Positions 1 to 64,000 of a stretch of 64,000 nucleotides of DNA are shown one piece after another. The stretch covers positions 890,001 through 954,000 of the forward strand of contig JBAQNJ010000001.1 in the NCBI GenBank assembly GCA_049303675.1, in the 5' to 3' direction. This DNA comes from Microgenomates group bacterium. GTDB taxonomy: Bacteria > Patescibacteriota > Microgenomatia > UBA12405. Positions within the stretch are counted from its first letter, which is position 1, and every line of letters starts with the position of its first letter. Made by a program: the position numbers and the translations under genes. The notes under the pieces are model-generated. The model was not told the DNA's origin. It saw only the letters and a list, made by a program, of their open reading frames with translations, and did no database searches.

Positions 1-483
1 GGTCGTGTTTCCCGTGCTTTTGCTATGATTCCGCTCTATGTTGAGGGATATGACATCCGCCGATTATTTTCGCTCGAAGAATATTTCGATCGCAACGCCG
101 AAGATTATTACAATACTATCCAATCTACCCATGTCCTCGCCTCAGATATTTTTCACCGTGATCTGACCAATTGGATTGCCTTTTTTACGGAGGCTTTGAG
201 TATCGAATTTACCCGTGTCAAGGAAAAAGTCCAATCACTCTCCCGCGATATCAAATTCAAACAAAAACTCGGCGGCAAACAAGTCCATCTCTCCGAACGT
301 CAAATAAAATTAGTGGAATATATGCAGCAATTCGGCGGCCTGCGCATGCCCGATGCCAAATCGCTCCTGCCGATGATTAGTGACGACACCATCTGGCGCG
401 ACCTCAAAAAACTAATTGATGATAAGGTCTGTGAAAAACGGGGGAGCACCAAGGGCGCCTATTACTGTCTGACAAATGTCTAG
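1..483 (+). CDS. Fic/DOC family protein, C-terminal portion (5' end runs off the window start)
   Basis: Frame is open from base 1; first residues GRVSRAF resemble the tail of the Fic HPFx[DE]GNGR motif, followed by a helical/winged-helix-like C-terminal region; stop at 481-483. Confidence 0.45.
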   Translation, partial: GRVSRAFAMIPLYVEGYDIRRLFSLEEYFDRNAEDYYNTIQSTHVLASDIFHRDLTNWIAFFTEALSIEFTRVKEKVQSLSRDIKFKQKLGGKQVHLSERQIKLVEYMQQFGGLRMPDAKSLLPMISDDTIWRDLKKLIDDKVCEKRGSTKGAYYCLTNV

Positions 484-484
484 C

Positions 485-829
485 TTAACCACTTCCCAGT
501 CTTGGTTTTTTCTTCTCTAAATGATATCTCTTTTCAACTATCATAACATTTCCGACTCTAGCAACAGTTATTACATCATCTGGTTGAGATAAATTAAGTT
601 CAAAATCATTCAAATCAAAATCTAATAGACTTTTCAGATTTGTTCTTTTTTTTAAAGTTGCTAGTGCCCCACCCAATTCCTTAAACTTTTCTTCGGCGTC
701 AGGAGCCTTATTATGATCAGGGTGATACTTCATTGCCAATCTCCGATAAGCTACCTTTATTTCTTCTTCATTTGCACCTGCATTTATTCCCAATATATCT
801 TCCGGTGTTTTTTTATTAAGTTTGGCCAT
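485..829 (-). CDS. J-domain protein (DnaJ-like, J domain only)
   Basis: 114 aa; [16 protein letters not shown] with the diagnostic HPD tripeptide; no G/F region, zinc finger or DnaJ C-terminal domains. Confidence 0.7.
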
Positions 830-895
830 AATATACGCATATATTACACCCTATAATGTGATAAATCAATACGTCGACGCTACCCCAAACACTTT

Positions 896-1312
896 CTACC
901 TTTTCAATCCACCCCCAACCCCTCCTTTGACAAGGATGGGAGTTAGCTTATCCTTAACTAATTTCATATTATTCAAGACCTCATCATTTGTAAATCTAAT
1001 TGTATTAATTCCAATGCATTTTAGCCACTGATCCCTTAATCTATCTGTACCTTTTTTATTATCATGAGAATCTCCATCAACCTCAATCACCAAACTCAGT
1101 TCCGAACAATAAAAATCAGCAACAAATCTATACAGAGGTTTTTGTCTTAAAAACAAATAACCTGTTTGCTTATCTTTTAATGCAACATTCCATAACGTTT
1201 CTTCTGCTTTTGTTGGATTTTTTCTATTTACTCTTGCTACATTTTTCAGTTCTGGCCAATATCTAACAACCCCTCTTTCACTGTGAATCGCATCATCAAC
1301 AATATTTCCCAC
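896..1312 (-). CDS. DUF559 endonuclease-domain protein (Vsr/restriction-endonuclease-like fold)
   Basis: 138 aa; LFLRQKP..FVADFYC..LVIEVDGDSHD..DRLRDQWL..IRF motif series typical of DUF559; C-terminal GGVGGGLKR tail is encoded by the left inverted repeat. Confidence 0.7.
   Translation of the reverse strand: MGNIVDDAIHSERGVVRYWPELKNVARVNRKNPTKAEETLWNVALKDKQTGYLFLRQKPLYRFVADFYCSELSLVIEVDGDSHDNKKGTDRLRDQWLKCIGINTIRFTNDEVLNNMKLVKDKLTPILVKGGVGGGLKR
904..942. repeat. left arm of a ~39-bp imperfect inverted repeat bracketing the DUF559 gene
   Basis: tcaatccacccccaacccctcctttgacaaggatgggag is the reverse complement (about 35/39 matches) of 1331-1369. Confidence 0.75.
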
Positions 1313-1330
1313 AACAAATATTCTGCCTTT

Positions 1331-1369
1331 TTCCCCTCCTTGTCAAAGGAGGGGTTAGGGGAGGATTGA
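1331..1369. repeat. right arm of the inverted repeat bracketing the DUF559 gene
   Basis: ttcccctccttgtcaaaggaggggttaggggaggattga; reverse complement matches 904-942. Confidence 0.75.
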
Positions 1370-1396
1370 GACCAGTTAATTAAGCTATAATATCTC

Positions 1397-3292
1397 ATGC
1401 TCACCCTCTCTTCTCCTAAATTACAGAATCTTTCTGCTGAAGAAATTGGTGAGGTTTTAATCGCAGCCAAAAAGGCCTACTACACTACTGGCCGTCCCAT
1501 CATGGATGATCACACCTACGATACACTTGAAAAGATATTACATGAAAAATTACCCGATCATCGAATATTTACCAAAGTTGGCCACACTAACTTCGACACT
1601 GGTTTTGACAAAAAAACTCACGTCATGCCCATGGGATCACAAAACAAAGTTACCAATGTTACTGATTTAATTCACTATTTTGAATTAAAAAAAGTAAAAA
1701 TAACTGGTTTTGTTATTCAACCCAAATGTGACGGTATATCCGTCGAACTAGTTTACAAAAACGGCAAACTAGTCGACGCCATTACCCGAGGGGATGGATT
1801 GATAGGGGATGTGATTACTCAAAATGTCGTCAAATTTAAAAATTATGTAAATAATCCAAAAGATTTTACCGGCTCTGTCCGTTGTGAAATCATGGTGACA
1901 AAAGTTGATTTTAAAAAGTTGCCACCCGAATATTCCAATCCCCGTAACGCCGCCTCCGGTATCTCCCAACGGCTCGATTCCAAATACTGTGAATATTGTT
2001 CACTTTACGCCGTCGACATCTTTCCAAATTTATCAACAATTTTAGATGAAATAAATCTACTAAAAAATTTTGGTTTCACCACAGTCGAAACAACCTTATG
2101 TGAATCATTTGACCAAATCGAAAAAATTTATCAAGATTTTTTGACAAAAAAAAGAATTGATTATTCATTCGAAATTGATGGTTTAGTAATAAAAATTAAC
2201 GACAATAGGTTAGCCCAAAGCCTTGGTCAAAAAAATAATCGCCCCAAACATCAAGTCGCCTACAAATTTCCCGCCTCAACTAACACCTCCACTATATTAA
2301 ATATCGAGTGGCAGACAGGTCCCATGGGTGCCATTACTCCGGTGGCTCAAATTGAACCCATCGAATTATCCGGTGCCATCATCACTTTTGCCTCACTGGC
2401 CAATCACGATTTGATTATCAAAAAAAATATAAATATTGGCGATATTATCGAGGTCACTCGCCGTGGTGATGTCATCCCCCATATCGAAAAAGTCATTACC
2501 AAAGTTACTGAGGGCCATATCAATATTCCATCTCACTGTCCGTCGTGTAACACACTCTTAATCAAAGAATCAAAATTATTACGCTGTCCCAATACAATAA
2601 ATTGCCTATACCAAATTATTGGCTCACTCAATTTATTTTGCCACACTCTAGACATATTAGGATTATCGGACAAAACTATCGAAAAACTTTATCGTGCCAA
2701 AAAAATAATAACCCCAGGTGATTTTTACAAACTAAAGATTGAGGATATTGCTCCTCTCGATAATCTAGGTGACAAATCAGCCAAAAATATTATTACCCAA
2801 ATCAAAAATAAAAAAGAATTAACCCTAAAACAGGTGTTTGATAGCGCCATTATTCCCAATTTTTCTGGTGCTCGTATTCAACAATTGATAACCGAAGGTT
2901 ATAACACTCCCGATAAATTATTAAATTTAAATATAGACGAATTAATCAAAATCAAAGGCTTTCAAAAGACCCTTGCTCAAAAAATCATTGACGGAATTAA
3001 TTTACGCCATGATTGGATTGAATCAATTTTACAAAATGTTTCCCTCGTACGAACGCATCATGATGCGTTCCTACAAAATAAAACATTTTCCATCACTGGC
3101 ACTTTATCTCAACCAAGACAAAAATTAATTGAATTAATCGAAGCTAACGGCGGCAAATTTTTGTCCGCAGTTACCAGCAACACCAACTATTTAATTTGTA
3201 ATGAAAAATCTAATTCCGATAAATACCTATCAGCCATCAAACTAAACATACCTATTATCACCGAATCTGAATTTAGCACTCTCCTTACATAA
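1397..3292 (+). CDS. ligA: NAD-dependent DNA ligase LigA
   Basis: 631 aa; adenylation KxDG motif (KCDGISVE), OB fold, Cys4 zinc finger, HhH and C-terminal BRCT in canonical order. Confidence 0.93.
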   Translation: MLTLSSPKLQNLSAEEIGEVLIAAKKAYYTTGRPIMDDHTYDTLEKILHEKLPDHRIFTKVGHTNFDTGFDKKTHVMPMGSQNKVTNVTDLIHYFELKKVKITGFVIQPKCDGISVELVYKNGKLVDAITRGDGLIGDVITQNVVKFKNYVNNPKDFTGSVRCEIMVTKVDFKKLPPEYSNPRNAASGISQRLDSKYCEYCSLYAVDIFPNLSTILDEINLLKNFGFTTVETTLCESFDQIEKIYQDFLTKKRIDYSFEIDGLVIKINDNRLAQSLGQKNNRPKHQVAYKFPASTNTSTILNIEWQTGPMGAITPVAQIEPIELSGAIITFASLANHDLIIKKNINIGDIIEVTRRGDVIPHIEKVITKVTEGHINIPSHCPSCNTLLIKESKLLRCPNTINCLYQIIGSLNLFCHTLDILGLSDKTIEKLYRAKKIITPGDFYKLKIEDIAPLDNLGDKSAKNIITQIKNKKELTLKQVFDSAIIPNFSGARIQQLITEGYNTPDKLLNLNIDELIKIKGFQKTLAQKIIDGINLRHDWIESILQNVSLVRTHHDAFLQNKTFSITGTLSQPRQKLIELIEANGGKFLSAVTSNTNYLICNEKSNSDKYLSAIKLNIPIITESEFSTLLT

Positions 3293-3352
3293 CTGCTAAC
3301 TACTATATCAAAATAAATACATGCTATCCTTAGGCTATCTTTATACATCAAT

Positions 3353-3577
3353 CTATTTCAAATCAACTCTTTTACCATCTTTTTCCTCTTTCTTTTCATC
3401 TAGCCTCAAAACATCAGCAGTTTCCAGCAAAGATCTTCCTGGTCGATTAAAATAATATATTCCTTTCCCTATTTTTGAAATTCCAAGTCCGCGCACAAAT
3501 TTTGACTCAGCTTTATTCTTAACTTCATCTGTAAATTTTTTTATTGCTACCAGTACTGGAATTTCTTTTAACTTCAT
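3353..3577 (-). CDS. hypothetical small basic protein
   Basis: Track ORF 3353..3670 trimmed to the internal Met (MKLKEIPV...) so it no longer overlaps the pth start; no recognisable domain. Confidence 0.3.
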   Translation of the reverse strand: MKLKEIPVLVAIKKFTDEVKNKAESKFVRGLGISKIGKGIYYFNRPGRSLLETADVLRLDEKKEEKDGKRVDLK

Positions 3578-3598
3578 AACTATATTATACTCTCTAAT

Positions 3599-4060
3599 AT
3601 GAAATATTTTTTTGGTCTCGGTAACCCAGGCAAGCAGTACGAAAAAACTCGCCACAATGTTGGCCATCAATTTATTGCCAAGCTCAAATCTCTTGAACTA
3701 CCCCACACCAAACTAGAAACCAATAATAGTTTTATGAACGAATCTGGTTTATCCGCTCAACAGTTTGTTCATTTTTATAAAATTGATTTAAATAACTTTT
3801 ATTTAGTCCACGACGATCTCGACTTACCAGCAGGGGAGTACCGGATGCAATTCGACAGGGGACCCGCCGGCCATCATGGAGTCGAGTCGGTAATCGCCCA
3901 TCTAGGTACCCAAGCTTTCAATCGCATTCGAATCGGCATTGGCAAACCGCCAGAGCATATTGCTGTTGAGGATTATGTTCTCCAAAAGTTTACTGCCAAT
4001 GAAAAAATGATAATTGACCAAACTATTGATAAAATACTATTAGAAATTACCAATATCTAA
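3599..4060 (+). CDS. pth: peptidyl-tRNA hydrolase
   Basis: 153 aa; N-terminal GLGNPG...Y..TRHNVG Pth signature and catalytic His region. Confidence 0.9.
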   Translation: MKYFFGLGNPGKQYEKTRHNVGHQFIAKLKSLELPHTKLETNNSFMNESGLSAQQFVHFYKIDLNNFYLVHDDLDLPAGEYRMQFDRGPAGHHGVESVIAHLGTQAFNRIRIGIGKPPEHIAVEDYVLQKFTANEKMIIDQTIDKILLEITNI

Positions 4061-4137
4061 TTTTTATTTGAGATTTGTTATTTTGAATTTGGAGCTTGCT
4101 TGGAAATTGAAAATTGGTTATTGGATATTTTCCAAAT

Positions 4138-4208
4138 GGGCTTATAGTTAAACGGTATAACACGTCATTCGCATTGACGCATTAAGGGTTCAATTCCCTT
4201 TAAGTCCA
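4138..4208 (+). tRNA. tRNA-Ala (anticodon CGC)
   Basis: Manual cloverleaf: acceptor GGGCTTA/TAAGTCC with G3:U70 alanine identity pair, anticodon loop TTCGCAT, T-arm AAGGG-TTCAATT-CCCTT; CCA not encoded. Confidence 0.8.
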
Positions 4209-4287
4209 CAATCTTTCTAACTATTCAATTTTACAGTTATCGTCAGATTACCGCCAAAACATAAGAATATTCTTCCCTATTAATATA

Positions 4288-4611
4288 GTGACCTACTTTT
4301 GGAGTAGAATAGCCATTATGCGTTCATCTCCTCCGACACCTATATCCGACACTCTCTTTAAATTAACCGACAAGATATTGAAGCGCAAAAAATATGTCAA
4401 AAATGAATTTCAAGCCTTTGGACTTCAACTTGCCGAAGAATTAGATGATTGGAAAAACCGTTCACTCTATATTCGTCTGGCCAAAAACACCCCTCGCCCC
4501 ACGCTCGAAACCGCCCTTTATTTTGTCAAAGACCACAACCCTGGAGCTGTCAAATCCAAGGGCAAATTATTTATGTGGAAGCTCAAGGAACTCAAAAAAA
4601 GTCAATTATAA
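4288..4611 (+). CDS. hypothetical protein
   Basis: 107-aa ORF between tRNA-Ala and the efflux operon; true start may be the internal Met at about 4318; no recognisable domain. Confidence 0.35.
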   Translation: MTYFWSRIAIMRSSPPTPISDTLFKLTDKILKRKKYVKNEFQAFGLQLAEELDDWKNRSLYIRLAKNTPRPTLETALYFVKDHNPGAVKSKGKLFMWKLKELKKSQL

Positions 4612-4627
4612 GGTATAATAGTCATCG

Positions 4628-5668
4628 ATGTCCAAACTCAAAAATCTTCTTATTATTATCGCTATAGTTCTGGGAGTTGCCCTCATTTTACCCCAGACTA
4701 AAGCTGCCTCAACTACTACCCAAAAATACAACTCCAAAAAAGACACCCTTTACACCCCTAAAATAGACACCATTACTGAAACCCTAGTCTTAGCCGGCTC
4801 CATTTCCACCGACCAAATCGCCTCGGTTCGTTTTCAAAACTCCGGTAAATTAGTTTGGGTAGGTGTCAAGGTGGGGGATCATGTTCGTCGCGGTCAAGCT
4901 CTCGCCAGTATCGACAAGTCCGAACTTCGCAAAAATTTAGCTACCCAGTTCAACAATTATCGCACTCAACTATCTCAATTCAACGATACCCAAGAAACTT
5001 ATAAAAAAACCAAAGAAAATTTTCTCGTCACCGACACCATCCAGAGAATTCTCGATCGTACCCAATATTCTCTTGATAACTCGGTTATTAATTACGAACT
5101 AACCGACATGGCCATCAAGGAAGCCACTGTAGTTAGCCCCATCGATGGTGTAGTTACTAGTATGGATCAACCATTTGCCGGTTCCAATATTACTCCAGCC
5201 TCTGCCACCATTACTGTCATCAATCCCAGCCATTTATATTTCCGCTCCGACATCGATCAAGAAGCAGTTACCCGAGTCAAAATAGGCCAGCCTGTCACTC
5301 TCACCCTCGATAGTTTTCCCGACAAAGAAATCAATTCCCATATTAATTTCATTTCCTTCACTCCTATCGCTGGTCAAACATCCACCCTCTATGAAATTAG
5401 ATTCGACCTACCTCTCGGTAATAATCAAGATCTAAATTATCGTATAGGCATGGATGGTGATACCAATATTGTTCTCTCTTCTGCCAACTCAGCTCTGACT
5501 ATTCCTACAGACGCCGTCGGTGACGATAATGGCCAGAGATTTGTTTATCTCAAAAAAGGCAACGAACTAGTCCGCCAAAATATTAAAACAGCTATCGAAA
5601 ACGACATCTCCACTCAAGTTATAGAAGGACTAAATCAAAATGACCAAGTTGCTGTCATCCAAAAATAA
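4628..5668 (+). CDS. efflux transporter periplasmic adaptor subunit (HlyD/MacA-like membrane fusion protein)
   Basis: 346 aa; N-terminal signal anchor, lipoyl-like VKVGDHVRRGQALASID hairpin motif, beta-barrel region; directly upstream of the ABC ATPase and permease. Confidence 0.75.
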   Translation: MSKLKNLLIIIAIVLGVALILPQTKAASTTTQKYNSKKDTLYTPKIDTITETLVLAGSISTDQIASVRFQNSGKLVWVGVKVGDHVRRGQALASIDKSELRKNLATQFNNYRTQLSQFNDTQETYKKTKENFLVTDTIQRILDRTQYSLDNSVINYELTDMAIKEATVVSPIDGVVTSMDQPFAGSNITPASATITVINPSHLYFRSDIDQEAVTRVKIGQPVTLTLDSFPDKEINSHINFISFTPIAGQTSTLYEIRFDLPLGNNQDLNYRIGMDGDTNIVLSSANSALTIPTDAVGDDNGQRFVYLKKGNELVRQNIKTAIENDISTQVIEGLNQNDQVAVIQK

Positions 5669-6356
5669 ACCAACAAATGTGGTTTTAGAATTACGTAACG
5701 TGGTCAAGACCTATACCTCTGGCAACACTATCTTCAATGCCCTCGATGGTGTCTCCCTTCAAATCCATGAGGGTGAGTTTGTCTCGATTACTGGGCCATC
5801 TGGATCAGGCAAGTCAACTCTGATGCATATTATTGGCTTACTCGACAACCCAACTTCAGGCGATGTCCTTCTCGAAGATAGAAATATCTCTCGCCTCAAT
5901 GAAACCCAAATGGCTCAGATCCGCAATGTTACTCTCGGTTTTGTCTTCCAACAGTTCAATTTATTAGCCAAAACCTCTGCCCTCGAAAATGTTCAACTAC
6001 CCTTAATTTATTCGGATATTCCCAAATCCCAACACGATCAGCTCGGTGTCAAAATGTTGACTAAGGTTGGTCTCGAATCGAAATTAAAAAACACCCCCGC
6101 CCAGCTGTCAGGTGGCCAACAGCAAAGAGTGGCTATTGCTAGAGCCCTAATTAATGATCCCAAAATAATTTTGGCCGACGAGCCCACCGGCAATCTCGAT
6201 TCAAAGTCCGGCAAAGATGTCATGGACTTATTTCATCATTTGAATGAGTCTGAGGGCAGAACCATTGTTTTAGTTACCCATGATATGGACCTAGCTCGAC
6301 AAGCCAATAGAATTATTATTATTAAAGACGGTAAAGTTACCACTCAAAATGTTTAG
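5640..6356 (+). CDS. ABC transporter ATP-binding protein (MacB/LolD-like)
   Basis: Walker [13 protein letters not shown] signature [15 protein letters not shown], Walker [12 protein letters not shown]. Confidence 0.9.
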
Positions 6357-7584
6357 ACTCAAACCTCCGCTTAGTGTCCTTTTCAAAAGCAGTCTCCGTT
6401 CTATTCTCAAAAACAAGGGCCGAACTATTCTCACCTCACTGGGAATTATCATCGGCGTTACTTCAGTTATATTACTTACTTCGATCGGTAACGGTCTCAA
6501 AATTTATATTAGCCAACAATTCGAAAGTTTGGGAGCCAACACAGTTTTTATAGCTCCTGGCAAACTCTTCAACGACAAGGGAGGATTCAGTGGACAGGGT
6601 GGGGGAGCTGGTCGATTTATTTCTACTAGTTTTAGTCTTACTGATATTTCTTCACTCAAAAGATCTGTTAGGGGAACAACTATTGTTCCTGTATCTGTTT
6701 CCTCTGCCGAGGTCAAGTCGAGCAAGACCACCAAAAGTGATGTCTCAGTAGTTGGATCTAGCTATCAATATGGTGTCAGTGCCAATTATTTGCCATCAGC
6801 TGGTAATGGTCGCTGGTTCAGCAGAGAAGAGGAAGACAAAAAAGCCGATGTAGTTATATTAGGCTATACCCTAGCCAATGACTTGTTTCCGAGCAGTAGT
6901 GCTCTCGGTAAAAAAATAATTATCAAGAGCAAAAATATGAAGGTTATCGGTGTGCTCGATAAGAAGGGAGCGAGTTTTGGAGGGCCAGACGTAGATCAAT
7001 ATGTTTTCACTCCAATTGGCAATGTCTTCGACTTCAACGGTGATCAAAAGGTCAACCAAATTCTCATCAAAACTCAGGACAAAAATGAAGTCGCCCAAAC
7101 AAAAATCGACATCAACAAACTCATGCTCAAAAAATATGACAAGGACTCCTTTACTGTTTTTGACAGCAGCCAATTGTTGTCGAGTATTAACTCCATTATA
7201 GGTACTCTCACTGTTGGTTTGGCTGGCATCGCCGCCATATCTCTGATTGTCGGCGGCATCGGTATTATGAACATTATGCTGGTCACAGTATCCGAGAGAA
7301 CTAGGGAAATCGGTTTGCGTAAGGCAATTGGTGCCTATCCTCGGGCCATACTAATTCAATTCTTAATCGAAGCCATTATTTTATCTTGTTTAGGGGGTTT
7401 TATAGGTATTGGTTTAGGGTGGCTGGGATCTCTCGGAATCAACAATTTTTTCCCAGCCAGAGTCACTCTGAGTTCTGTGCTAATTGCTTTTGGCGTCTCG
7501 GCCATGGTTGGAATTATTTTTGGAGTTGCCCCTGCCCGCAAAGCCAGCAAACTTTCCCCCATCGAAGCCCTCCGATACGAATAA
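6349..7584 (+). CDS. ABC transporter permease, FtsX/MacB-type
   Basis: 411 aa; N-terminal TM helix, large periplasmic domain, C-terminal FtsX-like 3-TM bundle; start overlaps the ATPase stop. Confidence 0.8.
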   Translation: MFRLKPPLSVLFKSSLRSILKNKGRTILTSLGIIIGVTSVILLTSIGNGLKIYISQQFESLGANTVFIAPGKLFNDKGGFSGQGGGAGRFISTSFSLTDISSLKRSVRGTTIVPVSVSSAEVKSSKTTKSDVSVVGSSYQYGVSANYLPSAGNGRWFSREEEDKKADVVILGYTLANDLFPSSSALGKKIIIKSKNMKVIGVLDKKGASFGGPDVDQYVFTPIGNVFDFNGDQKVNQILIKTQDKNEVAQTKIDINKLMLKKYDKDSFTVFDSSQLLSSINSIIGTLTVGLAGIAAISLIVGGIGIMNIMLVTVSERTREIGLRKAIGAYPRAILIQFLIEAIILSCLGGFIGIGLGWLGSLGINNFFPARVTLSSVLIAFGVSAMVGIIFGVAPARKASKLSPIEALRYE

Positions 7585-7788
7585 TTATGGCAACCTAACT
7601 ACACGGTGAAACTTGAAATCTGGTTCTGAAACCACCAGTACCTTCTCCTTTCTCAAACTCAAAGTTATTTCTTCAGCATCCTCACAACTAATCCTCTTTC
7701 CCAATCCTTTTTCAATAGCTATCCACAAATTGACAGGGTCATAATTTTTACCTAATTCAATCGAGTTCAATATTTTTCCTGATATCAT
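7585..7788 (-). CDS. hypothetical small protein
   Basis: 67-aa ORF converging on the efflux operon end; no recognisable motif. Confidence 0.3.
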   Translation of the reverse strand: MISGKILNSIELGKNYDPVNLWIAIEKGLGKRISCEDAEEITLSLRKEKVLVVSEPDFKFHRVVRLP

Positions 7789-7830
7789 TCCCGATTATAA
7801 CACCAAAATCTTTTCTGCTAATATTAATAT

Positions 7831-8394
7831 GTGACCAGTGAAACCAAAAAATTCGTGTTGCCACTTTTTGCTATTTATTTTTTAACTGCACTTTATTGGT
7901 TCTTCTTCAAAGTACCTTACTATCAATATCTATTTCTCTTCCTCGGACTCACTACCGGTGCCTATTTTCTCGATCTCGATCACCTCATTTACTGGCTCTA
8001 TACCAATCCCCATACCGAAGAAAGTCGGTTGGCTCGCCTAGCCATATTTAAATATGATTTTCGTTCTGTCGTAAAACTTATCCAATCAACTCAATACCAA
8101 CACACCAGCCTTATATTTCACCACTTTTTTTTCCAGGTAGTTGTCTCCCTCATTTCTTTTTTTGTGTTTACCAGTAGCGACAATATTTTTGGGATGGCTT
8201 TTCTACTCGCCATCAATTCTCATCTCTTAATTCACGAATATCATGATTACCGTTTTAGTCCACTCCAACTACAAGATTGGCTCTTCGCCCGAGAAGAAAG
8301 ACAGCTTCCGGCAAATTATCTAGGTAAATATATCGCTGTTTTTATGGTTCTTAACCTTTTATTTTTCATACTACTTCTTCGATCTGTCACATGA
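7831..8394 (+). CDS. hypothetical integral membrane protein
   Basis: 187 aa with 4-5 hydrophobic helices; stop overlaps the next start (ATGA at 8391-8394), indicating translational coupling. Confidence 0.5.
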   Translation: MTSETKKFVLPLFAIYFLTALYWFFFKVPYYQYLFLFLGLTTGAYFLDLDHLIYWLYTNPHTEESRLARLAIFKYDFRSVVKLIQSTQYQHTSLIFHHFFFQVVVSLISFFVFTSSDNIFGMAFLLAINSHLLIHEYHDYRFSPLQLQDWLFAREERQLPANYLGKYIAVFMVLNLLFFILLLRSVT

Positions 8395-8897
8395 GCCAAC
8401 TGACTACCAGTGTTTTTTTGGAAGCAAAAAAATATCTCAACAAAAACCAAGACGAGCTGTTGACCGACGTTGAAATTGTTCTCAATCGACTCAAAAACTT
8501 TGACCATATCAGTGATTATTCATTTTTGGTTGCCCCCATTTCCAAAGCCTATGAAGGCTATCTCAAAGATTTTTTTTTGGAACTGAAAATTATTGACCAA
8601 TATAGTTACGATAGTGATCGTTTCCGCGTTGGTAAAACCCTCAACCCCTCACTCCGCTACAAAAGATTTTCCGTTTTTCAAAAATTAGCTGAGTTAGATG
8701 ACAAAGGAGAAGAGATTGCCGAATTACTCTGGGATGCTTGGAAACATGGACGTAATGAAATATTTCACTATTTTCCCAACGATCTCCATAATCTCACTCG
8801 AGACGATGCAGAAAACAGAATTTATTTGGTACTCAGCGCTATTATTAAATCTGGTGAGTTTAGACGTCAAAACTCCAAAGGCATAGATCTGTTATAA
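8391..8897 (+). CDS. hypothetical protein with HEPN-like Rx4H motif
   Basis: 168 aa, mostly helical; WKHGRNEIFHY contains an R-x4-H motif of the kind seen in HEPN RNase domains; a weak call. Confidence 0.4.
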   Translation: MSQLTTSVFLEAKKYLNKNQDELLTDVEIVLNRLKNFDHISDYSFLVAPISKAYEGYLKDFFLELKIIDQYSYDSDRFRVGKTLNPSLRYKRFSVFQKLAELDDKGEEIAELLWDAWKHGRNEIFHYFPNDLHNLTRDDAENRIYLVLSAIIKSGEFRRQNSKGIDLL

Positions 8898-8905
8898 TAT
8901 CCATC

Positions 8906-9103
8906 ATGACCAAAAAGGCTATAGTTGATCCAGACAAATGTATCGGTTGTAATACCTGTCCATTAATTGATCCAGATACATTTGAGATGGATAATGTTTC
9001 CTACAAAGCCATAGTCAAAACAACCGCTCCTCCAGTTAACGACAAAACCGAAATGGCATGTACTTCTTGTCCGGTAAATGCTATTAGCATTGTCGAAGGT
9101 TAA
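8906..9103 (+). CDS. ferredoxin (single-cluster [4Fe-4S]/[3Fe-4S] type)
   Basis: 65 aa; CIGCNTCP...CTSCPV cysteine arrangement typical of small Fe-S ferredoxins. Confidence 0.8.
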   Translation: MTKKAIVDPDKCIGCNTCPLIDPDTFEMDNVSYKAIVKTTAPPVNDKTEMACTSCPVNAISIVEG

Positions 9104-9916
9104 ATGAACCGTTCTCGGATACTTTTCTTATCTCTTCTCTTGTTAGGATTATCATTTATTGGCGGTTACTGGCTCAGTCTCAGACAATCATCAAAATCAA
9201 AAGACACCACCCACAACTACCTTACCGTCCGTTCAACTCGACCAGAACTCCAATTTTTTATAACTAGTTTTTGCCCCTCTGCTAATCAGGTTGAAGATAT
9301 ATTACAATCCGTTTACAGCTTACTTTCTGCCAGGGCAGATTTTGTTCCCCATTATATCTTTAAAAAAATTACCAATCTTTCCGAATATTGTACCACCACC
9401 CAACCCCAAAATAAGAATTGCTTGGTTCAAAATAACTATCTAAAGTCACAAGAAAACATCTATTACACCTCACTTTATGGACGCCAAGAAACCAATCAAA
9501 ATATTCGTGAGCTTTGTGCTTGGAAACAGGTTGGTGACGACAAAAAACCATGGTGGACTTTTGTCAATTTAGTCAATAAAAATTGTCGCGTCAATAACGC
9601 CGACAACTGCTGGGAAGAGCAGGGCAGGCAAGCTGGTCTAGACACCTATAAAATTACCGAGTGTTTTAACCAAAATGCCTTTACCCTCGTCGAAAGTGAA
9701 ATAGCCACCTCTGCCAAATATAATATTACCAGTACACCTTTTATAATAGTTAACAATATTAATATAATCCCCGAAACTGGCACTAATTCCTATCGTACTC
9801 CCAATATTCTCAAAGAGATTATTTGTAAATCAATGACCCGTGAAGCCCGTGAGTGTGCCACAATTTTACCCGAAATTACCGGCACCACTCCCTCCACCGG
9901 TGGTTGTGGTTACTAA
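9104..9916 (+). CDS. hypothetical secreted/membrane-anchored Cys-rich protein
   Basis: 270 aa; N-terminal hydrophobic anchor; about 12 Cys spread through a likely extracytoplasmic domain. Confidence 0.5.
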   Translation: MNRSRILFLSLLLLGLSFIGGYWLSLRQSSKSKDTTHNYLTVRSTRPELQFFITSFCPSANQVEDILQSVYSLLSARADFVPHYIFKKITNLSEYCTTTQPQNKNCLVQNNYLKSQENIYYTSLYGRQETNQNIRELCAWKQVGDDKKPWWTFVNLVNKNCRVNNADNCWEEQGRQAGLDTYKITECFNQNAFTLVESEIATSAKYNITSTPFIIVNNINIIPETGTNSYRTPNILKEIICKSMTREARECATILPEITGTTPSTGGCGY

Positions 9917-9926
9917 GTTTTGACTA

Positions 9927-10505
9927 TTATTTACACAGCTTATCTTGTTTCCAGTTTTTAGGATTATTATTAATATAGTATTTAATTATTTTGAGTCTCT
10001 TGTCATCTGTTACAATCTCATCGTAATATCTTTCCTGCCAGCCAAAAAAGATGTTTTGATGTTTCAATCTTCTCTTTACTGCCCCCTTAAACGATCTTAT
10101 TGTCTTAGCAACTTCTGAATTTGATTTGATATTAATCTTGTCAAAAAAGCCTGGGTGGTTCCGATAGTTACTAATAACTGTTGACTGTTTGGAATCTCCC
10201 TGTAGAGACGCGTTGCAACGCGTCTCTACTAGATGATCCCCAACGCCGAATAACATATGAACATGATTTGGCATTACCACCCAAGCTTCCAATTTTAAAT
10301 TTTTCCGAATTTCAAATGTTTTGTGTAATTCCTCTATTACCACGATTCCTCTGGTTGACAAAACCATTTTATCATTATCAATTTTTCCAAGACAACAATA
10401 ATGATTGACTGTACAAATCGTTACAAAATAATATCCAGGATTTGAATAATCCCAACCAATTTTTCTGACACTATTGACACGATACCTTTCTGCAAATCTA
10501 TCCAC
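9927..10505 (-). CDS. IS200/IS605-family TnpA-like HuH tyrosine transposase (RAYT-like)
   Basis: 192 aa (GTG start); HuH motif MPNHVHMLF and C-terminal GWQERYYDEIV...YYINNNP matching the W-Q-R-R-Y-W-D-H..Y-I..NP catalytic-Tyr region of REP-associated tyrosine transposases. Confidence 0.7.
   Translation of the reverse strand: MDRFAERYRVNSVRKIGWDYSNPGYYFVTICTVNHYCCLGKIDNDKMVLSTRGIVVIEELHKTFEIRKNLKLEAWVVMPNHVHMLFGVGDHLVETRCNASLQGDSKQSTVISNYRNHPGFFDKINIKSNSEVAKTIRSFKGAVKRRLKHQNIFFGWQERYYDEIVTDDKRLKIIKYYINNNPKNWKQDKLCK
10202..10229. repeat. perfect 28-bp palindrome GTAGAGACGCG-TTGCAA-CGCGTCTCTAC lying inside the RAYT-like CDS
   Basis: Read directly; a near-identical palindrome recurs at 50765-50796. 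Confidence 0.85.
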
Positions 10506-10608
10506 ACATCCATATTACAACATAAATTAATGTTAAAATATCCCCCCAGATTCATCCAACTTTGGTCTAATATTCCAAATTTATACATTATATTTGTTAT
10601 AATAATAC

Positions 10609-10815
10609 ATGTCCAATGATGCTAAAGAGGTGACCTTTATATGTTCTGAATGTCAAGTATCCTCCACTTTTTTATTTGATCCACTTAAACCTGTCACAGA
10701 AAGAGTTGCATTATGCAGTAATTGCGGTCAAGAATCTAACTTTATCACACCATTTGATACTAGTTTAATTCGGGGAAAACCCAATATCACACCATCAGTA
10801 CATGAAACAACTTAA
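10609..10815 (+). CDS. hypothetical small zinc-ribbon protein
   Basis: 68 aa with CSEC...CSNC pairs. Confidence 0.4.
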   Translation: MSNDAKEVTFICSECQVSSTFLFDPLKPVTERVALCSNCGQESNFITPFDTSLIRGKPNITPSVHETT

Positions 10816-11335
10816 TTCTCATCAGCTACGTAGTAGTAACCAGACTATAGCCAAAATTAATCGGCAGAAAATAAAACGCAATCCCATTGTCCTAGTTCTC
10901 GATAATGTTCTCGACACCTACAATGTTGGCTCATTTTTCCGGCTGGCCGACGCGCTTGGAGCAACCAAAATTTATTTGTGTGGTCCGGTCGTCACCCCGC
11001 CCAATCTCAAAATCCATCGCGCCAGTATCGGGACATGGAAATGGATTCCCTGGGAAAACTTCCAAAAAACCGAAGATTGTTTAAAGCAGCTCAAAAAAGA
11101 TGGTTATCATCTAATTGCCTGTGAACAGGATAAAAATAGTGTTCTCTATACCAAAGCCAAATACAAATTTCCTCTAGCCATTGTCGCCGGCTCAGAATCA
11201 AATGGGGTAGGGGATTCATCCAAAAAATTATGTGATCAAATTGTCGAAATTCCTATGTTTGGTATCAACAAGTCTCTCAATGTTTTGGTGGCAACATCGG
11301 TCATAACTTATAGTGCCATCAGCCAGCTAAAATAG
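10802..11335 (+). CDS. TrmH/SpoU-family RNA 2'-O-methyltransferase
   Basis: 177 aa; SpoU motifs LVLDNVLDTYNVGSFFR, IVAGSESNGV and LNVLVATSVITY. Confidence 0.8.
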   Translation: MKQLNSHQLRSSNQTIAKINRQKIKRNPIVLVLDNVLDTYNVGSFFRLADALGATKIYLCGPVVTPPNLKIHRASIGTWKWIPWENFQKTEDCLKQLKKDGYHLIACEQDKNSVLYTKAKYKFPLAIVAGSESNGVGDSSKKLCDQIVEIPMFGINKSLNVLVATSVITYSAISQLK

Positions 11336-11431
11336 ACCAAAACTATATATATTTTTACCCTATCTTTCCACATCTTTTGCCTATTGTAAACCTATTTAAT
11401 ACTGTTACAATAAATTTATCTCAATAAATAG

Positions 11432-13381
<1,950 letters not shown>

Positions 13382-13522
13382 ATATACAAATTCCAAAAAT
13401 ACAATTTCCACACAAATCACATGAAACAAAATCCAATTTCCAGATCTAAGTTTGAAATTTGTAATTTTGGATTTGGAAATTGTTTGGAACTTGTTAGTTT
13501 GTTTTTTGGAAATTAAATTAAT

Positions 13523-16192
13523 ATGCCACAAGATACCACCAAAAACACCATGGTCAAAGATGACGCTCTGCTCGTCAACAATGCTGGTGAAATTCTCAAC
13601 GTCGACATCGTCCCTGAAATGGAGAAGTCTTATCTGGACTACGCCATGTCAGTCATCGTCCAACGTGCCCTACCTGATGTCAGAGACGGATTAAAACCAG
13701 TCCACCGGCGTATTATCTACGCCATGGATCAAATGGGGCTGACTCCTGGCGGACGATTTTCCAAATCTGCCAAAGTTGTTGGTGAAGTTCTGGGTAAATA
13801 CCATCCACATGGTGATATGTCCGTCTATATGGCACTAGTTCGTATGGCCCAAAACTTTTCGCTGCGTTACATGCTCGTCAATGGTCAAGGAAATTTTGGA
13901 AGTATTGATGGCGATCCTCCCGCCGCCATGCGTTACACCGAAGTCAAAATGGGCAAGATTACTGTCGAAATGATTCAAGACATCGAGAAAGATACTGTTC
14001 TAATGATGGACAATTTTGATGCGACTATCAAGGAGCCGACTGTTTTACCTTCACGTATTCCTTGCCTCCTCCTCAATGGAGCCGATGGTATTGCTGTCGG
14101 TATGGCTACCCGTATCCCTCCCCACAATTTGAAAGAGCTGTGTTCTGCCATCGAACACATTTTAGGCAATTGTCATCTCGAAAAAACTGAGCTCCCTCTC
14201 GAAATCAAACCTTTGTCCTCAAAACCAGCCACTACTGTTGATTTAGTTTTGGCTCCAGTTTACGAATTAGAAAAAATTGTTTTTAATTTTGAAACAGCTA
14301 CCACCATCGAAGAACTCACTAAATTTGTTCAAGGACCAGATTTTCCCACTGCCGGAGAAATATTTGGTAAAACCGGCATTATTGAAATGTACAATACTGG
14401 CCGCGGTAAATTTAGTATTCGCGGCAAGACCAATATCGAAGAAACCAAATCCGGTAAAATCAGAATTGTCATCACTGAACTCCCTTATCAGGTCAACAAA
14501 TCTGATTTTGTCATCAAAATAGCCGATCTAGTTCGCGATAAAAAAATTATTGGTATCTCTGATCTACGCGATGAATCTGATCGCCATGGAATTCGTGTCG
14601 TTGTCGAAATCAAAAAGAATGGCAAGCCCAAGTCCATCCTCAACAAACTCTTCAAATATACTGCACTCCAGTCCTCATATTCTGCCAACATGTTGGCACT
14701 AGTCAATGGCGTGCCTCAGACGCTGAATTTACGCCAAATGCTTTTATTATTCCTCCGCCATCGTGAACAAATAATTCGTCGTCGCAGTCTCTTCGACCTC
14801 AAAACCGCTTTCATGCGTTCTCATATTCTTGAAGGACTCAAAATCGCCCTCGATGCCATTGAAGAAATTATCAAAACCATTCGAGCCAGCAAAAATACCG
14901 AAGAAGCCCGCGAGAACCTCATGTCTAAATTCAAGTTTACTGATCTTCAGGCCAACGCTATTTTGGAAATGCAATTGCGCCGTCTGGCCGCTCTGGAACG
15001 TCAAAAAATTGAAGATGAATTTAATGAAGTTCAGAAAACTATCAAAAACCTCACTGATATTATTACTGTCCCCGAATCAATGATTGGCGTTCTCCGTACC
15101 GAAAATACCGAAATTATGGACAAATACACTGATCCTCGTCGCACCAAAATCTACGCCCGTGGTCTTGAGGATTTTAGTGAAGAAGATTTGATCCCCAACG
15201 AACCTACCCTCGTGACTATCACCAAAACTGGCTACATCAAACGCGTCGCCAAAGAAACCTATCGCATCCAAAATCGCGGAGGGGTAGGTATTTCCGGTAT
15301 GTCCACCAAATCTGAGGACGAAGTCGAAAATATGCTCTTCGTCAATACTCATGACGAACTATTATTTTTTACCAACAAGGGTCGAGTTTTCAAGACTAAG
15401 GTTTGGGATGTTCCCGAGACTTCCCGTCAGTCCAAAGGCCAAGCTGTAGTCAATTTAATTAATATTATTCAAGGAGAAGTAGTTCAAACTGTCCTCCCTC
15501 TTAGTAAGGGAAGTGACGCCAAATATATTTTGCTGGCCACCAAACACGGTACCATCAAAAAAAGCTCTCTTGACAAATTTCAAAATATTCGCCAAAGTGG
15601 ACTCACCTCCATCAAACTCGATACTAAAGATGAATTGATTTGGGCCAAACTTACCAGTGGTAACGACCAAGTTTTCTTAGTCACCAAACATGGTAAATGT
15701 ATCCGCTTCAACGAAGCCGATGCTCGACCTATGGGTCGACATACACAGGGAGTACGAGGAATCTCCCTAAAAGAAGGTGATTATTTGGTGGGTATGGATA
15801 TCGTTCCTGAGACTCTCACTGCTACCACTAAAGAAAAGAATAGTGATTTCTTCCGCCATCTAATGGTTATTACCGAGAATGGTCTTGGTAAGCGGAGCAA
15901 TGTCTATCTCTACCCACTCCAAAAACGCGGCGGTATCGGTGTCAAAGTTGCCAATCTGTCTGCTAAAACTGGTCAAATTGCCGCCGCCCAAGTTGTTTCT
16001 GAAACAGCTGTTCAGGTTATCATAGTTTCCAAAAAGGCCGTCACTATCAACCTACCTCTCAAAAACATACCCACTCTGAGCCGCAATACCAAAGGCGTAA
16101 TCTTAATGAGATTCAAGTCCACCGACGACAAAGTCAACGCTATGACCATCATCAATTCCGTCCCAGAAGTTGAACCGGTGGCAGTCAAATAA
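13523..16192 (+). CDS. gyrA: DNA gyrase subunit A
   Basis: 889 aa; catalytic-Tyr region AAMRYTE, quinolone-resistance region HPHGD, C-terminal beta-pinwheel repeats. Confidence 0.95.
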
Positions 16193-16471
16193 ATATAGGA
16201 TAACACTGGGTAGGGGATATAACCCAAACTATAGGATAAATCTTATGAGACAGTCACTTTTAGCAAACTTACCATATCTTTGCTAACTAGGTTCATAATT
16301 TTACTTTAGTCCTAAATTACGGGAAATTTTACCTAAGCAACGATAGGGGAGTCGTCAAAATATGATTTTTCCCATTCTACGCCCAAACACATCAACTATA
16401 GGATGTAACAGCTACGCATGTATTAGTTTACAGTTAACTGTTTACTGTTTACTGTTTACAGTCAACTATTT

Positions 16472-17407
16472 TTATTTATTGCCTTGATGAAACTTATCGT
16501 GAACCTCGCGTAGCCGAGCGTTGGTCACATGGGTATATATTTGAGTAGTGGCAATGTTTTTATGTCCCAATAATTCTTGGATCGATCTCAAGTCAGCCCC
16601 AGCTCGGAGCATATCCGTGGCCATCGAATGCCTCAAAGTATGAGGAGTGGCTGCCACTGGCAGTTTGGCCGCACGCACATAATGTCTCACCAACCTCTGT
16701 ATTGATCTCACCGACAATCTCAATTTATTTTCCCCATCAGTAATTTCCTTTTTTCCGCCGGTACGAATAAATAGGGGATTCAATTTATCCATTCTCGACC
16801 TCAAATATTTTGCGACATATACCACTGCCGATTTAGACACAAAAACTATTCTCGATTTACCCCCCTTACCAATAACTCCAAATTCCCGAGTTTCCAAGTT
16901 TACTTGTTCTCGATTCAATCCGACTAGTTCAGATACTCGCAGTCCAGTCGAAAACAATAACTCTAAAATAGCTCTATCACGCATTCCATTTTTGCTCGAT
17001 GACAACGGTTGATTCAGCAATCTCTTCATTTGTTCACTATCTAGAAATTTCAGCGAATGATCCTTGTTTTTAGGCACCTCCAGTTTTTCCGGTGCCAGAC
17101 ACTCGATATCATTTTTAACACACCACTTCAAAAAAGAACGAATAGCTATTACATAATAGCCCTGCGTTACCGATTTCATCTCACCAGTTATTCCCTTAGA
17201 TCGACTCAAATATAATCTAAATTTTCGAATATTCTCTGTATCCAAATCACTAACCACCGGTTGACCGATTTTTTGTACCTCCACCAAATATGTCTGGAGT
17301 ACCTGCAGGTAGTGGCGATAATTACGAATCGTCAGTCGTGAACAATTTCTCTCTACCTCTAGATATTCCAAGAACCTAGTCGTCTCTGTCTCCAAAACGT
17401 TATTCAT
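16472..17407 (-). CDS. XerC/XerD-type tyrosine site-specific recombinase
   Basis: 311 aa; catalytic box HTLRHSMATDMLRAGADLRSIQELLGHKNIATTQIYTHV with R..H-R-Y residues. Confidence 0.85.
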   Translation of the reverse strand: MNNVLETETTRFLEYLEVERNCSRLTIRNYRHYLQVLQTYLVEVQKIGQPVVSDLDTENIRKFRLYLSRSKGITGEMKSVTQGYYVIAIRSFLKWCVKNDIECLAPEKLEVPKNKDHSLKFLDSEQMKRLLNQPLSSSKNGMRDRAILELLFSTGLRVSELVGLNREQVNLETREFGVIGKGGKSRIVFVSKSAVVYVAKYLRSRMDKLNPLFIRTGGKKEITDGENKLRLSVRSIQRLVRHYVRAAKLPVAATPHTLRHSMATDMLRAGADLRSIQELLGHKNIATTQIYTHVTNARLREVHDKFHQGNK

Positions 17408-17909
17408 AATCTATCTTAGCACCCCTTAGCTATGAACATGCGTTTTAGAGCCTCTAGTGAGGTCACATATACTTTATGCCTATTTTACCGCTTTTTTTAA
17501 AGGGGGGAGTCAAAAAGTGGCATTTATACCTAGGCAAAACAAAAACTAGGGCTGCAGCCAATAGAGGATTTTGGTCATTTTAATTAACTATATATAATCA
17601 TCAAAAAAACTCGGGCAATTAATAATTTGAAATTCGTAATTTATAATTATTTGTACAAGGCCTCTCCCCCAGCCTCAATTTTAAGTTATGTCGCAAAAGA
17701 TACATTGTGCGACATGTAATATTTAAGCCCTACACACTAGGAGAGTACTCTCGATTTCTCCTACCCCTCCCACATTAAAGGTAGATTAAACTATATTTCC
17801 TAAATAATTAATACACTCATTATTTATGCCTACTCTTCTCTCAGTCACTGCCGCCTAGCAGATACATTCACCCTTGCCAACACTTATCCACACAGACTAT
17901 ATCATTCTA

Positions 17910-17925
17910 TATCACCTACCCTATA
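17910..17925. repeat. perfect 16-bp palindrome CCTATAATATTATAGG in the non-coding region next to the recombinase gene
   Basis: Read directly; TATAGGAT words recur five times on both sides of the xer gene. Confidence 0.6.
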
Positions 17926-17995
17926 ATATTATAGGATTTAATTCGTGAAAATTATAGGATAGTCCGTGAAAATATACCCTCTCCTCCCCTGTTTG

Positions 17996-18790
17996 TTAGT
18001 TCCACCTAGTAATTATTAATATAGCTGCCAAGATAGCAACACTAATCCAAATAAACATGGCTACTGTCTTACCAAAAAGTCTGTTTCTAATATCTGCCTG
18101 AAGTAAGCCACAGATCACATAAATGGCCGACACCAAATATACCGATCCTTTGAAGATTCCTGCCGGCCAAAATGATAACACCATAGTCATTTCTCCCATA
18201 ATTAGCGCCGGAATTAAGACGTAGGACCACATACTTATGTTCTTGCCATCATCTGACAATTCAATCACTACCGACCAATAATGATATAAAAACAACAATC
18301 CAGCAATGACAAAGGCCGCTAAGGTATTTAAATAATAGGCTGCCCTAAATGAAAACATGGTATCAAAGGCAAAAAAAGCTGATAGTAATATCATTATTAG
18401 GGACACCGTATATGCAGCCCGATACAGCGGCACTGTTTTAAAACCAATGGCTACCAAAAATACATTTTCCACCAAAAAGGTAGCATACATTACTCCACCA
18501 AAAAGGACAGACATCAATACCACTAGCCACACACTATTTGCCAGCAGCGATCCAAACATTCCAAATCCCATGAAAAACAGGGCCGGTTGCAAAATAGACA
18601 TCATTCTTACAAAAAAGTTGCCCGAGAATAATATTCCCAAACCAAACCAAATACAAAACACCACCAATACCACCCCCGCCATCAACCCAAAATATCTCGA
18701 TTCATAGGGTAAAGATATAAATAGTCCAAATCCGACTGCACACACCAGTGAGGAGATAAGATATTTTAATCGTTTATTCATGGAAATCAA
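17996..18790 (-). CDS. hypothetical polytopic membrane protein
   Basis: 264 aa with about 8 hydrophobic helices; no recognisable family. Confidence 0.55.
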   Translation of the reverse strand: MISMNKRLKYLISSLVCAVGFGLFISLPYESRYFGLMAGVVLVVFCIWFGLGILFSGNFFVRMMSILQPALFFMGFGMFGSLLANSVWLVVLMSVLFGGVMYATFLVENVFLVAIGFKTVPLYRAAYTVSLIMILLSAFFAFDTMFSFRAAYYLNTLAAFVIAGLLFLYHYWSVVIELSDDGKNISMWSYVLIPALIMGEMTMVLSFWPAGIFKGSVYLVSAIYVICGLLQADIRNRLFGKTVAMFIWISVAILAAILIITRWN

Positions 18791-19454
18791 ATCCGGCGAA
18801 GACCGCTATAACATCTTCGTTTTCTTCCAACTCTTCGACCATCTCCATGATCTCATTCAATTGTTTTTCTTCCGTCAACACCACCGGACTAAGAGGCTTC
18901 ATGACTATCTTACTTTCAATCACCTCCCCTCCCATTTCACCAATTTTATCTGTCAGCTTTTTTAAATTATTTACTACAGTATAAATTATCTTATCTTCAA
19001 ACTCTGTTGCCCCAGCATCAATCAAAGTTAGTTCGTCTTCCTCCTTCAGTTCACTTACCTCCACCTCCCCTACCCGATTGAATAAAAAACCAACGCTACC
19101 TTCTTCCCCTAAGTTACCACCATAATTTTTGAAAATTAGCCTTACTTCACCCAAAATTCTGTTTTTATTGTCTGACTCAACTTCCACCATCACTGGAACT
19201 CCACTTGGTCCATAACCTTCAAACAGATAGTTCACTACATTGGCTTTTCTCGACTCAAACCTTTCAATCAACCTATCAATATTTTCCTTTGGCATATTAG
19301 CCTCTTTCGCCTTTTCGACTACCGCCTTAACATTACCCCCAGTCCTCAGAGTCATTAATATATTTTTTGATATTTTAGTAAACGCCACACTTCGTTTTTT
19401 ATCCTGTGCCCCCTTTCTATTTTTGATATTTGCCCATTTTGAGTGTCCTGACAT
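18774..19454 (-). CDS. yebC: YebC/PmpR-family DNA-binding regulator
   Basis: 226 aa; N-terminal MSGHSKWANIKNRKGAQDKKRS signature. Confidence 0.9.
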   Translation of the reverse strand: MSGHSKWANIKNRKGAQDKKRSVAFTKISKNILMTLRTGGNVKAVVEKAKEANMPKENIDRLIERFESRKANVVNYLFEGYGPSGVPVMVEVESDNKNRILGEVRLIFKNYGGNLGEEGSVGFLFNRVGEVEVSELKEEDELTLIDAGATEFEDKIIYTVVNNLKKLTDKIGEMGGEVIESKIVMKPLSPVVLTEEKQLNEIMEMVEELEENEDVIAVFAGFDFHE

Positions 19455-19497
19455 CGTTCAGTTAACTGTTAACTGTTCACTGATCACTGTTAACTAA

Positions 19498-20316
19498 TCA
19501 GTAACTGTTGTAGTTTATCATTTCTGCATACTTATCATTCACATAAAACTCTACTTCCTGACTATTTAGTATCGACTTTTTGATTAGATTACATTCACCA
19601 AAATACTTAGCTATCATTTTCTGAGCCTCTAGTACCCTTGAGTTTTCACCATAGATCACCAAACACCGATCAAAACTCATCTCCGGCGCCTCATTCCTGA
19701 CACTATTTATGGTCAACCCCGACCATTCCAAGTTTCTCGCCACCAACGACGCCAATCCTTTTGAGTTACCAGTATTGTATACCGACACTATGGCCGCCTC
19801 TTCCATTACCTGACTGTCGGCAAAATCACGAGACATAATTTCTGCCAAAAAATCACCTATCATCGTCAGCTGGCCTTTGACCACCTCCTGCTTAGTCAGC
19901 AGATTACTTTCCATCAATATATACTTGAGAAAATTGCTTCCTCCCCACAATTTTAGCATATTTATCCAGTCTCTAAAACTTTTTTTTTCGTCAAACACCA
20001 CTATATTTGCATCATATCCCAAATTTTTCCACAATATGTCACCGATTCTTTTCTCTTGCTTTTCCTGCTTCAACAACTTTGCCAATTTACCAGACTCATA
20101 CCATCCCAAACCCCCTGGTATCCACATTTCTACAGTTTCGGGAATAATCAGTTTATTGATCATCCTCCGCTGGACTGAGATTGACTCAATTTGGACACCT
20201 TTGGAATTTATATAAGCAATCCTAAAATCACTGCTGGTAGTCTTCCCCATAATTAGCCAGATGGAGGCTGTTACCAGTATCCCAAAAACAATAAATATCC
20301 CTAGTTTAACTTTCAT
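19498..20316 (-). CDS. membrane-anchored protein with LytR_C-like C-terminal domain
   Basis: 272 aa; N-terminal TM helix; C-terminal AAIVSVYNTGNSKGLASLVARNLEWSGLTINSVRNEA resembles the LytR C-terminal domain. Confidence 0.4.
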   Translation of the reverse strand: MKVKLGIFIVFGILVTASIWLIMGKTTSSDFRIAYINSKGVQIESISVQRRMINKLIIPETVEMWIPGGLGWYESGKLAKLLKQEKQEKRIGDILWKNLGYDANIVVFDEKKSFRDWINMLKLWGGSNFLKYILMESNLLTKQEVVKGQLTMIGDFLAEIMSRDFADSQVMEEAAIVSVYNTGNSKGLASLVARNLEWSGLTINSVRNEAPEMSFDRCLVIYGENSRVLEAQKMIAKYFGECNLIKKSILNSQEVEFYVNDKYAEMINYNSY

Positions 20317-21031
20317 AATTATCTATAATTTGCTGCAGGTCCCCCGGTAATATAGAATTCACCTCAATTATCTTATTGGTTATAGGATGGGCAAGTTTAA
20401 TGCTAGTAGCATGTAAAAATTGGTGTGATAATCCAGCGACTACTCCACCCTTATATAGGGTATCTCCTACCAAGGGCCAGCCAAGATAGCTAAAATGCAC
20501 TCTAATTTGATGTGTCCGTCCTGTCTTTAGATTTACCAAAACCAGTGAAAATATCTTGCCGCCAATTTTGAGTTTTTTTATTCTCTCAAACTCGGTAATA
20601 GCCTCTTTACCTGACTCGTCAACTCTAAATTTTCCAAAAGAGTATTTTGACCTCTTAATAGGCATTTTTATATCCCCTACTTTTGGCAAGTCACCTCCCA
20701 CTAAAGCCAAATATTTTTTAACAACCTTTCTATTCTTTATTAACGATTTTAGTAACCCGAGTGTTTCTCCATCCCTAGCAATAATTACCACTCCCGATGT
20801 TCCCTTATCCAAACGGTGGACTATCCCCTCTCGAGGCAAGTCATTGGGAAAATACAACTTCATCCAGTCTTCCAAATATATGTTTCTTTCGTCAGTTGAC
20901 CTTTCCCGAGTAGTCACCATGCCAGCCGGCTTATCCACTATTAGTAAATGTTTATCTTCATACCAAACAGTAACTACTTCTTTATCAATTTTTCCCATAT
21001 ATACCATCCACAACCAATAAATATCAACCAA
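20306..21031 (-). CDS. RluA-family pseudouridine synthase
   Basis: 241 aa; catalytic HRLDKGTSGVVIIA motif; no S4 domain. Confidence 0.85.
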   Translation of the reverse strand: MVDIYWLWMVYMGKIDKEVVTVWYEDKHLLIVDKPAGMVTTRERSTDERNIYLEDWMKLYFPNDLPREGIVHRLDKGTSGVVIIARDGETLGLLKSLIKNRKVVKKYLALVGGDLPKVGDIKMPIKRSKYSFGKFRVDESGKEAITEFERIKKLKIGGKIFSLVLVNLKTGRTHQIRVHFSYLGWPLVGDTLYKGGVVAGLSHQFLHATSIKLAHPITNKIIEVNSILPGDLQQIIDNYES

Positions 21032-21261
21032 TCATTAATATTATTATACAAGGGGGTAAATGGAATCCTCCAATAGTCGGTGACATATCCTCTCAATATC
21101 CTTTCTGCCAAATTAAGGCCACCCCCCACCACCACCAGCCACAATGACATTTTCTTGTTGGTAACTGCACCATAAACTATCAACCCCCACAACAGACAAC
21201 TCACCCAGACTATCGCCGGAAAACTCTGGCCAAAACTTATACCATAATTTTTAACAATCAT
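20974..21261 (-). CDS. short lipoprotein signal peptidase (LspA)-like membrane protein
   Basis: 95 aa; GGGLNLAERI...YVTDYW...WLIFIG resembles the GG..N..DR and downstream conserved blocks of signal peptidase II but is only about 60% of normal length. Confidence 0.4.
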   Translation of the reverse strand: MIVKNYGISFGQSFPAIVWVSCLLWGLIVYGAVTNKKMSLWLVVVGGGLNLAERILRGYVTDYWRIPFTPLYNNINDWLIFIGCGWYIWEKLIKK

Positions 21262-21262
21262 T

Positions 21263-21649
21263 TTATTCCTGTTCTTGCGCGCATTTTATACACACAGTTA
21301 CCTCTGGTTTGACGGCCAAACGATCTGTATCAATCATCTTGCCACACTTCTCGCAAATTCCATATTTGCCGAACTTGATCATAGTTAGAGCTTTGCGCAA
21401 TTGCACCAATTGTTTTTTGATAAAACTTACTTTGACCTCGGTTTCAAAATGACCCACCTGTTCGTCCACATCCTCTTCTACTGAATTTTGCGCCAATCGG
21501 TTGTTATCGGAAAATGGATCATTTTTCTTCATATTTTTCTCTGTCTTCTTCCACCTAATCACCTCAGACTCCAAAAACTTCTGAATAGGGACTAGTAAAC
21601 TTTTTGGGAAACTTACTGTTACTTGTTTATTTTTTTGCACCATAGACAT
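21263..21649 (-). CDS. DksA/TraR-family C4 zinc-finger protein
   Basis: 128 aa; C-terminal CEKCGKMIDTDRLAVKPEVTVCIKC. Confidence 0.8.
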   Translation of the reverse strand: MSMVQKNKQVTVSFPKSLLVPIQKFLESEVIRWKKTEKNMKKNDPFSDNNRLAQNSVEEDVDEQVGHFETEVKVSFIKKQLVQLRKALTMIKFGKYGICEKCGKMIDTDRLAVKPEVTVCIKCAQEQE

Positions 21650-22253
21650 CTCCTAGGATACCCAATCCCACTCCAAAAATCAAACTCATGATTATGTAAA
21701 ACCCCGCCGCCAACCAGTTGCTATCGCCAAAAAATGCCATTGTCGCCAATGCCAAACATAGCCAAATGTTGACAAAGAAAAAGACAAAGCCTTTCTTGCC
21801 ACTTTTATACCACACAAATGACCTGTATTTGTCTCTCATCAAATTAGACAACAGATAACCCCCCACCAATATCAGTAGCACCAATATATTTTTCCATCCA
21901 AATGTCTGACCAACTTTTTCACTTACCCAAATAAAACAGACAAACAAATAATAAATAGGTAGTACGTCTTCTAAAAAAGACCATAGTTTCCAACCATATC
22001 TAACACAACACCACCACGTCCACAAGAACGCTAGTCCGATTCCTCCTCCAAGGTTAGTATTTTGGACTCTCCAAAATTGCCACCAACCAGCAAAATTAAA
22101 ATTAGTCAAAATACTTCCCCCGACCAGCAATACCAAAACACTACTCCATCCGTAGGAAATAAGTAAATTATCTTGATAGTCTTCATTCAAGTTTCGCCAA
22201 ATCAAATAGAGAAAAATAACTATCCCCAAAATTTTTATCATTCCCAAAACCAT
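21627..22253 (-). CDS. hypothetical membrane protein (possibly Lgt-like)
   Basis: 208 aa; Trp-rich with about 6 TM helices; sits beside the LspA-like gene; no clear Lgt signature. Confidence 0.4.
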   Translation of the reverse strand: MVLGMIKILGIVIFLYLIWRNLNEDYQDNLLISYGWSSVLVLLVGGSILTNFNFAGWWQFWRVQNTNLGGGIGLAFLWTWWCCVRYGWKLWSFLEDVLPIYYLFVCFIWVSEKVGQTFGWKNILVLLILVGGYLLSNLMRDKYRSFVWYKSGKKGFVFFFVNIWLCLALATMAFFGDSNWLAAGFYIIMSLIFGVGLGILGDVYGAKK

Positions 22254-22292
22254 AAGCTATTTTACACTATATATTTGTTATACTAGACCAGC

Positions 22293-22346
22293 TTTAGCCG
22301 AATTGGCGGAATTGGTAGACCTGTCTGCCGACAGGCAGGCGCGCAC
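22293..22346 (+). pseudogene. 5' fragment of tRNA-Leu (28-bp duplicate of the genuine tRNA 5' end) followed by an inserted hairpin
   Basis: tttagccgaattggcggaattggtagac at 22293-22320 is identical to 22582-22609; continues into hairpin cctgtctgccgacaggcagg, then gcgcac, then the GIY-YIG start codon. Confidence 0.7.
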
Positions 22347-22586
22347 ATGGATAACGAATACTATGTTTACCTACTTAAATGTAACGATGATTCGTACTAT
22401 AAAGGAATAACTTCAAATCTCGACAGACGATTCAAACAACACCTACTTGGTCAATGTCAATCAACAAAAAATAAGTGCCCTCGAATAGTTTTTGTTCAAA
22501 TTTGCAGAAATAGGTCGGAGGCAAGATATTTTGAGAAGTACTTAAAATCCGGCATCGGTCGTGAGATAATAGCAGAGTTAATTTAG
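22347..22586 (+). CDS. GIY-YIG nuclease-family small protein (YhbQ/UPF0213-like)
   Basis: 79 aa; YVYLLKC...YYKGITSNLDRRFKQH...E signature of the GIY-YIG fold; its stop codon overlaps the first base of the intact tRNA-Leu. Confidence 0.75.
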   Translation: MDNEYYVYLLKCNDDSYYKGITSNLDRRFKQHLLGQCQSTKNKCPRIVFVQICRNRSEARYFEKYLKSGIGREIIAELI

Positions 22587-22669
22587 CCGAATTGGCGGAA
22601 TTGGTAGACGCGCACGACTCAAAATCGTGTGGCAGCAATGTCATGGGGGTTCGATTCCCTCATTCGGCA
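22586..22669 (+). tRNA. tRNA-Leu (anticodon CAA)
   Basis: GCCGAATTGGCGGAATTGGTAGACGCG..., anticodon loop CTCAAAA, long variable arm, T-arm GGGGG-TTCGATT-CCCTC, acceptor 3' strand ATTCGGC plus discriminator A. Confidence 0.85.
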
Positions 22670-22673
22670 CACT

Positions 22674-22898
22674 CTATTTTTCATATATACCCACAGCTCT
22701 TAATATCAAATCTACACCTGTTTCTATTTTTCTTCCTATTGGTAGAGTGCAAAATCTGTTCTTATCTCTGTCGATACTCAACAATGTCAAGTTAAGCCTT
22801 TCTTCTGTTTTTATTCCCATTTCCAATTTTTCCTCGTCTGTAAAAGGTTTTAATTCCACTCTGTCTAATAATAAGAAAACATTACCCATATAATCCAA
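22674..22898 (-). CDS. hypothetical protein
   Basis: 74-aa ORF whose start abuts the stop of the upstream 134-aa ORF; the pair are probably co-translated. Confidence 0.35.
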   Translation of the reverse strand: MDYMGNVFLLLDRVELKPFTDEEKLEMGIKTEERLNLTLLSIDRDKNRFCTLPIGRKIETGVDLILRAVGIYEK

Positions 22899-23303
22899 TT
22901 ATACTACCTTCTTCTCTTCCATTTTTTCAAGCAACGATTCTCCCACAAAATAGGCTTCATTTGCCATATCTATCCATCTCGTCCTGTGAGCTGAACCATC
23001 ATGTTTTCCCCCCGTCATTGCCTTAGTTAGATCATTTAAAGCTCTCTGTTTTCGTACTACTGGGGCCACCACTTTTGTCAGTTCATGATCCTCATCAACT
23101 TTCAATTCACCCCCTCGATCATCGTTCGGCTCAAAATTTGAGCAAGGGTGAACCCCCATTACTCGCAATCCAAACATACCTAGACCTGTTATAACCTCAA
23201 TCTGCTCTTCAAAACCAAGTGGATCTGACCCCTGTGATCGTATCTCTAGGTGTTTTTTTGTCCACGACACCTGTCTCTCTAGTACTTCGCCGACAGTCTT
23301 CAT
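22899..23303 (-). CDS. hypothetical protein
   Basis: 134 aa; no recognisable domain. Confidence 0.45.
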   Translation of the reverse strand: MKTVGEVLERQVSWTKKHLEIRSQGSDPLGFEEQIEVITGLGMFGLRVMGVHPCSNFEPNDDRGGELKVDEDHELTKVVAPVVRKQRALNDLTKAMTGGKHDGSAHRTRWIDMANEAYFVGESLLEKMEEKKVV

Positions 23304-23335
23304 ATCCTATATTATATCACCCCTTCTTCTCCACA

Positions 23336-23686
23336 TCAAAAAAGCCAACCTCTCAATTTTTGAAAAATTATTATCAGGAGCAAAATTAAATCATGGATTA
23401 ACCCTGCAATCGCATAAGAAAATAATACTAACAAAATTCCTCCAAACAAATCTTTAAAACTAAAAATAAAACTCTTTTTCTTAAAACTAAAATTAATTAC
23501 AATTAAGGCCACAAACATCAGTATAAATATGTTTCTAAACCACAACCAATACGGTAAAATTACCTGTAAGTATTTAGTAGTTTGTATTACCACTGTTGGT
23601 GATATTGAACCTGCAACAAAAAAAACAGCGATCAACACGGAAATTGTCATAAAAGTCCCTGGTATATAGTAAAAATATTTTTTCAT
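23336..23686 (-). CDS. hypothetical membrane protein
   Basis: 116 aa, 3-4 TM helices. Confidence 0.45.
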   Translation of the reverse strand: MKKYFYYIPGTFMTISVLIAVFFVAGSISPTVVIQTTKYLQVILPYWLWFRNIFILMFVALIVINFSFKKKSFIFSFKDLFGGILLVLFSYAIAGLIHDLILLLIIIFQKLRGWLF

Positions 23687-23694
23687 ATATTATT

Positions 23695-25017
23695 TCACCC
23701 CTTCTTCTCCACATCAAAGTAGCTTACTTGCTTGCCATTGAAATACAAGTTGAACTGGCCTGTAGGACCATTTCTATGCTTCTCAATCGAACAAGTCACC
23801 AGTTCCCTCACTTCTTCATCTTCTCGATGTAAAAACATCACCACGTCGGCGTCCTGCTCAATACTCCCCGATTCTCGCAGATCCGACAATCTCGGCTTCC
23901 CCCCTCGGCTTTCCATTTGCCTATTGAGCTGGGCCAAGGCCAAAATTGGTAGCTTCAATTCTCTCGCCAAATTTTTCAAACCCTGTGAAATTTCCGACAC
24001 CTCCTGTACCCGATTGTCCCGCGACATTCCATGCATCAATTGTAAATAATCCACAATTATAAATTTAATTCCCTTGTCCACCTGCAATCTTCTCGCCTTT
24101 GTCCGGAGCTCAGTCACTGTCAGTCCTGGAGTATCATCAATATATAGCGGCGCCTCCGCCAAAACACCCATTGCTTCCGACAAAGATGTAAAATCATCGT
24201 CCGACAGTTGGCCTGTCTTCAGCTTCCATGCATCAATTAACCCCTGTCTCACCAACAATCTGTCCACCAACTCTTCCTTACTCATTTCCAACGAAAAAAT
24301 GCAGGTCGGCAATTTCTTTTCCACAGATATATAACGGGCCACATTTAATTGAAAAGCAGTCTTACCTACCCCTGGTCGAGCTGCCAAAATAAGCAAGTTT
24401 GAATCCTGCATTCCTGCCAACATCGAGTCCAGTTGGTGAAAACCAGTGGGGATACCTCTCATTCCCGTTCCCATCTTTTGCAACTCGTCCAACCGGTCAA
24501 AACTAGCTGTCAACACTTCTTTTAAAGATATTGGCACCGATTTTAAATGTTTTTGGGTTAGTGAAAATATTTCTTGCTCAGCATAATCCAATAGCTCGGG
24601 TGAGGATACTCCTTCATCAAACGATCTCTCCGAAATTCGCCCCGCTGCCGAGATTAATTCTCTCTTAGCCGATAATGATTTTATAATTTTTCCATAACTT
24701 TCCACGTTAGCGCTGGTCGGTACCTCATTAGCTAGCCTACTCAGATATGTCTTCCCCCCGACTTTCTTTAGACTTTTTAATTCCCGCAGTTTCTCCGACA
24801 CAGTCACAATATCTATTGGTGATCGGCCCTCATATAAATTCAGCATCGACTCATATACCTTCGCTTTATTCGGATCATAAAAATGTTCCGGCCTCAAAAA
24901 TTCCGATACCGCCAAAATAGCGTCATTGTCAATCAGGATTGATCCCAAGACACTTGTCTCCGCCTCATCAGAATGAGGTGGCATTTTTAAGGTATTTTCA
25001 TTCATGTAGTAAGACAA
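23695..25017 (-). CDS. dnaB: replicative DNA helicase DnaB
   Basis: 440 aa; N-terminal DnaB domain (TSVLGSILIDNDAI), RecA-fold Walker A GVGKTAF, Walker B IIVDYLQLM. Confidence 0.93.
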   Translation of the reverse strand: MSYYMNENTLKMPPHSDEAETSVLGSILIDNDAILAVSEFLRPEHFYDPNKAKVYESMLNLYEGRSPIDIVTVSEKLRELKSLKKVGGKTYLSRLANEVPTSANVESYGKIIKSLSAKRELISAAGRISERSFDEGVSSPELLDYAEQEIFSLTQKHLKSVPISLKEVLTASFDRLDELQKMGTGMRGIPTGFHQLDSMLAGMQDSNLLILAARPGVGKTAFQLNVARYISVEKKLPTCIFSLEMSKEELVDRLLVRQGLIDAWKLKTGQLSDDDFTSLSEAMGVLAEAPLYIDDTPGLTVTELRTKARRLQVDKGIKFIIVDYLQLMHGMSRDNRVQEVSEISQGLKNLARELKLPILALAQLNRQMESRGGKPRLSDLRESGSIEQDADVVMFLHREDEEVRELVTCSIEKHRNGPTGQFNLYFNGKQVSYFDVEKKG

Positions 25018-25582
25018 CTTCTAGACCTTCGGGTAGACTGTCCTTATCTGTCTTCAAGCTCGCTACCGCCTCCAGACCCTCACTGTCACTTGCATCTAGA
25101 AAATCGGTTAATTCTTTTTCACCCCTAGCACTTCCAATCGGCAGCAAATAGTTAACTCCCATACCTTTGGCTAATTTTAATATCATTTTATCTTTAGAAA
25201 TGTCGTTTTGGCTAATATCGGCCATCAACACATCCGCACTTCCAATTTTATCCAACTTTTTATCGCTCAGCTCTTCCTTTATTTGACCCATGACAGCCAC
25301 AGTCACCCCATCCACCACAATTGTATAAACCGTCCCCCCATTACCATCGCCCGTCCCCATAATCTCCACCCCACCTACTTCGTATTCACCCGGACCTACA
25401 ATCAAAATTCTATTCTCAATAGTTAATAGGCCAGTTTCTTTTTTTTGATTAAAAATCACAATTCTAGCATTCGATTTCTTCATCATTTCCTCATCAGGGT
25501 TAATCAAAACTGTTTCTTTTTTACCCACCAATTGTAATCCGTTTTTGTTGATTAATTTTATTTCCATAGCCAATTTTAACAT
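24998..25582 (-). CDS. hypothetical protein
   Basis: 194 aa; Gly-rich beta-strand-rich sequence; no catalytic signature identified; likely start at the internal Met (MEIKLI). Confidence 0.4.
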   Translation of the reverse strand: MLKLAMEIKLINKNGLQLVGKKETVLINPDEEMMKKSNARIVIFNQKKETGLLTIENRILIVGPGEYEVGGVEIMGTGDGNGGTVYTIVVDGVTVAVMGQIKEELSDKKLDKIGSADVLMADISQNDISKDKMILKLAKGMGVNYLLPIGSARGEKELTDFLDASDSEGLEAVASLKTDKDSLPEGLEVVLLHE

Positions 25583-25620
25583 TTAGAATCGTTTTTCGTG
25601 TTATTATCTATCAATTACCC

Positions 25621-26094
25621 ATGATCAAAGAAATCTTCCTAGCCATAGCCCTCGGCGCCCTGCTCGGTTTTGGTATTACCGGCAGCTATGTCTCCAACAC
25701 CAAAAAAAATAAAAAACCCATAATCGCCACCGCCATTCCCACGCCAGCAGAAATTGTCACCCTTTCCCCTAGTTCGCCCTCACCTACTATCAAAGTCTCC
25801 CCGACTACAGAGCTCACCACCACGTCTACTTCACTCACTGTCACCAACCCTCTCGATGAGACTATTGTCTCCAATTCATTAATAGAGCTCAAAGGCCAAA
25901 CCGTACCGAGCAGTTTAGTTTTTATCAACTCCAGTCAAAAAAGTTATCAAATCAGAACCGATGAAAAAGGTTGGTTCTCTCAAGAACTCGAGCTTGATTC
26001 TGGTCTCAATAATATCCAAATTGACGCCTTTGATCCCTCCGATAATCAGACTTCAGCAACCATCCAAGTTACCTATTCTACTGCCAAAATATAA
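25621..26094 (+). CDS. hypothetical secreted protein (signal anchor, Pro/Thr/Ser-rich linker)
   Basis: 157 aa; N-terminal hydrophobic helix, then a PT-rich linker and a beta-rich C-terminal domain. Confidence 0.5.
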   Translation: MIKEIFLAIALGALLGFGITGSYVSNTKKNKKPIIATAIPTPAEIVTLSPSSPSPTIKVSPTTELTTTSTSLTVTNPLDETIVSNSLIELKGQTVPSSLVFINSSQKSYQIRTDEKGWFSQELELDSGLNNIQIDAFDPSDNQTSATIQVTYSTAKI

Positions 26095-26800
26095 TATGAT
26101 CTCTACACTCATTGCCCTCACTCTCGCCACCATCACTCCTGCTCCATTACCCAGTCTCTTACCTAGTCCTTCACCAACTAACACCATTTCCGAAGATATC
26201 CAAAAAATTAGGCAAGCAGTTCAACAAAAAGTCAAAGAAAAGCTCCAACAAATAACTTCACCCACATCTATCAAAAAAGCCATTGTCGGCAAAATAGTTA
26301 CCATTAGTGATAGTGAAATTACTATCGAATACAAAGGCCAAGTTAAGATAATTAAATTAGACCCTACCCTAACCATAATCGACATTAATCGCAACAAAAC
26401 CTCCATCAACAAATTAAAAGTAGGTCAAGATATACTTGCTCTTGGAATTGAAAATAGCGAGGACAATAGTTTTGTTGGTAAACGCCTAGTTGTTACCAAT
26501 CTCACCTCTTCACTCATAAATAAAACAGTAACTATTGGCAAAATAGTAGATATTTCCAAAACTAGTTCCATTCTCACTCTCATCCCCAACCACAACAAGA
26601 ACACTCTTTTTCAAATTCGCCTCGATAGTAAGAGTGAATTTATGTCAGCCAACAACCACAAAATTAATCAAAACGAGATCAAATCTGGTCACAAAATAAT
26701 TGTAGTACTCCGCCCCGATCCTAAAACCATCAATACCTACATTGCCCTGCGAATAACCGATCTTGACTATCAACCCTCCCCCACTCCCACTAAAAAGTAA
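26095..26800 (+). CDS. hypothetical secreted protein
   Basis: Track ORF 25961..26800 trimmed to the Met (MISTLIALTLA) just after the upstream stop; signal peptide, then a soluble domain. Confidence 0.5.
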
Positions 26801-26945
26801 TTTGACAACCCTCATTTTCTTGTTACAATACTCTCAATGAATACAGTACTTGTGATCGGAAACTTTCACCATACCACCAAGTAATTGGCGGTAATTGCTG
26901 TATTCAAAAACAAGCTCCCGCCAAAAGATGCGGGGCTTTTTATTT

Positions 26946-27020
26946 GGTGATTGTAGCTCAATTGGTTAGAGCGCGTCCCTGTGAAGGATGAGGTTGCGGG
27001 TCCGAGTCCCGTCAGTCACC
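26946..27020 (+). tRNA. tRNA-His (anticodon GTG) with genomically encoded G-1
   Basis: G-1 + GTGATTG acceptor pairing with CAGTCAC, discriminator C73 opposite G-1, anticodon loop CTGTGAA, T-arm GCGGG-TCCGAGT-CCCGT. Confidence 0.8.
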
Positions 27021-27039
27021 CCTAGAATTTAAAAAAAAT

Positions 27040-27345
27040 ATGTCAGAAGAAAGAATTCAAAAACCAGGAGCAACATACATCAAATGTCCCAAAAATTGCT
27101 GTCTATTAGAGACTACAGCCCAACAAGATGTATATTGCAAAACTACCGGCGAGGTCTTTGAACCCCCCGAATATCGTGGCGCCTACAGCTTATCCGCGGA
27201 GCAACTATATACCTACTACAACCTCAATGTCTCTGGTCTTCCCGATAAAGATTTTGTCGATAGTTTATTTCCTCTACATCCAGATCATACCGTGGTCACC
27301 AACCGCAATGCGGGGTGCCTGCCTGCCGGCAGGCAGGTTGTTTGA
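27040..27345 (+). CDS. hypothetical Cys-containing protein
   Basis: 101 aa; its C-terminal residues are encoded by the CCTGCCTGCCGGCAGGCAGG palindrome. Confidence 0.4.
   Translation: MSEERIQKPGATYIKCPKNCCLLETTAQQDVYCKTTGEVFEPPEYRGAYSLSAEQLYTYYNLNVSGLPDKDFVDSLFPLHPDHTVVTNRNAGCLPAGRQVV
27318..27337. repeat. 20-bp perfect palindrome CCTGCCTGCCGGCAGGCAGG (one of two copies of this hairpin family)
   Basis: Near-identical to CCTGTCTGCCGACAGGCAGG at 22320-22339 inside the tRNA-Leu 5' fragment. Confidence 0.8.
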
Positions 27346-27372
27346 CCTAAAAAATTATTTTATTGAATCTCA

Positions 27373-27400
27373 AATCCCCCGCAACTGGGGGATTTTTTAT
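27373..27400 (+). terminator. Rho-independent terminator
   Basis: AATCCCCC-gcaact-GGGGGATT stem-loop followed by TTTTAT run. Confidence 0.7.
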
Positions 27401-27427
27401 TTCCCAAATTATTAAGTTAATTATATT

Positions 27428-27691
27428 ATGTCAAAAAAAACTAAACGAGAAGTACCCACATACTCCATCGACTATATTGTGGGATACACCTATTTAGACG
27501 GAACACCTGTCGTCAAATCTCTAGGTCCAATCTATCCACGCTGTGGCCCTGGTCAAGTTGATATCCAATGGGTTCCCGACAAAGACGGCAAACCGTATGG
27601 TGCCCCGTTGGAGTTAATGCCAATTGTTGAAAGAAAAGTATACAGACAGACAGCATATGTCCCAGGATCAGGAAACCCTGGTGGTCACTAG
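27428..27691 (+). CDS. hypothetical protein
   Basis: 87 aa; Gly/Pro-rich; no recognisable domain. Confidence 0.4.
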   Translation: MSKKTKREVPTYSIDYIVGYTYLDGTPVVKSLGPIYPRCGPGQVDIQWVPDKDGKPYGAPLELMPIVERKVYRQTAYVPGSGNPGGH

Positions 27692-27747
27692 ATCTACTAC
27701 TAGTAGGCACACGCCATGGCGTGTGCCTACTTATAAATTAATTATCA

Positions 27748-28998
27748 ATGTTAAAATCAACTATGAATCAACAAAAAGTTCAAACACTCAAAGGCTTTCG
27801 GGATTTTTTACCTGAGACTATGGCCGTTCGCAACTATGTCAAAAATCTATTTATTGAGGTTTTCGAATCCTTTGGCTTTGAACCACTCGAAACCCCCGCC
27901 CTCGAATACGCCTCGACTCTCATGGGCAAATATGGTGCCGAAGCCGACAAATTAGTCTATGCCTTCACCGATGCTGGTGATCGTGCCATTGGCCTACGTT
28001 ACGATCTCACCGTCCCTACGGCCAAGGTCCTCGCCCTAAATCCAAATCTACCCAAACCCTTCAAGCGCTATCAAATCCAACCAGTTTATCGTGCTGAAAA
28101 ACCTCAAAAAGGCCGTTACCGCGAAGTACTCCAGTGTGATATAGATATTTTTGGAATCTCCTCCCCCATCGCTGACGCTGAGATAGTTGCCGTCATCGAC
28201 AAAATTTTACAAAAACTCAATTTTAAAAAATACAGCATCCGTCTTAATAGTCGAAATATTTTAAATCAAATATTGGTCAATGCCTCAATCGATAGCGACA
28301 AAAACTCTATATTGCAATCACTTGATAAATTCCAAAAAATAGGTGAAGATGGAGTAACAAAAGAGCTCAATTCCAAAGGCCTAAATACCCTCCAAATCAA
28401 CTCTATTTTCGAACAAATTAAAAGTATCAAACCAGATCAATATTTAGAACAAGTTTTTACCTATTTAGACGACTACGGTGTCTCCTCTGACAACTATTGC
28501 TTTGACCCGACCATGGTCCGTGGCCTTGATTACTACACTGGTACAATTTTTGAAACCTATGTCGAAGAACCAAAAATCGGCAGCATTACTGGCGGCGGCC
28601 GCTACGACAATTTAATTAAAACTTTAGGAGGACCCGATATCCCTGCTGTTGGTACTACCGTCGGCCTCGACCGCATAGTTGATTGTATTATCGAATTAAA
28701 TCTATTACCCAATCTTTTAAAAACCAAAACCAAGGTTATGGTTGCCAATTTTGGCCAAGACAAACAGCAACTCTCACTATCCCAACAATTACGTAGTCAA
28801 AATATTAATACTCTCCTCTACCCAGCCCCCGATAAGTTAGGCAAACAGTTTAAATACGCCAACGATAAAAATATCCCATTTGTCGCCGTTATTGGACCAG
28901 ACGAAGCCGCCAAGCAGCTGGTAACTCTCAAAAACATGGCCACAGGCGAGCAAAACACAATCAAACAAGGCGAAATTGCCGAGTTTATGTTAAAATAA
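27748..28998 (+). CDS. hisS: histidine--tRNA ligase
   Basis: 416 aa; class II aaRS motifs ([26 protein letters not shown]) and C-terminal anticodon-binding domain; 0.7 kb downstream of tRNA-His. Confidence 0.92.
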
Positions 28999-29003
28999 TC
29001 CCT

Positions 29004-29276
29004 ATGAAACAAGCCATTCATCCAAAATATAACGACAAATGTCAAGTTAGTTGTGCCTGCGGCAACAAATTTACCACTGGCTCTACTCTCGATGAGATAG
29101 AAGTTGAAGTTTGTAGCAAGTGTCACCCTTTCTTCACTGGTCAGCAAAAGTTTGTGGACATTAAGGGAAGAATTGATAAGTTCAAAGAAAAAGTCACCCG
29201 TGGAGCAACCTACAAAACAGCTAAGGCTGCCAAAGTTGCTGACAAAAAAGCCAAAAAAGACGAAACAAAAAACTAA
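29004..29276 (+). CDS. rpmE: 50S ribosomal protein L31
   Basis: [16 protein letters not shown]....V.VCS.CHPF. Confidence 0.9.
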
Positions 29277-29325
29277 ACTTTTTTGATTTATACTTAATAC
29301 GTGATACGTAATACTTGATACTGTT

Positions 29326-30072
29326 ATGCCAACTATTAATCCCAACATCGCCCTGCTCGAATTCCGTCCCGGACCTGGAGGTGATGAATCCGCCCTGTGG
29401 ATGGAAGATTTGATGCACATGTATTCCCGTTATGCCACTAGAGTCGGCTGGAAAGTTAACCAAGTTGACAGCAACATCATTAAAATCACCGGTACAGGTG
29501 CCTTTGATCAACTCAAATGGGAAACAGGCACCCATCGTGTTCAACGAGTTCCTATTACCGAGAAAAAGGGACGTATCCAAACATCTACTGCTGCCATTGT
29601 TGTTCTTCCTCAAATCACCTCACATGATATTGTCATCAACCCAGACGATGTTGAAATGACTGCCTCCCGTGCTGGTGGTAACGGCGGCCAAAATGTCAAT
29701 AAGGTCAGTACTGCCGTCCGTCTCCTCCACAAACCCAGTGGACTAACTTTTTCAGTTCGTCAAGAAAGATCTCAAGAACAAAATAAATTAATTGCTTGGG
29801 ATTTATTGCGGGCCAAATTATGGCAAATAGAAGAGGACAAAAGACTAGCTGCCAATGGATCCACCCGCGACAAAATTGGACTAGCTATGCGCGCCGACAA
29901 GATTCGTACTTATAATTATGCCCGTAATCAGATCAAAGATCACCGTATCAACAAGGAATTCAATCTCAAAAATTGTCTTGATGGCGATATCTTTGACATG
30001 CTTCTCGAACTCACTGCCCTCGACACTCCCGCGGAACCGCCTTCTACTGTTTTTTCTCCAACTTCGCACTAA
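29326..30072 (+). CDS. prfA: peptide chain release factor 1, lacking N-terminal domain 1
   Basis: 248 aa; begins at the [14 protein letters not shown] domain-2 start; PIT (PxT) codon-recognition tripeptide; GGQ motif [13 protein letters not shown]. Confidence 0.8.
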
Positions 30073-31192
30073 TTTCTAATTCTTTACCTTCTCTAAACAT
30101 CTTTATTTTTACAGTATCGCCTATTTTTTTATTACTGATATAACTTGCCAATGGTTTAGCCTTTTCATCACTTAACTTATTGCTATCAACTTCTATAATG
30201 ATATCCCCTACCTTCACTCCAGCTTTCTCAGCTGGACTCTTCTCCACCACACTCTGCACATAAGCACCCACCGGCACTTCATTTAAAATTGCCGATTGTT
30301 TACTAATCATCTTATAACCTACTCCAAAAAACGGTCTATCAAATTCGCCAGTTGTTTTGAAATTATCAATTGATTCTTTAACCAAATTTATGGGCAAGGC
30401 AAAGCCTATTCCTTGACCATTTTGTGATACTGCCACATTCACCCCTATCACCTCTCCACTTGAATTAAACAGAGGACCACCAGAATTTCCGGGATTAATA
30501 GCTGCATCAGTTTGAATAACATTATCCAGTCTCTCCGATCCTTCAATTGGACTGCCTGCGGTAATCCCTCTACCTAGACCGGAAATAACTCCTTTAGTTA
30601 CCGTCGACCTAAATTCTCCTAATGCCGTTCCAATAGCAATTACCGTCTGGCCCACCTTCAATTCATCCGAGTTGCCCAACTTTACGGTAGGCAGACTATT
30701 AACATCTACTTTTAATATTGCCAGATCGTTCATCGGATCTCTGTATATATTCTTTACTTCTACTACCTGATCCTTACCGATTACCACTTTATATTTGGCA
30801 GTCGAATCGGCTACCACGTGTTTATTGGTCACAATTAATCCATCACTACTAATAATAAATCCTGTACCAATATCCTGTTCTATCTTTTGTTCTTCTGGAT
30901 TTATTTGATTACCACCAAAAAAATCCCCAAAAATGTCCCAGCCAGGGAACATGTTTCCACTAATTACGTTTGTTTTAGAAATAGTTACTGTCACCACGCT
31001 GGGGGTAGCTTTTTCTACTACCTTCGTTACCACTGATTCCTCATCCACAATCTCTTTTGACCCCCCACTCACCACATTTAATTTATTTTCAATTTTACCC
31101 AATAGTTTGTATGTCACTACTCCCCCAGCTCCCATCAGCATTGCTCCTAAAACCATTCCTATAAAGATTGTTTTTAGTGTTTTTACTTCCAT
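30044..31192 (-). CDS. HtrA/DegP-family serine protease with PDZ domain
   Basis: 382 aa; catalytic triad context HVVAD, D...AILKV, GNSGGPL; C-terminal PDZ. Confidence 0.9.
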
Positions 31193-31196
31193 ATAT

Positions 31197-32399
31197 TTAT
31201 TTCAGTAGTTCTTCTATAGCCTTATCCAACTGATTATCAGACAATTTAGTATCTTTATTTACCTCATATTTTACCTCCACATCGGGATCTACTCCCACTT
31301 TGTGAATATTTTTACCATTGGGCAACAACCATCGCGCAATAGTAACGTGTATCCCTGATCCATCGGCGAAATCTTCTGGCTGTTGGACTGTCCCTTTACC
31401 AAATGTTTTCTCACCCACCAGTTTTCCTCGTTTATAGTCTTTGAGTGCACCTGCCAATATTTCCGATGCCGAGGCCGATCCTCCATTTACCAACACCACC
31501 AACTTGTCATCTACTAGACGTCCCAATGATTTGTCCACAGTATAGTCTTCTTTTCTACCGTCTGAAGTCTCCTGTGATACGACTACTCCCTCCTTGATGA
31601 AATCTGAGGCCACCATTACCGATGCCTGTAAAAAGCCACCAGGGTTATTACGGACATCGAGAACTATCCCGCCAAAATTACCTTTGTTTTTTTGGGCTAG
31701 TATTTTAGACACCACCTCATTCCAATCCTTGTACAACTGATCAGTGAATTTGTAGAGCTTGATCCAAGCCACTGTCTTGCCACCTGATTCCTTAAATTCA
31801 AGTTCCAAACTCGGCACCACAATATTATCTCGGATTAAAATAAAATCTTTTGGTTCCACAAAACCAGTCCTAAAAATTTTCAGTGTCACTTCAGTCCCAA
31901 CCTTTCCTCTAATCAAGTTTACCGCTTCGTCTAAAGGTAAATTGGCCGTATCTTTATCAATATTTTTATTTTTATCAATTATTTTTAAAATCAAGTCCCC
32001 TGCTAAAATCCCTGCCTTATCGGCTGGAGTCTTGGGTAGCGGCGACATCACCGCCAAGTTTTTGTCTTTGAATCCCAAACTAATACCCACACCGCCAAAT
32101 ACACCCGCCAAATCTTCATTGGCATTTTTATTATCTTTTGGAGGCAAATATACTGTGTACGGATCTCCGAGAGATTGCACCATGCCCGCAATTGCTCCCT
32201 GCACCAAATCGTTATCTTTTATTTTATCTTTATCTAAAAATTCTTTTTGCAGCCTGTCCTTCACTTTCCACATCATCGATAAATTTAGTCCATTCGTCGG
32301 CACCTCTGCCCTTTTTTCACCCAATCGAAAACTAATTAGAGAAAAACTGGCTATCAAAGCCAGTACCAAAACTATATTTCTGATATTTTTTATGAACAC
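31197..32399 (-). CDS. S41-family C-terminal processing peptidase
   Basis: 400 aa; PDZ domain then GGSASASE Ser nucleophile and downstream Lys. Confidence 0.85.
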   Translation of the reverse strand: MFIKNIRNIVLVLALIASFSLISFRLGEKRAEVPTNGLNLSMMWKVKDRLQKEFLDKDKIKDNDLVQGAIAGMVQSLGDPYTVYLPPKDNKNANEDLAGVFGGVGISLGFKDKNLAVMSPLPKTPADKAGILAGDLILKIIDKNKNIDKDTANLPLDEAVNLIRGKVGTEVTLKIFRTGFVEPKDFILIRDNIVVPSLELEFKESGGKTVAWIKLYKFTDQLYKDWNEVVSKILAQKNKGNFGGIVLDVRNNPGGFLQASVMVASDFIKEGVVVSQETSDGRKEDYTVDKSLGRLVDDKLVVLVNGGSASASEILAGALKDYKRGKLVGEKTFGKGTVQQPEDFADGSGIHVTIARWLLPNGKNIHKVGVDPDVEVKYEVNKDTKLSDNQLDKAIEELLK

Positions 32400-32400
32400 G

Positions 32401-33153
32401 CTATGGGGTAACCATTAACAACAATCTACCGCTGCTTCCATCAATTAGTGATCTCACTTCGCTGCCATCTAGGGCTTGGAGTCGCTCAAAAGTGTCTAGA
32501 TTCACCTTGATAATTGGTATCTTGAAATTAATTCTAACATTTTTGTCCAAATTGTCATTGTCCAACACTACAATTCCCCCAACTCCGACTACATCAGCTT
32601 TCATGAGTACCGATTGATCCAAATCTCCCATCAAAACCAGCTTGTCTTCACCCAAAAAATTTAAATCTGCTATTTTTTTCAGATCTTTTATTCCCTTGTT
32701 CACCCAACCCTTATTATCATTTAGGCCAATCCCCAAGTATTCTTCGGCAATAAATTCCAGTATCATTTTATCCTCCCCAATTTTCCCTACCACTGCCTCA
32801 GTCGGGCTATTGACCTTGCGAGTTTTGCTACCTACCACCAAGTGCAAGTTCTGCCATTGATCAATTCCATTGAAGGATCCTTTTGCAGGAGCAACTATTT
32901 TTCGACCCCACCAACCGCTTTTTTCAAACAAAGTATCTCCCAGCTCAATGTTTTTATTGTTATTTTCCTCGTTAATTCTATTAACAGTATTTTGGTCAAT
33001 TCCTCGCATCTGCTGACCCAAACCAAACACCACCTCTTCTTCAACTACATATTCAAACAACTCCTGCCCATAGACAACCGTATCCCCTTCTTTGACTTTC
33101 ATTTTTGACCCAAATGGTAAAGATAATACCCAATTGGCTTTTATTTTTTTCAC
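32401..33153 (-). CDS. hypothetical protein
   Basis: 250 aa; N-terminal hybrid-motif-like MKVKEGDTVVYGQEL; no catalytic signature. Confidence 0.45.
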   Translation of the reverse strand: MKKIKANWVLSLPFGSKMKVKEGDTVVYGQELFEYVVEEEVVFGLGQQMRGIDQNTVNRINEENNNKNIELGDTLFEKSGWWGRKIVAPAKGSFNGIDQWQNLHLVVGSKTRKVNSPTEAVVGKIGEDKMILEFIAEEYLGIGLNDNKGWVNKGIKDLKKIADLNFLGEDKLVLMGDLDQSVLMKADVVGVGGIVVLDNDNLDKNVRINFKIPIIKVNLDTFERLQALDGSEVRSLIDGSSGRLLLMVTP

Positions 33154-33181
33154 AATACCAGTATACCAAAACTACTCAGTC

Positions 33182-33415
33182 TTATTCCTGTGTAGTAAAG
33201 GGCAGCAACGCCAAATGGCGAGCCCTTTTGACTGCCACCGCCAATCTTTTTTGATGCTTAACACAAACTCCGGTAAACTTTGAAGTCAATATCTTTGACC
33301 TAGCTGACAAATATTCCTTCAATCTCTCAGTATCGCTCCACACCGGCTCAACTTTGGCCTTACAAAAGGCACATTCACGAGATCGTGGTTTTATGGGTGG
33401 TTTTTTTTGTTTCAT
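33182..33415 (-). CDS. rpsR: 30S ribosomal protein S18
   Basis: CAFCKAKVE...LTSKFTGVC.KHQKRLA.AVKRAR.LALLP. Confidence 0.9.
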   Translation of the reverse strand: MKQKKPPIKPRSRECAFCKAKVEPVWSDTERLKEYLSARSKILTSKFTGVCVKHQKRLAVAVKRARHLALLPFTTQE

Positions 33416-33903
33416 GATTTATCATCAACTGGTATTTCCCCTATCTCGTCGGGAATAACTATATCTTCAATTTCTCCATTGGGTGTAATTTCGACTTCTT
33501 CGGCAACTGGCATAACTGATTCTGAATGCATCTGTGGACCACGATCCCCTCCACCCATCGGCACACCTTTGTTATCCAAAATTATCATATCATCAATCAC
33601 TATTTCTGAGACTTGTTTCTTCATTCCCGTCGAATCAGTTATTTCGCGATACTGGATTCTACCCTCTACGTAAATTCGCCGGCCCTTGGATAATAGTTGG
33701 GAACACAGTTCAGCCAATTTATTCCAAGCGACTATTCGATGAAATTGGGCATCCTCTTTTTTCTCACCCTGTTTAGTTACCCAAACCCGATTAGTCGCCA
33801 ATCCGAAGCTAGCTACAGCCATTCCGGCTGGGGTATAACGTAATTCAGGATCACGGGTTAAATTACCTATTAATAGTACACGATTAAGACATCTACTTGG
33901 CAT
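33412..33903 (-). CDS. ssb: single-stranded DNA-binding protein
   Basis: 163 aa; OB fold NRVLLIGNLTRDPELRYTP.G..VA.F.LATN; acidic tail ending DIVIPDEIGEIPVDDKS. Confidence 0.88.
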   Translation of the reverse strand: MPSRCLNRVLLIGNLTRDPELRYTPAGMAVASFGLATNRVWVTKQGEKKEDAQFHRIVAWNKLAELCSQLLSKGRRIYVEGRIQYREITDSTGMKKQVSEIVIDDMIILDNKGVPMGGGDRGPQMHSESVMPVAEEVEITPNGEIEDIVIPDEIGEIPVDDKS

Positions 33904-33918
33904 ATTCTTCCTAAATTA

Positions 33919-34215
33919 TTAATTTTTTAATATCAAATAACGAATGACACTCACTTCTCGGTTCAAAAAGATATTTATGTCAGTTACTTTAACCGGCTTT
34001 TCTGATTCTATAGTCAATTCCCAAAAGTCTCCCTTACGGTGTTTTTGAATTGGATAGACCAATTCCTTGGTCCCCAAATTGTCTTTTTTGGAGATTTCCG
34101 CTTTGACACTATCCAAAAAGGCACTCACCTTGGCGATAACTCCCTCAGTTGTTTTGGATTCAGTTTTTGGAGCAAAAACAAGAACCATTTGATATTTGTT
34201 GATTTTTCCTTTCAT
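33919..34215 (-). CDS. rpsF: 30S ribosomal protein S6
   Basis: 98 aa; S6 fold signature; rpsF-ssb-rpsR order. Confidence 0.85.
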   Translation of the reverse strand: MKGKINKYQMVLVFAPKTESKTTEGVIAKVSAFLDSVKAEISKKDNLGTKELVYPIQKHRKGDFWELTIESEKPVKVTDINIFLNREVSVIRYLILKN

Positions 34216-34243
34216 AAAACTATCTAGCTTAACACAGCCTCAT

Positions 34244-34438
34244 TTAATTTACAATCTCTTCTTCCACCAATTTTGCCGGATCAAAGTCTTTATCGACAAT
34301 TTTGAGAACTTCATTAATAACTTCATCCGGCAATTCATCATTATCAGCATAACTTTCTAGCAGTTTATCGGCTGCCAACATGGTATCCGCACTTACCTCC
34401 ATTCCGGCAATTATTTCTCTAGCTTCCTTAACTGTCAT
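34244..34438 (-). CDS. hypothetical small acidic protein (paralogue A)
   Basis: 64 aa; MTVKEAREIIAGMEVS...ILKIVDKDFD shares N-terminal and central blocks with the adjacent 97-aa ORF. Confidence 0.45.
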   Translation of the reverse strand: MTVKEAREIIAGMEVSADTMLAADKLLESYADNDELPDEVINEVLKIVDKDFDPAKLVEEEIVN

Positions 34439-34443
34439 ATTTT

Positions 34444-34737
34444 TTAGATTATATCACTCTTCTGCTTGATTTTATCATCGATTTCGTCAGCAATTTTGCC
34501 AGCCTCATCATCCACGGTTTTTAGAAATTCATCAGCCATATCCGCTCCTGCCTGATAAATATCTGCCGCCAATTTAGTGGCATCCATTTCTATATCCACG
34601 ATTTTGAGAATCTGATCAATTGCCTCTTCTGCCACATCACCTTCCCCAAACTCTGCCAATATCTCATCAATTTTGGCTACTGCCTCCTCCGACAACTCCA
34701 TTCCCTTTATTATTTCCCTCGCTTCTTTGACATTCAT
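34444..34737 (-). CDS. hypothetical small acidic protein (paralogue B)
   Basis: 97 aa; MNVKEAREIIKGMELS...ILKIVDIEMD; tandem paralogue of 34244..34438. Confidence 0.45.
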   Translation of the reverse strand: MNVKEAREIIKGMELSEEAVAKIDEILAEFGEGDVAEEAIDQILKIVDIEMDATKLAADIYQAGADMADEFLKTVDDEAGKIADEIDDKIKQKSDII

Positions 34738-34745
34738 AAGTAATC

Positions 34746-35417
34746 TTATGCTGTCGCAGTTCCAAAAGTCAAGCTGTGTGCTCCCTTGGCAATTTTCAAC
34801 TTCTCCCGCGACTCAGCCATATTGTTAAGTCTGTTGTTTAGTTCCCTAGCTTTTTCAATAAAATACTCGCTCCTGACACTCATATGTTCAATTGTCTCCG
34901 TCATCACTTCTAGTCTAGGTCGATTTTGTTCAACACCTTTATCTGCTAAATCATTTGCCCTATCAATAACGTTGCCCAGTTTGATTTGTTCGACATTGTG
35001 TCTCAAAAAATTTACAGCTACACCCACAGCCGCAGTAGCGTCCTCAACCATTGCGGTAGATCCATTTATAATCCCTAGTCCACGATATCTTTCTTTCAAT
35101 TCTTCTACCGCTCCACCGACATTTTCTTTAAGTGTCTTGAATTTTTCACTCATTACTTCATAACCTCTTTTGAAAACATTACCAATTCTCTCAAAAACAT
35201 TTTTATTTGAACCTTCGTGATAAGCATCCGAAATAAATTCTTTAGCATCTTGAAATTTTTCCTTCGCTTTTTCAACTATCATCCCTCCCACTCCATGAAC
35301 CTCGGCAATTGTCTCTTCAGCAATGCGACCTGCACTGGTATGTGCCATAAATCTCTCCCAGCCACTTTTAACATTTGTTTTTAACCTTTCCCACAAATTT
35401 GGATGTTTTTCAGCCAT
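34746..35417 (-). CDS. hypothetical alpha-helical protein
   Basis: 223 aa; predicted coiled-coil/helical repeat character; no domain recognised. Confidence 0.45.
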   Translation of the reverse strand: MAEKHPNLWERLKTNVKSGWERFMAHTSAGRIAEETIAEVHGVGGMIVEKAKEKFQDAKEFISDAYHEGSNKNVFERIGNVFKRGYEVMSEKFKTLKENVGGAVEELKERYRGLGIINGSTAMVEDATAAVGVAVNFLRHNVEQIKLGNVIDRANDLADKGVEQNRPRLEVMTETIEHMSVRSEYFIEKARELNNRLNNMAESREKLKIAKGAHSLTFGTATA

Positions 35418-35461
35418 TTATTTTGGTTAATTATTATAATATATATTATATAGGATACTAT

Positions 35462-36886
35462 CTATAAAGTCAATTTTCTTAATTCAAAGCCATCAGCTTT
35501 GTCTAGCACGGTATACCCCTTCTTTTCTATCTCCCCTCTTATCCCATCTGCCTCGGCATAATTTTTATTTTTCTTGGCCTCGAGTCTCAAGTTTGCCAGC
35601 GCTATCACTTCCTCAGGGATCTTATTCTCAATTCTCTTTTCCCCCAGTCTCAGCCCCAAAACCTTATCAAAATCCAGCAGTGTTGCCTTTTTGTCAATAT
35701 CCGTTACATTTTCATCCTTCACCAATTTCCAAACTAAGGCAATTACCTCCGGCATCGCCAAATCATCAGCAATTTTGTCAGAAAATATTTGTGAATAGTC
35801 TTCATTTACTGCTCCTCCACCCTCCCAGCTACTTACCAACGATTTTAGTTTTTGATAAGCCAAGTTGACGGTTTTTAGGTTCTCCAGTGAAAACTCCATT
35901 CCTTTTCTATAATGAGTAGTCAAAAATAAATAGCGATAGCTTAGTGGATCAACACCCATTACCACCAATTCTTGGGCAGTAAAAACATTACCCAACGACT
36001 TCGACATTTTTGTCCCACCTTTACCCATTACCCAAGCATTATGTATCCAAAAGTTTGCAGTTTGAGCACCAAATGCTCCGTATCCTTGGGCAATTTCATT
36101 TGTATGATGGACTGGAATGTGGTCTATTCCACCGGTATGAATATCAAATTTTTCTCCCAAATATTTTACCGACATCGCCGTACATTCGATATGCCACCCC
36201 GGAAAACCAATTCCCCACGGACTCTCCCACTCCATCTGACGTCTTGTAGCGACGTCATCCTGAGCGGAGTCAAAGGATCTTCCATTTAAATATGAGAATT
36301 TCCATAGAGCAAAGTCACTCAGATTCTTCTTTTCTCTATTTATCTCATCTCTATTGGTATCAATTATTTCATCCAATTTTAAATTGGCAAATTTAGCATA
36401 GTCTGCAAATTTGCTAGTATCAAAATACACACCATCGGACGTTAAATAAGTAAATCCATTTTTTTCTATCTTTTGAACTAATTCAATTTGTTCCTTAATA
36501 TGAGCAGTAGCTGCACAAACTACGTCTGGTCTATTAATATTCAACAATTCTTCACTTTCGAAAAATTGTTTCTCATATTTTTTGGCTACTTCCCAGACCG
36601 AAATACCTTCACGCTTGGCTCCTTTTTCCATTTTATCCTCACCGGTATCAGCATCTGAAGTCAGAGCCCCTACATCAGTCAAATTCATCACCATATTTAC
36701 CTTATAGCCAAAATACCTCAGTGTTCGCACCATGACATCAGCAAATAGATAAGCATACATATTACCTATATGCTGATCCCAATATACTGTTGGGCCGCAG
36801 GAATATATCCCCACCTTCCCCTCAATTATTGGCTCAAACTCTTCTTTTTTCCGAGTTGCTGTATTATAAAAATATATTTTCTGCAT
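35462..36886 (-). CDS. cysS: cysteine--tRNA ligase
   Basis: 474 aa; class I HIGH-like CGPTVYWDQHIGN and KMSKS loop (KMSKSLGN). Confidence 0.93.
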   Translation of the reverse strand: MQKIYFYNTATRKKEEFEPIIEGKVGIYSCGPTVYWDQHIGNMYAYLFADVMVRTLRYFGYKVNMVMNLTDVGALTSDADTGEDKMEKGAKREGISVWEVAKKYEKQFFESEELLNINRPDVVCAATAHIKEQIELVQKIEKNGFTYLTSDGVYFDTSKFADYAKFANLKLDEIIDTNRDEINREKKNLSDFALWKFSYLNGRSFDSAQDDVATRRQMEWESPWGIGFPGWHIECTAMSVKYLGEKFDIHTGGIDHIPVHHTNEIAQGYGAFGAQTANFWIHNAWVMGKGGTKMSKSLGNVFTAQELVVMGVDPLSYRYLFLTTHYRKGMEFSLENLKTVNLAYQKLKSLVSSWEGGGAVNEDYSQIFSDKIADDLAMPEVIALVWKLVKDENVTDIDKKATLLDFDKVLGLRLGEKRIENKIPEEVIALANLRLEAKKNKNYAEADGIRGEIEKKGYTVLDKADGFELRKLTL

Positions 36887-36889
36887 AAA

Positions 36890-37258
36890 TTAATCCAATT
36901 TATCACAAATTTTCATTTTTCCAAAATATTTCATTCTTAATAATTTCTTGTCCATAGTCAAAAAATAATCACACTCCCCTTCTAAGCCCGAATACAATTG
37001 GACATTATCTTCAAAGTCATCCGTAGGACCTAACAACGATTTCTCTACCACATTTTTGTCTAAATCAACAACTTTAAACCTATTTACTATTTTATTTAAC
37101 ATCTCATCTGGAATCTTCATCTTTAGGATATAAGACAAAATGTGAACTGACAAAGCAGAAACAACTGTACAGTTATCCCCTATCATCACCTCAAATGAAT
37201 GTTTCCTCTCACCAAAAATATCTACTAATATGTTTACATCAAGGTAGATATTTGCCAT
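36890..37258 (-). CDS. vapC: PIN-domain ribonuclease toxin (VapC-like)
   Basis: 122 aa; YLDVNILVD N-terminal acidic motif and conserved distal Asp/Glu positions. Confidence 0.7.
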   Translation of the reverse strand: MANIYLDVNILVDIFGERKHSFEVMIGDNCTVVSALSVHILSYILKMKIPDEMLNKIVNRFKVVDLDKNVVEKSLLGPTDDFEDNVQLYSGLEGECDYFLTMDKKLLRMKYFGKMKICDKLD

Positions 37259-37520
37259 ATTTTTTCATTATTCCATCATGGTAGATTTTTTCGGCTTTTT
37301 TTTGTGTTAGTCCTTTTACTCTTGGTAAGCTCTTTATGAAATCCGCAAAACTAGTCTTATCTTTTTTAACAACTTTTTTCGGCCTTATTTCCGCCACCAC
37401 TTCACCATGAAGCATTATTTGGGTTATTTGTTTATTTACTTTTGTCGCAGTTAATACATCAAAGATGTTACTGCGTAACTGCGTTGCTGTCATCGTTTTA
37501 GTCATAATACCAGTGTACAT
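37239..37520 (-). CDS. Phd/YefM-family antitoxin
   Basis: 93 aa; TATQLRSNIFDVL N-terminal motif; overlaps the PIN gene by 20 nt. Confidence 0.65.
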   Translation of the reverse strand: MYTGIMTKTMTATQLRSNIFDVLTATKVNKQITQIMLHGEVVAEIRPKKVVKKDKTSFADFIKSLPRVKGLTQKKAEKIYHDGIMKKYGKYLP

Positions 37521-37540
37521 CTATGTACATGTCATGTCAA

Positions 37541-38041
37541 CTACTCCATTTTACCCGCTATCTCAGCAGTTTGCGATAGTTGAGATGGGTCTGGCTGTTG
37601 GGTCTTCTTCTTCCCCTTCGCAAACGCCCCTCCCCGTTTCTTTTTACGCTTAGCTGGATTCGCCGAGACCTCTCCTGATAGAGAATTTCTCTCTGCCGCT
37701 TCAGCCTCCCGTTGCTGCCTCACCTTTTCCAAAAACTCCTTCTCTTTTTGATCTTCTGTTTGTTCTCTCTCTTTTTCCACCTGCTTTATCTCCTCTTCGA
37801 CGTTCCTTCCTGAGATCTGAGATCTGAGATCTGCCATCTCTTGCTGTCTTTTTCTCTCATCTTCTGCCTGTCTTTGAGCCATTTCCTGTGGACTATATGT
37901 CTTTATATCACCCAAAAGTTGCTTGCCAGTGACAATTGTTTCTGTCATTTTGCCAGCTTCCTTTATTCCCTCTTTACCCGACTCCACCACTATCTCTCCC
38001 AAATTTTTCAACACTTTTTTCAAAATTCCGTCATTTGTCAT
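37541..38041 (-). CDS. hypothetical highly charged protein
   Basis: 166 aa; Glu/Lys/Arg/Gln-rich coiled coil with in-frame GAGATCT tandem repeats; AATTACGAATT motif immediately upstream. Confidence 0.45.
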   Translation of the reverse strand: MTNDGILKKVLKNLGEIVVESGKEGIKEAGKMTETIVTGKQLLGDIKTYSPQEMAQRQAEDERKRQQEMADLRSQISGRNVEEEIKQVEKEREQTEDQKEKEFLEKVRQQREAEAAERNSLSGEVSANPAKRKKKRGGAFAKGKKKTQQPDPSQLSQTAEIAGKME

Positions 38042-38076
38042 TCGTAATTCGTAATTATTAATTTGTAATTATGTAA
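38042..38076. promoter_or_regulatory. AATTCGTAATT heptad tandem motif directly upstream of the 37541..38041 start
   Basis: tcgtaattcgtaattattaatttgtaattatgtaa. Confidence 0.35.
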
Positions 38077-38680
38077 AAGTTCTCCCCTCCATTGCCCGAC
38101 TCAATGTCGCCATATCGACATACTCCATATCCGAGCCAATCGGCAAACCACTGCCAATTCTGGAAATACGTATATTGCCCTTCTTCATATCTTCAATTTT
38201 TTTTCTAATATATAGAGCCGTAGCCTCTCCCTCCATTGTTAAATTTGTGGCGAGGATGATCTCCACCTCATCCTCTATTTCTCTTAATCTATCCATCAAT
38301 TCTTCAACTTTGAGATCTTCTGGACCGACATGATTCAGCGGGTTTATCACCCCATTAAGGACATGATACACCCCCGTGTAATTCCCCACATTCTCTAGTG
38401 CCATCACATCAATCGCTCGCTCAACCACACAAATTATTTTGGTATTTCTTCGAGTATCACTACAAATTCCACAAATATCGTTATCGCCAACACCAAAACA
38501 CTTCAGACAAATTTTGATTTCTTTTTTTAATCGCAAGAGACTACTACTAATCTCTTCCACAAACGAGGTGGGTGTATTTAGTAAATAAAAGGCCAATCTA
38601 CTGGCACTTTTAGGACCAATGCCGGGCATCCGTTCAAAAACCCCAACCAAATCCGTAATTGCCCGAGGTAAGCTAGCCAT
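38069..38680 (-). CDS. recR: recombination protein RecR
   Basis: 203 aa; HhH, C4 zinc finger CLKC...CGIC, Toprim. Confidence 0.9.
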   Translation of the reverse strand: MASLPRAITDLVGVFERMPGIGPKSASRLAFYLLNTPTSFVEEISSSLLRLKKEIKICLKCFGVGDNDICGICSDTRRNTKIICVVERAIDVMALENVGNYTGVYHVLNGVINPLNHVGPEDLKVEELMDRLREIEDEVEIILATNLTMEGEATALYIRKKIEDMKKGNIRISRIGSGLPIGSDMEYVDMATLSRAMEGRTFT

Positions 38681-38683
38681 ATA

Positions 38684-38950
38684 TTACATCGATCCCTCGA
38701 GATCTTTACTCATTTCCTGCATTTTTTTCATCGATGCTTCAGTCGCCTTTTTGAGCCCTTTATTAATTGTCTTGACCAATATATCATTTTCTACACCATT
38801 TACCGATAATATTTTAACTTCTGGCTCGCTCATCGCCATAAATCCTTTGACTACAATTTTTATTCCCGCTTCCTCGAACTCATAAGTTTGCCCCTCGATG
38901 GCTCTTTTCATTTTAAAGACCTGCATGGCCATTTTTGCTTTATCAAACAT
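38684..38950 (-). CDS. ybaB: YbaB/EbfC nucleoid-associated protein
   Basis: 88 aa; MFDKAKMAMQVFKMKRAIE N-terminus and central beta-hairpin region; dnaX-ybaB-recR neighbourhood. Confidence 0.8.
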   Translation of the reverse strand: MFDKAKMAMQVFKMKRAIEGQTYEFEEAGIKIVVKGFMAMSEPEVKILSVNGVENDILVKTINKGLKKATEASMKKMQEMSKDLEGSM

Positions 38951-38964
38951 AAATTTATTATATA

Positions 38965-39204
38965 TTAACTATCAATTTTACCATTAATAAATCTAACTTT
39001 TACGCCTATTTGTTTCTCCGTTTCTTCTGCTAATCGTCTGAGTGACATATCATCAAGTAAATCCAAGTCACTAAATAAAACATCCATTTTTTCACGAGTA
39101 TGACAGGGTTTATTTTGCTCCAATGCTACTTGAAATTCACCAACTACTTTTTCAATACTTGGAGTTATTATCTTACATTCACTACACATAGCCCATTCTA
39201 TCAT
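38965..39204 (-). CDS. hypothetical protein
   Basis: 79 aa. Confidence 0.35.
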   Translation of the reverse strand: MIEWAMCSECKIITPSIEKVVGEFQVALEQNKPCHTREKMDVLFSDLDLLDDMSLRRLAEETEKQIGVKVRFINGKIDS

Positions 39205-39614
39205 TACAGTCCAAATTTTATTCTTCTAGACTTTATAACCTCTCGGACCTTTGCCCTCACTTCTGGCATTATCGACAATCTATCATAATTATCCACTTCT
39301 GCTTCATCCATATTTGATATTTGTCCCCTAGCAGCATCTTTATCTCCAGTCTTGCCAAATAACTTGGCTCTCTCTTCATGGAAGATAACATGCAAATCAT
39401 GGGTCATGGGAATACCGGCTTGGTCAATATAGTCAGGTATTCCTCTCCTTTTTAGCTCACTTTTTTCAGGTTCATGATGGGTTGTATTTGGTGAGCCAAT
39501 CATCAATTCTTTTAAAAAAGCTACATCATCACCCAGTTCAATTTTTGATAATTTATGTGTAGTCGGCCGACTTTTTGCATTCCAATTTTCTGGGACTGCA
39601 AAAAGTCTGCCCAT
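39204..39614 (-). CDS. hypothetical protein
   Basis: 136 aa between dnaX and ybaB. Confidence 0.4.
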   Translation of the reverse strand: MGRLFAVPENWNAKSRPTTHKLSKIELGDDVAFLKELMIGSPNTTHHEPEKSELKRRGIPDYIDQAGIPMTHDLHVIFHEERAKLFGKTGDKDAARGQISNMDEAEVDNYDRLSIMPEVRAKVREVIKSRRIKFGL

Positions 39615-39616
39615 AT

Positions 39617-41089
39617 TTAGCCAAATATTTGTTTGGCAACATCATACATTTCGTCGCCAGACGAATTATTAACTGGAGTCACCGTCTCTACCGGCGTATC
39701 ATTATGAACCACGATGGGCTCTTGTTTACTTTTGGCCAAAACACATTCAAAGACTAACCCTACGTTAAACACCTCTCTCAATCCATGCTCGACTATTTCT
39801 CTATTTTTTTGTTCTTCTAATTTATCCTTGTGAAACGGATAAAAAACTTCACATACCAAATTATTCCCTACCAGTTTCACCGGTCTGACTGCCCGCAAAA
39901 ATGCTTCCACTGAATGATTAAACGGCTTGACTGCCCCCAATACTTTCACCCAATCCTCTGCTACTTTATCCACCCCAAAGCCAACCTTTACATTATTTTT
40001 ACTAACTTTTATTTCTTCACTTGGTTTTTTTTCAATAGCCGCTGGTGTTTGCCCCTCCTCTCCTATGAATTCCACTATTACTAATTCCAGTGGTAGTTGG
40101 GGAATAAACGATTCTGTTTCCATTTTTCCAGCACTAATCAACAGTTGTAATAATTTTTCTAATCTATTTAATTTCAACTCTCCTCCCGTTTGCTCTCCTA
40201 TTCCCAAAGTTCCCAACAACCTCTGCTGAAAATAAACAATCAGCCTCTCTCGAAAACTCTTGAAATCCACTCCTACTTTGGCCATTTTTTCCAATTTTTC
40301 CATGATTTCTTTTAGTTTATTTTGAATCACATCATTTTCAAACTCGCTCTCACTATATTCACCCAGTCTTTTTTCAAAAAAGTTGCTCACTAGCTCTTCT
40401 TTCATCTCTACCCCTGTTTCCATAAATATCTCATTAAATAATTTATGCAAGTTTCTAAAACTCCGGTCACTATTTTGAACTATTTTTTGAAGTACTTCCA
40501 GTTTCACCTTGATTCCCTCACCGACCACTACTCGGGTCAATGAAGCCATCATTTCTTCATCGACTCCTTTCTCAAATCTAATCCGCACCAAGCGCGACAA
40601 AACTGTCTCAGGTAGCTTCTCCTCGTCGGTAGTGCACAATATAAACACTGTTTGTTGTGGTGGTTCCTCGAGTAATTTCAGCAAAGCGTTAAAAGCATCT
40701 CGAGTCATCATGTGCACTTCATCAATTATAAATACCTTCCGTTTTAATCTAGCGGGTGACAAATACGCTCTATCCTTCAACGATCTTGCTTCTTCGATCC
40801 CCCGATTTGAAGCAGCATCAATTTCTATTACGTCCAGACTACTTCCATTAATTATCTCTTGACAGCTGGGACAGGCTCCACAAGGCTCAATCCCTTTTAG
40901 CTTAGTACAATTCAGTACCCGAGCTACTATTCTCGCCGCCGAAGTTTTTCCTGCCCCCTTTGGTCCAGAAAACAACAATGCTTGTGGCATTTCCTTTGAT
41001 TTTAGTAAATTAGTTAAGCTTCTTACTACCGACTGCGAATCTAAATCAGTGATTTTGAGGGGACGATATTTTAATTGGAAAACAGACAT
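39617..41089 (-). CDS. dnaX: DNA polymerase III subunit gamma/tau
   Basis: 490 aa; AAA+ Walker A GPKGAGKTS, zinc module CGACPSC, SRC/sensor motifs. Confidence 0.92.
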   Translation of the reverse strand: MSVFQLKYRPLKITDLDSQSVVRSLTNLLKSKEMPQALLFSGPKGAGKTSAARIVARVLNCTKLKGIEPCGACPSCQEIINGSSLDVIEIDAASNRGIEEARSLKDRAYLSPARLKRKVFIIDEVHMMTRDAFNALLKLLEEPPQQTVFILCTTDEEKLPETVLSRLVRIRFEKGVDEEMMASLTRVVVGEGIKVKLEVLQKIVQNSDRSFRNLHKLFNEIFMETGVEMKEELVSNFFEKRLGEYSESEFENDVIQNKLKEIMEKLEKMAKVGVDFKSFRERLIVYFQQRLLGTLGIGEQTGGELKLNRLEKLLQLLISAGKMETESFIPQLPLELVIVEFIGEEGQTPAAIEKKPSEEIKVSKNNVKVGFGVDKVAEDWVKVLGAVKPFNHSVEAFLRAVRPVKLVGNNLVCEVFYPFHKDKLEEQKNREIVEHGLREVFNVGLVFECVLAKSKQEPIVVHNDTPVETVTPVNNSSGDEMYDVAKQIFG

Positions 41090-41130
41090 CTACTCATTCT
41101 AGCCAAAGCTACCTCGGCTTACAATATTCT

Positions 41131-41493
41131 CTACTGTATCAACAAGTTTTCCACACCATGCTGTAGCCATTCTTCCAGAACTATATTAATAGTTTTATTC
41201 TGGAACTTTGCTTCATATTTTAATTTTTGGCTACATATTACAATATCACCGAGACGTGTCATCCCATCTGCATCAACTACCATACTCATTGGAAACCCCA
41301 ATACTTGGGGAATATATGATTTTCCTCGATATTTTATATTAAGATCTTTTGCCTTTTTACGACCCACAAAAACAATACTCACCTCCACGCCTGATAGTTT
41401 ATTTGTTTTTAGGACTTTTTCTGTCAACACCACTACCCTATTTTCATTCAATCCCCAGTTCTGCGGATGTTTTAACAATATATTATTTCCCAT
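41131..41493 (-). CDS. YbeY-family protein (probably metal-site-degenerate)
   Basis: 120 aa; VSIVFVGRKKAKDLNIKYRGKSYIPQVLGFP matches the YbeY N-terminal region, but the C-terminal H..HG..HL.GYDH metal-binding motif is replaced by LQHGVENLL. Confidence 0.5.
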   Translation of the reverse strand: MGNNILLKHPQNWGLNENRVVVLTEKVLKTNKLSGVEVSIVFVGRKKAKDLNIKYRGKSYIPQVLGFPMSMVVDADGMTRLGDIVICSQKLKYEAKFQNKTINIVLEEWLQHGVENLLIQ

Positions 41494-41494
41494 T

Positions 41495-41932
41495 CTAGTT
41501 ACTAGTTTCTAGTTTCTTTTTTACTATTGGCGCTATCTTTTCCCCTCCTACTCTACCCGCTACCTTGGCCACCACTATTTTCATTACTCCTCCAAAATTA
41601 TTACCCGCCTCAACTATGGCCTCATCGACTATTTTGTCTAATTCTTCTTGAGTCATATCCGATGGCAAATATGATTTAAGTGTCTTTATTTCAAAATCCA
41701 GCTGCTCCACCAAATCCATCCGGTTGCCTTTTAAAAACATTTCTCTCGATTCCTCTTTGTTTTTTAATTCCTTGCGCATTACCGCCATTTCCTCAGCCTC
41801 AGTCATCGCCCCCAGTGGCAATTGCAATTCTCTTTTATCAATTAGAGAAATCAGGAATCGCAATACATCCACCAGAGGCTGATTATGTTCTTTTAAAGCC
41901 GTGATACTATCTTGTTTTAATTTTTCCTTCAT
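41495..41932 (-). CDS. GatB/YqeY-domain protein
   Basis: 145 aa; helical YqeY signature. Confidence 0.75.
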   Translation of the reverse strand: MKEKLKQDSITALKEHNQPLVDVLRFLISLIDKRELQLPLGAMTEAEEMAVMRKELKNKEESREMFLKGNRMDLVEQLDFEIKTLKSYLPSDMTQEELDKIVDEAIVEAGNNFGGVMKIVVAKVAGRVGGEKIAPIVKKKLETSN

Positions 41933-42141
41933 TAATATCTTCTTTTTTTAGCACGACGACGACATTTTTCGCGCCATAAAATAATTTTTTTCTTGGCATA
42001 TCGAGCTTCGGCAGGCTTAGTATAAGCACTGCGCTTACGGACTTCTTCGACAATGTCTTCTTCCATCGACAATCGACGGAATTTACCGATTACATCATCT
42101 TTTGTTTCACCTTTATTTTTTTTGACAATTATTGGCATCAA
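41932..42141 (-). CDS. rpsU: 30S ribosomal protein S21
   Basis: 69 aa; highly basic C-terminus RRRAKKRRY. Confidence 0.85.
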   Translation of the reverse strand: MMPIIVKKNKGETKDDVIGKFRRLSMEEDIVEEVRKRSAYTKPAEARYAKKKIILWREKCRRRAKKRRY

Positions 42142-42169
42142 CTCACCTCCGAGGGAATTTTACCTAGAA

Positions 42170-42832
42170 TTACTTATTTTGTAAACACTTTATCCGATCA
42201 ATGCTATTGACCACCCCATTCTTGTCGTAATCAACATTCCCCATACAGGCACTAGTCGGCACAGACGATGTCGGCATCGGCGTAGTTTTCGAACTACATT
42301 TAATAAAATCAATCGAATTGATGACACCATCATTGTTGTAGTCCACCGTTCGACTACACCCATTGCCATTTGTCGGCACTGGAATAGTGGATGGTGCTAC
42401 AGTAATTGCCGGCTTGCTCGGATCTGGCATATTTGTCGCTGGCTTGGTTTTAAAGGAAAATGGAATACCACTGTTATCATACACTTCCTCCCCCACCCTA
42501 ATTCTAAAGTAATAACTCGTGGCCGGTTTTAACGGATTAATAGTTACTTTGTGACTCACTGTGCTATCCGATTCCAAACTACGCAACAACAAACTTGCCG
42601 GAGTTGTTCCATATTCCACTACCGCTTGAATTGCCTTATCAGTCTGCCAGGTAATTGTCACACTTTTACCATCATCCGCTGGAGTGGCCAAGACTGATTT
42701 TGGCTCAGACCCAGCTGAGGCTCCGCTCAAATATGTTTGAATAGTGCTCATTCCCAAATAGCTCAACACTCCCACCAAACCCAAGATTGTCATCACAATC
42801 ACTGTTTTTACACTGACTTTTCCACTTTTCAT
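42170..42832 (-). CDS. membrane-anchored surface protein with FN3-like module and a dockerin-like repeat pair
   Basis: 220 aa; signal anchor; ITWQTD...YGTT...YYFRIR FN3-like block; two Ca-loop repeats VDYNNDGVINSIDFIKC and VDYDKNGVVNSIDRIKC. Confidence 0.6.
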   Translation of the reverse strand: MKSGKVSVKTVIVMTILGLVGVLSYLGMSTIQTYLSGASAGSEPKSVLATPADDGKSVTITWQTDKAIQAVVEYGTTPASLLLRSLESDSTVSHKVTINPLKPATSYYFRIRVGEEVYDNSGIPFSFKTKPATNMPDPSKPAITVAPSTIPVPTNGNGCSRTVDYNNDGVINSIDFIKCSSKTTPMPTSSVPTSACMGNVDYDKNGVVNSIDRIKCLQNK

Positions 42833-43518
42833 AGTAATCCAAAAAACACTGCTGACAGTATGCTGACTAGCCCGAACACTACCAAAATTACTGTATTTTC
42901 AATCACTCCAGTCTGAGGTAATGCAGTAGTCGTTGCCGGCACTGGAGTAGCCGTGGCCACCGCAGTCGTATCCCCACCTGTACCTGCTGCAATAGTATAT
43001 GATCCACTCTGGTTAGCAGTACAATCAACCACGTCATTTCCCGTTTGGGAGATAATATTCGTCTCTACCACTGATCCTGCGAGACAAGTGTAATTAAATG
43101 TAGCCGTCCCCACCGCTTTTGGTTTAAAAGTTACTTTTAGTAATTCATGCTTGGCCACATTGCCTGTCAGTACACTCTGATTAAGTGGTGTTAGGGTTAC
43201 TTCAAAAACTCCGGTATCATTGTGAATAATTGCCTGACCACTAGTATATGAAAACAAATAGCCATCATCAGGGATCACCCCTTTCTCAATCGAAACTACT
43301 TCCAGTTTTGAACTGTCGAAGCTCGCCTTAATATCTATTCCCACCACTTTTTCTGTATCTGAATCAACTCCCATTACCACAGTAAAATTTTGACCCACAG
43401 TTTGACTACCGCTTGCTGGTGTCAGAGTAAAATGGGGAGTGGCATAGGCCATTATTGGCATAGCCAAGGCAATTACCCCACTGGCAACCATCGACCCCAT
43501 TAGTTTCTTTAAGTTCAT
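42829..43518 (-). CDS. cohesin-like domain protein with C-terminal LPXTG cell-wall sorting signal
   Basis: 229 aa; signal peptide; GQNFTVVMGVDSDTEKVVGIDIKASFDSSKLEVVSIEKG resembles the cohesin core; C-terminus LPQTG + hydrophobic helix. Confidence 0.6.
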   Translation of the reverse strand: MNLKKLMGSMVASGVIALAMPIMAYATPHFTLTPASGSQTVGQNFTVVMGVDSDTEKVVGIDIKASFDSSKLEVVSIEKGVIPDDGYLFSYTSGQAIIHNDTGVFEVTLTPLNQSVLTGNVAKHELLKVTFKPKAVGTATFNYTCLAGSVVETNIISQTGNDVVDCTANQSGSYTIAAGTGGDTTAVATATPVPATTTALPQTGVIENTVILVVFGLVSILSAVFFGLL

Positions 43519-43519
43519 T

Positions 43520-44134
43520 TTACTCAGTTACATTAATCATTAATTTATTGGCAGAAAAGGTCAGCGATTTACTAGTTCCATTCTCTACAATCATAGTAGC
43601 AGATTCTTTCATTTCTTTACCAGTACTTATTTCAAAACTCGAAGTGCCTGACTTGAGCATTTTTGCCTTGAAACTCAACAAAACTAGTTCATCTTTTGCA
43701 GGTAACAACAACCCTTTTGGACTCGAGATCAAATAATTGGCAACCAAAAGACTTCTCAGTGTACTCACCTTACTAAATGCTGGCTCTGGCAGTTTTTTAT
43801 CAAATTCCAATGTTTTGACATCGACCGCATTTGGATCATATTTTACATACACATTTACCGAATCCAGAGACTTCTCGACTTTACCCAACATTGACACTTT
43901 GACATCAACACTTTCTCCGACTTTGGCATCAGCCACATCACTTGATATCACTATCTGATAATCCTCATCACCAGTCTTTGCCACTGGTTCGCTGGTCACA
44001 ACTGGAGCAACAACAGCCGGTACAACCACCACTGGTTTTTTGTCATTAGCTCTACTAATCAATAGTACACTTTCCGCCAACACAATTACGGCGATTACTG
44101 GAACAAGATATTTTAATAAATTATTTTGATTCAT
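43520..44134 (-). CDS. membrane-anchored cohesin-like domain protein
   Basis: 204 aa; N-terminal TM anchor, PV-rich linker, YQIVISSDVADAKVGESVDVKVSML...VNVYVKYDPNAVDVKTLEF cohesin-like block. Confidence 0.5.
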   Translation of the reverse strand: MNQNNLLKYLVPVIAVIVLAESVLLISRANDKKPVVVVPAVVAPVVTSEPVAKTGDEDYQIVISSDVADAKVGESVDVKVSMLGKVEKSLDSVNVYVKYDPNAVDVKTLEFDKKLPEPAFSKVSTLRSLLVANYLISSPKGLLLPAKDELVLLSFKAKMLKSGTSSFEISTGKEMKESATMIVENGTSKSLTFSANKLMINVTE

Positions 44135-44148
44135 ATATTTTATAACTT

Positions 44149-45528
44149 CTAATACAACTGTCCTTGCTTAACACTCAACGACAGCATCATGTTTGACAAA
44201 TCCTGTGATTCCATTTTGCAGTTTCCATTCATGTCTGCCGTCATGTATCCACCATCAGCCACTTCAGTTCTCTTCACTGCTTCAGATTTGATATAAGAGA
44301 AATCCAATCCGTCTACCACCCCATCCTGAACATTATTGGATCCCGTCACATCTCCCATCAATAATGGGTATTTTGTAAAATCAAATCCCTTTGTAGTGTC
44401 TAAGTTATTGGTCAAACCCGATAATTCACCTCCAGCTTGGTTATAAAATACGTCTTGACCATCTTTACCATATTTTACTTGTAAACTCTTTGGACTTTTT
44501 ATAAATACAGAAATATTATCTTTAAAATCAAAACCAGTTAAAGGAACATATACTCCATATACTCCACCACCAACAATTCTTGCCATAATATTTGAATAAG
44601 TCTTATTTACACCAGTTGCAGAACGAACAGTAACAGATAACGGGGTTTTATCAGCAGTTGCACATTTTGCATTCTCATCTACACCATAAAACCTCATTCT
44701 AAAATAGAGCATCAAATCACTACTACTCACTGGCGTAGTTGGAGTCACGCTAGGGCACTTGGTCATATCAGTTGTCCATTGGCCATCTTTGACAGGACAA
44801 CAATAATTAATGTTGTTACACGGCTCTACTCTCCCGGCAGTATTACAAATACTATCTTTACTGGTGCCATCACCATCGGGTGGAGTACAACTTTTTAAAA
44901 TTCCATCACTCGCCGGACATGCCTGATGACAGGTTGGCGGGATTGTTGGTAATACCACCTCTTCTCCTACTGTATAGCTGGCTGCAGTAACCGATGTTAC
45001 TTCCAAACTATTGTCAGTTGCCCCAGCCGATGGGTTATAGCCACCCACCTTAGTGTTTGCCTGTTTTATGGTTATTTGACCACTTGCTTGCGCCACAGCA
45101 TCAAACTTGATATCAGCAATTTTTACCATCCCCGACTTAAGATCTGTTGGCTTCATAGTTGCCCCTGCCAATGCCACAATCCGCACACAGTTATTGTTTA
45201 GACTCACATCCACCAAATCTTTCAAGACTGCAGTATTTAAAATAACCTGACTCTCTAAATTATTGGCATCAAGTGACAAGCCATTACCATAACAAACTAC
45301 AGTATCAATCGAGCTAACCTTGGCTCCATTAGCAGTCTCCATAAATAATTGAACATTTGCCTTCTCCCCCACACCCCCCAATATAGATTCAGGTTGTAGC
45401 AATAATTTTGTACCCGCAAAATAGGCGCCCCTCTCTGTATTAGCATTTTGTCTAACAAGTAGTACTCCTCCCACTAGGGCAGCCATCATCAGTATCGAAA
45501 ACAAGATGTTTATTTTTTTATTATTCAT
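44149..45528 (-). CDS. large secreted modular protein (cohesin-like N-domain, Cys-rich middle, dockerin-like C-terminus)
   Basis: 459 aa; signal anchor; ANVQLFMETANGAKVSSIDTVVCYGNGLSLD block; Cys-rich segment; C-terminal GDVTGSNNVQDGVVDGLDFSYIKS and ADMNGNCKMESQDLSNMMLSL repeats. Confidence 0.5.
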   Translation of the reverse strand: MNNKKINILFSILMMAALVGGVLLVRQNANTERGAYFAGTKLLLQPESILGGVGEKANVQLFMETANGAKVSSIDTVVCYGNGLSLDANNLESQVILNTAVLKDLVDVSLNNNCVRIVALAGATMKPTDLKSGMVKIADIKFDAVAQASGQITIKQANTKVGGYNPSAGATDNSLEVTSVTAASYTVGEEVVLPTIPPTCHQACPASDGILKSCTPPDGDGTSKDSICNTAGRVEPCNNINYCCPVKDGQWTTDMTKCPSVTPTTPVSSSDLMLYFRMRFYGVDENAKCATADKTPLSVTVRSATGVNKTYSNIMARIVGGGVYGVYVPLTGFDFKDNISVFIKSPKSLQVKYGKDGQDVFYNQAGGELSGLTNNLDTTKGFDFTKYPLLMGDVTGSNNVQDGVVDGLDFSYIKSEAVKRTEVADGGYMTADMNGNCKMESQDLSNMMLSLSVKQGQLY

Positions 45529-45539
45529 ATTTTTATCCT

Positions 45540-47564
45540 TTAAAATAATTCACTAAAATATTTTTGCCACAAAGAGAAGTCGTAAACATCTACTACTCCG
45601 TCACATTTGCCCTTAGGTCCAGTGAAATCAGCATTCCAATTTTTACTGGAATCTGCTCCCTTGTTGCCATCAAAGAACTCTTTGTGCCAGAGCGAATAAT
45701 CGGTAACGTCGATACTCCCATCACAGTTGGCATCACCCTTGCCTTTACCCTTAAACGTTGGCTTGGTCACACCACTACACTTTGCCTCGGCCACTTTGGT
45801 GAATCCATTCATAGCATAGCCATTCACAAACCATTGGTATTCATTACCATTCTGGTAACAATTGAATACTTTGGGACACTCCTTACAGCTATTATTTCCA
45901 CCACCATTACCCCCTGGAGTCGCCGTTGGCTTTATTGTCGGAGTATTGGTAGCTGTATTGCCACCAGATCCCCTAGTTGGAGTGGCTGTTGCCCGGGGAG
46001 TAGCTGTTGCTACAATTCTACCGCACGAATTTGGACATAGTTTTCCATTATCTGGCTGAACGGCTGCACTCGACTTCCAACATTGGCCAGAATTACAATT
46101 ATCTGCACAATAACAGCTAGTCACTCTCGTCGGCGTCGCTGTTGGAATTTTTGTGGGAGTATTGGTAACCACACATACCTTGATTCCAGCCTGTGTTTTT
46201 CCGCAATTATCCACGCAAGTTTGACCAGTACATGTTGCCCTTGAACAAACTCCATTTGTGACACATGAAGAGACACAAGTATATGTTCCTCTATCAGCGA
46301 TACCAGAGTGAACACAGGTTTCACCAGACTTACACGCTGGACTACATCCTTCCACTGGTGGCTTTGGTGTCGATGTAGGGGTCCCTGGCAAACAAGTACA
46401 TGCTCCACCAGCCACCCCAGAACAATATCCAGCCGTCGATCCTCTCATACACGTATCCCCTGGTGCTTTATTTGAACAAAATCCTTCACTTGTCCACGAA
46501 TTACATTTTGTTGGTTTTGTCGGTGTAGCTGTAGGAGTACATGTCCCCACATCAACCCAATGTGACCATGGAGCGCCACTCGTTGTACTTGTTTGACAAA
46601 CACTTTTTCGACCACCCTCACATTTCGTGGCACCTCCGCTACATTCATTAATTAATATTGTCGGTGTTGGAGATCCACAAGCAGTAGTTGTTTTTTTATA
46701 ACGGCAGCTACTAAACAATACACATTCGCACACTTGTTGTAATCCGTCGACACATCTTGAGGCTGAATTATTCCAACTACAAGCCATAGGGTCAACAGTC
46801 GGTTTTGGAGTATTAGTTGGCAATGCGCCACACCCAGTTCCAGTTACCCAACCAACAGGATAAAGTCCTTCTGTAAACCAACCACATTCTTTACCAGAAG
46901 ATAAGTTTGTCGAACAGTAACATTTTTGAGGAATTGGCGTCGCTGTTGGCTTCGGAATTGTTGGTGTAGAGGTGGGCATAGGGGCACAATTCGTACCATC
47001 CGCTGCACACTTACCCGAAACACAAGGTGAAAAATATTGTGGAGTATTATTATAAGCAAGACATGTGTACAAACTCCCTTTATCACAAATTCTTCCTGTA
47101 GTGTTGCCGGTACATTTAGTTGGGTTTACGGTAGGAATAATTGTCGCGACCTGTTTTGGAGTGGCAGTTGCCGCCGTACATACTTTTGTCCCCTGAACTG
47201 TTTTTCCGCAATTATCCACACAAGTTTGATTTGAACAGGTTGCCTTGGCACAAGTTCCGTTAGACACACAACCGGCTGGTTTGGGTGTTGCTGTGGCTGC
47301 AAGCTTTTTCGTAGGAGTGGCTGTCGGAGGTTTGGTACCGGGAACAATACACTTATATCCAGTCTGTGCACTACAAATCATCCCATCATAACAGGCAGGA
47401 CATGACGCTGCTTTACCCTGATTCGCTTGATTTTGTTGTGACAGTTGTGTGGCCACTGGTATTGCCAATGCCATTAGTAGTAGTCCAATCATTAGAGGAA
47501 TTTGGGCTAATCCATCCTGTTTACTCAGTAATCCAATCAGTTTCTTCAAAATTTTGTTTATCAT
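45540..47564 (-). CDS. large Cys/Thr/Pro-rich secreted protein with internal repeated Cys modules and C-terminal dockerin-like repeat pair
   Basis: 674 aa; N-terminal hydrophobic anchor; module C..NGTC..ATC..QTCVDNCGKT..G.KVC occurs twice; PT-rich linkers; C-terminal DANCDGSIDVTDYSLW and GKCDGVVDVYDFSLW. Confidence 0.55.
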   Translation of the reverse strand: MINKILKKLIGLLSKQDGLAQIPLMIGLLLMALAIPVATQLSQQNQANQGKAASCPACYDGMICSAQTGYKCIVPGTKPPTATPTKKLAATATPKPAGCVSNGTCAKATCSNQTCVDNCGKTVQGTKVCTAATATPKQVATIIPTVNPTKCTGNTTGRICDKGSLYTCLAYNNTPQYFSPCVSGKCAADGTNCAPMPTSTPTIPKPTATPIPQKCYCSTNLSSGKECGWFTEGLYPVGWVTGTGCGALPTNTPKPTVDPMACSWNNSASRCVDGLQQVCECVLFSSCRYKKTTTACGSPTPTILINECSGGATKCEGGRKSVCQTSTTSGAPWSHWVDVGTCTPTATPTKPTKCNSWTSEGFCSNKAPGDTCMRGSTAGYCSGVAGGACTCLPGTPTSTPKPPVEGCSPACKSGETCVHSGIADRGTYTCVSSCVTNGVCSRATCTGQTCVDNCGKTQAGIKVCVVTNTPTKIPTATPTRVTSCYCADNCNSGQCWKSSAAVQPDNGKLCPNSCGRIVATATPRATATPTRGSGGNTATNTPTIKPTATPGGNGGGNNSCKECPKVFNCYQNGNEYQWFVNGYAMNGFTKVAEAKCSGVTKPTFKGKGKGDANCDGSIDVTDYSLWHKEFFDGNKGADSSKNWNADFTGPKGKCDGVVDVYDFSLWQKYFSELF

Positions 47565-47697
47565 TCTAAAATATTTGTCTACTAATACAAAAAGTTAACC
47601 ACTTTTCCCCTAGCTGGTCAATATATCAATTATATTCAGCCACTATATCATCAGCTTTTATTCAGAATTATTTGTTCTATATTTTGTATACTAAATT

Positions 47698-49032
47698 ATG
47701 AAAAGCCGCTGGAACCTAGTTAAAACCATACTATTAGTAGTAATGTTACCTTTTGTTATATTGGCCGTCAAAAAAGTCTACGACCTGCGCAAAAGTGCTG
47801 CCGGCACCCCTGCTGACATTGTCATTGATGTCAAAAGTCGTCAGGGACCAGTCCCCTCGACTCTCTGGCAAAATTTATCCCAAGGCGGTGAAGAGCCCCT
47901 CGATATGATCAAGCCAGTGATTGGGCAAATTCGCACCCTCTCCCCCAAGCTAATTCGCATCGACCATATTTTTGATTACTTCAAAGTCGATCAAGGTAAT
48001 GGTAAATATGATTTCTCTCGACTCGACGAAGCCGTCAACAGTATCCTCCTTACCGGTGCTCGTCCTATGCTCTCAATCTCCTACACCCCAGACTCCAAAG
48101 CGCCCAGTGACTGGAATCAATGGTCCGCCCTAGTCCGCGCTACCGCCCGTCATTATTCAATTGATAAAAAAATAGACGGTATCTATTATGAAGTCTGGAA
48201 TGAGCCCGATCTTTTTGGCGGCTGGCATTACGCCCGCGACCCCAATTACTCGACACTATATATATATACTTCTCGAGCCATAGTCGAGGGTGCCTCCGGC
48301 ACCAGCTTTAAAGTCGGTGGCCCCGCCATTACTGCCTACTACAGTAACTGGATCAAATCTCTTTTTGCTACCGCCAAGACTAACCAGCTTCGACTCGATT
48401 TTATATCCTGGCACAAATACAGCAAAGATATCGAAGATTACAATGCTGATTTTGAAAACCTCAACACAATTTTGTCCGATTATCCCCAATATTTTGATAT
48501 CGAACGAATCATCACCGAGGTAGGACCCAATCCCGAGCCCGATGCCTGGTACGACAATAACCTCTCTGGTATTCACCTTATTGCCTTGTCTACCAATTTA
48601 GTAGGTAAAATTCATCGTATCTTTACTTTTGAACCAATCGACGGCCCCACCCCTCGATCTGCTGTCTCCACCGGCTGGGGAATTATCAGCCACGACCTAA
48701 AACCTAAGCCTCGTTTTTACGCCCTCCAGTTTCTCAACCAGCTCACCGGCACTCAATTATCCTCCACTGGCAACGGCTCTTGGGTTAGTAGTCTCGCCTC
48801 GCTCGACAAAAATATTATCAAAATATTAATTGTAAATTATGATAAAAACCTCACTCATGCCGAGACTTTCCCGTTAACTATTCAAAACCTCGAAATAGGC
48901 AACTATCAGATGAAAACTACCAGATATATGGGCAAATCTACCACCAAAAAAATCACCACTACCCATAATTATCGGGAAATGATCTATCTCGAGCCCAACA
49001 CCGCCATTTTGATTGAATTAACCAAAATATAA
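47698..49032 (+). CDS. membrane-anchored clan GH-A glycoside hydrolase (GH39/GH5-like (beta/alpha)8 enzyme)
   Basis: 444 aa; N-terminal TM helix; YEVWNEPD (acid/base Glu in the NEP motif) and IITEVG (nucleophile Glu) at the positions expected for clan GH-A. Confidence 0.6.
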   Translation: MKSRWNLVKTILLVVMLPFVILAVKKVYDLRKSAAGTPADIVIDVKSRQGPVPSTLWQNLSQGGEEPLDMIKPVIGQIRTLSPKLIRIDHIFDYFKVDQGNGKYDFSRLDEAVNSILLTGARPMLSISYTPDSKAPSDWNQWSALVRATARHYSIDKKIDGIYYEVWNEPDLFGGWHYARDPNYSTLYIYTSRAIVEGASGTSFKVGGPAITAYYSNWIKSLFATAKTNQLRLDFISWHKYSKDIEDYNADFENLNTILSDYPQYFDIERIITEVGPNPEPDAWYDNNLSGIHLIALSTNLVGKIHRIFTFEPIDGPTPRSAVSTGWGIISHDLKPKPRFYALQFLNQLTGTQLSSTGNGSWVSSLASLDKNIIKILIVNYDKNLTHAETFPLTIQNLEIGNYQMKTTRYMGKSTTKKITTTHNYREMIYLEPNTAILIELTKI

Positions 49033-49114
49033 AGTCTTTTTGTTTTTCAATTTCTGTTAAATTATTAAATTCTGTTAAATTTTATTTCGTTTTCTATCTG
49101 TTACAATTAAACCC

Positions 49115-50188
49115 ATGGACATTCTCATTTTCATCGTCGCTTTGTCAATTTTAGTTTTAGTTCACGAATTTGGTCACTATTTTGCCGCTATCATTACCGG
49201 CGTTCACGTTGAAGAATTTGGTCTCGGTCTCCCTCCACGGATTTGGGGCAAAAAAATTGGTAAAACTATTTGGAGTCTCAACTGGTTGCCTATTGGCGGT
49301 TTTTGTAAGCTCGAAGGCGAAGATCCTGTAGGGGATGGTCTTGTACCATCCCGTCCGCTAAAACAATCTTTTATGTACAAAAATCCCTGGCAAAAAGGAT
49401 TGATTGTCGTCGGTGGTGTCCTCATGAACGTAATTCTAGCTATTGTTATTTTCTCGACTGTCTATACCATTTTAGGTATCCCCACTCCTACCGATAAAGT
49501 CAAGATTATTGCTGTAGTCAAAAATTCTCCCGCCGAAACAGCTGGATTAAAAGAAAATGATTGGGTCTCGGCAGTCGCCGGTATACCCGTGTCCAAACCC
49601 GAGCAGTTGACCGCTGAAGTTGGAAAATATAAAGGTAAAACAGTTGAATTACTCGTCGGGGCGGATCTCGTGCCCGCCCATAATGTTGTAGTTGAAGTTC
49701 GCGACAATCCACCCGCCGGTGAAGGCAGTATGGGAATTGCCATCTCCAATACGCAGATGGTTAAAATAAAATGGTATGAATTTTATAAAGGAATTGGTGC
49801 CGGATTCCGCGAGGCCTATTATTGGGGCAAAATAATTTTTAGTGGGGTCACTCAAATGATTGGTAGCCTAGTTACCGGTCATATCCCCGCTGATGTCGCC
49901 GGCCCTATTGGCATGTACGAAGCCACTACTAGTATTAAGAAAAATCAAGGTATCCTAGCAGTTATTCACTTTTTTGGTATCGTCTCAGTCAACCTCGCCG
50001 TGGTCAATATCCTCCCCTTCCCCGCCCTCGACGGTGGTAGGATTATTTTTGTTATCTACGAGCTTCTCACCAAAAAACGCGCCAATCAAAAATTTGAAAG
50101 TATGGTCAACAATATGGGTATGATTATCCTCCTTAGCCTAATCCTGCTTATCACCGCCGGCGATATCTTCCGCATCTTCAGAAAATAA
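49115..50188 (+). CDS. rseP: RIP metalloprotease RseP (site-2 protease, M50 family)
   Basis: 357 aa; HEFGHY zinc motif in TM1, internal PDZ domain, C-terminal LDGG motif. Confidence 0.88.
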   Translation: MDILIFIVALSILVLVHEFGHYFAAIITGVHVEEFGLGLPPRIWGKKIGKTIWSLNWLPIGGFCKLEGEDPVGDGLVPSRPLKQSFMYKNPWQKGLIVVGGVLMNVILAIVIFSTVYTILGIPTPTDKVKIIAVVKNSPAETAGLKENDWVSAVAGIPVSKPEQLTAEVGKYKGKTVELLVGADLVPAHNVVVEVRDNPPAGEGSMGIAISNTQMVKIKWYEFYKGIGAGFREAYYWGKIIFSGVTQMIGSLVTGHIPADVAGPIGMYEATTSIKKNQGILAVIHFFGIVSVNLAVVNILPFPALDGGRIIFVIYELLTKKRANQKFESMVNNMGMIILLSLILLITAGDIFRIFRK

Positions 50189-50193
50189 ACTTT

Positions 50194-50745
50194 TTATCCC
50201 CTAACTTCCACTTCCTTTTTCTTGCTCACTTCTTCCAATTTGGCTATAAAGCTATCGGTAACTTTTTGTAATTCTGTTTCATCGCGTTTGAACTCATCTT
50301 CCGACACTGTCTTGGCATTCTTGGCATCCATCAATTTTTTCCTAAAATCAGCCCGAGCATCGCGAATCATGCCCCTCGCCCCTTCCAATTTGCGACCCAG
50401 CAATTTTATATAATCCTCTCGCTGTTCTTGGGTCAACATCGGTAAGGCCAATCTAATCAAATTACCATCTACCACCGGATTCATGTTGATTCCTGCGGCG
50501 GCTATACCGTTGGAAATTTCCCTAATCAGGGCACTATCCCACGGCTGAAAAGTTAAGTTACGCACATCCGGTACTCCAATCGTCCCCAATTCGATCAATT
50601 TCATTTTGGTCGTCCCATAGACGGTCACTATCACATTTTCAATTAGCCCTGGGGTAGCCCTGCCAGTCCGTATCGAGCCAATGTCCTCGGTAAACAAACC
50701 GACAATTTTGGTCATTCGACTACTGACATCAGAAAAATTGATCAT
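50194..50745 (-). CDS. frr: ribosome recycling factor
   Basis: 183 aa; characteristic RRF helical-bundle sequence. Confidence 0.9.
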   Translation of the reverse strand: MINFSDVSSRMTKIVGLFTEDIGSIRTGRATPGLIENVIVTVYGTTKMKLIELGTIGVPDVRNLTFQPWDSALIREISNGIAAAGINMNPVVDGNLIRLALPMLTQEQREDYIKLLGRKLEGARGMIRDARADFRKKLMDAKNAKTVSEDEFKRDETELQKVTDSFIAKLEEVSKKKEVEVRG

Positions 50746-50764
50746 ATATGCATTCTATCAAATA

Positions 50765-50796
50765 ATTGTAGAGACGCGCCATGGCACGTCTCTACA
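50765..50796. repeat. 32-bp palindrome TTGTAGAGACG-cgccatggca-CGTCTCTACAA between tsf and frr
   Basis: Shares the GTAGAGACGCG arm with the palindrome at 10202-10229 inside the RAYT-like gene. Confidence 0.85.
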
Positions 50797-50804
50797 ATTA
50801 AAGT

Positions 50805-51263
50805 TTATATTTCAAATCTTGCCATTCTGCCTACTTTTATATTCTCGCCAAACTTGCCCACTAGTGCAGTCACCAAATCTTTTATTTTCCGAGACGGATC
50901 CTTAATAAAGTCCATCTCTAGTAATTCTTCAGTACTAGCTGGATTCATGGCCGCTATTTGCAAACACAAATCTCTCGTCACTGCCATGAACTCTTCGTTT
51001 TTGGCCACAAAATCAGTCTCACACAGTAGCTCGACCATTACTCCAATCTTACCGGTAGTGTGGGTATAAGTAGCCACCCGTCCCTGATGGACCTCTTTTT
51101 CGGCTCTTTTTTCCATTTGTTTTATCCCCAATTCCTTGAGTAATTCCATCGCCTGTTTCTCATCCCCTTCTGCTTTTTCCACCGCAATTTTGATCTCTCC
51201 AATTGAGTAACCAGTCGCCTGTCTAATTTTTTTGACTAATTCAATTATTTTTTTATTATCCAT
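50805..51263 (-). CDS. tsf: elongation factor Ts (short form)
   Basis: 152 aa; UBA-like N-terminus LVKKIRQATGYSIGEIKIAV and dimerisation core; follows rpsB. Confidence 0.88.
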   Translation of the reverse strand: MDNKKIIELVKKIRQATGYSIGEIKIAVEKAEGDEKQAMELLKELGIKQMEKRAEKEVHQGRVATYTHTTGKIGVMVELLCETDFVAKNEEFMAVTRDLCLQIAAMNPASTEELLEMDFIKDPSRKIKDLVTALVGKFGENIKVGRMARFEI

Positions 51264-51300
51264 AATTCGTAATTCGTAATTTTTAATTCGTAATTAAATA
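51264..51300. promoter_or_regulatory. AATTCGTAATT heptad tandem repeat immediately upstream of the tsf start (coordinates approximate)
   Basis: aattcgtaattcgtaatttttaattcgtaatt; the same motif family lies directly upstream of start codons at about 38042 and 59942. Confidence 0.35.
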
Positions 51301-51315
51301 ATCCGCAATTGCGGA

Positions 51316-52212
51316 TTATTTAACTCCTGCTGCTTTGATTGCTTTACCAATCTCTTCAACTATTATATTAATTGATTTGACTGAGTCATCATTGGCTGGA
51401 ATAGCAAAATCGACTTTACGTGGATCAGAATCAGTATCCACAATCGCCACCGATTTGATATTGCGCATCTTGGTTTCCTTGAGGGCTGTCTTTTCAAAAC
51501 CAGCATCAACTACAAACAAAATGTCAAACATTTTATCGAGAGTGGCGATTCCCCCGACAATTTTATCAAGACGGATTTGCTCTTTGGCCATATCACCCAA
51601 TTCTTTTTTGGAAAGTTCGGTAAATTTGTTCTTGGCTAGTCCATCACGAATATCATTTAATTTCTTGATATTTTTACGAATTTGTTCCCAATTGCTGATA
51701 GTGCCACCCAGCCAGCGATCAGTAATGTAGGCCACCCCTGCATCTAGAGCCACTCTCTTGACCACTTCTCTGGCCTGTCGCTTGGTCCCCAAAAGTACAA
51801 TTGATTTACCATTGCGTCGAGCGTTGTAGATATAGTTGCAAGCTTTTTCCAGTGCTTTTTGAGTTTTGATTAAATCAAAAACTTGGACTCCATCCTTGGC
51901 GGTATAAATATTTTCTCGAGATTTTGGATGAGTTTTGCTGACTTTGTGACCGAGGTGACAACCGGCGTTGAGTAAATCTTTGAGGTCAATTGTCAATTCA
52001 TATTTTTTATCTTCTTTGACTATTTCTTTCTTCGTATCTACTACTTCACTCTCTTTTACCACCAATGCTTCCTTATCTTTTTTCAGTTTTTCGTTTTGCT
52101 TTTTGATGTTTTCTGCAGTAATTGGGCTTTGTTTTTTTGCCTTAACTACCAATGCTTTTTCAATCAGTTTTTTACCGGTTCTGTTAACCGTCTTATTTTT
52201 TACAGTTGCCAT
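51316..52212 (-). CDS. rpsB: 30S ribosomal protein S2
   Basis: 298 aa; S2 core (LLNAGCHLGH...) with a Lys-rich N-terminal extension. Confidence 0.9.
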   Translation of the reverse strand: MATVKNKTVNRTGKKLIEKALVVKAKKQSPITAENIKKQNEKLKKDKEALVVKESEVVDTKKEIVKEDKKYELTIDLKDLLNAGCHLGHKVSKTHPKSRENIYTAKDGVQVFDLIKTQKALEKACNYIYNARRNGKSIVLLGTKRQAREVVKRVALDAGVAYITDRWLGGTISNWEQIRKNIKKLNDIRDGLAKNKFTELSKKELGDMAKEQIRLDKIVGGIATLDKMFDILFVVDAGFEKTALKETKMRNIKSVAIVDTDSDPRKVDFAIPANDDSVKSINIIVEEIGKAIKAAGVK

Positions 52213-52308
52213 AGTTTAGTTTTTATTATGCTTTTGGGGTACGATTAACCCAAAACTAAATATAAATTTTATAAATTTTTAATCTAAGGATTATAGCACA
52301 AAACTCTA

Positions 52309-52839
52309 CTATCTTAATCTCTGGACTGTTATCCCTCGCCGAGTCTCGTCCAATCTGACCGTGACTACTGAATTATGCATTACATCCATTCCCTTCGCCT
52401 GAGAAATTCCTTCAATCTGACCACCAAACAATCCATTACATGCCTCAATTAATACTCTATCTGTTATCCCTGGTTTTATATTCAAAACTGCTTCACTACC
52501 TCCCGCTGGGTCCAAAGCTAAAATCTCCACGCATTTGTCTACTTCTTCACTCCACGGGATTAGGTGCGTCATCCCCTCAAAATTAGTCTCCCTAATCAAA
52601 AACCGTTGTTTATGATTTTTTTTATCAAATTCCATTCCCAAGATTGCTGTCGTTGGTTTTCGTTCATCATTTTCATTCAATACCGACATTACCTCACCAG
52701 CGGTAGCCTCTTTAGTTACTTCCAACGCCTCAACTCGCCCTGTTGCCCCGTTCCAAATTGGGGTCACTCGCCCCCGCGCCTCCATATCTGGCCGAATTGA
52801 TCTTTCTACTTCACTTCTTACAAATACAATGCTTTTCAT
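52309..52839 (-). CDS. hypothetical protein
   Basis: 176 aa; no family assigned. Confidence 0.45.
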   Translation of the reverse strand: MKSIVFVRSEVERSIRPDMEARGRVTPIWNGATGRVEALEVTKEATAGEVMSVLNENDERKPTTAILGMEFDKKNHKQRFLIRETNFEGMTHLIPWSEEVDKCVEILALDPAGGSEAVLNIKPGITDRVLIEACNGLFGGQIEGISQAKGMDVMHNSVVTVRLDETRRGITVQRLR

Positions 52840-52867
52840 TTTTATAATTATATTTATTTTAATTTTT

Positions 52868-52937
52868 GACTCACCTGTTGCTTTTCCGCTGAGGGTTCCC
52901 CATATGGGGAACCCTCAATGTTTGCAACAGGTGAGTC
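52868..52937. repeat. nested GC-rich hairpin element (outer GACTCACCTGTTGC/GCAACAGGTGAGTC; inner GAGGGTTCCCC-atat-GGGGAACCCTC)
   Basis: Read directly; the inner core GGTTCCCC..GGGGAACC is shared with the element at 57752-57823. Confidence 0.8.
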
Positions 52938-52979
52938 TAATAAGACAAAACAATAAAGGTTAGGCTCACCTGACAAGGA

Positions 52980-55139
52980 TTATTTGGGCCAAAATTGGGT
53001 TTGATCCCGAACAGAAGATCCGTCAGGATTAATCAACACCAAGTGTAAATGAGTCCAATCACTATCCCCTATGTTTCCCATTAAACAAATGGCCTGTCCC
53101 CAAACTACAACATCACCTTCTGTGACGTAATTCCTATCACAGTGGTATGATGCCTGTTTACGCCCTGAACTATTGGTGATTTCCAGATATGGCGTTCCAT
53201 TTTCATAGACTCCAATTCTAGAAACTGTTCCATTGAGCATAGAAAGTACATCAACTTGGTCTTCAGATGACGGTCGGTGATCTGATTTCCAATAATCCCA
53301 TCCACATTCATTAATGAGATTGCAATGAAAATCATTACCACCAATCGCCGCAGTCCCCATAACATACACCGACGGACCGCCATTCAGCGCAAATCCACAA
53401 AATGCCAATGGATCGGAGCAAAGAATGTTATCAGCAGCCATTACACTAGTGATATCTACTGTCGGTAGTGGTGCCAAATCAACTCCTCCAGCTTGCGCCA
53501 GTATAGACTGATACTGATCCCAAACCGATCCGGACTGATCCCAACCATCATAGGCTGCCGAACCAGGAGTACCATGGTTCCAAACCAGTCCACCATCTTG
53601 GCCAGTGAATCTATTTTGAAAATCCGATTTTGTCGTCTGTTCAAAAAACCGCAGTTTCTTGAACATTCTATATGCCGCCCGAGCAGAATCATGTAGATCC
53701 CACTTGTTCCAACTAGTCTCAGAATAATCCGGCCAAGTTGTCGGCATAAATTGGAATGGTCCCTGCGCTCCAGCAGAAGAAGTGCAAGTGTTAAAATCTG
53801 CTCTAGCACATTCGGAACGCTGTACAGCATACAATAAAGCAGCTTCCCGAGCCGTACCTCCCTCTTCGTTTACCGCCTTCAGAATTGGTTCCCATACTAT
53901 TGGAATTACCACTCCTTCAGGTAATTTTGCCAGTGGTGCACCAGACCAAATTACTGGATCAGGGTTAGGATTTTGCGCCCAGACTGGAATCTCAGGAATA
54001 TCTTCCCCTGAATTAGCCCAGACAATCGGCACCCACATAATCCCAAACGTCACTACGTAGGCTACGTAGCAACCGACTATTAGGACTAGTACCAGTTCCT
54101 TAGTCAAATCTAAAAACCAAGGTATGTGCTTTTCCAATCCAGTGTTCAAAATAAATTTCTTTCCCCAGTCTCGTAGCTTTTGGATGACCCAAATTTGGAC
54201 TGATATACCAGTAAACATCCAAAGTACTTCGTCCTTTAACCAAAAACTTACTATCATTAAAACAACAGTAAGCCACCAATAAGCAACTAAGATTTTAGAC
54301 TTCTTATAGACAGTCTTTTTTCCCAGTTGTTTCTCCAACAAATAAACCTTGCGGTTCATCGACCAAACTTTAACTGCAGCAATTAAAACTAAAATCATTG
54401 CCACCGCAAAGATTACTTTGGTTGTACCAGTCTGGTCTAAGATATTTTTTAGATCAGGACTAGTTTGAGTCGGAATTTCCGACGAGGTTTTAATTACTAC
54501 CCCATTTGGAAGCAGAGTTGACTCCACACTTGGTGTTTGTATTACTTTGGTCTCTCCCTCAATTTCTACCCATATCGTCAGGACATGTTCATTAATCATC
54601 CATCGGATAACGGCATCTTTACTCAGCTCATTTTTCAACTCAAGATCTTGGTCATAGTTACCAGTTGACTCATTTTGGAAAATCGAGTTAGCATAGTGAC
54701 CGTCATAGGGCAGTACAGGAAGCTGAACATGATTATCAGTTGATCTAGTGGACTGTAAGCCATTCATCTCGGCCACGTAGTGGACAATTGAAGCTACGTC
54801 ACAAACTCCCAGCGCAGGCATCCAAGACATATCTTTTTTTTGTAATGTCTTGTATCCGCTATCTGCCATTTGGCCAATTCTAGCACCAAAACTTTGAGAA
54901 ACACCACCAGCTGGAATCACCCATTCATTCTGACCATGGCCCAAATTTTGAAAACCATAAACGATATTATTTTCATAATCTGGCCAATCATAGTAGTCAA
55001 GACGAACAGTACAAACTCCTGACTCATCGCAACTAATCAAGTCTGCTGCCTTCGCCAAATTTACACTCAGCGGGGAAAAACACGACGCCACCAAAACGAA
55101 CATGGTGGTTAAAACGAGAATTAAATTATTTCGTTTCAT
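52980..55139 (-). CDS. multi-domain cell-wall hydrolase: VanW-like domain + TM segments + lytic transglycosylase (SLT) + M23 peptidase
   Basis: Start placed at ATG 55137-55139, preceded by GGAGGTG; signal peptide; VanW-like GVCDVASIVHY..; SLT motif AGAQGPFQFMPTTW; M23 motif GDSDWTHLHLVLINPDG. Confidence 0.7.
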   Translation of the reverse strand: MKRNNLILVLTTMFVLVASCFSPLSVNLAKAADLISCDESGVCTVRLDYYDWPDYENNIVYGFQNLGHGQNEWVIPAGGVSQSFGARIGQMADSGYKTLQKKDMSWMPALGVCDVASIVHYVAEMNGLQSTRSTDNHVQLPVLPYDGHYANSIFQNESTGNYDQDLELKNELSKDAVIRWMINEHVLTIWVEIEGETKVIQTPSVESTLLPNGVVIKTSSEIPTQTSPDLKNILDQTGTTKVIFAVAMILVLIAAVKVWSMNRKVYLLEKQLGKKTVYKKSKILVAYWWLTVVLMIVSFWLKDEVLWMFTGISVQIWVIQKLRDWGKKFILNTGLEKHIPWFLDLTKELVLVLIVGCYVAYVVTFGIMWVPIVWANSGEDIPEIPVWAQNPNPDPVIWSGAPLAKLPEGVVIPIVWEPILKAVNEEGGTAREAALLYAVQRSECARADFNTCTSSAGAQGPFQFMPTTWPDYSETSWNKWDLHDSARAAYRMFKKLRFFEQTTKSDFQNRFTGQDGGLVWNHGTPGSAAYDGWDQSGSVWDQYQSILAQAGGVDLAPLPTVDITSVMAADNILCSDPLAFCGFALNGGPSVYVMGTAAIGGNDFHCNLINECGWDYWKSDHRPSSEDQVDVLSMLNGTVSRIGVYENGTPYLEITNSSGRKQASYHCDRNYVTEGDVVVWGQAICLMGNIGDSDWTHLHLVLINPDGSSVRDQTQFWPK

Positions 55140-55414
55140 ATCACCACCTCCTTGATGGTTGTTTGGGTTTATCCGTCTGCAGGCTGCAGCCGGTTTAAAA
55201 ATTAGGCCCACGGCCTTAAACATGGCTGCACCTCCTTTTCTTTATTTAGGTAGCCAGTCGAATAACCCATAATTAGTTACTCAATTGGCTACCTAAAGTT
55301 TGTTTTGTCTTATTGTTAAAGAGCTAGAGATTAGCTTCGGATGCAAAAATATCCGTCAATCTCCGATAGGATTATATCATAAATACCCTATAATAGCAAA
55401 TTATTTACAAATTT

Positions 55415-57001
55415 CTAAGTATTGTATTGGCTAGATCTTCGGTTCAATACTGTTATAACTTTGTCTGCCAATTCCTCGGATTTATATTTACTAGCTATAA
55501 TATCTCTAATTCTTTGTTTATCCACAGGGGTTGACTTTGCAAATAATTTTAAGTTATTTTCATCAATTCTTGAAAAACCAGCAGACTGTAATATCTCATC
55601 ATCATTTTTTTCCAGCTTATCTACAATAGAAATTGCTTCTTTTACTACCTCGGAATGTCTTGGCAAAACAGACATGTCCCTTCTAGCTAGTGCGATTTCT
55701 TCTAGACAATAAGTTTGTTCATCTTCATCAATATGCGGAATAGCAGCCGTTAATTGTTTTACTCTTTCACCCCCACGTCGGGCACTACCCGTTACCCGTC
55801 CGATACCATTCGCAGCACTTACTACGTCAGTAACCACCATTACATCTTCTTCATTTGCTCCCGAGCGCTGTACTTTTAATGTACCTGGAGCATGTATTTT
55901 TTCTCTGCCTTTTCTAGTCGCAATATTAAATATCCATTCATTAACTGGCCCCAGTTTTAATCTTCTATCTTTGGCTACAGCTTTTAAATTCTCAAAATGA
56001 GGCGCAATATCTGTCTGTGTTAAAAGTTCAGTTATGTTAGAAGCCACAACTTCATCTTCGACTCCAGTTCTCATATGGACTCTGCCATCTTTTGAAATAT
56101 ATAGTTCTTGTCCACCGGCCAATGATTCCATTAATTGAAATCCCTTTGCTCCAAATGCAAACGCGGCCAACTGTTGCAAAAACCCCGATTTGACCAAAGT
56201 AACCCCTTCTTTACATTCAGCAACAGCCACGGTGGGATTACCAATTATACCTTTTAACCTAGTTACTTCTTCTCTCAATAACGCCCTTTGACCAACTTCA
56301 TATACTATTTCTGCCTTTCTTTGGGACAATGTATTTTCAACCTCTTTGCGAATCGATATTTCACTTAAAACTGGCTGCAAAGTTGAAACAATATTTGCCG
56401 CCATCTCCCGTTCAACATCTTGTCTTACTCCAGACCTAAACTGTGCCACTTCAGCCGCCGCATGTACTGTACTAATATTTTTACCCAAGACAGCTTCACC
56501 AGCTCTCATTACTTCCACTGGCCGAGATAGCCTAATTTGGGATTCGTTCATTGTTGCATCAATGGCTGATGCCAATCGATTTCTGGCAATCTGTGCTCTT
56601 TGTTGTGATTCCTTCTCACCACCCCATATTACCCCCGCCACCAGATTTCTAGGCCTCAATGCATCAAGACTCCCCAAAATTCCTTTTGGTGCATTATCAA
56701 ATTCCTTCTGCATTTTATCATCATCCGGCAACAAATTTAAACCATTGGCAAAAAATCTATTTAACAATCCACCCCACAGTGCACTTACCGATCTTTTTTC
56801 CACAGCTTGGGCAAATACAACTACCATGTTTTCCTTTGGTCTTACCGGTACAATGGCTACTCCACCCTTATATTCCTGAACATCATATCCATCAGGAACT
56901 TCCACTACACGAGTTTCAGTCTGATCTTGGACTCGTGGCAATCTATTCATCACCGATCCTTCTCCAAACAAATCTGCTTGCAACTGATCTCTCCATGCCA
57001 T
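55415..57001 (-). CDS. hypothetical large protein
   Basis: 528 aa, no TM, no recognisable domain; visually GC-richer than flanks (GC not computed). Confidence 0.5.
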   Translation of the reverse strand: MAWRDQLQADLFGEGSVMNRLPRVQDQTETRVVEVPDGYDVQEYKGGVAIVPVRPKENMVVVFAQAVEKRSVSALWGGLLNRFFANGLNLLPDDDKMQKEFDNAPKGILGSLDALRPRNLVAGVIWGGEKESQQRAQIARNRLASAIDATMNESQIRLSRPVEVMRAGEAVLGKNISTVHAAAEVAQFRSGVRQDVEREMAANIVSTLQPVLSEISIRKEVENTLSQRKAEIVYEVGQRALLREEVTRLKGIIGNPTVAVAECKEGVTLVKSGFLQQLAAFAFGAKGFQLMESLAGGQELYISKDGRVHMRTGVEDEVVASNITELLTQTDIAPHFENLKAVAKDRRLKLGPVNEWIFNIATRKGREKIHAPGTLKVQRSGANEEDVMVVTDVVSAANGIGRVTGSARRGGERVKQLTAAIPHIDEDEQTYCLEEIALARRDMSVLPRHSEVVKEAISIVDKLEKNDDEILQSAGFSRIDENNLKLFAKSTPVDKQRIRDIIASKYKSEELADKVITVLNRRSSQYNT

Positions 57002-57003
57002 AA

Positions 57004-57711
57004 TTAGTTTTTGTCGTTTAACTCAATAACTGTCGCCCCATTTCTAGCTTTTGATTGTCGTTTTTCTTTCATATTTGCATATACATCCCCACCTTTTTTC
57101 CATACGTACTTTAGCCCTTTTCCTACCTGATTGCTCACTCCCCTACCAATTTCCACAGTCTTTCCGGCAACATAACTACCAACCACCGCAGCAGTCTCCT
57201 TAATTTTTTCATTTCTAGCTTGACGTCTTTCTACTTCTTCCACCGTCACTCCCAAAGCTTCCAGTGGACTGTTCATATCTCTAAAAAATCCTACCCCCGC
57301 TCTTGACATATCCTCAACCATATCAGGTGCAATATTCGCCAAAATTGTCGCTTTAACGACCGAACTAATTGACTCACCTGAATTACCACCTGTCATTACA
57401 ACAACTTGTTCACCTTTTTCATTGGTAGACAAAGCATATCCAACAGGCAAGGAAATATCTGTTACTAGATCACTTAGAGCTCTTCTGATAATTCCAGGAC
57501 GTCCATCACCACTTGTATCATACAAAGCTGGATTACCATCTTTTCCTTCACCAACATGATAAACAATTGGTAGTTCAATATCATTTCTCAATCCATCGAT
57601 TGCCGATTTAATATTTCTCACTACTATTCCATCTTGTTTTGGTTGACCATTATTACCTCCCTCGAGGGGTGTAGTTGCATCTTCCATTAATCGATCAAGC
57701 CAGTTTGGCAT
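57004..57711 (-). CDS. hypothetical protein
   Basis: 235 aa; Gly-rich; stop abuts the start of the upstream ORF. Confidence 0.5.
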   Translation of the reverse strand: MPNWLDRLMEDATTPLEGGNNGQPKQDGIVVRNIKSAIDGLRNDIELPIVYHVGEGKDGNPALYDTSGDGRPGIIRRALSDLVTDISLPVGYALSTNEKGEQVVVMTGGNSGESISSVVKATILANIAPDMVEDMSRAGVGFFRDMNSPLEALGVTVEEVERRQARNEKIKETAAVVGSYVAGKTVEIGRGVSNQVGKGLKYVWKKGGDVYANMKEKRQSKARNGATVIELNDKN

Positions 57712-57751
57712 ATTTTTATAATTTTAATAACTTAATAATTTATTTTTTAAT

Positions 57752-57823
57752 ACCATGGTCCCTTGCTTCCTTGTTTGTGGTTCCCCCTCAGGGGGAACCA
57801 CACATTGGAGCTTGGGACCATGG
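57752..57823. repeat. nested GC-rich hairpin element (outer ACCATGGTCCC/GGGACCATGG; inner GTGGTTCCCCC-tc-AGGGGGAACCAC)
   Basis: Read directly; lies downstream of the 57848..58945 gene and next to an AT-rich run, so it may serve as a terminator. Confidence 0.8.
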
Positions 57824-57847
57824 ATTTGACACCATGGTTGAAAAATA

Positions 57848-58945
57848 TTACTGAGCCGTGCCGGCGAAGACGCAGACATCTTTGTCTCCATACTTCACCA
57901 TCAGCATGTCATTGCTTCTTAAATATGTGGTCCAGGCCGCGCCGACGAACAATTGGACCGAGGTAACTGATGTATTATTAGGAATTGTTCCGTCATGATT
58001 TTGATCAATTCCAACGCAGGTCGGGTTTCCCGCACCATCAGTTGAAGAGGTGTAATACCAAGCACCCTTGTTGTCCGACGTGTCGTTAATCGTAACCAAT
58101 TTATCCCCAGGGTTGGGATCGGGCTGAACATTCACGTTCGGATCGGACTGAGAGGTGGTGTTGGGATCGGGTTGCTTGACGATAGGGTCGGGTTGAGTGG
58201 TTATTGTTGTAACACAACCTTGGCAGATTGTTTCCCACTTACCTGTTCCTGTGAACGAAAAGCCGTTTCGGTCCGCAGATACACCGAGATTGCGGGCAAT
58301 ATTACCATTGACTGAAAATACAATTGGAGTTACCCAACTTTCGTCAAAATTGATGGCAATATCCCAGTTCTCGTTGTCCTTTCCAGCGGTAGCGCAATTC
58401 GAACATTTCCCTGACACAACCCCTTTTATCGGGAACATAGCCGGCCCGAGTGCAGGAGGTGCATTTTGTGGTTGAAGACTTCCACCCATAAGGACAGTGA
58501 AATCCTTCAACCAAGTTGTGCCGGCATCTGAGAGTACTGTAACGGTAACATTCGGCAGCAAACTTTGCTGACCTCCTGTTACATCAGTTCCTGCTGGCGC
58601 CGCATAGGTTGTTCCACCTCCAGAATTACTTGAGGAAGAACTTTCAACCATTGCGTAGCCCGGCAAGCCATTGCAATACTGTCCGCCATATCTTTTACAT
58701 GCCTTGGCCTGTACCGAATCGGCACCGCCAATGGCTGAGTCAGTCCATAATCCGGGTCCATACCGGACGATTAGTGGACCTACGATGAACACGATACCTA
58801 GGGTAAAAAGTACACCCTTTTTGTGAGTGGTAAGCAGGGCCCAAGCGAACATGACAATGGCCAGTACCACAAACCAACCCACGAGCGGAGCGATGCTATT
58901 TGAAGCACCTTCCCATCCTGCTCTTAAACTTCCAATTAGATCCAT
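57848..58945 (-). CDS. hypothetical membrane-anchored protein with QPDP repeats
   Basis: 365 aa; two N-terminal TM helices; Gly/Ser/Thr-rich extracytoplasmic part; QPDPIVKQPDPNTTSQSDPNVNVQPDPNPGD; visually GC-richer than flanks (GC not computed). Confidence 0.55.
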   Translation of the reverse strand: MDLIGSLRAGWEGASNSIAPLVGWFVVLAIVMFAWALLTTHKKGVLFTLGIVFIVGPLIVRYGPGLWTDSAIGGADSVQAKACKRYGGQYCNGLPGYAMVESSSSSNSGGGTTYAAPAGTDVTGGQQSLLPNVTVTVLSDAGTTWLKDFTVLMGGSLQPQNAPPALGPAMFPIKGVVSGKCSNCATAGKDNENWDIAINFDESWVTPIVFSVNGNIARNLGVSADRNGFSFTGTGKWETICQGCVTTITTQPDPIVKQPDPNTTSQSDPNVNVQPDPNPGDKLVTINDTSDNKGAWYYTSSTDGAGNPTCVGIDQNHDGTIPNNTSVTSVQLFVGAAWTTYLRSNDMLMVKYGDKDVCVFAGTAQ

Positions 58946-59261
58946 GATCCTATCTCCTTTTCTATTTTTTGAAAAACCACAATTTTACTTCAATTACACA
59001 ACCCAAGCACCCAATCTCCCGATAGCTATCGGGGGGCTCAGTGCTTGAGTCGTGTATCCATAGTGTCAAATTTTTAAAGTGCCTTGAGGTTTTACCCTCA
59101 ATTTACTAAAAAAGCCCTCAAATATTGCCAATTAAATGGCGTTATTTAGGACTCTGTGATGTTCTACTTTGCAGCGCATTGCTACATTTATTAACATGAA
59201 CGTTTATACACCTCTGTTACACATTTGTCAATAATATAAGATATTCCAACCTCAACCTGAC

Positions 59262-59486
59262 TCAAAGCAGTTTATTTGTCTCCGAATCTATCACCACATC
59301 TAGATATTTTCCTTTGCCATTTTGGGGCAATCTCGAAATAATCGGTCGATTATTTTTTTCTTTATCATCATCACTAGGTTGAATTTCCGGCCCTACAAAT
59401 TGTTCGGGAGTCCACTTTTTTGGATTCCGAGCATAATCCCGTGGGATTTGTTGCTTGATTTTCTTCAACACATCTTCATTTGGCAT
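59262..59486 (-). CDS. hypothetical small protein
   Basis: 74 aa, Lys/Asp-rich. Confidence 0.3.
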   Translation of the reverse strand: MPNEDVLKKIKQQIPRDYARNPKKWTPEQFVGPEIQPSDDDKEKNNRPIISRLPQNGKGKYLDVVIDSETNKLL

Positions 59487-59670
59487 TATTTGTAGTTGGC
59501 AACACTATCAACTTACTTACACCGTTCCCCTTATCTTCTTGCCTTTTCAAGTGTTCTTCATGAGTTAGTTGTGGCTGTGGTTTTTTCTTCTCCGGCTTTC
59601 TCACCTCAACCGGCGCACCAAACATATTTTCTTGTACCAATTTTGCCTTGTCTTGTTGTTCTCCTGCCAT
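59476..59670 (-). CDS. hypothetical small protein
   Basis: 64 aa; overlaps the next ORF by 11 nt. Confidence 0.3.
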   Translation of the reverse strand: MAGEQQDKAKLVQENMFGAPVEVRKPEKKKPQPQLTHEEHLKRQEDKGNGVSKLIVLPTTNNAK

Positions 59671-59707
59671 AATTTATTTTACTCCTCTCTTAGTCTAATT
59701 GACAATT

Positions 59708-59941
59708 TTATCCAAATATTTTTTTCATTAATGATGGAGAACGCAAAATTGGCTCATCATAATTAGTCACCACTTCAATTCTTTTTATACTTTTACTATT
59801 TACCAGTGCCTCCAAACAGCTATCACAGACATTTATCCTAGCCATTCTGTTTGGTCCTGCCGAGAACATCACCCTCTTTGTCGAGGGCTTGTTGCAATGC
59901 AGATACCAGAACAAAAATTTTTCACTTGGTACATCACACAT
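59708..59941 (-). CDS. hypothetical small Cys-containing protein
   Basis: 77 aa; HC...C..C spacing suggests a zinc ribbon; AATTACGAATT-type motif directly upstream. Confidence 0.4.
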   Translation of the reverse strand: MCDVPSEKFLFWYLHCNKPSTKRVMFSAGPNRMARINVCDSCLEALVNSKSIKRIEVVTNYDEPILRSPSLMKKIFG

Positions 59942-59984
59942 ATTTTGTAATTCGTAATTAGTAATTCGTAATTATTTTAATTAA
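59942..59984. promoter_or_regulatory. AATTCGTAATT tandem motif directly upstream of the 59708..59941 start
   Basis: attttgtaattcgtaattagtaattcgtaattattttaattaa. Confidence 0.35.
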
Positions 59985-60079
59985 CCTGCAAATATCGTTT
60001 TGTCCGCCCGAGGCGGCTTATTTTTCTTGTTTTCTCGTGTTGTGGCAGACCCTTGCGGGTCCGCCACTTCTTTACACGA

Positions 60080-60247
60080 TTACGCCTTCGGTTTTTCAAC
60101 AACCGTCTTTACTACGACAGTTGTTGCAGCCGGTTGTCGAGTGACCTTATTAAGAGAAACACCTTCATTTGGTCGAATGTTCTTGCCAGGAACTTTTTGA
60201 GAAACGACAACAAGTTTCTCAGTACCTTTCTGAGGAATCGGAGTCAT
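60080..60247 (-). CDS. hypothetical small protein (below the 60-aa track cutoff)
   Basis: 55-aa ORF MTPIPQKGTEKLVVVSQKVPGK... found by manual translation; starts 2 nt after the stop of 60250..60465, with AAGGTGGA 5 nt upstream; followed by stem-loops at 60040-60066 and 60015-60030. Confidence 0.3.
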   Translation of the reverse strand: MTPIPQKGTEKLVVVSQKVPGKNIRPNEGVSLNKVTRQPAATTVVVKTVVEKPKA

Positions 60248-60249
60248 TT

Positions 60250-60465
60250 CTATCCACCTTGTTGAGTGGGCTGGGGGCGGATGGCGGTTACATCAGCAGT
60301 TGACTTTCCAGCCTTCGGAGTGGCCAGATGGGTCTTCGTCCCAGGGGGAGTTGTTGCAACCCCAGGAACATTGGCCGGCACGCCCGCCTTCAAAAATTCA
60401 TTGAGCGTCATATATTGCGGATGAACATTCACTGGTACTATGGTCTTACCATTCACAGTTGGCAT
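60250..60465 (-). CDS. hypothetical small Pro/Thr/Gly-rich protein
   Basis: 71 aa; similar in style to the downstream 55-aa ORF. Confidence 0.3.
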   Translation of the reverse strand: MPTVNGKTIVPVNVHPQYMTLNEFLKAGVPANVPGVATTPPGTKTHLATPKAGKSTADVTAIRPQPTQQGG

Positions 60466-60870
60466 GATTTTTTACCTTATCCTTTTTTCAATATAGTTTT
60501 TTTTCGACGACGACGGGAAAAAATTATTTTTCCTTCAATAGGGCCTCCTTTTTCTATTTTTCACTTCCAATGAGTGAAATTTAATCAACCCGCCTTAGGC
60601 GGACTAATTAAATTTCACTCAAAAGTGCCTCAGATAAGTTACGAGGCAGTCCGAACGCTTTCGGACAATTAAAATAAAATGGGGGTTTACGATACTTGCA
60701 GGTTGTTAGAGAACCTTCTCTACAACCTCCGCTTCTCAGTTTCCATACCGCAACGGTGTGTCGCGGACTGCTGTTTCGAATTAGGGCTAGAATAGCACAA
60801 CTTATCCAAAAAATCTACACACATATTACTCATATAATTTTAGTAGGAGTTAGATAACAAATTTGCATCC

Positions 60871-61236
60871 CTATCTTGGCAACTTTATTTTGATCACCTG
60901 ATACACATTCAACATTTTATCCAGCATACTAGCTTCTTCAGTTCCCATATTTTGACTTTTTCCAGCGTATTTTTGGGCCAATAAATTTTCGGCACTGGTT
61001 CCCTGTCTCACTTGTATCGAGTGCCCTAGTCTACTCATAATCTCATGATTTACTCCCCCTTGGGACTCGAATGCTGCCAATTCTGCCCGTGTCCCCATCA
61101 CATCAGCCAATAATTCTTTTGGTATCTGTGGGATAATTCCACTTCCAAATTTTTCCAGCTCCCGTCTCCACTTTCTCACCCCTTTTTGATGATGTCTATC
61201 TGGTGCATCCTTAAATCTATTTGCCTGATTGCTCAT
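60871..61236 (-). CDS. hypothetical protein
   Basis: 121 aa; basic N-terminus. Confidence 0.4.
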   Translation of the reverse strand: MSNQANRFKDAPDRHHQKGVRKWRRELEKFGSGIIPQIPKELLADVMGTRAELAAFESQGGVNHEIMSRLGHSIQVRQGTSAENLLAQKYAGKSQNMGTEEASMLDKMLNVYQVIKIKLPR

Positions 61237-61320
61237 AGCCCCATCATATCCTCAATTATTTTTTTATAAATCCCTATCATCTTTTTTTTAAAAGATTTAT
61301 AATTAAAACTCACCTCCTCT

Positions 61321-61350
61321 AATTCCTAATTCTTAATTCCTAATTTTTAA
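61321..61350. promoter_or_regulatory. AATTCCTAATT tandem motif between divergent genes
   Basis: aattcctaattcttaattcctaatttttaatt; a variant of the AATTCGTAATT family. Confidence 0.3.
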
Positions 61351-63540
61351 TTGTATACTTATCCTATGGCTGACTCTGTGTATAAATTAATGGAAATCCG
61401 TCTTCCCCAAGACAATGAAACTACCCTCGAGTCAATGTCTTCACTTTTGGCAAATTTTACCCAAAGTTCTCGACAATCTTTTTGGCACCGTCTTATTGGT
61501 AAAAAGCCAACTATCGCTTCTCTGGAAATCGCTCTCTACGACTCCCAAGTCCACTTTTTAGTCGCCACTCCCACCGATACTGCCGACTTCTTCCGTTCCC
61601 AAATCCTCGCCCAATACCCCTACGCCGTCATCAAAGAACCCGCTGATTACTTGGTCCCCCTTCTTCAAGGGGGAATGCCCGAAGGGCAAGGGGGTTTTGT
61701 CTTTTCTCAATTAGCCCTCGCCCGTCCCTACTCCTATCCCCTCAAAACCGCCAAAGATTTCAAGGATACCGATCCCCTCTCTTCTGTCCTCGCCCCACTC
61801 TCAAGGAGCAACAATCCCGCCGATTTTTTCCTCTACCAAATAATAATTGGCAACGCCCCCCGCAATTGGCAGGGTAGCATTATGTCGATTATCCAAAATG
61901 GAATTTTGGTCGACAAAGAAAAAGGCTTTCGTCAGGCCCATCCTGACAAAATGGTTTTCGAGACCAAAATTCAATTTCCGGGCCTATTAACCCAAATTAA
62001 TTTACTCAGTAACAATCCTAGCCTCATCTCCTCAGTCTCTTCATCGTTTGGAATTTATACCAGTCCTAGGGGCAATTTTGTCCGTGCCATCTCTCCGAGT
62101 TTTTTTACTAAGAAAAAAATTCTTAATTCAATCCTTAACCGAGAAATAAACGTCAACACCCAGGTCCTCAACACCGAAGAAATGTCTGTCCTCTGGCATT
62201 TTCCCAACCAGCTCACCAAGCTACCCAACATCGCTTGGGGCAAAAAACTCTATGCCGACCCTCCCGAAAATCTACCTATTGCCGATGGCGCCACCGACGA
62301 ACAAAAGCAAGCCATCACCTTTTTTGCCAAAGCCGAGTTTCGCAACAAAGATACTATTTTTGGTATCAAGCAGGGCGAAGACCGTCGTCGCCATACCTAC
62401 ATTATCGGAAAATCGGGTACTGGTAAAACTACTCTGATTGCCAACATGGCCATCGATGATATTCGCAAGGGCCGCGGCGTGGCTATTATCGATCCTCACG
62501 GAGACCTCTGCCAGACCATTCTCGACTATATTCCGTCATCTCGGATCAATGATTGCTGTTACTTCAACCCCGCCGACCCCGAATATGTCTATCCCCTCAA
62601 CGTCTTAGAAGCCCAAAATGAATCTCAAAAAGAATTAGTAGCCTCGGGAGTTATCTCCATTTTCAAAAAATTATACGGCAATGTTTCTTGGGGTCCCCGT
62701 CTCGAGCATATCCTCCGTAATGCCGTCCTGACTCTAGTCAACACCCCCGGCTCAGACATGACCCACATTGTTGAAATCCTTACCCACAAAGAATATCGTC
62801 ACAAAGTAATTGCTGGACTCCAAAATCAAACCTTACGCAATTTCTGGGTCAACGAATTTGAGAAAATGGATGACAAATTTCAAAATGAAGCCATCGCCCC
62901 AATTCTCAACAAAGTTGGTCAATTCATCAGTAGTACCAATATTAGGAACACTATCGCCCATCCCCAGTCGAAGGTCAATATTCAGGAAATTATGGATGGC
63001 AAAAAAATCCTCATCGCTGACCTCTCTACCGGCAAATTGGGCGAAGATAATTCGGCACTACTGGGAGCAATGTTGATCACCCAAATTCAATTATCCGCCA
63101 TGAATCGGGTATTTCAGTCCCAAGAGCAGAGATCAGATTTTTATCTCTACGTCGACGAATTTCAAAATTTTGCCACCGAGGCCTTTATCAAAATCCTCTC
63201 CGAAGCCCGCAAATTTAAACTAAATTTGATTATTGCCAATCAATACATGAATCAACTTGATCGGACTATTCAGGATGCCATTTTTGGCAACATTGGTTCT
63301 ATGATGTCCTTTGTCGTGGGCAATCAGGATGCTTTTATCCTCCAAAAAGAATTTGGACCCAAATTTCCTGCTGATGATTTGGTTAAAATCGGCAAATATC
63401 AAATGATTTGCAAGCTCAGTATCGATTCGGAGACTACCCAGCCCTTCTATGCCACTTCCCTGCCGCCCCTCGATTGCAAAAACCAACAACGCGACAAACT
63501 AATCCGTATTTCGCAAGAGAGATGGGGAAAACGAAAATAG
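61351..63540 (+). CDS. VirD4/TraG/TraD-like type IV coupling-protein-family ATPase
   Basis: 729 aa; Walker A IIGKSGTGKTTLIANM, then AIIDPHGDL, Walker B-like FYLYVDEFQNF; the track start is a TTG, and an ATG (MADSVYK) lies at 61366. Confidence 0.65.
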   Translation: MYTYPMADSVYKLMEIRLPQDNETTLESMSSLLANFTQSSRQSFWHRLIGKKPTIASLEIALYDSQVHFLVATPTDTADFFRSQILAQYPYAVIKEPADYLVPLLQGGMPEGQGGFVFSQLALARPYSYPLKTAKDFKDTDPLSSVLAPLSRSNNPADFFLYQIIIGNAPRNWQGSIMSIIQNGILVDKEKGFRQAHPDKMVFETKIQFPGLLTQINLLSNNPSLISSVSSSFGIYTSPRGNFVRAISPSFFTKKKILNSILNREINVNTQVLNTEEMSVLWHFPNQLTKLPNIAWGKKLYADPPENLPIADGATDEQKQAITFFAKAEFRNKDTIFGIKQGEDRRRHTYIIGKSGTGKTTLIANMAIDDIRKGRGVAIIDPHGDLCQTILDYIPSSRINDCCYFNPADPEYVYPLNVLEAQNESQKELVASGVISIFKKLYGNVSWGPRLEHILRNAVLTLVNTPGSDMTHIVEILTHKEYRHKVIAGLQNQTLRNFWVNEFEKMDDKFQNEAIAPILNKVGQFISSTNIRNTIAHPQSKVNIQEIMDGKKILIADLSTGKLGEDNSALLGAMLITQIQLSAMNRVFQSQEQRSDFYLYVDEFQNFATEAFIKILSEARKFKLNLIIANQYMNQLDRTIQDAIFGNIGSMMSFVVGNQDAFILQKEFGPKFPADDLVKIGKYQMICKLSIDSETTQPFYATSLPPLDCKNQQRDKLIRISQERWGKRK

Positions 63541-63576
63541 TGTATAATCTCGTTCATATAATTTCATATTTACACT

Positions 63577-63804
63577 ATGAACAAAAATGGTCCTGTCACC
63601 GAATGGCTACACAAAAACGCCACCACATTACTCACCCGTGAAAATATTATTCTTGGTCGAGTCAGAATATTTAAAGCTCCGGAAGAGGCCAATCTCGGCT
63701 GTGTAGAATGTGCCGCTACTCTGGATGAATGTAAAGGAAAATCGAAAAAAGATGGATTTCAGAAGTGTTTTCGTGCTGATTTAGATACTGACGATTCCAC
63801 ATAG
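63577..63804 (+). CDS. hypothetical small Cys-containing protein
   Basis: 75 aa. Confidence 0.3.
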   Translation: MNKNGPVTEWLHKNATTLLTRENIILGRVRIFKAPEEANLGCVECAATLDECKGKSKKDGFQKCFRADLDTDDST

Positions 63805-63874
63805 GGCAATTAAAGTTTAGTTGCACAAAACTATAAAGACTGCGACAATTAGCTAATATAAATTAAATTAATAA

Positions 63875-64000
63875 ATGAGTAAATTTGATGCTGCCTTAAT
63901 TTATCTTGGTCTAAAAGCTAAACCCACTGGACCTACTACTCCAGCTGTTAACGAAGACGACAAATTTGTCCAACAATTAGCCGAAAAAATGTCAGCACAC
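63875..64000 (+). CDS. hypothetical protein, 5' portion (runs off the window end)
   Basis: ATG at 63875 (MSKFDAALIYLGLKAKP...), open to the end of the window. Confidence 0.3.
   Translation, partial: MSKFDAALIYLGLKAKPTGPTTPAVNEDDKFVQQLAEKMSAH

Follow-up and report, generated by a model that had tools for sequence, protein, structure and literature searches.

The window (the whole 64,000-nucleotide stretch analysed, from a Microgenomates group bacterium) encodes a 79-aa GIY-YIG protein whose open reading frame (ORF) is flanked by exactly two identical copies of a 28-nt repeat, TTTAGCCGAATTGGCGGAATTGGTAGAC (22293-22320 and 22582-22609); no copy of this repeat arose in 100 shuffles. Only the downstream copy extends into a full tRNA-Leu(CAA) gene. 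The upstream copy opens a tRNA-Leu remnant in two parts (Table 1): local alignment matches positions -54 to -28 upstream of the ORF to tRNA positions -3 to 23, and positions -7 to -1 to tRNA nucleotides 24 to 30, with the end of the remnant abutting the ATG codon at 22347. The two parts are separated by a 20-nt palindrome, here termed PAL. At its other end the ORF runs into the intact gene, the G of its TAG stop codon being nucleotide 1 of the tRNA. A preliminary description of this DNA listed the direct repeat, the GIY-YIG ORF, a hairpin, a single full tRNA-Leu(CAA) and a TATACT motif, all of which are present. Its reading that the 5' part of the tRNA gene has been duplicated while an intact tRNA survives agrees with the repeat and with the ARAGORN and Rfam calls. 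The insert was also held not to be an intron; exon sequence is indeed duplicated, and a scan of the window at Rfam gathering thresholds found tRNAs only, with neither a group I intron nor any other family. The window holds this one cassette and one solo PAL of consensus sequence, which terminates an ORF that has no homologues and no Pfam match.

Table 1. Features of the cassette locus, and the solo palindrome, in the window
Feature	Position	Strand	Remarks
Extended -10-like element, TGTTATACT	22276..22284	+	Read from the sequence; in the 40-nt divergent intergenic region lgt/tRNA
tRNA-Leu remnant, first part	22293..22319	+	Leader TTTA (4 nt) and tRNA nt 1-23; no mismatch to the intact gene
PAL, 20-nt palindrome, variant CCTGTCTGCCGACAGGCAGG of consensus CCTGCCTGCCGGCAGGCAGG	22320..22339	+	Insertion exactly at the tRNA nt 23/24 junction (D-loop, 3' edge)
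tRNA-Leu remnant, second part	22340..22346	+	CGCGCAC, corresponding to tRNA nt 24-30 (anticodon stem, 5' strand)
Gene for a minimal GIY-YIG nuclease of 79 aa (predicted), SLX1/YhbQ/UPF0213 clade	22347..22586	+	Pfam PF01541
Promoter-like TTAAAA-N17-(TG)GATAAT	22542..22570	+	Inside the LKSG.GREII codons; tRNA +1 follows 15 nt downstream
Intact tRNA-Leu(CAA)	22586..22670	+	ARAGORN; Rfam RF00005, 58.8 bits
Solo consensus PAL, CCTGCCTGCCGGCAGGCAGG	27318..27337		Outside tRNA remnants; no adjoining GIY-YIG gene

The Logan assembly of SRR28062879 contains an identical 2181-bp contig that covers remnant and ORF as well as the first part of the tRNA, and many relatives, among them syntenic ones, have the same structure; the locus is therefore not an assembly artefact. 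Nor does it represent the attachment-site duplication of an integrase island: integrative elements do leave partial tRNA copies, but no integrase or recombinase ORF lies between the repeats, the insert is only ~290 bp long, and it is the 5' end of the tRNA that has been duplicated rather than the 3' end. Both readings are already refuted, and we attach practically no probability to either.

Two candidate promoters can be recognised. Upstream of the remnant, TATACT (22279-22284) forms an extended -10 element together with the TG at 22276-22277, and the relative L205 carries an equivalent motif, TGCTATACT, at the same position; for want of a -35 element, the TATACT site was not called by a consensus promoter scan. 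This element is presumed to be the native tRNA promoter, which would now drive the remnant, the ORF and the tRNA. The promoter-like motif within the ORF is kept in L002 and L205, and relatives that have no cassette (L202 and L203) possess TGATAGAAT at a comparable distance from tRNA +1. It is possible, although we hold this with low confidence, that the internal motif serves as the promoter of the intact tRNA.

The protein matches the Pfam GIY-YIG family (PF01541) at 5e-14 and 52.8 bits (cut-off 22.6) over profile positions 2-70 of 78, and it consists in its entirety of this single catalytic domain, without a DNA-binding domain. Y8 (of YVY), read from the window sequence, is the candidate catalytic tyrosine, and among 28 aligned sequences Y18, R28, H32 and E63 either do not vary or are conserved to at least 90%. 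Profile matches to proteins of known structure are strongest for 1zg2 (6.5e-12) and 1ywl (2.8e-11), followed by SLX1 (2.8e-5) and I-TevI (0.055). The AlphaFold model (pLDDT 92.6) has the three-stranded sheet and helices of the GIY-YIG fold (strands 5-11, 17-22 and 46-53; helices 25-33, 56-67 and 69-78). Foldseek matches it to GIY-YIG structures, the best being UPF0213 and SLX1 (TMq 0.59-0.71; SLX1 0.66-0.71), with I-TevI at 0.42. The preliminary assignment of the gene as YhbQ-like is thus supported by the 1zg2 and 1ywl profiles and by the UPF0213 structural match. Judged from its sequence and modelled fold, the protein is a minimal structure-selective nuclease of the SLX1/YhbQ type and not a homing enzyme of the I-TevI type; UvrC and restriction enzymes, too, are more distant from it than UPF0213 and SLX1. 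SLX1 cuts branched DNA and 5' flaps, and its family takes in YhbQ and YazA (PMC7017083). By analogy, we infer that the 79-aa protein would cleave branched, flap or hairpin DNA.

No NCBIfam model matches the protein, and PADLOC assigned it to no defence-system model. A word-indexed search for homologues returned the protein itself alone, and the homologues considered below come from an exhaustive HMMER search; alignment A1 was too diverse for the retrieval of loci and alignment A2 was used instead. N-terminal extensions containing "...LPAGRQ..." are present in 28 of 151 representative homologues among database proteins and were judged spurious.

The survey set comprised 80 homologous loci, drawn from Patescibacteria, Bacteroidota and further phyla. 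A same-strand tRNA gene is adjacent in 58 of these (at most 60 nt downstream or at most 200 nt upstream of the nuclease gene), and opposite-strand tRNAs were found within 200 nt in none of the 80. Some 30 of the loci possess the exact architecture of the window, a 5' remnant with PAL followed by the ORF and an intact tRNA, at genes for tRNA-Leu, Arg, Asn, His, Gly, Met, Gln, Asp, Phe and Glu; within this protein family the arrangement is not unusual, contrary to the first description. The remnants begin at tRNA +1 and usually end in the anticodon arm, with ends clustering at nucleotides 30-40. In 26 of 31 loci the duplicated block starts from tRNA +1 with a shared leader of 0-4 nt, and in 21 of the 31 the stop codon falls within the duplicated leader or the tRNA. 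Across the 28 loci with a 5' remnant, 1130 of 1180 positions match the tRNA of the same locus, and 12 remnants are perfect. Mirror-image loci, in which a full tRNA and the ORF are followed by a 3' remnant, also occur, with PAL again confined to the dead copy. One protein subfamily sits as a whole group after tRNAs and lacks PAL. Proteins that are 66-74% identical are found at different tRNAs and in different phyla. A tandem duplication followed by decay, which the preliminary description had set against an insertion, would place the gene between two full tRNAs; this arrangement is seen in other family members (Val-Val, Ser-Ser and Leu-Leu) and may mark a step in one shared life cycle. Searches of open-access PMC and bioRxiv found no description of the architecture or of the palindrome.

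No other element of the architecture is as well conserved as PAL. Its consensus, CCTGCCTGCCGGCAGGCAGG, is a perfect 20-nt palindrome that is exact in 18 of 31 remnants and across phyla, and the hairpin can no longer be treated as incidental, as it was initially. Its insertion into the remnants is precise, with no loss of tRNA bases. The PAL core lies at most 400 nt from the ORF in 34 of the 80 loci, whereas the far flanks (346 kb) contain 5 copies, an enrichment of ~30-fold next to the gene. The variant in the window, CCTGTCTGCCGACAGGCAGG, is identical in L002 and L047. These three loci share the compensated form CCTGTC...GACAGG, and a second compensated form, CCCGCC...GGCGGG, is present in L018, L079, L050 and a solo copy (L177), with a near-compensated form in L036. 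Single variants without compensation are about as frequent as the compensated ones, and covariation within the PAL hairpin is only suggestive.

More than 120 PAL loci were found in metagenomes. Most copies are solo and distant from any GIY-YIG gene, on contigs of 29-71% GC, and they are scattered, mainly between genes: long ORFs contain 27% of them, compared with 75% of random positions. PAL-bearing tRNA remnants without an adjoining GIY-YIG gene also exist (L116, L160, L133 and L200). Short direct repeats of at least 8 nt flank 14% of solo PALs and 2% of random positions, and this was the sole enriched feature. An impression by eye that solo PALs sit in hairpin loops was rejected: the junction falls in a loop in 32% of cases for PALs and random positions alike, and minimum free energies do not differ between them.

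These distributions bear on the proposal that the nuclease and PAL form a pair resembling RAYT and REP, in which the enzyme mainly processes and spreads PAL, with the tRNA remnants beside its gene as preferred or collateral targets. Conservation of the perfect palindrome far exceeds that of the protein: the 20-mer is retained exactly across phyla, while the proteins share ~45-50% amino-acid identity. The enrichment beside the gene, the mostly intergenic solo copies over a wide range of GC content, and the presence in the window of one cassette and one solo consensus copy point the same way, as does the occurrence of a GIY-YIG gene in 9 of the 120 loci anchored on PAL, which total 680 kb; the SLX1-type fold might, by analogy, cut hairpin and branched DNA. 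Against this, PAL variants show no association or covariation with protein clades, a whole protein subfamily follows tRNAs without PAL, and solo PAL sites have no hairpin-loop preference. Furthermore, to our knowledge GIY-YIG enzymes form no covalent intermediate, so that no known copy-and-paste chemistry is applicable. We consider this account unlikely.

Among relatives of the window, the cassette is present in L002, L003 and L205, and those of the window, L003 and L205 are orthologous at the lgt/dnaB site. The orthologous tRNA-Leu locus, to which the preliminary description had pointed for comparison, is free of the cassette in L202, L203 and L204, where a lone tRNA-Leu occupies the dnaB-lgt neighbourhood; the tRNA in these relatives is inverted relative to lgt, and there is consequently no clean before-and-after junction. 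Evidence of turnover comes from other genomes. For example, the isolate Zunongwangia atlantica has four tandem 316-bp units ahead of tRNA-Arg, decayed copies are found in L180 and as a relic upstream in L002, and the remnant in L009, with 9 mismatches to the resident tRNA over 50 positions, corresponds to the tRNA-Arg of other flavobacteria. The comparative data fit gain, loss and movement of the cassette, as judged from its many tRNA species, its tandem arrays and its absence from syntenic relatives, and to this extent the original reading of an insertion footprint is upheld.

The patchy distribution among syntenic relatives, together with the GIY-YIG domain, a single weak PHROG match to "homing endonuclease" (E 0.0013) and the precedent of phage SegB in tRNA clusters, might suggest a classical free-standing homing endonuclease, as was originally supposed, which would make a sequence-specific cut in cassette-free tRNA-Leu and be copied in by double-strand-break repair. 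The protein is however only 79 aa long, a bare domain of the SLX1/UPF0213 type that resembles those structures (TMq 0.66-0.71) and not I-TevI, and the family is found at ten or more unrelated tRNA sequences. The tRNA-Leu of the cassette-free L202 is 100% identical to the intact tRNA of the window, so that there is no difference in target or immunity inside the tRNA and the site is not destroyed by occupation; a site spanning the upstream flank is possible. Only 4 matches were found among 2.9 million viral contigs, and the phage association of the family is weak. It is very improbable that the gene is a homing endonuclease of this kind.

The ORF is under purifying selection, with dN/dS of 0.17-0.32 against orthologues at dS of at least 1. 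This would fit a domesticated, housekeeping YhbQ-like nuclease that is co-transcribed with tRNAs, the remnant being an old tandem tRNA duplication and PAL an unrelated REP-like repeat tolerated in dead DNA. The orthologous cassettes at one lgt/dnaB site in the window, L003 and L205 agree with such a role, as do the homologues that lie between two full tRNAs, the dispersed and mostly intergenic solo PALs and the lack of covariation between PAL and protein. A decaying remnant should nevertheless have diverged at such values of dS, yet in each genome all 30 remnant positions (30 of 30) agree with the tRNA of the same locus, with which the remnant evolves in concert. Chance insertion, moreover, cannot account for a PAL in about 80% of remnants, which are 30-60 nt long, at a background density of ~1 per 70 kb. 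The same architecture recurs at ten or more tRNA identities with the junction always at tRNA +1, tandem arrays and decayed copies occur, and near-relatives in different phyla are found at different tRNAs. Domestication in this form is rather unlikely.

The locus is probably a compact mobile element. The reading that we favour, to which we give somewhat better than an even chance, is a tRNA-docked, recombination-driven selfish cassette that is transcribed with the tRNA, and on this reading the cassette would belong to a large family, spread across phyla, of very small tRNA-gene cassettes. The tRNA promoter would transcribe the cassette as the long leader of a tRNA precursor, from which RNase P would then free the tRNA; with its stop codon overlapping the tRNA, the ORF would yield a complete, terminated protein from unprocessed transcripts only. 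The nuclease would read DNA structure and not sequence, in the form of the hairpins or cloverleaf of tRNA genes and PAL, and would cut at single-strand/duplex junctions. The resulting breaks would be repaired through homologous recombination on the tRNA repeats, which could copy, amplify, homogenise or delete the cassette, and tRNA homology would permit its transfer between genomes and between tRNA genes. Since the duplication leaves one tRNA intact, insertion would be harmless in this model.

Several observations weigh against the selfish-cassette reading. PAL does not track the protein clades, most PALs are solo, and some PAL remnants lack a GIY-YIG gene. Given the identity of the window tRNA to that of the cassette-free L202, a nuclease aimed at tRNA genes would cut its own locus too. 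The age of the cassette in its lineage (dS of at least 1) and the conservation of its protein would fit a domesticated host function just as well. We put forward more tentatively, as a possibility that we would not yet call probable, that PAL and the minimal SLX1-like nuclease constitute an unrecognised cross-phylum mobile system of palindrome plus nuclease, in which a nuclease guided by hairpins or cloverleaves in DNA, and not by sequence, would dock cassettes at position +1 of any tRNA gene and would also process or spread PAL; such a system would be a GIY-YIG counterpart of REP/RAYT.

If the favoured reading is correct, these cassettes (~300 bp) are among the smallest self-contained nuclease cassettes known to us, and tRNA genes provide them with a promoter, a handle for recombination and a safe harbour of universal availability. 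The large YhbQ/UPF0213 family would gain a concrete, testable context, and the reading would explain partial tRNA genes that confuse tRNA annotation, the spurious N-terminal extensions of database proteins and the short tandem arrays ahead of tRNA genes. Structure-guided docking at tRNA +1, if true, would represent a mode of targeting new to mobile DNA. The analysis also brings to light a dispersed, perfect 20-nt palindrome conserved from Patescibacteria to Bacteroidota, for which we know of no enzyme or function.

The closest known proteins, in both sequence and structure, are UPF0213/YhbQ/YazA and the nuclease domain of SLX1, which, like the window protein, are stand-alone domains (~80-100 aa) in which Y, Y, R, H and E are conserved. 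Unlike SLX1, the window protein has neither a zinc finger nor an SLX4 partner. For bacterial UPF0213/YhbQ/YazA, open-access PMC and bioRxiv yielded no described function, tRNA linkage, remnant or palindrome. Among phage systems, SegB, a GIY-YIG protein encoded in tRNA clusters, cleaves DNA that contains tRNA genes, and the tandem amplification of the tRNA-segB segment that it drives depends on recombination (PMC13096335). SegB and other free-standing GIY-YIG homing endonuclease genes in the tRNA clusters of T-even phages resemble the present family in their position, and tandem arrays occur here too. Seg proteins are phage enzymes of roughly 200 aa or more with DNA-binding domains, whereas the family described here consists of a bare 79-aa domain encoded in cellular chromosomes, with a stereotyped remnant and palindrome and a junction at tRNA +1.

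Tyrosine-integrase islands likewise insert into tRNA genes, duplicating part of the tRNA and keeping an intact gene. Such tRNA-targeting elements usually duplicate the 3' part and comprise an integrase and kilobases of DNA; the cassettes described here have no recombinase, usually duplicate the 5' part and carry a palindrome in the dead copy. Group I introns with GIY-YIG ORFs, found in the anticodon loops of bacterial tRNAs, also combine a GIY-YIG gene with a tRNA gene, and their breakpoints too lie near the anticodon loop, but here there is no ribozyme, the exon is duplicated and not split, and the insert is essentially all ORF. REP/REPIN sequences and their RAYTs offer the parallel of a short, dispersed, mostly intergenic palindrome enriched beside a small nuclease-type gene. 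REPs are lineage-specific, imperfect palindromes and RAYTs are HUH/Y1 transposases; in contrast, the enzyme here is a GIY-YIG protein, and PAL is a perfect 20-mer that is common to several phyla and sits inside tRNA remnants.

The layout proposed in the preliminary description for the tRNA-Leu locus of the window, a 28-bp repeat, a hairpin, a 79-aa ORF and a stop codon overlapping the tRNA, was recovered in every element. The repeat TTTAGCCGAATTGGCGGAATTGGTAGAC has no third site in the window even when three mismatches are allowed, no copies appeared in 100 shuffles, and positions 20442-22622 are identical in an independent Logan assembly. The first tRNA nucleotide is the G of the TAG stop codon of the ORF. 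Hereafter PAL denotes the conserved 20-nt palindrome (consensus CCTGCCTGCCGGCAGGCAGG), remnant the truncated, PAL-split tRNA copy, and cassette the remnant, PAL and GIY-YIG ORF beside an intact tRNA; L- and P-numbers refer to retrieved loci and homologous proteins.

Features of the tRNA-Leu cassette and of neighbouring loci in the window
Feature	Position	Strand	Remark
Extended -10 TGTTATACT	22276-22284		upstream of remnant; conserved in L205
Repeat TTTAGCCGAATTGGCGGAATTGGTAGAC, upstream copy	22293-22320
PAL variant CCTGTCTGCCGACAGGCAGG	22320-22339	+	directly after upstream repeat copy
CGCGCAC, tRNA nt 24-30	between PAL variant and ATG of ORF	+	from sequence
79-aa GIY-YIG ORF	22347-22586	+	Pfam GIY-YIG, 5e-14
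TTAAAA-N17-TGaGATAAT	22542-22570		15 nt before tRNA +1
Repeat TTTAGCCGAATTGGCGGAATTGGTAGAC, downstream copy	22582-22609
tRNA-Leu(CAA)	22586-22670	+	sole call there by ARAGORN and Rfam
Three orphan ORFs (74, 134, 116 aa)	22674-23690	-	no Pfam match; between tRNA-Leu and dnaB
101-aa orphan ORF	27040-27345		no homologues, no Pfam match
Solo consensus PAL CCTGCCTGCCGGCAGGCAGG	27318-27337		one solo copy in window; not in tRNA remnant

The protein is a member of the GIY-YIG superfamily and falls in the UPF0213/SLX1 clade. The family profile matches the UPF0213 proteins BH0048 and EF2693 (approximately 1e-11) and SLX1 (3e-5), with only marginal matches to T4 endonuclease II and I-TevI. The best structural matches of the AlphaFold model (pLDDT 92.6) are the nuclease domains of UPF0213 and SLX1 proteins, including SLX1-SLX4 on 5'-flap/branched DNA (TMq 0.66-0.71), compared with a TMq of 0.42 for I-TevI. 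The window sequence has Tyr8 of the GIY motif, and the alignment shows conservation of Y18, R28, H32 and E63. The window protein consists of a single domain, and neither PADLOC nor NCBIfam has a model for the family, which is nearly absent from viral contigs (4 loci). The earlier identification as a classical homing endonuclease does not hold, since a DNA-binding domain is lacking and the target is not destroyed.

An exhaustive HMMER search retrieved 2,799 relatives (E <= 0.001), the best only around 50% identical. Many listed relatives have odd N-terminal extensions ('...VAKWYTWLPAGRRA...' or '...VELVDLPAGRQAR...') and others C-termini such as '...VAKLADAHA'. These are translations of a tRNA D-arm, of the palindrome CTGCCTGCCGGCAGG and of the downstream tRNA, produced where gene prediction ran through this architecture in other genomes. 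PAGRQ- or PACRQ-like peptides occur in 28 of the 151 representative homologues (P0003, P0006, P0009-P0011, P0014-P0016, P0020, P0022 and others); in the tRNA-linked small proteins they are mostly located in N-terminal extensions that resemble gene-calling artefacts, read through remnant and PAL, and the true start is likely to be the ATG immediately preceding the (Y/F)xVY motif. The family also has members that form an in-frame domain within other proteins (P0065, P0104, P0106 and P0107; also P0004, P0078 and P0091), which, judged by eye, look like type I restriction specificity (HsdS-like) subunits. In the first four, the PAL translation LPAGRQ or PACRQAG precedes, and sometimes also follows, the GIY-YIG domain, and PAL and nuclease may also invade protein-coding genes.

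Association with tRNA genes was assessed in 80 homologue loci from one-genome-per-species contigs, which span Patescibacteria, Bacteroidota, Planctomycetes, several 'Gammaproteobacteria' MAGs and others. A same-strand tRNA starts within 60 nt of the ORF stop in 39 of these and ends within 200 nt upstream of the ORF in 26, with either placement present in 58; an opposite-strand tRNA lies within 200 nt in none. The adjacent tRNAs are those for Leu (11), Arg (8), Asn (5), His (3) and Gly (3), and also Gln, Ser, Val, Phe, Met, Asp and Glu.

The plan of the window (type A), defined by local alignment of the upstream 160 nt with the downstream tRNA, is common to about 30 loci and is a family trait, not the unusual arrangement originally supposed. 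It comprises native flank, tRNA nucleotides 1 to p, a 20-nt insertion, nucleotides p+1 to q, a short spacer, the ORF and, last, the intact tRNA. No tRNA base is missing at the insertion, which is the exact consensus in 18 of 31 cases; the CCTGTCTGCCGACAGGCAGG variant is common to the window, L002 and L047, while the remaining variants keep the outer arms and have extra sequence in the middle of the palindrome. It lies most commonly at tRNA nucleotides 20-24, the 3' edge of the D-loop, and otherwise at nucleotides 30-34 (the anticodon stem/loop junction) or 9-12. Remnants end mostly at nucleotides 30-40; of their 1180 positions, 1130 agree with their own tRNA, and 12 of 28 remnants are perfect. 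The duplicated block starts at tRNA +1, with just 0-4 leader bases in common in 26 of 31 loci (median 2), and the stop codon falls within the duplicated leader or tRNA in 21 of 31, so that the cassette abuts the mature tRNA 5' end and usually lacks a stop codon of its own. ORF and tRNA overlap by 1 nt in the window (stop codon at 22584-22586) and by 10-23 nt among L005, L016-L018, L023, L025, L026, L049, L056 and L077.

The gene order of the window is preserved throughout in locus L003 (rluD, lspA, dksA, lgt, remnant, PAL, ORF, tRNA-Leu, dnaB), L002 has the same cassette in rearranged surroundings, and L205 and L206, from a Shapirobacteria MAG, have a cassette at the same lgt-proximal site. 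The PAL of L205 has diverged to cTTGCCCGCCGTGGTGGGCg, which still forms a hairpin (reverse complement, about 40-110 nt from the lgt start), and its remnant has a second mini-palindrome, TCCGCCTTGGCGGA, in the D-loop. The three orphan ORFs of the window are missing from L003, where the tRNA directly adjoins dnaB; this stretch is possibly an indel or islet on the 3' side of the same tRNA-Leu. The preliminary description had looked to relatives for an empty site, and L202, L203 and L204 indeed possess a lone tRNA-Leu(CAA) between dnaB and lgt (in L202 100% identical to that of the window) with no GIY-YIG gene, remnant or PAL at it, but this tRNA is inverted with respect to lgt and the sites are therefore not clean. 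The alternative raised there, two full tRNAs around the gene, applies to some homologues, which lie between full tRNAs of differing anticodon (Val-Val, Ser-Ser, Leu-Leu).

Pairwise dN/dS of the ORF is 0.17 (window/L002), 0.26 (window/L003) and 0.32 (L002/L003), with dS of at least 1. Each of these three remnants nevertheless matches its own tRNA at 30 of 30 positions, and in the aligned sequences the few tRNA differences between genomes recur in each genome's own remnant. Neutral decay of the remnant is thus ruled out, leaving homogenisation by gene conversion or renewal by re-insertion. In L009 the remnant has 9 mismatches in 50 to the resident tRNA and equals the tRNA-Arg of other flavobacteria, indicating different histories for remnant and resident gene. 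Proteins 66-74% identical are found at differing tRNAs and in differing phyla: L048 (Ser) and L068 (Trp) at 74%, L011 (Flavobacteriaceae) and L068 (Patescibacteria) at 70%, and L016 (Phe) and L032 (Arg) at 66%.

In mirror-image loci a full tRNA and terminator are followed by the ORF and a 3' tRNA remnant, with PAL again confined to the dead copy (in the T-loop in L041, with L055 and L060 resembling it); an intact tRNA precedes a PAL-bearing pseudo-copy in L008 and L056. The isolate Zunongwangia atlantica has four tandem 316-bp units of remnant, PAL and ORF ahead of one tRNA-Arg(TCG); repeated units are also present in L047, L015, L028, L032 and L076. Decay is evident in L180 (a decayed ORF and two PALs within the remnant) and in L002, where a relic of another ORF end lies upstream of the remnant. 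A second protein subfamily (L011, L021, L048, L053, L054, L057, L058, L068, L070 and L075), whose members in Flavobacteriaceae, Saccharibacteria and other Patescibacteria share about 70% identity, lies immediately 3' of tRNAs (Val, Ser, Trp, Glu), in most cases with no PAL, and has its own GC-rich hairpin of the type CTTCGC...GGCGAG, unlike PAL.

PAL-bearing remnants without an adjacent GIY-YIG gene occur in L116, L160, L133 and L200. They adjoin an intact tRNA in L160 (1-150), where the remnant derives from a tRNA-Val(GAC) allele other than that of the intact gene, L133 (7300-7400) and L200 (1234-1289). In L116 (170-385) a full tRNA-Ala(CGC), bounded by a 12-bp inverted repeat (CTGCTATTGCCT / AGGCAATAGCAG), sits within two halves of an older tRNA-Ala, with PAL in the T-loop of the 3' half and no GIY-YIG gene nearby, as if a tRNA cassette had been written over an earlier tRNA gene. 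Removing PAL never restored a full tRNA in the PAL-anchored loci.

Metagenome contigs were scanned for the exact 20-mer and yielded at least 120 loci, on contigs of 29-71% GC. Among the 120 matches listed (680 kb in total), a GIY-YIG gene lies within 600 nt of PAL in just 7 and anywhere in the locus in 9, and about 12 PALs are tRNA-associated. Conversely, the PAL core is found within 400 nt of the GIY-YIG gene in 34 of the 80 homologue loci versus just 5 copies in 346 kb of far flank, an approximately 30-fold enrichment. Solo PALs are mostly outside long ORFs (27% inside, versus 75% of random positions). Many are embedded in, or placed between, short tandem heptamer-like repeats, or have direct repeats of 8-14 nt on either side (L084, L086, L110, L124, L127, L136, L152, L161 and L187). 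Flanking repeats of 8 nt or more accompany 14% of PALs versus 2% of random positions; they may be target-site duplications, or PAL may favour repetitive intergenic DNA. Targeting of hairpin loops by PAL, suspected at first, was not borne out by a control test, PAL variants show no correspondence with protein clades, and the indications of compensatory change in PAL are only suggestive. A 'PAL-2' variant, CCCGCC...GGCGGG, recurs in L018, L036, L050, L079 and L177. The solo PAL of the window forms the last codons (…CLPAGRQVV*) of the 101-aa orphan ORF; tRNA-His lies 295 nt upstream of it, and a terminator-like hairpin follows closely.

As the remnant retains the native upstream region with its extended -10, the ORF is probably transcribed as the leader of the tRNA precursor. 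Cleavage by RNase P at tRNA +1 would then take away some or all of the stop codon and leave an mRNA lacking one. Terminated protein would come only from unprocessed transcripts, plausibly a brake on nuclease levels, and a given transcript seems able either to be translated or to yield mature tRNA, but not both. With low confidence, the cassette may also supply a replacement tRNA promoter: the LKSG.GREII codons read as a promoter-like TTAAAA-N17-TGaGATAAT, conserved in L002 and L205, and the cassette-free L202 and L203 have TGATAGAAT at a similar distance from tRNA +1.

The loci display one recurrent architecture, with a junction at +1 and precise PAL insertion in the dead copy only. They also show amplification, decay and patchy occurrence; the ORF is under selection, and the remnant evolves in concert with its own tRNA. 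A bare SLX1-type domain would be unable to read at least 10 different tRNA sequences, and we infer a nuclease that selects by structure and cuts hairpin or cloverleaf DNA, with which the junction at the leader/acceptor-stem boundary and the PAL positions at stem/loop junctions are in agreement. Repair of such breaks by homologous recombination between tRNA repeats would give the homogenisation, tandem arrays and precise loss that are observed, and with incoming DNA the same repair could place the cassette at homologous tRNA genes.

In the open-access literature neither the architecture nor PAL was found to have been described; that this is a new palindrome-plus-nuclease mobile system is a tentative suggestion, and a rather doubtful one. 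The locus failed the tests for a group I intron, as the preliminary description had anticipated, and also those for an integrase island and for REP/RAYT, the enzyme being of the wrong class. In phage, the GIY-YIG gene segB resides in a tRNA cluster and drives recombination-dependent tandem amplification (PMC13096335). In its mode of action the locus appears to come closest to a SegB-like free-standing nuclease-gene cassette that uses the tRNA-regenerating trick of integrative elements and is combined with a REP-like palindrome.

Follow-up and report, generated by a model that had tools for sequence, protein, structure and literature searches.

ScaE of Ruminococcus flavefaciens is a single-cohesin protein with an LPXTG wall anchor, and is attached to the wall by sortase. 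Its cohesin receives an X-module-plus-dockerin dyad from the scaffold ScaB, which it tethers at the cell surface (PMC5429695), and from the non-enzymatic adhesin CttA. In Clostridium thermocellum, the CohI9-X-DocII fragment of CipA (PDB 3kcp, 4fl4) has the module order cohesin, Ig-like X, dockerin, and the system is anchored by SLH domains. The cohesins of the Clostridium perfringens GH33/GH84 toxin complexes (2vo8, 2w1n, 2o4e) join large glycosidases, and no operon-level system has been defined for the Archaeoglobus fulgidus cohesin 2xdh.

We compare with these a locus in a 64-kb stretch of DNA (the window) from a CPR bacterium of the Microgenomates whose relatives are Candidatus Shapirobacteria, in keeping with the possibly CPR-like host suggested by a sequence-only reading of the same DNA. 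Five tightly packed minus-strand genes at 42170-47564, P1 to P5, encode proteins that all carry N-terminal hydrophobic helices and are all exported, as that reading had claimed; these five ORFs and a divergent sixth lie where it had placed them, and each peptide it quoted was recovered (Table 1). The junctions between the five genes are 11, 14, 1, and −4 nt, and we found no minus-strand terminator within the block. Together the five proteins carry three cohesins (in P2, P3, and the N-domain of P4) and three mutually divergent dockerin-type modules (at the C termini of P1, P4, and P5). The block is syntenic in ~30 species-level genomes of Candidatus Shapirobacteria, always with rpsU-yqeY-ybeY-dnaX directly downstream, and is therefore not a chance arrangement; in other Microgenomates, these housekeeping genes lack the block beside them. 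The remaining 57 kb of the window hold no further cohesin or dockerin ORFs. Cohesins and dockerins are again co-encoded at a second locus, L047, in a sister genome.

These genes probably encode a lineage-specific, non-cellulosomal cohesin-dockerin system that builds a surface protein complex on a Gram-positive-type CPR cell. In contrast to R. flavefaciens, we see neither a multi-cohesin scaffoldin nor enzymes with dockerins, the payload is Cys-rich and hypervariable rather than cellulose-binding, the host is a roughly 1-Mb CPR bacterium, and the operon has two extra proteins, P3 with its membrane-anchored cohesin and P1 with FN3 and dockerin. The cargo of the dockerins appears to be P1 and the hypervariable P5, not plant-degrading enzymes; the dedicated, conserved five-gene operon and non-enzymatic cargo likewise set it apart from the A. 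fulgidus and C. perfringens cases, respectively. We found no published description of a Shapirobacteria cohesin-dockerin operon in the searchable literature, which agrees with the earlier suggestion that the system was new.

Table 1. Coordinates of the five-gene operon, its modules, and the neighboring hydrolase gene
Feature	Coordinates	Strand	Description
P1, 220 aa	42170-42832	-	TM helix, FN3 domain, linker, two Cys-bracketed dockerin-type units; AF2 pLDDT 80
P1 two Ca-loop/helix units, DYNNDGVINSID and DYDKNGVVNSID	42173-42364	-	Dockerin_1 (PF00404) 24.1 bits, GA 22.9
P1 FN3 domain	42443-42703	-	Pur_ac_phosph_N/FN3 43.3 bits, GA 30
P2, 229 aa	42829-43518	-	Signal peptide, cohesin, Thr-rich linker, LPQTG sorting signal
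P2 LPQTG sorting signal	42832-42921	-	TIGR01167 17.2, cut-off 15.9
P2 cohesin	42979-43440	-	Pfam Cohesin (PF00963) 35.7 bits, GA 24.1
P3, 204 aa	43520-44134	-	N-terminal membrane anchor, single cohesin
P3 cohesin, residues ~60-204	43523-43957	-	Pfam Cohesin 24.2 bits, GA 24.1
P4, 459 aa	44149-45528	-	TM helix, cohesin, Cys-rich insert, Ig-like X domain, dockerin; AF2 pLDDT 77
P4 C-terminal dockerin (GDVTG..QDGVVDGLDFSYIK ... ADMNGNCKMESQDLSNMM)	44152-44373	-	Dockerin_1 20.0 bits, below GA 22.9
P4 Ig-like beta-sandwich, X-module-like, ahead of dockerin	44374-44721	-	AF2 strands 272-383, pLDDT 83-93
P4 Cys-rich mini-domain (CHQACPASDG...YCCPVKDGQWTTDMTKCP)	44755-44940	-	Variable or absent among orthologues
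P4 cohesin, residues ~36-190	44959-45423	-	hhalign to P2 cohesin
P5, 674 aa	45540-47564	-	Cys/Thr/Pro-rich: constant leader, beads-on-a-string Cys modules, C-terminal dockerin
P5 C-terminal dockerin, two Ca-loop/helix repeats, DANCDGSIDVTDYSLW and ADF..CDGVVDVYDFSLW	45543-45740	-	Dockerin_1 16.8 bits, below GA
P5 Cys-module copy 2, residues 434-464	46173-46265	-	93-nt DNA repeat, 73% identical to copy 1
P5 Cys-module copy 1, residues 99-129, CVSNGTCAKATCSNQTCVDNCGKTVQGTKVC	47178-47270	-	Module map, DNA repeat
P5 N-terminal leader: basic residues, then G|LAQIPLMIGLLLMALAIPVATQLSQQNQ...AA	47409-47564	-	Nearly invariant in all P5-position genes
Membrane-anchored GH39 glycoside hydrolase	47698-49032	+	Divergent from operon; neighbor rather than core part

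P2 resembles ScaE in layout. Its LPQTG motif is followed by a 25-residue hydrophobic tail, and the L, P, T, and G of LPxTG are invariant among 22 diverse members of a family of 78 clusters, several of which are labelled LPXTG cell-wall-anchored by JGI. The Pfam Gram_pos_anchor score is 17.5, under the GA of 20, and the protein ends in ...FFGLL, lacking the usual basic residues after the tail, as do its nearest relatives; K or R is present there in most other orthologues. By sequence alone, the P2 family profile gave no significant match to solved cohesins. The closest non-CPR relatives of the P2 cohesin belong to single-cohesin proteins of Anaerolineae (Chloroflexota; loci L040-L046; 28-33% identity, HMM E 1e-13 to 1e-18), which are likewise tethered to peptidoglycan, but non-covalently by a LysM-type C-terminal tail (assigned by eye) rather than through LPXTG; their gene neighborhood differs, and P1, P4, and P5 relatives are not nearby. 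A scan of the window and 49 related loci for a TLxTC-type signature found no sortase; one has been reported in the complete Microgenomates genome Ch65 (PMC7143001).

P4, which is 100% identical to a protein encoded on a 998-kb Microgenomates contig, joins a cohesin and a dockerin in one chain, arranged Coh-X-Doc as in adaptor scaffoldins. While its N-domain has no direct Pfam Cohesin match, hhalign aligns it with the P2 cohesin (95.8%, E 7.7e-9). The top Foldseek matches of the AF2 model are to the CipA CohI9-X-DocII fragment (3kcp/4fl4), full-length at E 1e-9. The two share only ~10% sequence identity, and P4 differs in its single cohesin, the TM helix at its N terminus, and its Cys-rich insert; in both, the dockerin would bind a wall-anchored cohesin (type II for CipA), although anchoring here is by LPXTG, and CBM3 and enzymes are lacking. 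Dockerin_1 matches 13/23 P4 orthologues (best 1.8e-8), and the family profile of the P4 dockerin (A8) matches the solved structures 8x39 at 3.8e-9 and 1ohz_B at 2.3e-5. The Ca loops span residues 393-409, with a 5-residue insert in loop 1, and 432-443; the modeled helices span 411-419 and 441-458, and the loops have low pLDDT (about 50-68). The Cys-rich mini-domain is modeled at pLDDT <50. Mini-domains of this type also occur in two other CPR surface proteins, P0141 and P0143.

P3 has a Cohesin match in 14/23 orthologues (best E 2.3e-7) and aligns with the TM-plus-cohesin half of P4 at an hhalign probability of 94.7%; its top PDB matches, though weak, are all cohesins. The nine-stranded flattened beta-sandwich (jelly-roll) fold that characterizes a cohesin module was found. 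P5 has 8.6% Cys and is hypervariable in length (0.2-2.8 kaa; 201-1643 aa for same-position orthologues). Alignment gives its dockerin repeats as DANCDGSIDVTD and ADF[insert]CDGVVDVYD, the insertion falling in Ca-loop 2 of the protein in the window. The NCBIfam dockerin_GC score is 24.7 (threshold 29), Dockerin_1 matches 3/17 orthologues (best 2e-9), and the family profile (A7) matches solved dockerins at 7e-5 to 3e-4 (5m2o_B 6.7e-5, 2y3n_B 1.2e-4). The AF2 model of P1 comprises a confident FN3 fold, with structural matches to FN3 folds, followed by two loop-helix units whose helices lie at 173-182 and 210-219; Pur_ac_phosph_N is found in 23/23 orthologues and Dockerin_1 in 20/23 (best 5.5e-8). 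The P1 repeats are atypical: the helices are short, a Cys pair closes each unit (C159, C179, C196, and C216 are invariant), the linker is variable (10-45 aa), and the family profile matches solved dockerins more weakly, at 0.011-0.018. The signature of a dockerin, a duplicated ~22-residue Ca loop plus helix with D/N at positions 1, 3, 5, 9, and 12, is present in P1, P4, and P5, with deviations (inserts in P4 and P5, short helices in P1).

The modular assignments of the sequence-only reading thus largely stand. Pfam searches of the kind it proposed gave Cohesin above GA for P2, joined to the invariant LPxTG, and for P3, as the second cohesin, and gave FN3 and Dockerin_1 above GA for P1; the P4 and P5 dockerins fall below GA. 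The cohesin of P4 is borne out by hhalign and its dockerin by orthologue matches, and its Cys-rich core is present; the Ig-like X domain that separates this core from the dockerin had been overlooked. P5 does contain a twice-repeated Cys module and, by profile matches to solved structures, a C-terminal dockerin pair.

Which cohesin pairs with which dockerin was addressed by mirror-tree partial correlations for 3 cohesins x 3 dockerins, with housekeeping divergence controlled. Across 17 genomes, which are non-independent, CohP2-DocP4 (r=0.52) and CohP4-DocP5 (r=0.55) each gave a Mantel p of ~1e-4 and were best partners in 17/17 jackknifes; because CohP4 and DocP5 lie next to each other on the DNA, their correlation could also stem from linkage or recombination. 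None of the remaining seven pairs reached significance after correction in these genomes, and for CohP4-DocP4, which share one polypeptide, r was only 0.07. This co-evolution analysis suggests a chain in which the cohesin of wall-anchored P2 would hold the X-Doc of P4, and the cohesin of P4 would hold the dockerin of P5.

The cohesin- and dockerin-like folds might instead not bind each other, the beta-sandwiches serving as Ig-like stalk domains and the Ca repeats as Ca-dependent stabilizers or as ligands for external partners, for example host-surface or S-layer components. Non-cellulosomal cohesin and dockerin sequences are said (Peer et al., 2009) to be widespread, most having no demonstrated partner, and the atypical P1 dockerin shows no co-variation with any operon cohesin in the 17-genome mirror-tree comparison, as such a role would allow. 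Yet three cohesins and three dockerins occur in one strictly conserved operon, and the two types recur together in L047, and two specific pairs co-vary significantly while the pair on one polypeptide does not; we consider non-binding modules unlikely.

The P5 leader raises another alternative. It follows the pattern G|LAQIPLMI...KLVQQNQDTRNxAA and occurs in only 107 of 1.84e9 representative clusters, always N-terminally; at least 65 of the 107 terminate in a P5- or P4-type dockerin, with middles of 0.07-2.8 kaa between the two. The short basic N-region leading to an invariant Gly, the ~20 hydrophobic residues that follow, and an LMI...AIAxP spacing that by eye resembles pilin alpha1-N would fit a pilin-like protein with a class III signal peptide, cut by prepilin peptidase at Gly|Leu-Ala-Gln-Ile-Pro, and hence an operon whose products form a tip or accessory complex associated with type IV pili. 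However, neither P5 nor 10 other leader-bearing proteins match TIGR02532/N_methyl (PF07963), even at E<=1; position +5 is Pro, not Glu, leaving only Gly-1 and the hydrophobic stretch in common with pilins; canonical Shapirobacteria pilins (SGFTLIELLVV, L026:421-876) differ from the leader; and no pilus genes lie in the window or beside the operon. A pilus role is thus very improbable.

The divergent sixth gene had been read as a clan GH-A hydrolase; it encodes a GH39 enzyme (Glyco_hydro_39, PF01229, 71.4 bits, GA 26) that matches GH39 beta-xylosidases in the PDB at 1.4e-18 with NEP aligned, and its catalytic residues E169 (NEP) and E274 (ITE) do not vary among 11 orthologues. From this neighbor together with the anchored cohesin scaffolds and dockerin partners, the sequence-only reading derived its larger claim of cellulosome or amylosome logic. 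In a complex of that kind, scaffolds would dock glycoside hydrolases, either GH39 or enzymes with dockerins from elsewhere in the genome, and polysaccharide would be captured and broken down. The combination of cohesin, dockerin, and LPXTG is indeed that of anchoring and adaptor scaffoldins, the predicted catalytically intact GH39 adjoins the operon here and in about 12/20 related loci, and Microgenomates reportedly encode more glycoside hydrolases than do other CPR (PMC7143001). Against this, GH39 is anchored by a membrane helix at its own N terminus and, in a Pfam search, has no dockerin; it is absent from roughly 8/20 syntenic loci (~40%), in which the operon borders on rseP or other genes. 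No dockerin-bearing protein of the operon, of 22 orthologous operons, or of L047 carries a catalytic domain or CBM, and none of the six proteins matches a CBM family at E<=1. P2, P3, and P4 have one cohesin each, and therefore do not form a multi-enzyme scaffold; the window contains no multi-cohesin scaffoldin and no additional dockerin ORFs, and one L047 protein has two cohesins. These findings, from 64 kb of a roughly 1-Mb genome and the related loci, do not support the cellulosome claim, which is very improbable; GH39 would be an independent membrane-anchored hydrolase, not a docked subunit.

Under the non-cellulosomal surface complex that we favor, a sortase would link P2 covalently to peptidoglycan as an anchoring socket, the X-dockerin of P4 would insert into the P2 cohesin, and the P4 cohesin would take up the P5 dockerin, which would therefore place the variable P5 modules at the outer end of a stalk fixed to the wall. 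Judged from architecture only, the most likely role of these Cys-rich, disulfide-stabilized modules would be adhesion to, or recognition of, a host cell or particle. One P5 orthologue carries TSP1 adhesion repeats, and in L047 the same dockerin type is joined to knottin-like Toxin_7 repeats, not to enzymes. P3 and P1 would be conserved additional members of the complex, and P3 may offer the P4 dockerin a second receptor close to the membrane. The N-terminal helices of the five proteins may remain in the membrane, altering the geometry of the complex.

More tentatively, the operon could serve an epibiotic CPR bacterium as a plug-in display system that determines its specificity for a partner or host: into a constant stalk of P2 and P4 would be plugged members of a fast-diversifying dockerin family (0.2-2.8 kaa) with knottin-like or TSP1-like disulfide-rich modules and a dedicated leader, which would represent a new class of sorting signal. 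If so, recognition modules could be swapped with the anchoring machinery unchanged, and the P5-type leader would be processed by a further enzyme.

The five minus-strand genes P5 to P1, numbered so that P5 is transcribed first and P1 last, have the layout of an operon: they are tightly spaced on one strand (11, 14, and 1 nt between P5 and P2, with P2 and P1 overlapping by 4 nt), and a simple scan found no minus-strand terminator within the block. The ORFs of the sequence-only reading are in place, and every peptide that it quoted is found in the window. The rpsU gene (S21) begins 28 nt beyond P1 and is followed on the same strand by yqeY, ybeY, and dnaX. The operon contains no tandem repeats of the sort associated with phase variation.

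We gathered positional orthologues of the operon proteins from 22 related genomes. The order P5-P4-P3-P2-P1-rpsU-yqeY-ybeY-dnaX-recR is kept wherever sequence is available, and a different Microgenomates lineage has yqeY-ybeY-dnaX-recR without the five genes. The P2 family comprises 78 clusters at 90% identity (303 for P1) and is present in ~33 genomes when each species is represented by a single genome. These are labeled Candidatus Shapirobacteria, which NCBI taxonomy places within the Microgenomates group of Patescibacteria, or simply Patescibacteria, except for several automated "Gammaproteobacteria" labels on genomes that have this CPR gene context in common with the others. The operon makes up about 0.5% of a genome of roughly 1 Mb. 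Because its position beside core genes of translation and replication is fixed across Shapirobacteria, it is probably central to the surface biology of this lineage.

Positions of the operon genes, their modules, and other features of the window
Feature	Position in window	Strand	Length or residues	Basis or description
P5	45540-47564	-	674 aa	ORF
P5 leader	47409-47564		1-52	conserved N-terminal stretch
P5 repeated module			99-129, 434-464	
P4	44149-45528	-	459 aa	ORF
P4 TM helix			4-29	AlphaFold2
P4 beta-sandwich			39-188	AlphaFold2
P4 disordered Cys-rich insert			190-233	AlphaFold2
P4 Cys-rich mini-domain	44755-44940	-	~197-258	CP..DG.L.SC.P.DGDGT..DS.CN..GR.E.C...YCCP...G.WTTDM..CP
P4 second beta-sandwich			about 270-385	AlphaFold2
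P4 C-terminal helices			411-419, 441-458	AlphaFold2
P3	43520-44134	-	204 aa	ORF
P2	42829-43518	-	229 aa	ORF
P1	42170-42832	-	220 aa	ORF
GH39	47698-49032	+	444 aa	ORF, divergent from P5
GH39 post-TM motif	47698-47830		1-45	D[LI]RK[SG]AAG.PA
Thioredoxin-fold protein	9104-9916			exported; VSR_TRX, 43.6 bits
M23 peptidase	52980-55223	-	747 aa	secreted
Coupling ATPase	61351-63540	+		VirD4/TrwB type

The operon encodes exported proteins with three cohesins, three divergent dockerins, and one LPxTG signal, among them one cohesin-X-dockerin adaptor (P4, where X is an Ig-like domain preceding the dockerin) and one dockerin protein (P5) that is hypervariable, Cys-rich, and equipped with a dedicated leader. 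Cohesins had been proposed for P2, P3, and the N-domain of P4, and all three are borne out. Pfam Cohesin matches P2 at 35.7 bits and P3 at 24.2 bits (cutoff, 24.1), as well as 14 of 23 P3 orthologues (best E, 2.3e-7); the P4 N-domain has no Pfam match, but hhalign shows homology both to the cohesin of P2 (95.8%, E = 7.7e-9) and to P3 (94.7%, E = 6e-8). Searched against the PDB by sequence alone, the P2 family profile gave no significant cohesin match, so that its fold is established via P4.

P2 had also been read as a sortase substrate. The LPxTG motif is invariant in its family and scores above the NCBIfam cutoff (TIGR01167, 17.2 versus 15.9), but the extreme C terminus of the window protein lacks the usual basic residues. 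A catalytic-motif scan of the window and related loci gave no credible sortase match. Judging by its motif, P2 would be linked to the wall via sortase. The ScaE cohesin of Ruminococcus flavefaciens is sortase anchored. By sequence, the closest non-CPR relatives of the P2 cohesin are proteins of Anaerolineae, which have in place of LPXTG a wall-binding tail that is LysM-like by eye only. They come from loci of Anaerolineae/Chloroflexota MAGs (L040-L046; e.g., L045:9932-10930), with a tail of the form GDTL..IA.RYG...NLIYPGQVL.IP, and some of their genes lie directly downstream of genes for 1400-1700-aa proteins.

P1 carries an FN3-type domain (Pur_ac_phosph_N, 43.3 bits) and, as proposed, dockerin-type repeats: Dockerin_1 scores 24.1 bits against a Pfam cutoff of 22.9 and matches 20 of 23 orthologues (best, 5.5e-8), and the top profile matches of its C-terminal region are again dockerins, albeit weak (0.011-0.018). 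The dockerins claimed for P4 and P5 fall below the Pfam and NCBIfam cutoffs in the window proteins themselves (Dockerin_1, 20.0 bits in P4 and 16.8 in P5; dockerin_GC, 24.7 in P5), but the family profiles match solved dockerins: that of P4 finds the C. thermocellum Xyn10B dockerin, 1ohz_B (2.3e-5), and that of P5 finds 5m2o_B, 2y3n_B, and 5lxv_B (7e-5 to 3e-4). Dockerin_1 matches 13 of 23 P4 orthologues (best, 1.8e-8) and 3 of 17 P5 orthologues (best, 2e-9).

All three dockerins depart from the canonical form. In the structure model of P1 (pLDDT, 80), a TM helix and an FN3 domain predicted with confidence are accompanied by two loop-helix units. A disordered linker, whose length ranges from about 10 to 45 residues across orthologues, sets these units apart; invariant cysteines (C159...C179 and C196...C216) bracket the Ca loop and short helix of each unit. 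In P4, loop 1 has a 5-residue insertion, and position 6 of loop 2 is always Cys; in P5, both loops have an invariant Cys at position 4, and loop 2 of the window protein has a 5-residue insertion. Compared by hhalign, the three classes show weak or absent similarity (P5-P4, 38%; P1-P4, 46%; P1-P5, 2%). Since weak mutual profile recognition is expected of three separate specificities, we take these low values as probable divergence into specificity classes rather than as evidence against dockerin identity. The very small Cys-stapled halves of the P1 dockerin, together with the three divergent classes, could be useful as orthogonal protein assembly parts.

Covariation among modules points to which cohesin might bind which dockerin. 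We compared pairwise module distances across 17 genomes, using partial correlations that control for divergence of DnaX, YbeY, and YqeY; the genomes are nonindependent (n = 17). The P2 cohesin correlated with the P4 dockerin (partial r = 0.52) and the P4 cohesin with the P5 dockerin (partial r = 0.55), each with a Mantel p of about 1e-4; in all 17 jackknife replicates, both pairings remained the top-ranked ones for their modules. The P3 cohesin-P4 dockerin correlation (0.28; p = 0.03) was not significant after correction for nine tests, the cohesin and dockerin of P4, on one polypeptide, gave 0.07 (p = 0.28), and the P1 dockerin correlated with no cohesin. The P5 dockerin and P4 cohesin are adjacent on the DNA, and linkage could contribute to their correlation; however, the P2 cohesin and P4 dockerin, parted by the P3 gene, outscore the physically adjacent P4 dockerin and P3 cohesin. 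The X domain covaries with the P2 cohesin (0.39), which would fit an X-dockerin dyad contacting its cohesin. We infer an order of binding in which the wall-anchored P2 cohesin would receive the X-dockerin of P4, whose own cohesin would in turn receive the P5 dockerin; the covariation pattern agrees with the wiring suggested by architecture alone. The operon is real and conserved, and this predicted wiring is open to direct test, three cohesins against three dockerins.

The AlphaFold2 model of P4, built from 32 homologues, has a mean pLDDT of 77 (83 to 96 in the domains). The Cys-rich mini-domain of P4 belongs to no Pfam family and is missing from many P4 orthologues; it recurs in several P5 orthologues, where it immediately precedes the dockerin, and in other CPR surface proteins (P0141, with DUF11, and P0143).

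P5 consists of small Cys-rich modules strung on Thr/Pro linkers. Its repeated module, described earlier from the sequence, is confirmed (DNA 73% identical over 93 nt). Proteins at the P5 position vary in length between 201 and 1643 aa. In some genomes, P4 is preceded by a tandem pair of P5-type genes, both with the leader (L009:461-5748 and L036:5907-8324). The ends are constant: a C-terminal dockerin and a nearly invariant N-terminal leader, formed by a short basic stretch, Gly, and [LF]-A-Q-I-P-L-[ML]-I..L-L-L-M-A-I-A-V-P-V-A-T-K-L-V-Q-x-N-Q-[DE]-T-R-N-x-A-A. When 1.84 billion representative clusters were searched exhaustively with residues 1 to 60, just 107 had the leader, always N-terminal, in proteins of 68 to 2778 aa (many of them fragments); 55 clusters have P5-type dockerin ends and about 10 have P4-type ends. 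The leader-bearing proteins of L026 and L036 have the P4-type rather than the P5-type dockerin. Cargo genes thus appear to vary in copy number, with leader, middle, and dockerin shuffled. The leader could be a signal for sorting or processing that has yet to be described. Its outline is prepilin-like, but it has no TIGR02532/N_methyl match, position +5 is Pro rather than Glu, and the canonical pilins of the lineage look different, so we rejected a pilin signal.

Thrombospondin type 1 repeats, a domain unusual in bacteria, occur in one P5 orthologue (TSP_1, E = 1.2e-19). There is a second cohesin/dockerin locus (L047:6638-11083) in a Shapirobacteria sister genome (GCA_016188545.1, contig JACPHO010000002.1). 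One of its proteins joins three knottin-like Toxin_7 repeats to a dockerin (31.4 bits), and another joins two cohesins to a dockerin; the locus also encodes a small TM protein and a cohesin-X-dockerin paralogue of P4. Dockerins in P5 orthologues and at this locus sit on disulfide-rich, nonenzymatic proteins, and P5 is best read as a putative adhesin or recognition element. Neighbors of the second locus include RimK/ATP-grasp genes, a 7TM_transglut gene, and six T4SS_pilin (PF18895) genes.

The divergent gene had been assigned to clan GH-A, correctly: it encodes a bona fide GH39 (Glyco_hydro_39, 71.4 bits) that matches beta-xylosidases in the PDB (1.4e-18) with its NEP acid/base motif aligned, and neither E169 nor E274 varies among 11 orthologues. 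Its N-terminal TM helix is conserved, neither Pfam nor family-specific HMMs found a dockerin in it, and it adjoins the operon in about 12 of 20 loci of sufficient length; in the others, rseP or unrelated genes abut P5. We regard GH39 as a frequent neighbor with its own membrane anchor and not as a subunit of the complex. The cellulosome or amylosome of the sequence-only reading, a polysaccharide-degrading multienzyme complex, is not supported: in the window, the orthologous operons, and the second locus, no dockerin-bearing protein carries an enzymatic domain or a CBM, and GH39 is an inconstant neighbor without a dockerin. GH39 orthologues share a conserved post-TM motif resembling the post-TM NQ.TR..AA of P4 and P5, perhaps a site at which exported proteins of the lineage are commonly processed.

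Noncellulosomal cohesins and dockerins are reportedly widespread, so the kind is already known. The closest analogues of the operon are the attachment module of R. flavefaciens, with the single cohesin of ScaE and an XDoc (PMC5429695), and the CipA X-DocII/anchoring-cohesin pair; the noncellulosomal cohesins of A. fulgidus and C. perfringens are among the closest structural relatives. The searchable literature yielded no account of a cohesin-dockerin operon in CPR and, as far as that literature shows, three features are new: a complete operon of anchor, adaptor, and cargo that is fixed in a CPR lineage, a hypervariable nonenzymatic cargo with a rare leader, and the Cys-stapled dockerin variant of P1. 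The operon would rank among the clearest genomic examples of a complete, self-contained cohesin-dockerin system (anchor, adaptor, and cargo) with a role other than polysaccharide degradation. To our knowledge, how CPR/Patescibacteria attach to and recognize partners is largely unknown beyond the type IV pili of Saccharibacteria.

Over the whole window, GC skew is uniformly and strongly negative (-0.05 to -0.38 across all 2-kb segments), and nearly all genes are on the minus strand from 16 kb onward, recalling the strand compositional disparity announced in the title of a report on a complete Microgenomates genome (PMC7143001). A minus-strand gene block with few family matches (52980-63540) may represent a module for type IV secretion or a conjugation-like process; it includes the M23 peptidase, three proteins beyond it without a Pfam match, and, on the plus strand, the coupling ATPase. 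The exported thioredoxin-fold protein is a candidate oxidoreductase for disulfides of Cys-rich surface proteins.

Follow-up and report, generated by a model that had tools for sequence, protein, structure and literature searches.

A probable peptidoglycan-hydrolase operon in the variable slot beside a core VirD4-like ATPase gene of Microgenomatia

The window, the whole 64,000-nucleotide stretch analysed here, comes from a Shapirobacteria-like ultrasmall (CPR) bacterium of the Microgenomatia. Towards its right-hand end lies a block of 10.5 kb made up of two parts with different evolutionary histories, a core gene for a VirD4-like ATPase and a lineage-restricted operon in the slot between rpsB and that gene. 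We consider it probable that the operon is a fast-evolving one for envelope proteins and a peptidoglycan hydrolase, and that the block is neither a T4SS fragment nor a recognisable mobile element. The open reading frames listed in a sequence-only reading of the same DNA are all present, and agree with the NCBI gene calls for GCA_049287145.1, contig JBAQFH010000001.1 (Table 1).

Table 1. Features of the block, with positions in the window.
Feature	Position	Strand	Remarks
176-aa soluble protein	52309..52839	-	ORF and NCBI call; last cassette gene, beside rpsB
747-aa polytopic peptidoglycan hydrolase	52980..55223	-	ORF and NCBI call; Pfam M23; TM 34-52, 270-288, 311-329, 367-385
528-aa soluble, mostly helical protein	55415..57001	-	Very small family
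235-aa soluble protein	57004..57711	-	2 nt from 528-aa gene
365-aa protein	57848..58945	-	Two N-terminal TM helices (21-39, 44-62), Cys-containing domain, QPDP repeats
Motif 1, conserved leader RNA	58990..59231	-	Promoter, hairpins, terminator-like hairpin
Motif 1 promoter	59231-59226; 59208-59203	-	TTGACA, 17 nt, TATAAA
Motif 1 5' domain	59205-59103	-	Nested hairpin and long hairpin with U-tract ending ~59108
Motif 1 3' part		-	Small hairpin, conserved single-stranded stretch, long 3' hairpin (~59053-58995)
Small basic ORF string	59262..60465	-	Four of five called by NCBI
74-aa ORF	59262-59486	-	NCBI call
64-aa ORF	59476-59670	-	NCBI call; 11-nt overlap with 74-aa ORF
77-aa ORF	59708-59941	-	NCBI call; CxxC zinc-ribbon-like
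55-aa ORF, doubtful	60080-60247	-	Absent from NCBI calls; without homologue
71-aa ORF	60250-60465	-	NCBI call
Non-coding stretch with motif 2	60466..60870	-	405 nt
25-bp-arm hairpin	60571-60621	-	In 405-nt stretch
Two short hairpins	~60666-60626	-	In 405-nt stretch
Motif 2 core	60698-60782	-	AATTCGAAACAGCAG, hairpin, GGAAACTGAGAA, long hairpin, TAACAACCTGC
121-aa basic protein	60871..61236	-	ORF and NCBI call; first gene of divergent operon, 129 nt from ATPase start
724-aa soluble ATPase	61366..63540	+	N-terminal DUF8128 and TrwB/HerA-type P-loop domain (Pfam DUF8128, TrwB_AAD_bind, DUF87)
75-aa ORF	63577..63804	+	NCBI call; first of three small variable ORFs between ATPase and topA

A core ATPase gene and a variable slot

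The GKSGTGKT and DEFQ motifs on which the sequence-only reading had based a VirD4-like assignment are present in the ATPase, which scores above the Pfam thresholds for TrwB_AAD_bind (30.9 versus 20.5 bits) and DUF87 (30.4 versus 23.2 bits). No TM helix was predicted, and the ATPase is a soluble member of the FtsK-HerA/VirD4 superfamily. By sequence its closest solved relatives in the PDB are the coupling proteins TrwB (E = 4.8e-4) and DotL (E = 0.056), matched over only ~56 residues. Their membrane anchor is missing from the ATPase. The PADLOC models matched were mad8 (52.6 bits), HerA and DndH, the higher score being that on mad8, a HerA-like model of a defence system. Foldseek with a poor structural model (pLDDT 53, TM 0.25) returned TrwK/VirB4 first, followed by TrwB and Cag-beta.

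Homologues of the ATPase number more than 5000, the best 120 at 73-100% identity. It is present in all 80 species-level relatives fetched (62-89% identity), and topA adjoins it downstream in 73 of the 80, at distances of 7 to 2782 bp. The neighbourhood reads rseP-frr-tsf-rpsB, then the slot, then ATPase-topA-PBP2-mreB, with PBP2, mreB and rseP all within 10 kb. The ATPase is thus a core gene with a fixed rpsB-topA place in Shapirobacteria-like Microgenomatia, outside the variable cassette, and its conservation and fixed position indicate that it is not cargo of an element. Patescibacteria carry 5,713 VirD4-like homologues in 2,918 genomes, only 148 of them near virB4, and possible exaptation has been raised for these proteins (PMC12102498); the present ATPase is one of many such ‘orphan’ genes.

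The left border of the block is formed, as had been proposed, by the core genes rpsB-tsf-frr. A system continuing past the right window edge was not found: three small ORFs are followed by topA, PBP2, mreB, a Wzy_C/TPR protein, def and fmt. The second and third of these ORFs lie beyond the window, and no homologue of the first, of 75 aa, was found among the 80 relatives.

The slot (52213-61365, ~9 kb) turns over rapidly between genomes. Its length in 50 relatives ranges from ~0 to 8.65 kb, being below 0.7 kb in 22 and above 1.5 kb in 18. Toxin-antitoxin and abortive-infection genes occupy it elsewhere. In the window it holds an operon that keeps its order, is restricted in distribution and diverges rapidly. 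The same ordered cassette of small basic ORFs, a 2-TM surface protein, a ~235-aa and a ~528-aa protein and a polytopic hydrolase occurs in six genomes (the window, L088, L089, L090, L091 and L041), always in this slot and only beside the ATPase gene. The operon runs away from the ATPase gene in the order 121-aa gene, motif 2, three to four small basic ORFs, motif 1, 2-TM protein gene, 235-aa and 528-aa genes, hydrolase gene and 176-aa gene. Cassette proteins are 22-48% identical between genomes, against 75-91% for the flanking core proteins, and tblastn of 80 relatives gave no match for them except for the hydrolase and the 365-aa protein. Most cassette-less relatives nevertheless have the ATPase, equally conserved.

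The evidence supports a VirD4-like ATPase with a variable accessory block beside it, but not a T4SS fragment. The 10 kb past the window contain core genes only, without VirB4, VirB6, VirB8-11, relaxase or integrase; the Pfam lists for ~4-64 kb of the window contain none of these either, and the ~30 kb around the ATPase lack VirB4, VirB3, VirB6, VirB8 and relaxase. Contrary to the earlier judgement by eye, the block is not GC-richer (0.413 versus 0.403 for the window), the 365-aa gene alone being an outlier (0.49), and its codon usage falls inside the range of core-gene blocks. No att repeats, adjacent tRNA or integrase were found for the 9-kb slot, no capsid, terminase, portal, relaxase or VirB4 in the block by Pfam and PHROG, and no match to cassette proteins or motifs in IMG/VR, INPHARED or PLSDB.

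With no integrase, att repeats, composition shift or phage or plasmid relatives found, the block is not a recognisable integrated element either. Where the sequence-only reading had named observations that would speak against a transfer element, flanks and composition did so and conservation was split: the ATPase is conserved at a fixed site, whereas only some genomes have the other 9 kb, for which ‘variable island’ is the right description.

Two conserved non-coding motifs

Both non-coding motifs are better conserved than the cassette proteins, and G-U pairs place both on the operon strand. Motif 1 has a column identity of 72% across five genomes in which the flanking proteins reach only 22-48%, and the 365-aa gene is the first gene after it in six genomes. 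RNAalifold found compensatory changes at 19 of 60 pairs. Moreover, in an alignment of 12 sequences 90.9% of cells were paired, with both sides changed in 14 of 23 pairs; this was reached by none of 500 shuffles, and slid controls gave 37-48%. A covariance model returned 12 strong and 4 weak matches among 86 sources, one per locus and all in operon orientation. The fold z was -6.0, and no Rfam family matched.

The hairpin-dense non-coding stretch reported earlier was confirmed, and its predicted fold is much stronger than that of shuffled sequences (z = -5.15). The motif 2 core within it is preceded by TGnTATTCT, a -10-like box. Motif 2 was found by nhmmer in 10 of 80 relatives and in L089-L091, and by an exact-pattern scan in 12 metagenome contigs. 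Seven of these contigs have enough flank to show its surroundings, and in every one it is found upstream of the ATPase gene in divergent orientation, at roughly 240-900 bp (subtracted coordinates). Motif 2 accompanies the ATPase also where the cassette is absent. The core helices are invariant and hence show no covariation, for which reason motif 2 may work at the level of DNA and not of RNA. The long hairpin differs between sequences in its inner part, which still folds as a hairpin. There was no Rfam family match.

Since the cassette is found only next to the ATPase gene, and motif 2 stays with that gene even without the cassette, their adjacency could mean a functional partnership, which a division into two separate parts underrates. 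In its fullest form this would be a minimal VirB4-less translocation apparatus, T4SS-like in a broad sense, in which the ATPase docks on the hydrolase and the 2-TM protein, the complex moves DNA or protein across the monoderm envelope, and motif 2 is a cis-acting recognition site or regulator. We regard such an apparatus as quite improbable. The divergent arrangement at 129 nt, the position of motif 2 beside the ATPase gene in all contexts with flank, and the coupling proteins and TrwK/VirB4 at the head of the PDB and Foldseek matches are all consistent with it. Hydrolases with two domains and a membrane anchor serve in monoderm T4SSs (PMC12102498), and comparison of the present enzyme with them is reasonable as an analogy. 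However, the VirB components and relaxase are missing around the ATPase, which is equally conserved in most relatives without the cassette, has no TM anchor like that of coupling proteins, gives higher scores with the defence-type models mad8, HerA and DndH and has a poor structural model.

The hydrolase and the other cassette proteins

The hydrolase, described previously as a 719-aa protein, begins 28 residues further upstream in the called gene, the earlier start being internal Met29. It consists of an N-terminal signal/anchor helix, an extracellular VanW-like region, three to four central TM helices, an SLT-like motif and a C-terminal M23 domain. The SLT-type motif AGAQGPFQFMPTTW and the M23 HLH motif of the earlier description are present, but VanW (14.3 versus 27 bits) and SLT_2 (12.4 versus 24.3 bits) remain under the Pfam threshold, and Peptidase_M23 passes narrowly (30.0 versus 28.7 bits). 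In homologues SLT is above threshold and VanW reaches 24 bits. The first zinc-ligand motif of M23 looks non-canonical by eye. The homologues that occupy this position in L088-L091 and L041 have retained the TM scaffold and carry Polysacc_deac_1, Amidase_2, VanW, M23, SLT or, in L041, a weak phage-tail-lysozyme domain; catalytic domains are thus swapped between close relatives on a conserved TM scaffold.

PHROG matches of the hydrolase are to endolysin, lytic tail protein and tape-measure families, through lysin domains only. These matches, the lysozyme domain in L041, the small zinc-ribbon ORFs (such ORFs are common in phages), the presence/absence polymorphism and the defence genes found in the slot elsewhere would suit a decayed mobile element. 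On this reading a prophage or integrative element would have entered the slot in an ancestor and then been stripped of its integrase and of its structural or transfer genes, and the hydrolase would go back to a tail lysin, a tape-measure protein or an enzyme like VirB1. This origin is very unlikely, given the lack of integration signs, of phage and transfer genes and of database matches described above. Furthermore, the cassette was always found complete, with its gene order unchanged and at one chromosomal site, despite its low protein identity; this indicates that selection has maintained it through a long vertical descent.

Absence of detectable domains from the 528-aa and 235-aa proteins was borne out, no family or PDB relative being found for either. 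The 528-aa family has only 12 cluster representatives at E <= 1e-3 among 1.84 billion, and in each of the five genomes where the surroundings of a member were read (L088, L089, L090, L091, L041) its gene is flanked by the ~235-aa gene and the hydrolase gene in the same slot. The AF2 model of the 528-aa protein has a pLDDT of 40. Homologues of the 235-aa protein (230-242 aa, 23-40% identity) hold the same position in L088, L089 and L090, and a 171-aa protein does so in L091. For the 176-aa protein, which matched no Pfam, NCBIfam, PHROG or PADLOC family, the sole homologue seen, with 179 aa and 31% identity, is encoded at the corresponding place in L088. The two N-terminal hydrophobic helices and QPDP repeats noted earlier in the 365-aa protein are present; its family has six members with invariant cysteines, and the Cys/QPDP domain is probably extracellular, making this a surface protein.

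The string of small ORFs was likewise found, including the overlapping 64/74-aa pair, except that the 55-aa ORF is doubtful. The small ORFs have net positive charge, no TM and no detectable homologues; L088-L091 and L046 have three to four small ORFs at the same position, several with CxxC pairs. The 121-aa protein has a weak relative in L101 (29% identity) and is tied by position only to a 109-155-aa CxxC family in L089-L091, L046, L008 and L024. No family, PDB relative or usable model was obtained for the 528-, 235-, 365-, 176- and 121-aa proteins.

Proposed wall remodelling at the cell surface

A housekeeping role in wall growth or division, with an autolysin module acting on the cell's own sacculus and divergence reflecting weak constraint, is unlikely, though it has points in its favour: PBP2, mreB and rseP are near, the cell's own wall is the easiest target for a membrane-tethered enzyme, and polysaccharide deacetylases (PgdA-type), whose domains occur in hydrolase homologues, usually modify the cell's own peptidoglycan. 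However, the cassette is missing from most relatives that retain PBP2 and mreB, and the swapping of catalytic domains between close relatives speaks against such a role. Moreover, the cassette proteins diverge far faster than their core neighbours and yet remain intact and ordered, which is unusual for housekeeping machinery.

We infer instead that the cassette serves regulated, surface-exposed wall remodelling. The motif 1 promoter would drive transcription, and the motif 1 terminator would stop it or permit read-through, the hairpin and its U-tract being the two features that suggest attenuation; no antiterminator or ligand was identified for motif 1. Read-through would lead to a membrane complex containing the hydrolase, with its central helices in the membrane and two sets of muralytic domains displayed outside the cell, and with the 2-TM 365-aa protein as its surface partner. 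The hydrolase would cut or modify peptidoglycan locally, either in the own wall or at a site of host-cell contact. Host walls or phages may exert diversifying pressure on the cell surface, which would fit both the catalytic-domain swaps and protein identities far below those of the flanking genes.

Two parts with different histories

The block between rpsB and the right edge of the window has two parts with different histories: an ATPase gene and, between it and rpsB, a slot that is a hot spot of gene turnover, occupied here by a cassette of about 9 kb. All the open reading frames named in the sequence-only reading are present, in agreement with the NCBI gene calls, which were compared on the Microgenomates group bacterium MAG GCA_049287145.1 (JBAQFH010000001.1, a 998-kb contig). 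GC content is about 40%, and the core genes around the block include gyrBA, dnaX, recR, tRNA synthetases and ribosomal protein genes. The part at 52980-58945 had looked GC-richer by eye than the neighbouring ribosomal-protein genes; the GC fraction of the block proved to be 0.413 against 0.403, which is not GC-rich, and its codon-usage distance (0.322) falls within the range of core blocks, for which the mean is 0.289 and the maximum 0.423. A recent foreign origin by composition was ruled out. GC skew in 1-kb bins is negative in all but two bins, and the cumulative skew falls steadily to -14.8 with no switch within the window.

The ATPase gene is called by NCBI from an ATG, for a protein of 724 aa (a TTG start would give 729 aa), under the name ‘type IV secretion system DNA-binding domain-containing protein’. 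The N-terminal ∼300 residues correspond to Pfam DUF8128, and the C-terminal half contains TrwB_AAD_bind (30.9 bits, cut-off 20.5) and DUF87 (30.4 bits, cut-off 23.2), with Walker A (GKSGTGKT) and Walker B-like (VDEFQ) motifs visible in the sequence. By HerA/DUF87-type models the protein is assigned to the FtsK-HerA superfamily of P-loop proteins, and it would work as a hexameric translocase. NCBIfam TraD and VirD4-like models scored far under their cut-offs (46.9 versus 366 and 28.5 versus 250, respectively), and no hydrophobic segment that could serve as an N-terminal transmembrane anchor was found in the ATPase or in three orthologues. Among PDB sequences, matches were confined to the P-loop region (TrwB, E 4.8e-4 over only 56 residues; DotL, 0.056), and a profile of the ATPase retrieved nothing useful. 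A structural model from a 17-sequence alignment was poor (pLDDT 53), so that its Foldseek order of TrwK/VirB4, then TrwB and Cag-beta, is weak.

More than 5000 ATPase homologues are present in the database; the best 120 clusters are 73–100% identical, their named sources being Shapirobacteria, Microgenomates and Patescibacteria. When one genome from each GTDB species was scanned, 322 stretches encoding a relative came up, of which the best 80 were used. Within these best 80 of 322, the ATPase is 62–89% identical, topA follows 7–2782 bp downstream in 73 (mostly then PBP2 and mreB) and rpsB lies upstream in 50 (mostly with tsf, frr and rseP). Identity and synteny conserved in this way across 80 species fit a chromosomal gene passed on vertically and do not fit element cargo. 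A system running past the window edge had been envisaged; the contig continues instead into small ORFs, topA, a 164-aa gene, PBP2, mreB, a gene for a Wzy_C/TPR protein, def and fmt. The small ORFs between the ATPase gene and topA are three (75, 97 and 107 aa), none with a homologue in the best 80 of 322 relatives; the corresponding spacer of one relative, L003, is included in the table of features.

Anything from about 0 to 8.65 kb separates rpsB from the ATPase gene; among 50 genomes, the gap is below 0.7 kb in 22 and above 1.5 kb in 18. Presence/absence polymorphism, raised for the block as a whole, applies to the cassette and its slot and does not extend to the ATPase, conserved and syntenic in the best 80 of 322 relatives. 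When the cassette proteins were searched by tblastn against these 80 loci, four weak matches were obtained for the hydrolase, one for the 365-aa protein and none for the remainder. The full ordered cassette occurs in one of the 80 species representatives (L041) and on four other contigs (L088–L091). In relatives the slot also carries AbiEii and a partner gene, HEPN/MNT and Gp49/HTH_3 genes, AAA_14/DUF4143 ATPases and many proteins that belong to no family. The toxin-antitoxin or abortive-infection-type and AAA_14/DUF4143 genes indicate that the slot is a general hot spot for accessory genes. On L089, a 91-aa gene and a PIN-domain gene (toxin-antitoxin-like) lie between tsf and frr, a second small insertion point of the same core neighbourhood.

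Positions of the features in the window and in loci of relatives (L-numbers)
Feature	Source	Position	Strand
Cassette	Window	52213-61365	-
Hydrolase gene	Window	52980-55223	-
Motif 1 (leader)	Window	58990-59231	
Non-coding stretch with motif 2	Window	60466-60870	
Motif 2 core	Window	60698-60782	
ATPase gene	Window	61366-63540	+
First ORF of ATPase-topA spacer	Window	63577-63804	+
ATPase-topA spacer	L003	10299-11278	
Paired CxxC small ORF	Window	59708-59941	-
Paired CxxC small ORF	L089	4114-4302	
Paired CxxC small ORF	L090	7556-7798	
Paired CxxC small ORF	L091	4872-5126	
Paired CxxC small ORF	L046	7844-8098	
Extra 232-aa polytopic protein	L090	16588-17286	
Extra 232-aa polytopic protein	L091	12822-13520	
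Toxin-antitoxin/abortive-infection-type or paired AAA_14/DUF4143 slot genes	L026	6619-7862	
Same	L063	5206-7161	
Same	L088	886-2982	
Same	L090	17501-18208	
Same	L008	4895-8500	
tsf-frr insertion	L089	12766-13429	
Partial copies of motif 1 5′ part	L012	3970-4040; 4631-4697	
192-aa ORF, faint Y1 transposase (IS200-like) match	Window	9927-10505	-
311-aa tyrosine recombinase	Window	16472-17407	-
Run of large proteins without Pfam family	Window	42170-47564	-
Glycoside hydrolase family 39 protein	Window	47698-49032	+

An ordered, fast-evolving envelope operon

The cassette is an ordered, fast-evolving envelope operon. A word-indexed search returned one homologue of its 528-aa protein, and HMMER, run exhaustively on 1.84 billion proteins, returned 12 representatives; an 8-sequence profile run on a third database recovered only the same two proteins. 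All members with readable context (L041 and L088–L091) lie in the same slot in identical gene order, the ATPase gene being off the L088 contig, which ends before it. A 501-aa protein at the equal position in L063 was rejected as a relative (hhalign probability 0.8%).

Gene order of the cassette, from the ATPase gene to rpsB
Order	Feature	Size
1	ATPase, divergent	
2	Protein	∼121-155 aa
3	Non-coding	∼400-630 nt
4	Small ORFs, three or four	
5	Non-coding	∼318 nt
6	2-TM protein	∼321-365 aa
7	Protein	∼144-242 aa
8	Protein	∼514-538 aa
9	Large hydrolase	623-1199 aa
10	Protein	∼176-252 aa
11	rpsB	

Between cassette genomes, flanking proteins are 75–91% identical, cassette proteins 22–48%, and the small ORFs are unrecognisable. 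That the genes stay intact and ordered despite this divergence argues for a cassette that is functional under rapid change, and the rival reading of the block as a decayed mobile element is very improbable. Apart from the lysin domains of the hydrolase, no cassette protein matched Pfam, NCBIfam, PADLOC, PHROGs or PDB sequences, and profiles of the 528-, 365- and 235-aa families gave nothing useful against PDB sequences; an AF2 model of the 528-aa protein from a two-sequence alignment reached a pLDDT of 40, too low to be of use. The 365-aa family has two N-terminal helices followed by a part with invariant cysteines, together suggesting an extracellular domain.

The small cassette ORFs have no transmembrane helix. 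Paired, zinc-ribbon-like CxxC motifs are present in one of them in the window and in counterparts on four relatives' loci, and CxxC pairs recur in the ∼113–144-aa and ∼145-aa families of relatives, a hint that these may be small nucleic-acid-binding regulators. The possibility that the 71- and 55-aa ORFs are split halves of the ∼113–144-aa zinc-ribbon family was ruled out. Two cassette-bearing relatives, L090 and L091, have between cassette and rpsB an additional gene that the window lacks; its 232-aa product is predicted to have five or six transmembrane helices.

The large hydrolase had been read as combining VanW, SLT and M23 domains, and of these only M23 passed, narrowly (Peptidase_M23, 30.0 versus 28.7 bits). 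VanW (14.3 versus 27 bits; the family's best, on L089, being 24.0) and SLT_2 (12.4 bits versus a cut-off of 24.3) fell below threshold. Of the M23 zinc-ligand motifs (HxxxD, HxH), the second is present as HLH and the first, DHRPSSED, is by eye non-canonical; homologues score 37–80 bits for M23. For SLT, where a catalytic Glu followed by AxGxxQ...P.T was sought, the motif SEC...AGAQGPFQFMPTTW is directly visible, and the homologue at the relative's locus L046 passes SLT (28.7 versus 21.3). The hydrolase is the only polytopic protein in the window's cassette, and the family shares a scaffold of an N-terminal helix and 3–4 central helices on which the catalytic modules vary.

Catalytic modules of the hydrolase in the window and in relatives
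Source	Modules
Window	SLT-like + M23
L088, L090	Polysacc_deac_1 + M23
L089	Amidase_2 + VanW
L091	Amidase_2 + M23
L041	M23 + weak phage-tail-lysozyme
L046	M23 + SLT

The operon would build a surface-exposed wall-remodelling module, with an enzyme repertoire that adapts to changing substrates or enemies. A rival reading, in which the muralytic modules make up an autolysin module for the organism's own wall, is considered unlikely.

Left of the block in the window, a further run of genes encodes large proteins without a Pfam family (674, 459 and 204 aa), then a 229-aa protein with a Cohesin domain and a 220-aa Pur_ac_phosph_N protein, and may specify a surface complex. The 444-aa glycoside hydrolase family 39 protein adjoins rseP.

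Two conserved non-coding elements

The two non-coding gaps of the cassette keep their position and, unexpectedly, their sequence is conserved as well. The 365-aa gene is preceded by motif 1, whose column identity is 72% in five genomes. Across 12 sequences, the TTGA of a TTGACA (-35) box and a TGTATA ahead of and into a TATAAA (-10) box are invariant. Downstream follow a nested hairpin and then a long hairpin with a terminal U-tract, at the 3′ end of which TTG.GG..TT.TTT is again invariant. The region folds far better than its shuffles (z = -6.0); in the 12 sequences 90.9% of cells are paired, against 37–48% when the partners are slid, and 14 of 23 pairs are altered on both sides, the observed values being reached by 0 of 500 shuffles. 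These comparative data mark motif 1 as a structured RNA, and the frequent G-U pairs place it on the strand of the operon. A covariance model gave 12 strong and 4 weak matches in 86 sources, one per locus and all in the operon orientation, followed in relatives by a 2-TM gene, by the hydrolase directly or by ORFs of unknown function. Cassette genomes carry an additional hairpin after motif 1, with compensatory changes. An outer helix, GGTGT/GCACC, was rejected (overlap of the 5′ strand with the -10 box; no covariation). In one relative, L012, the 5′ part of motif 1 appears to be present twice, incomplete each time, with the two copies ∼650 bp apart.

With its predicted terminator, motif 1 may work as an attenuator-type leader. 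The ydaO c-di-AMP riboswitch is a terminator-containing 5′ leader of the type that controls wall-hydrolase genes. By analogy, motif 1 would resemble attenuator and riboswitch leaders in being structured, in its terminator-like hairpin and in its place directly upstream of an envelope/hydrolase operon; it matches neither the sequence nor the structure of ydaO or of any Rfam family. At the Rfam gathering score only three tRNAs were found in the window, and matches across both motifs (58800–61450) were at chance level (E up to 5).

The hairpin-dense stretch noted in the sequence-only reading is real: the motif-2 region folds far better than shuffled sequences (z = -5.2). Its core is nearly invariant and consists of AATTCGAAACAGCAG, a hairpin, GGAAACAGAGAA, a long hairpin and TAACAACCTGC. 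Motif 2 is present in 10 of the best 80 of 322 relatives, in L089–L091 and on 12 metagenome contigs; wherever the flank exists it lies in front of the ATPase gene in divergent orientation, at a distance of ∼240–900 bp (read from coordinates), cassette present or not. Motif 2 is thus a conserved element tied to the ATPase gene. The invariance of the core helices leaves a structure unproven; in favour of an RNA are only the inner hairpin, which varies, and a few G-U pairs. A role as rpsB leader, considered because motif 2 points to rpsB in cassette-less genomes, was not adopted, as nhmmer did not find the motif in the many genomes with a short rpsB-ATPase gap. The patterns of both motifs are absent from IMG/VR.

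Among known elements, clt beside traB on Streptomyces plasmids is a cis-acting site next to a DNA-translocase gene. Motif 2 would resemble clt and oriT sites in its invariance, its GAAACAG-like repeated words, its hairpins and its position beside an FtsK-HerA/VirD4-type ATPase gene; unlike them it has an upstream -10-like box and G-U pairs, which favour a transcript, and it is chromosomal, with no transfer genes.

Relation to secretion, defence and phage systems

The flanks had been expected to contain further T4SS genes. VirB4 (CagE_TrbE_VirB) and TrsD-type genes are absent from the Pfam lists, which take in all called genes from ∼4 kb in the window up to 10 kb past its end; VirB3, VirB6 and VirB8-like channel components gave no Pfam or NCBIfam match, very divergent analogues being possible, and the gene lists of block and flanks contain no relaxase. 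The ATPase shows no linkage to relaxase or T4SS genes, its neighbours in most relatives being rpsB and topA. The integrase looked for was likewise missing between 52.2 and 65 kb. The nearest tyrosine recombinase, which is the sole recombinase noted within the window (Phage_int_SAM_1 + Phage_integrase; probably XerC/D-like), is encoded just downstream of gyrB-gyrA. Candidate att sites were rejected as short, chance-like repeats of 71–88% identity, and there is no tRNA target at the block edges, the tRNAs lying at 4, 22 and 27 kb.

VirB1-like hydrolases of monoderm conjugation systems are believed to open the peptidoglycan layer at the site of a trans-envelope structure. The VirB1-like PrgK (pCF10), TraG (pIP501), CwlT (ICEBs1) and TcpG combine a membrane anchor with lytic-transglycosylase-type and peptidase modules (PMC12102498), as the cassette hydrolase is predicted to do. 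The hydrolase differs from these enzymes in its 3–4 extra central transmembrane helices with muralytic domains on both sides of them, in the swapping of modules between close relatives and in having no adjacent VirB4 or VirB6; against plasmid-encoded proteins it has no BLAST-level similarity. A T4SS-like machine lacking VirB4, to which such an enzyme would belong, is quite unlikely.

A survey (Quinonero-Coronel et al., 2025; PMC12102498) counted 5,713 VirD4-like homologues in 2,918 Patescibacteria genomes, and just 148 of these homologues lay close to virB4; it noted that the S. epibionticum homologue is non-essential and that exaptation is possible. Like these orphans, the ATPase is a VirD4/TrwB-like P-loop protein encoded far from virB4 and without a relaxase on a CPR chromosome; the DUF8128 N-domain, the missing transmembrane anchor, the rpsB|ATPase-topA synteny, the variable slot and the non-coding elements are absent from the published description (PMC12102498).

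The P-loop of the ATPase scores best on HerA/DUF87-type defence and DNA-processing ATPases (mad8 of MADS, HerA partners and DndH), the PADLOC models giving 52.6 bits for mad8, 30.2 for HerA and 23.5 for DndH. Defence genes are typically accessory; unlike these, the ATPase is 62–89% identical and syntenic in 80 species, with no partner genes of those systems nearby.

Phage tail lysins and tape-measure proteins share with the hydrolase SLT-like and M23 modules and hydrophobic segments in one large protein, and its PHROG matches are to endolysin, lytic tail protein and tape-measure families, in the lysin modules only. Unlike phage lysins, it has an N-terminal signal/anchor helix, no other phage genes around it and no match in phage collections. 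A prophage or plasmid origin was rejected, PHROGs yielding lysin domains only and IMG/VR, INPHARED and PLSDB no matches; the hydrolase is without a match in all three, and the 528-aa family in IMG/VR.

Cassette, motif 2 and ATPase are constantly adjacent, which may reflect a functional partnership. It is decidedly unlikely that the three form an undescribed, CPR-specific envelope-crossing machine without VirB4 and VirB6. In such a machine the ATPase would power the passage of DNA or protein along a channel around the polytopic muralytic protein. Motif 2 would be its riboregulator or cis-acting recognition site, while diversity among hosts or phages would be mirrored in the variable parts.

The ATPase bears a T4SS-type name, yet the protein is, at least in this lineage, encoded by a fixed chromosomal gene by topA with no T4SS partners nearby, so that genes of this kind cannot safely be taken to indicate secretion or conjugation. 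In Patescibacteria there is a search for inducible control elements (PMC11665869), and the two non-coding elements, better conserved than the surrounding proteins, are rare candidate regulatory elements in this group. With its near-orphan, fast-evolving envelope proteins and a hydrolase of exchangeable catalytic modules, the slot, in which genes turn over rapidly, is a concrete candidate locus of host or phage interaction, for organisms thought to live attached to other cells.
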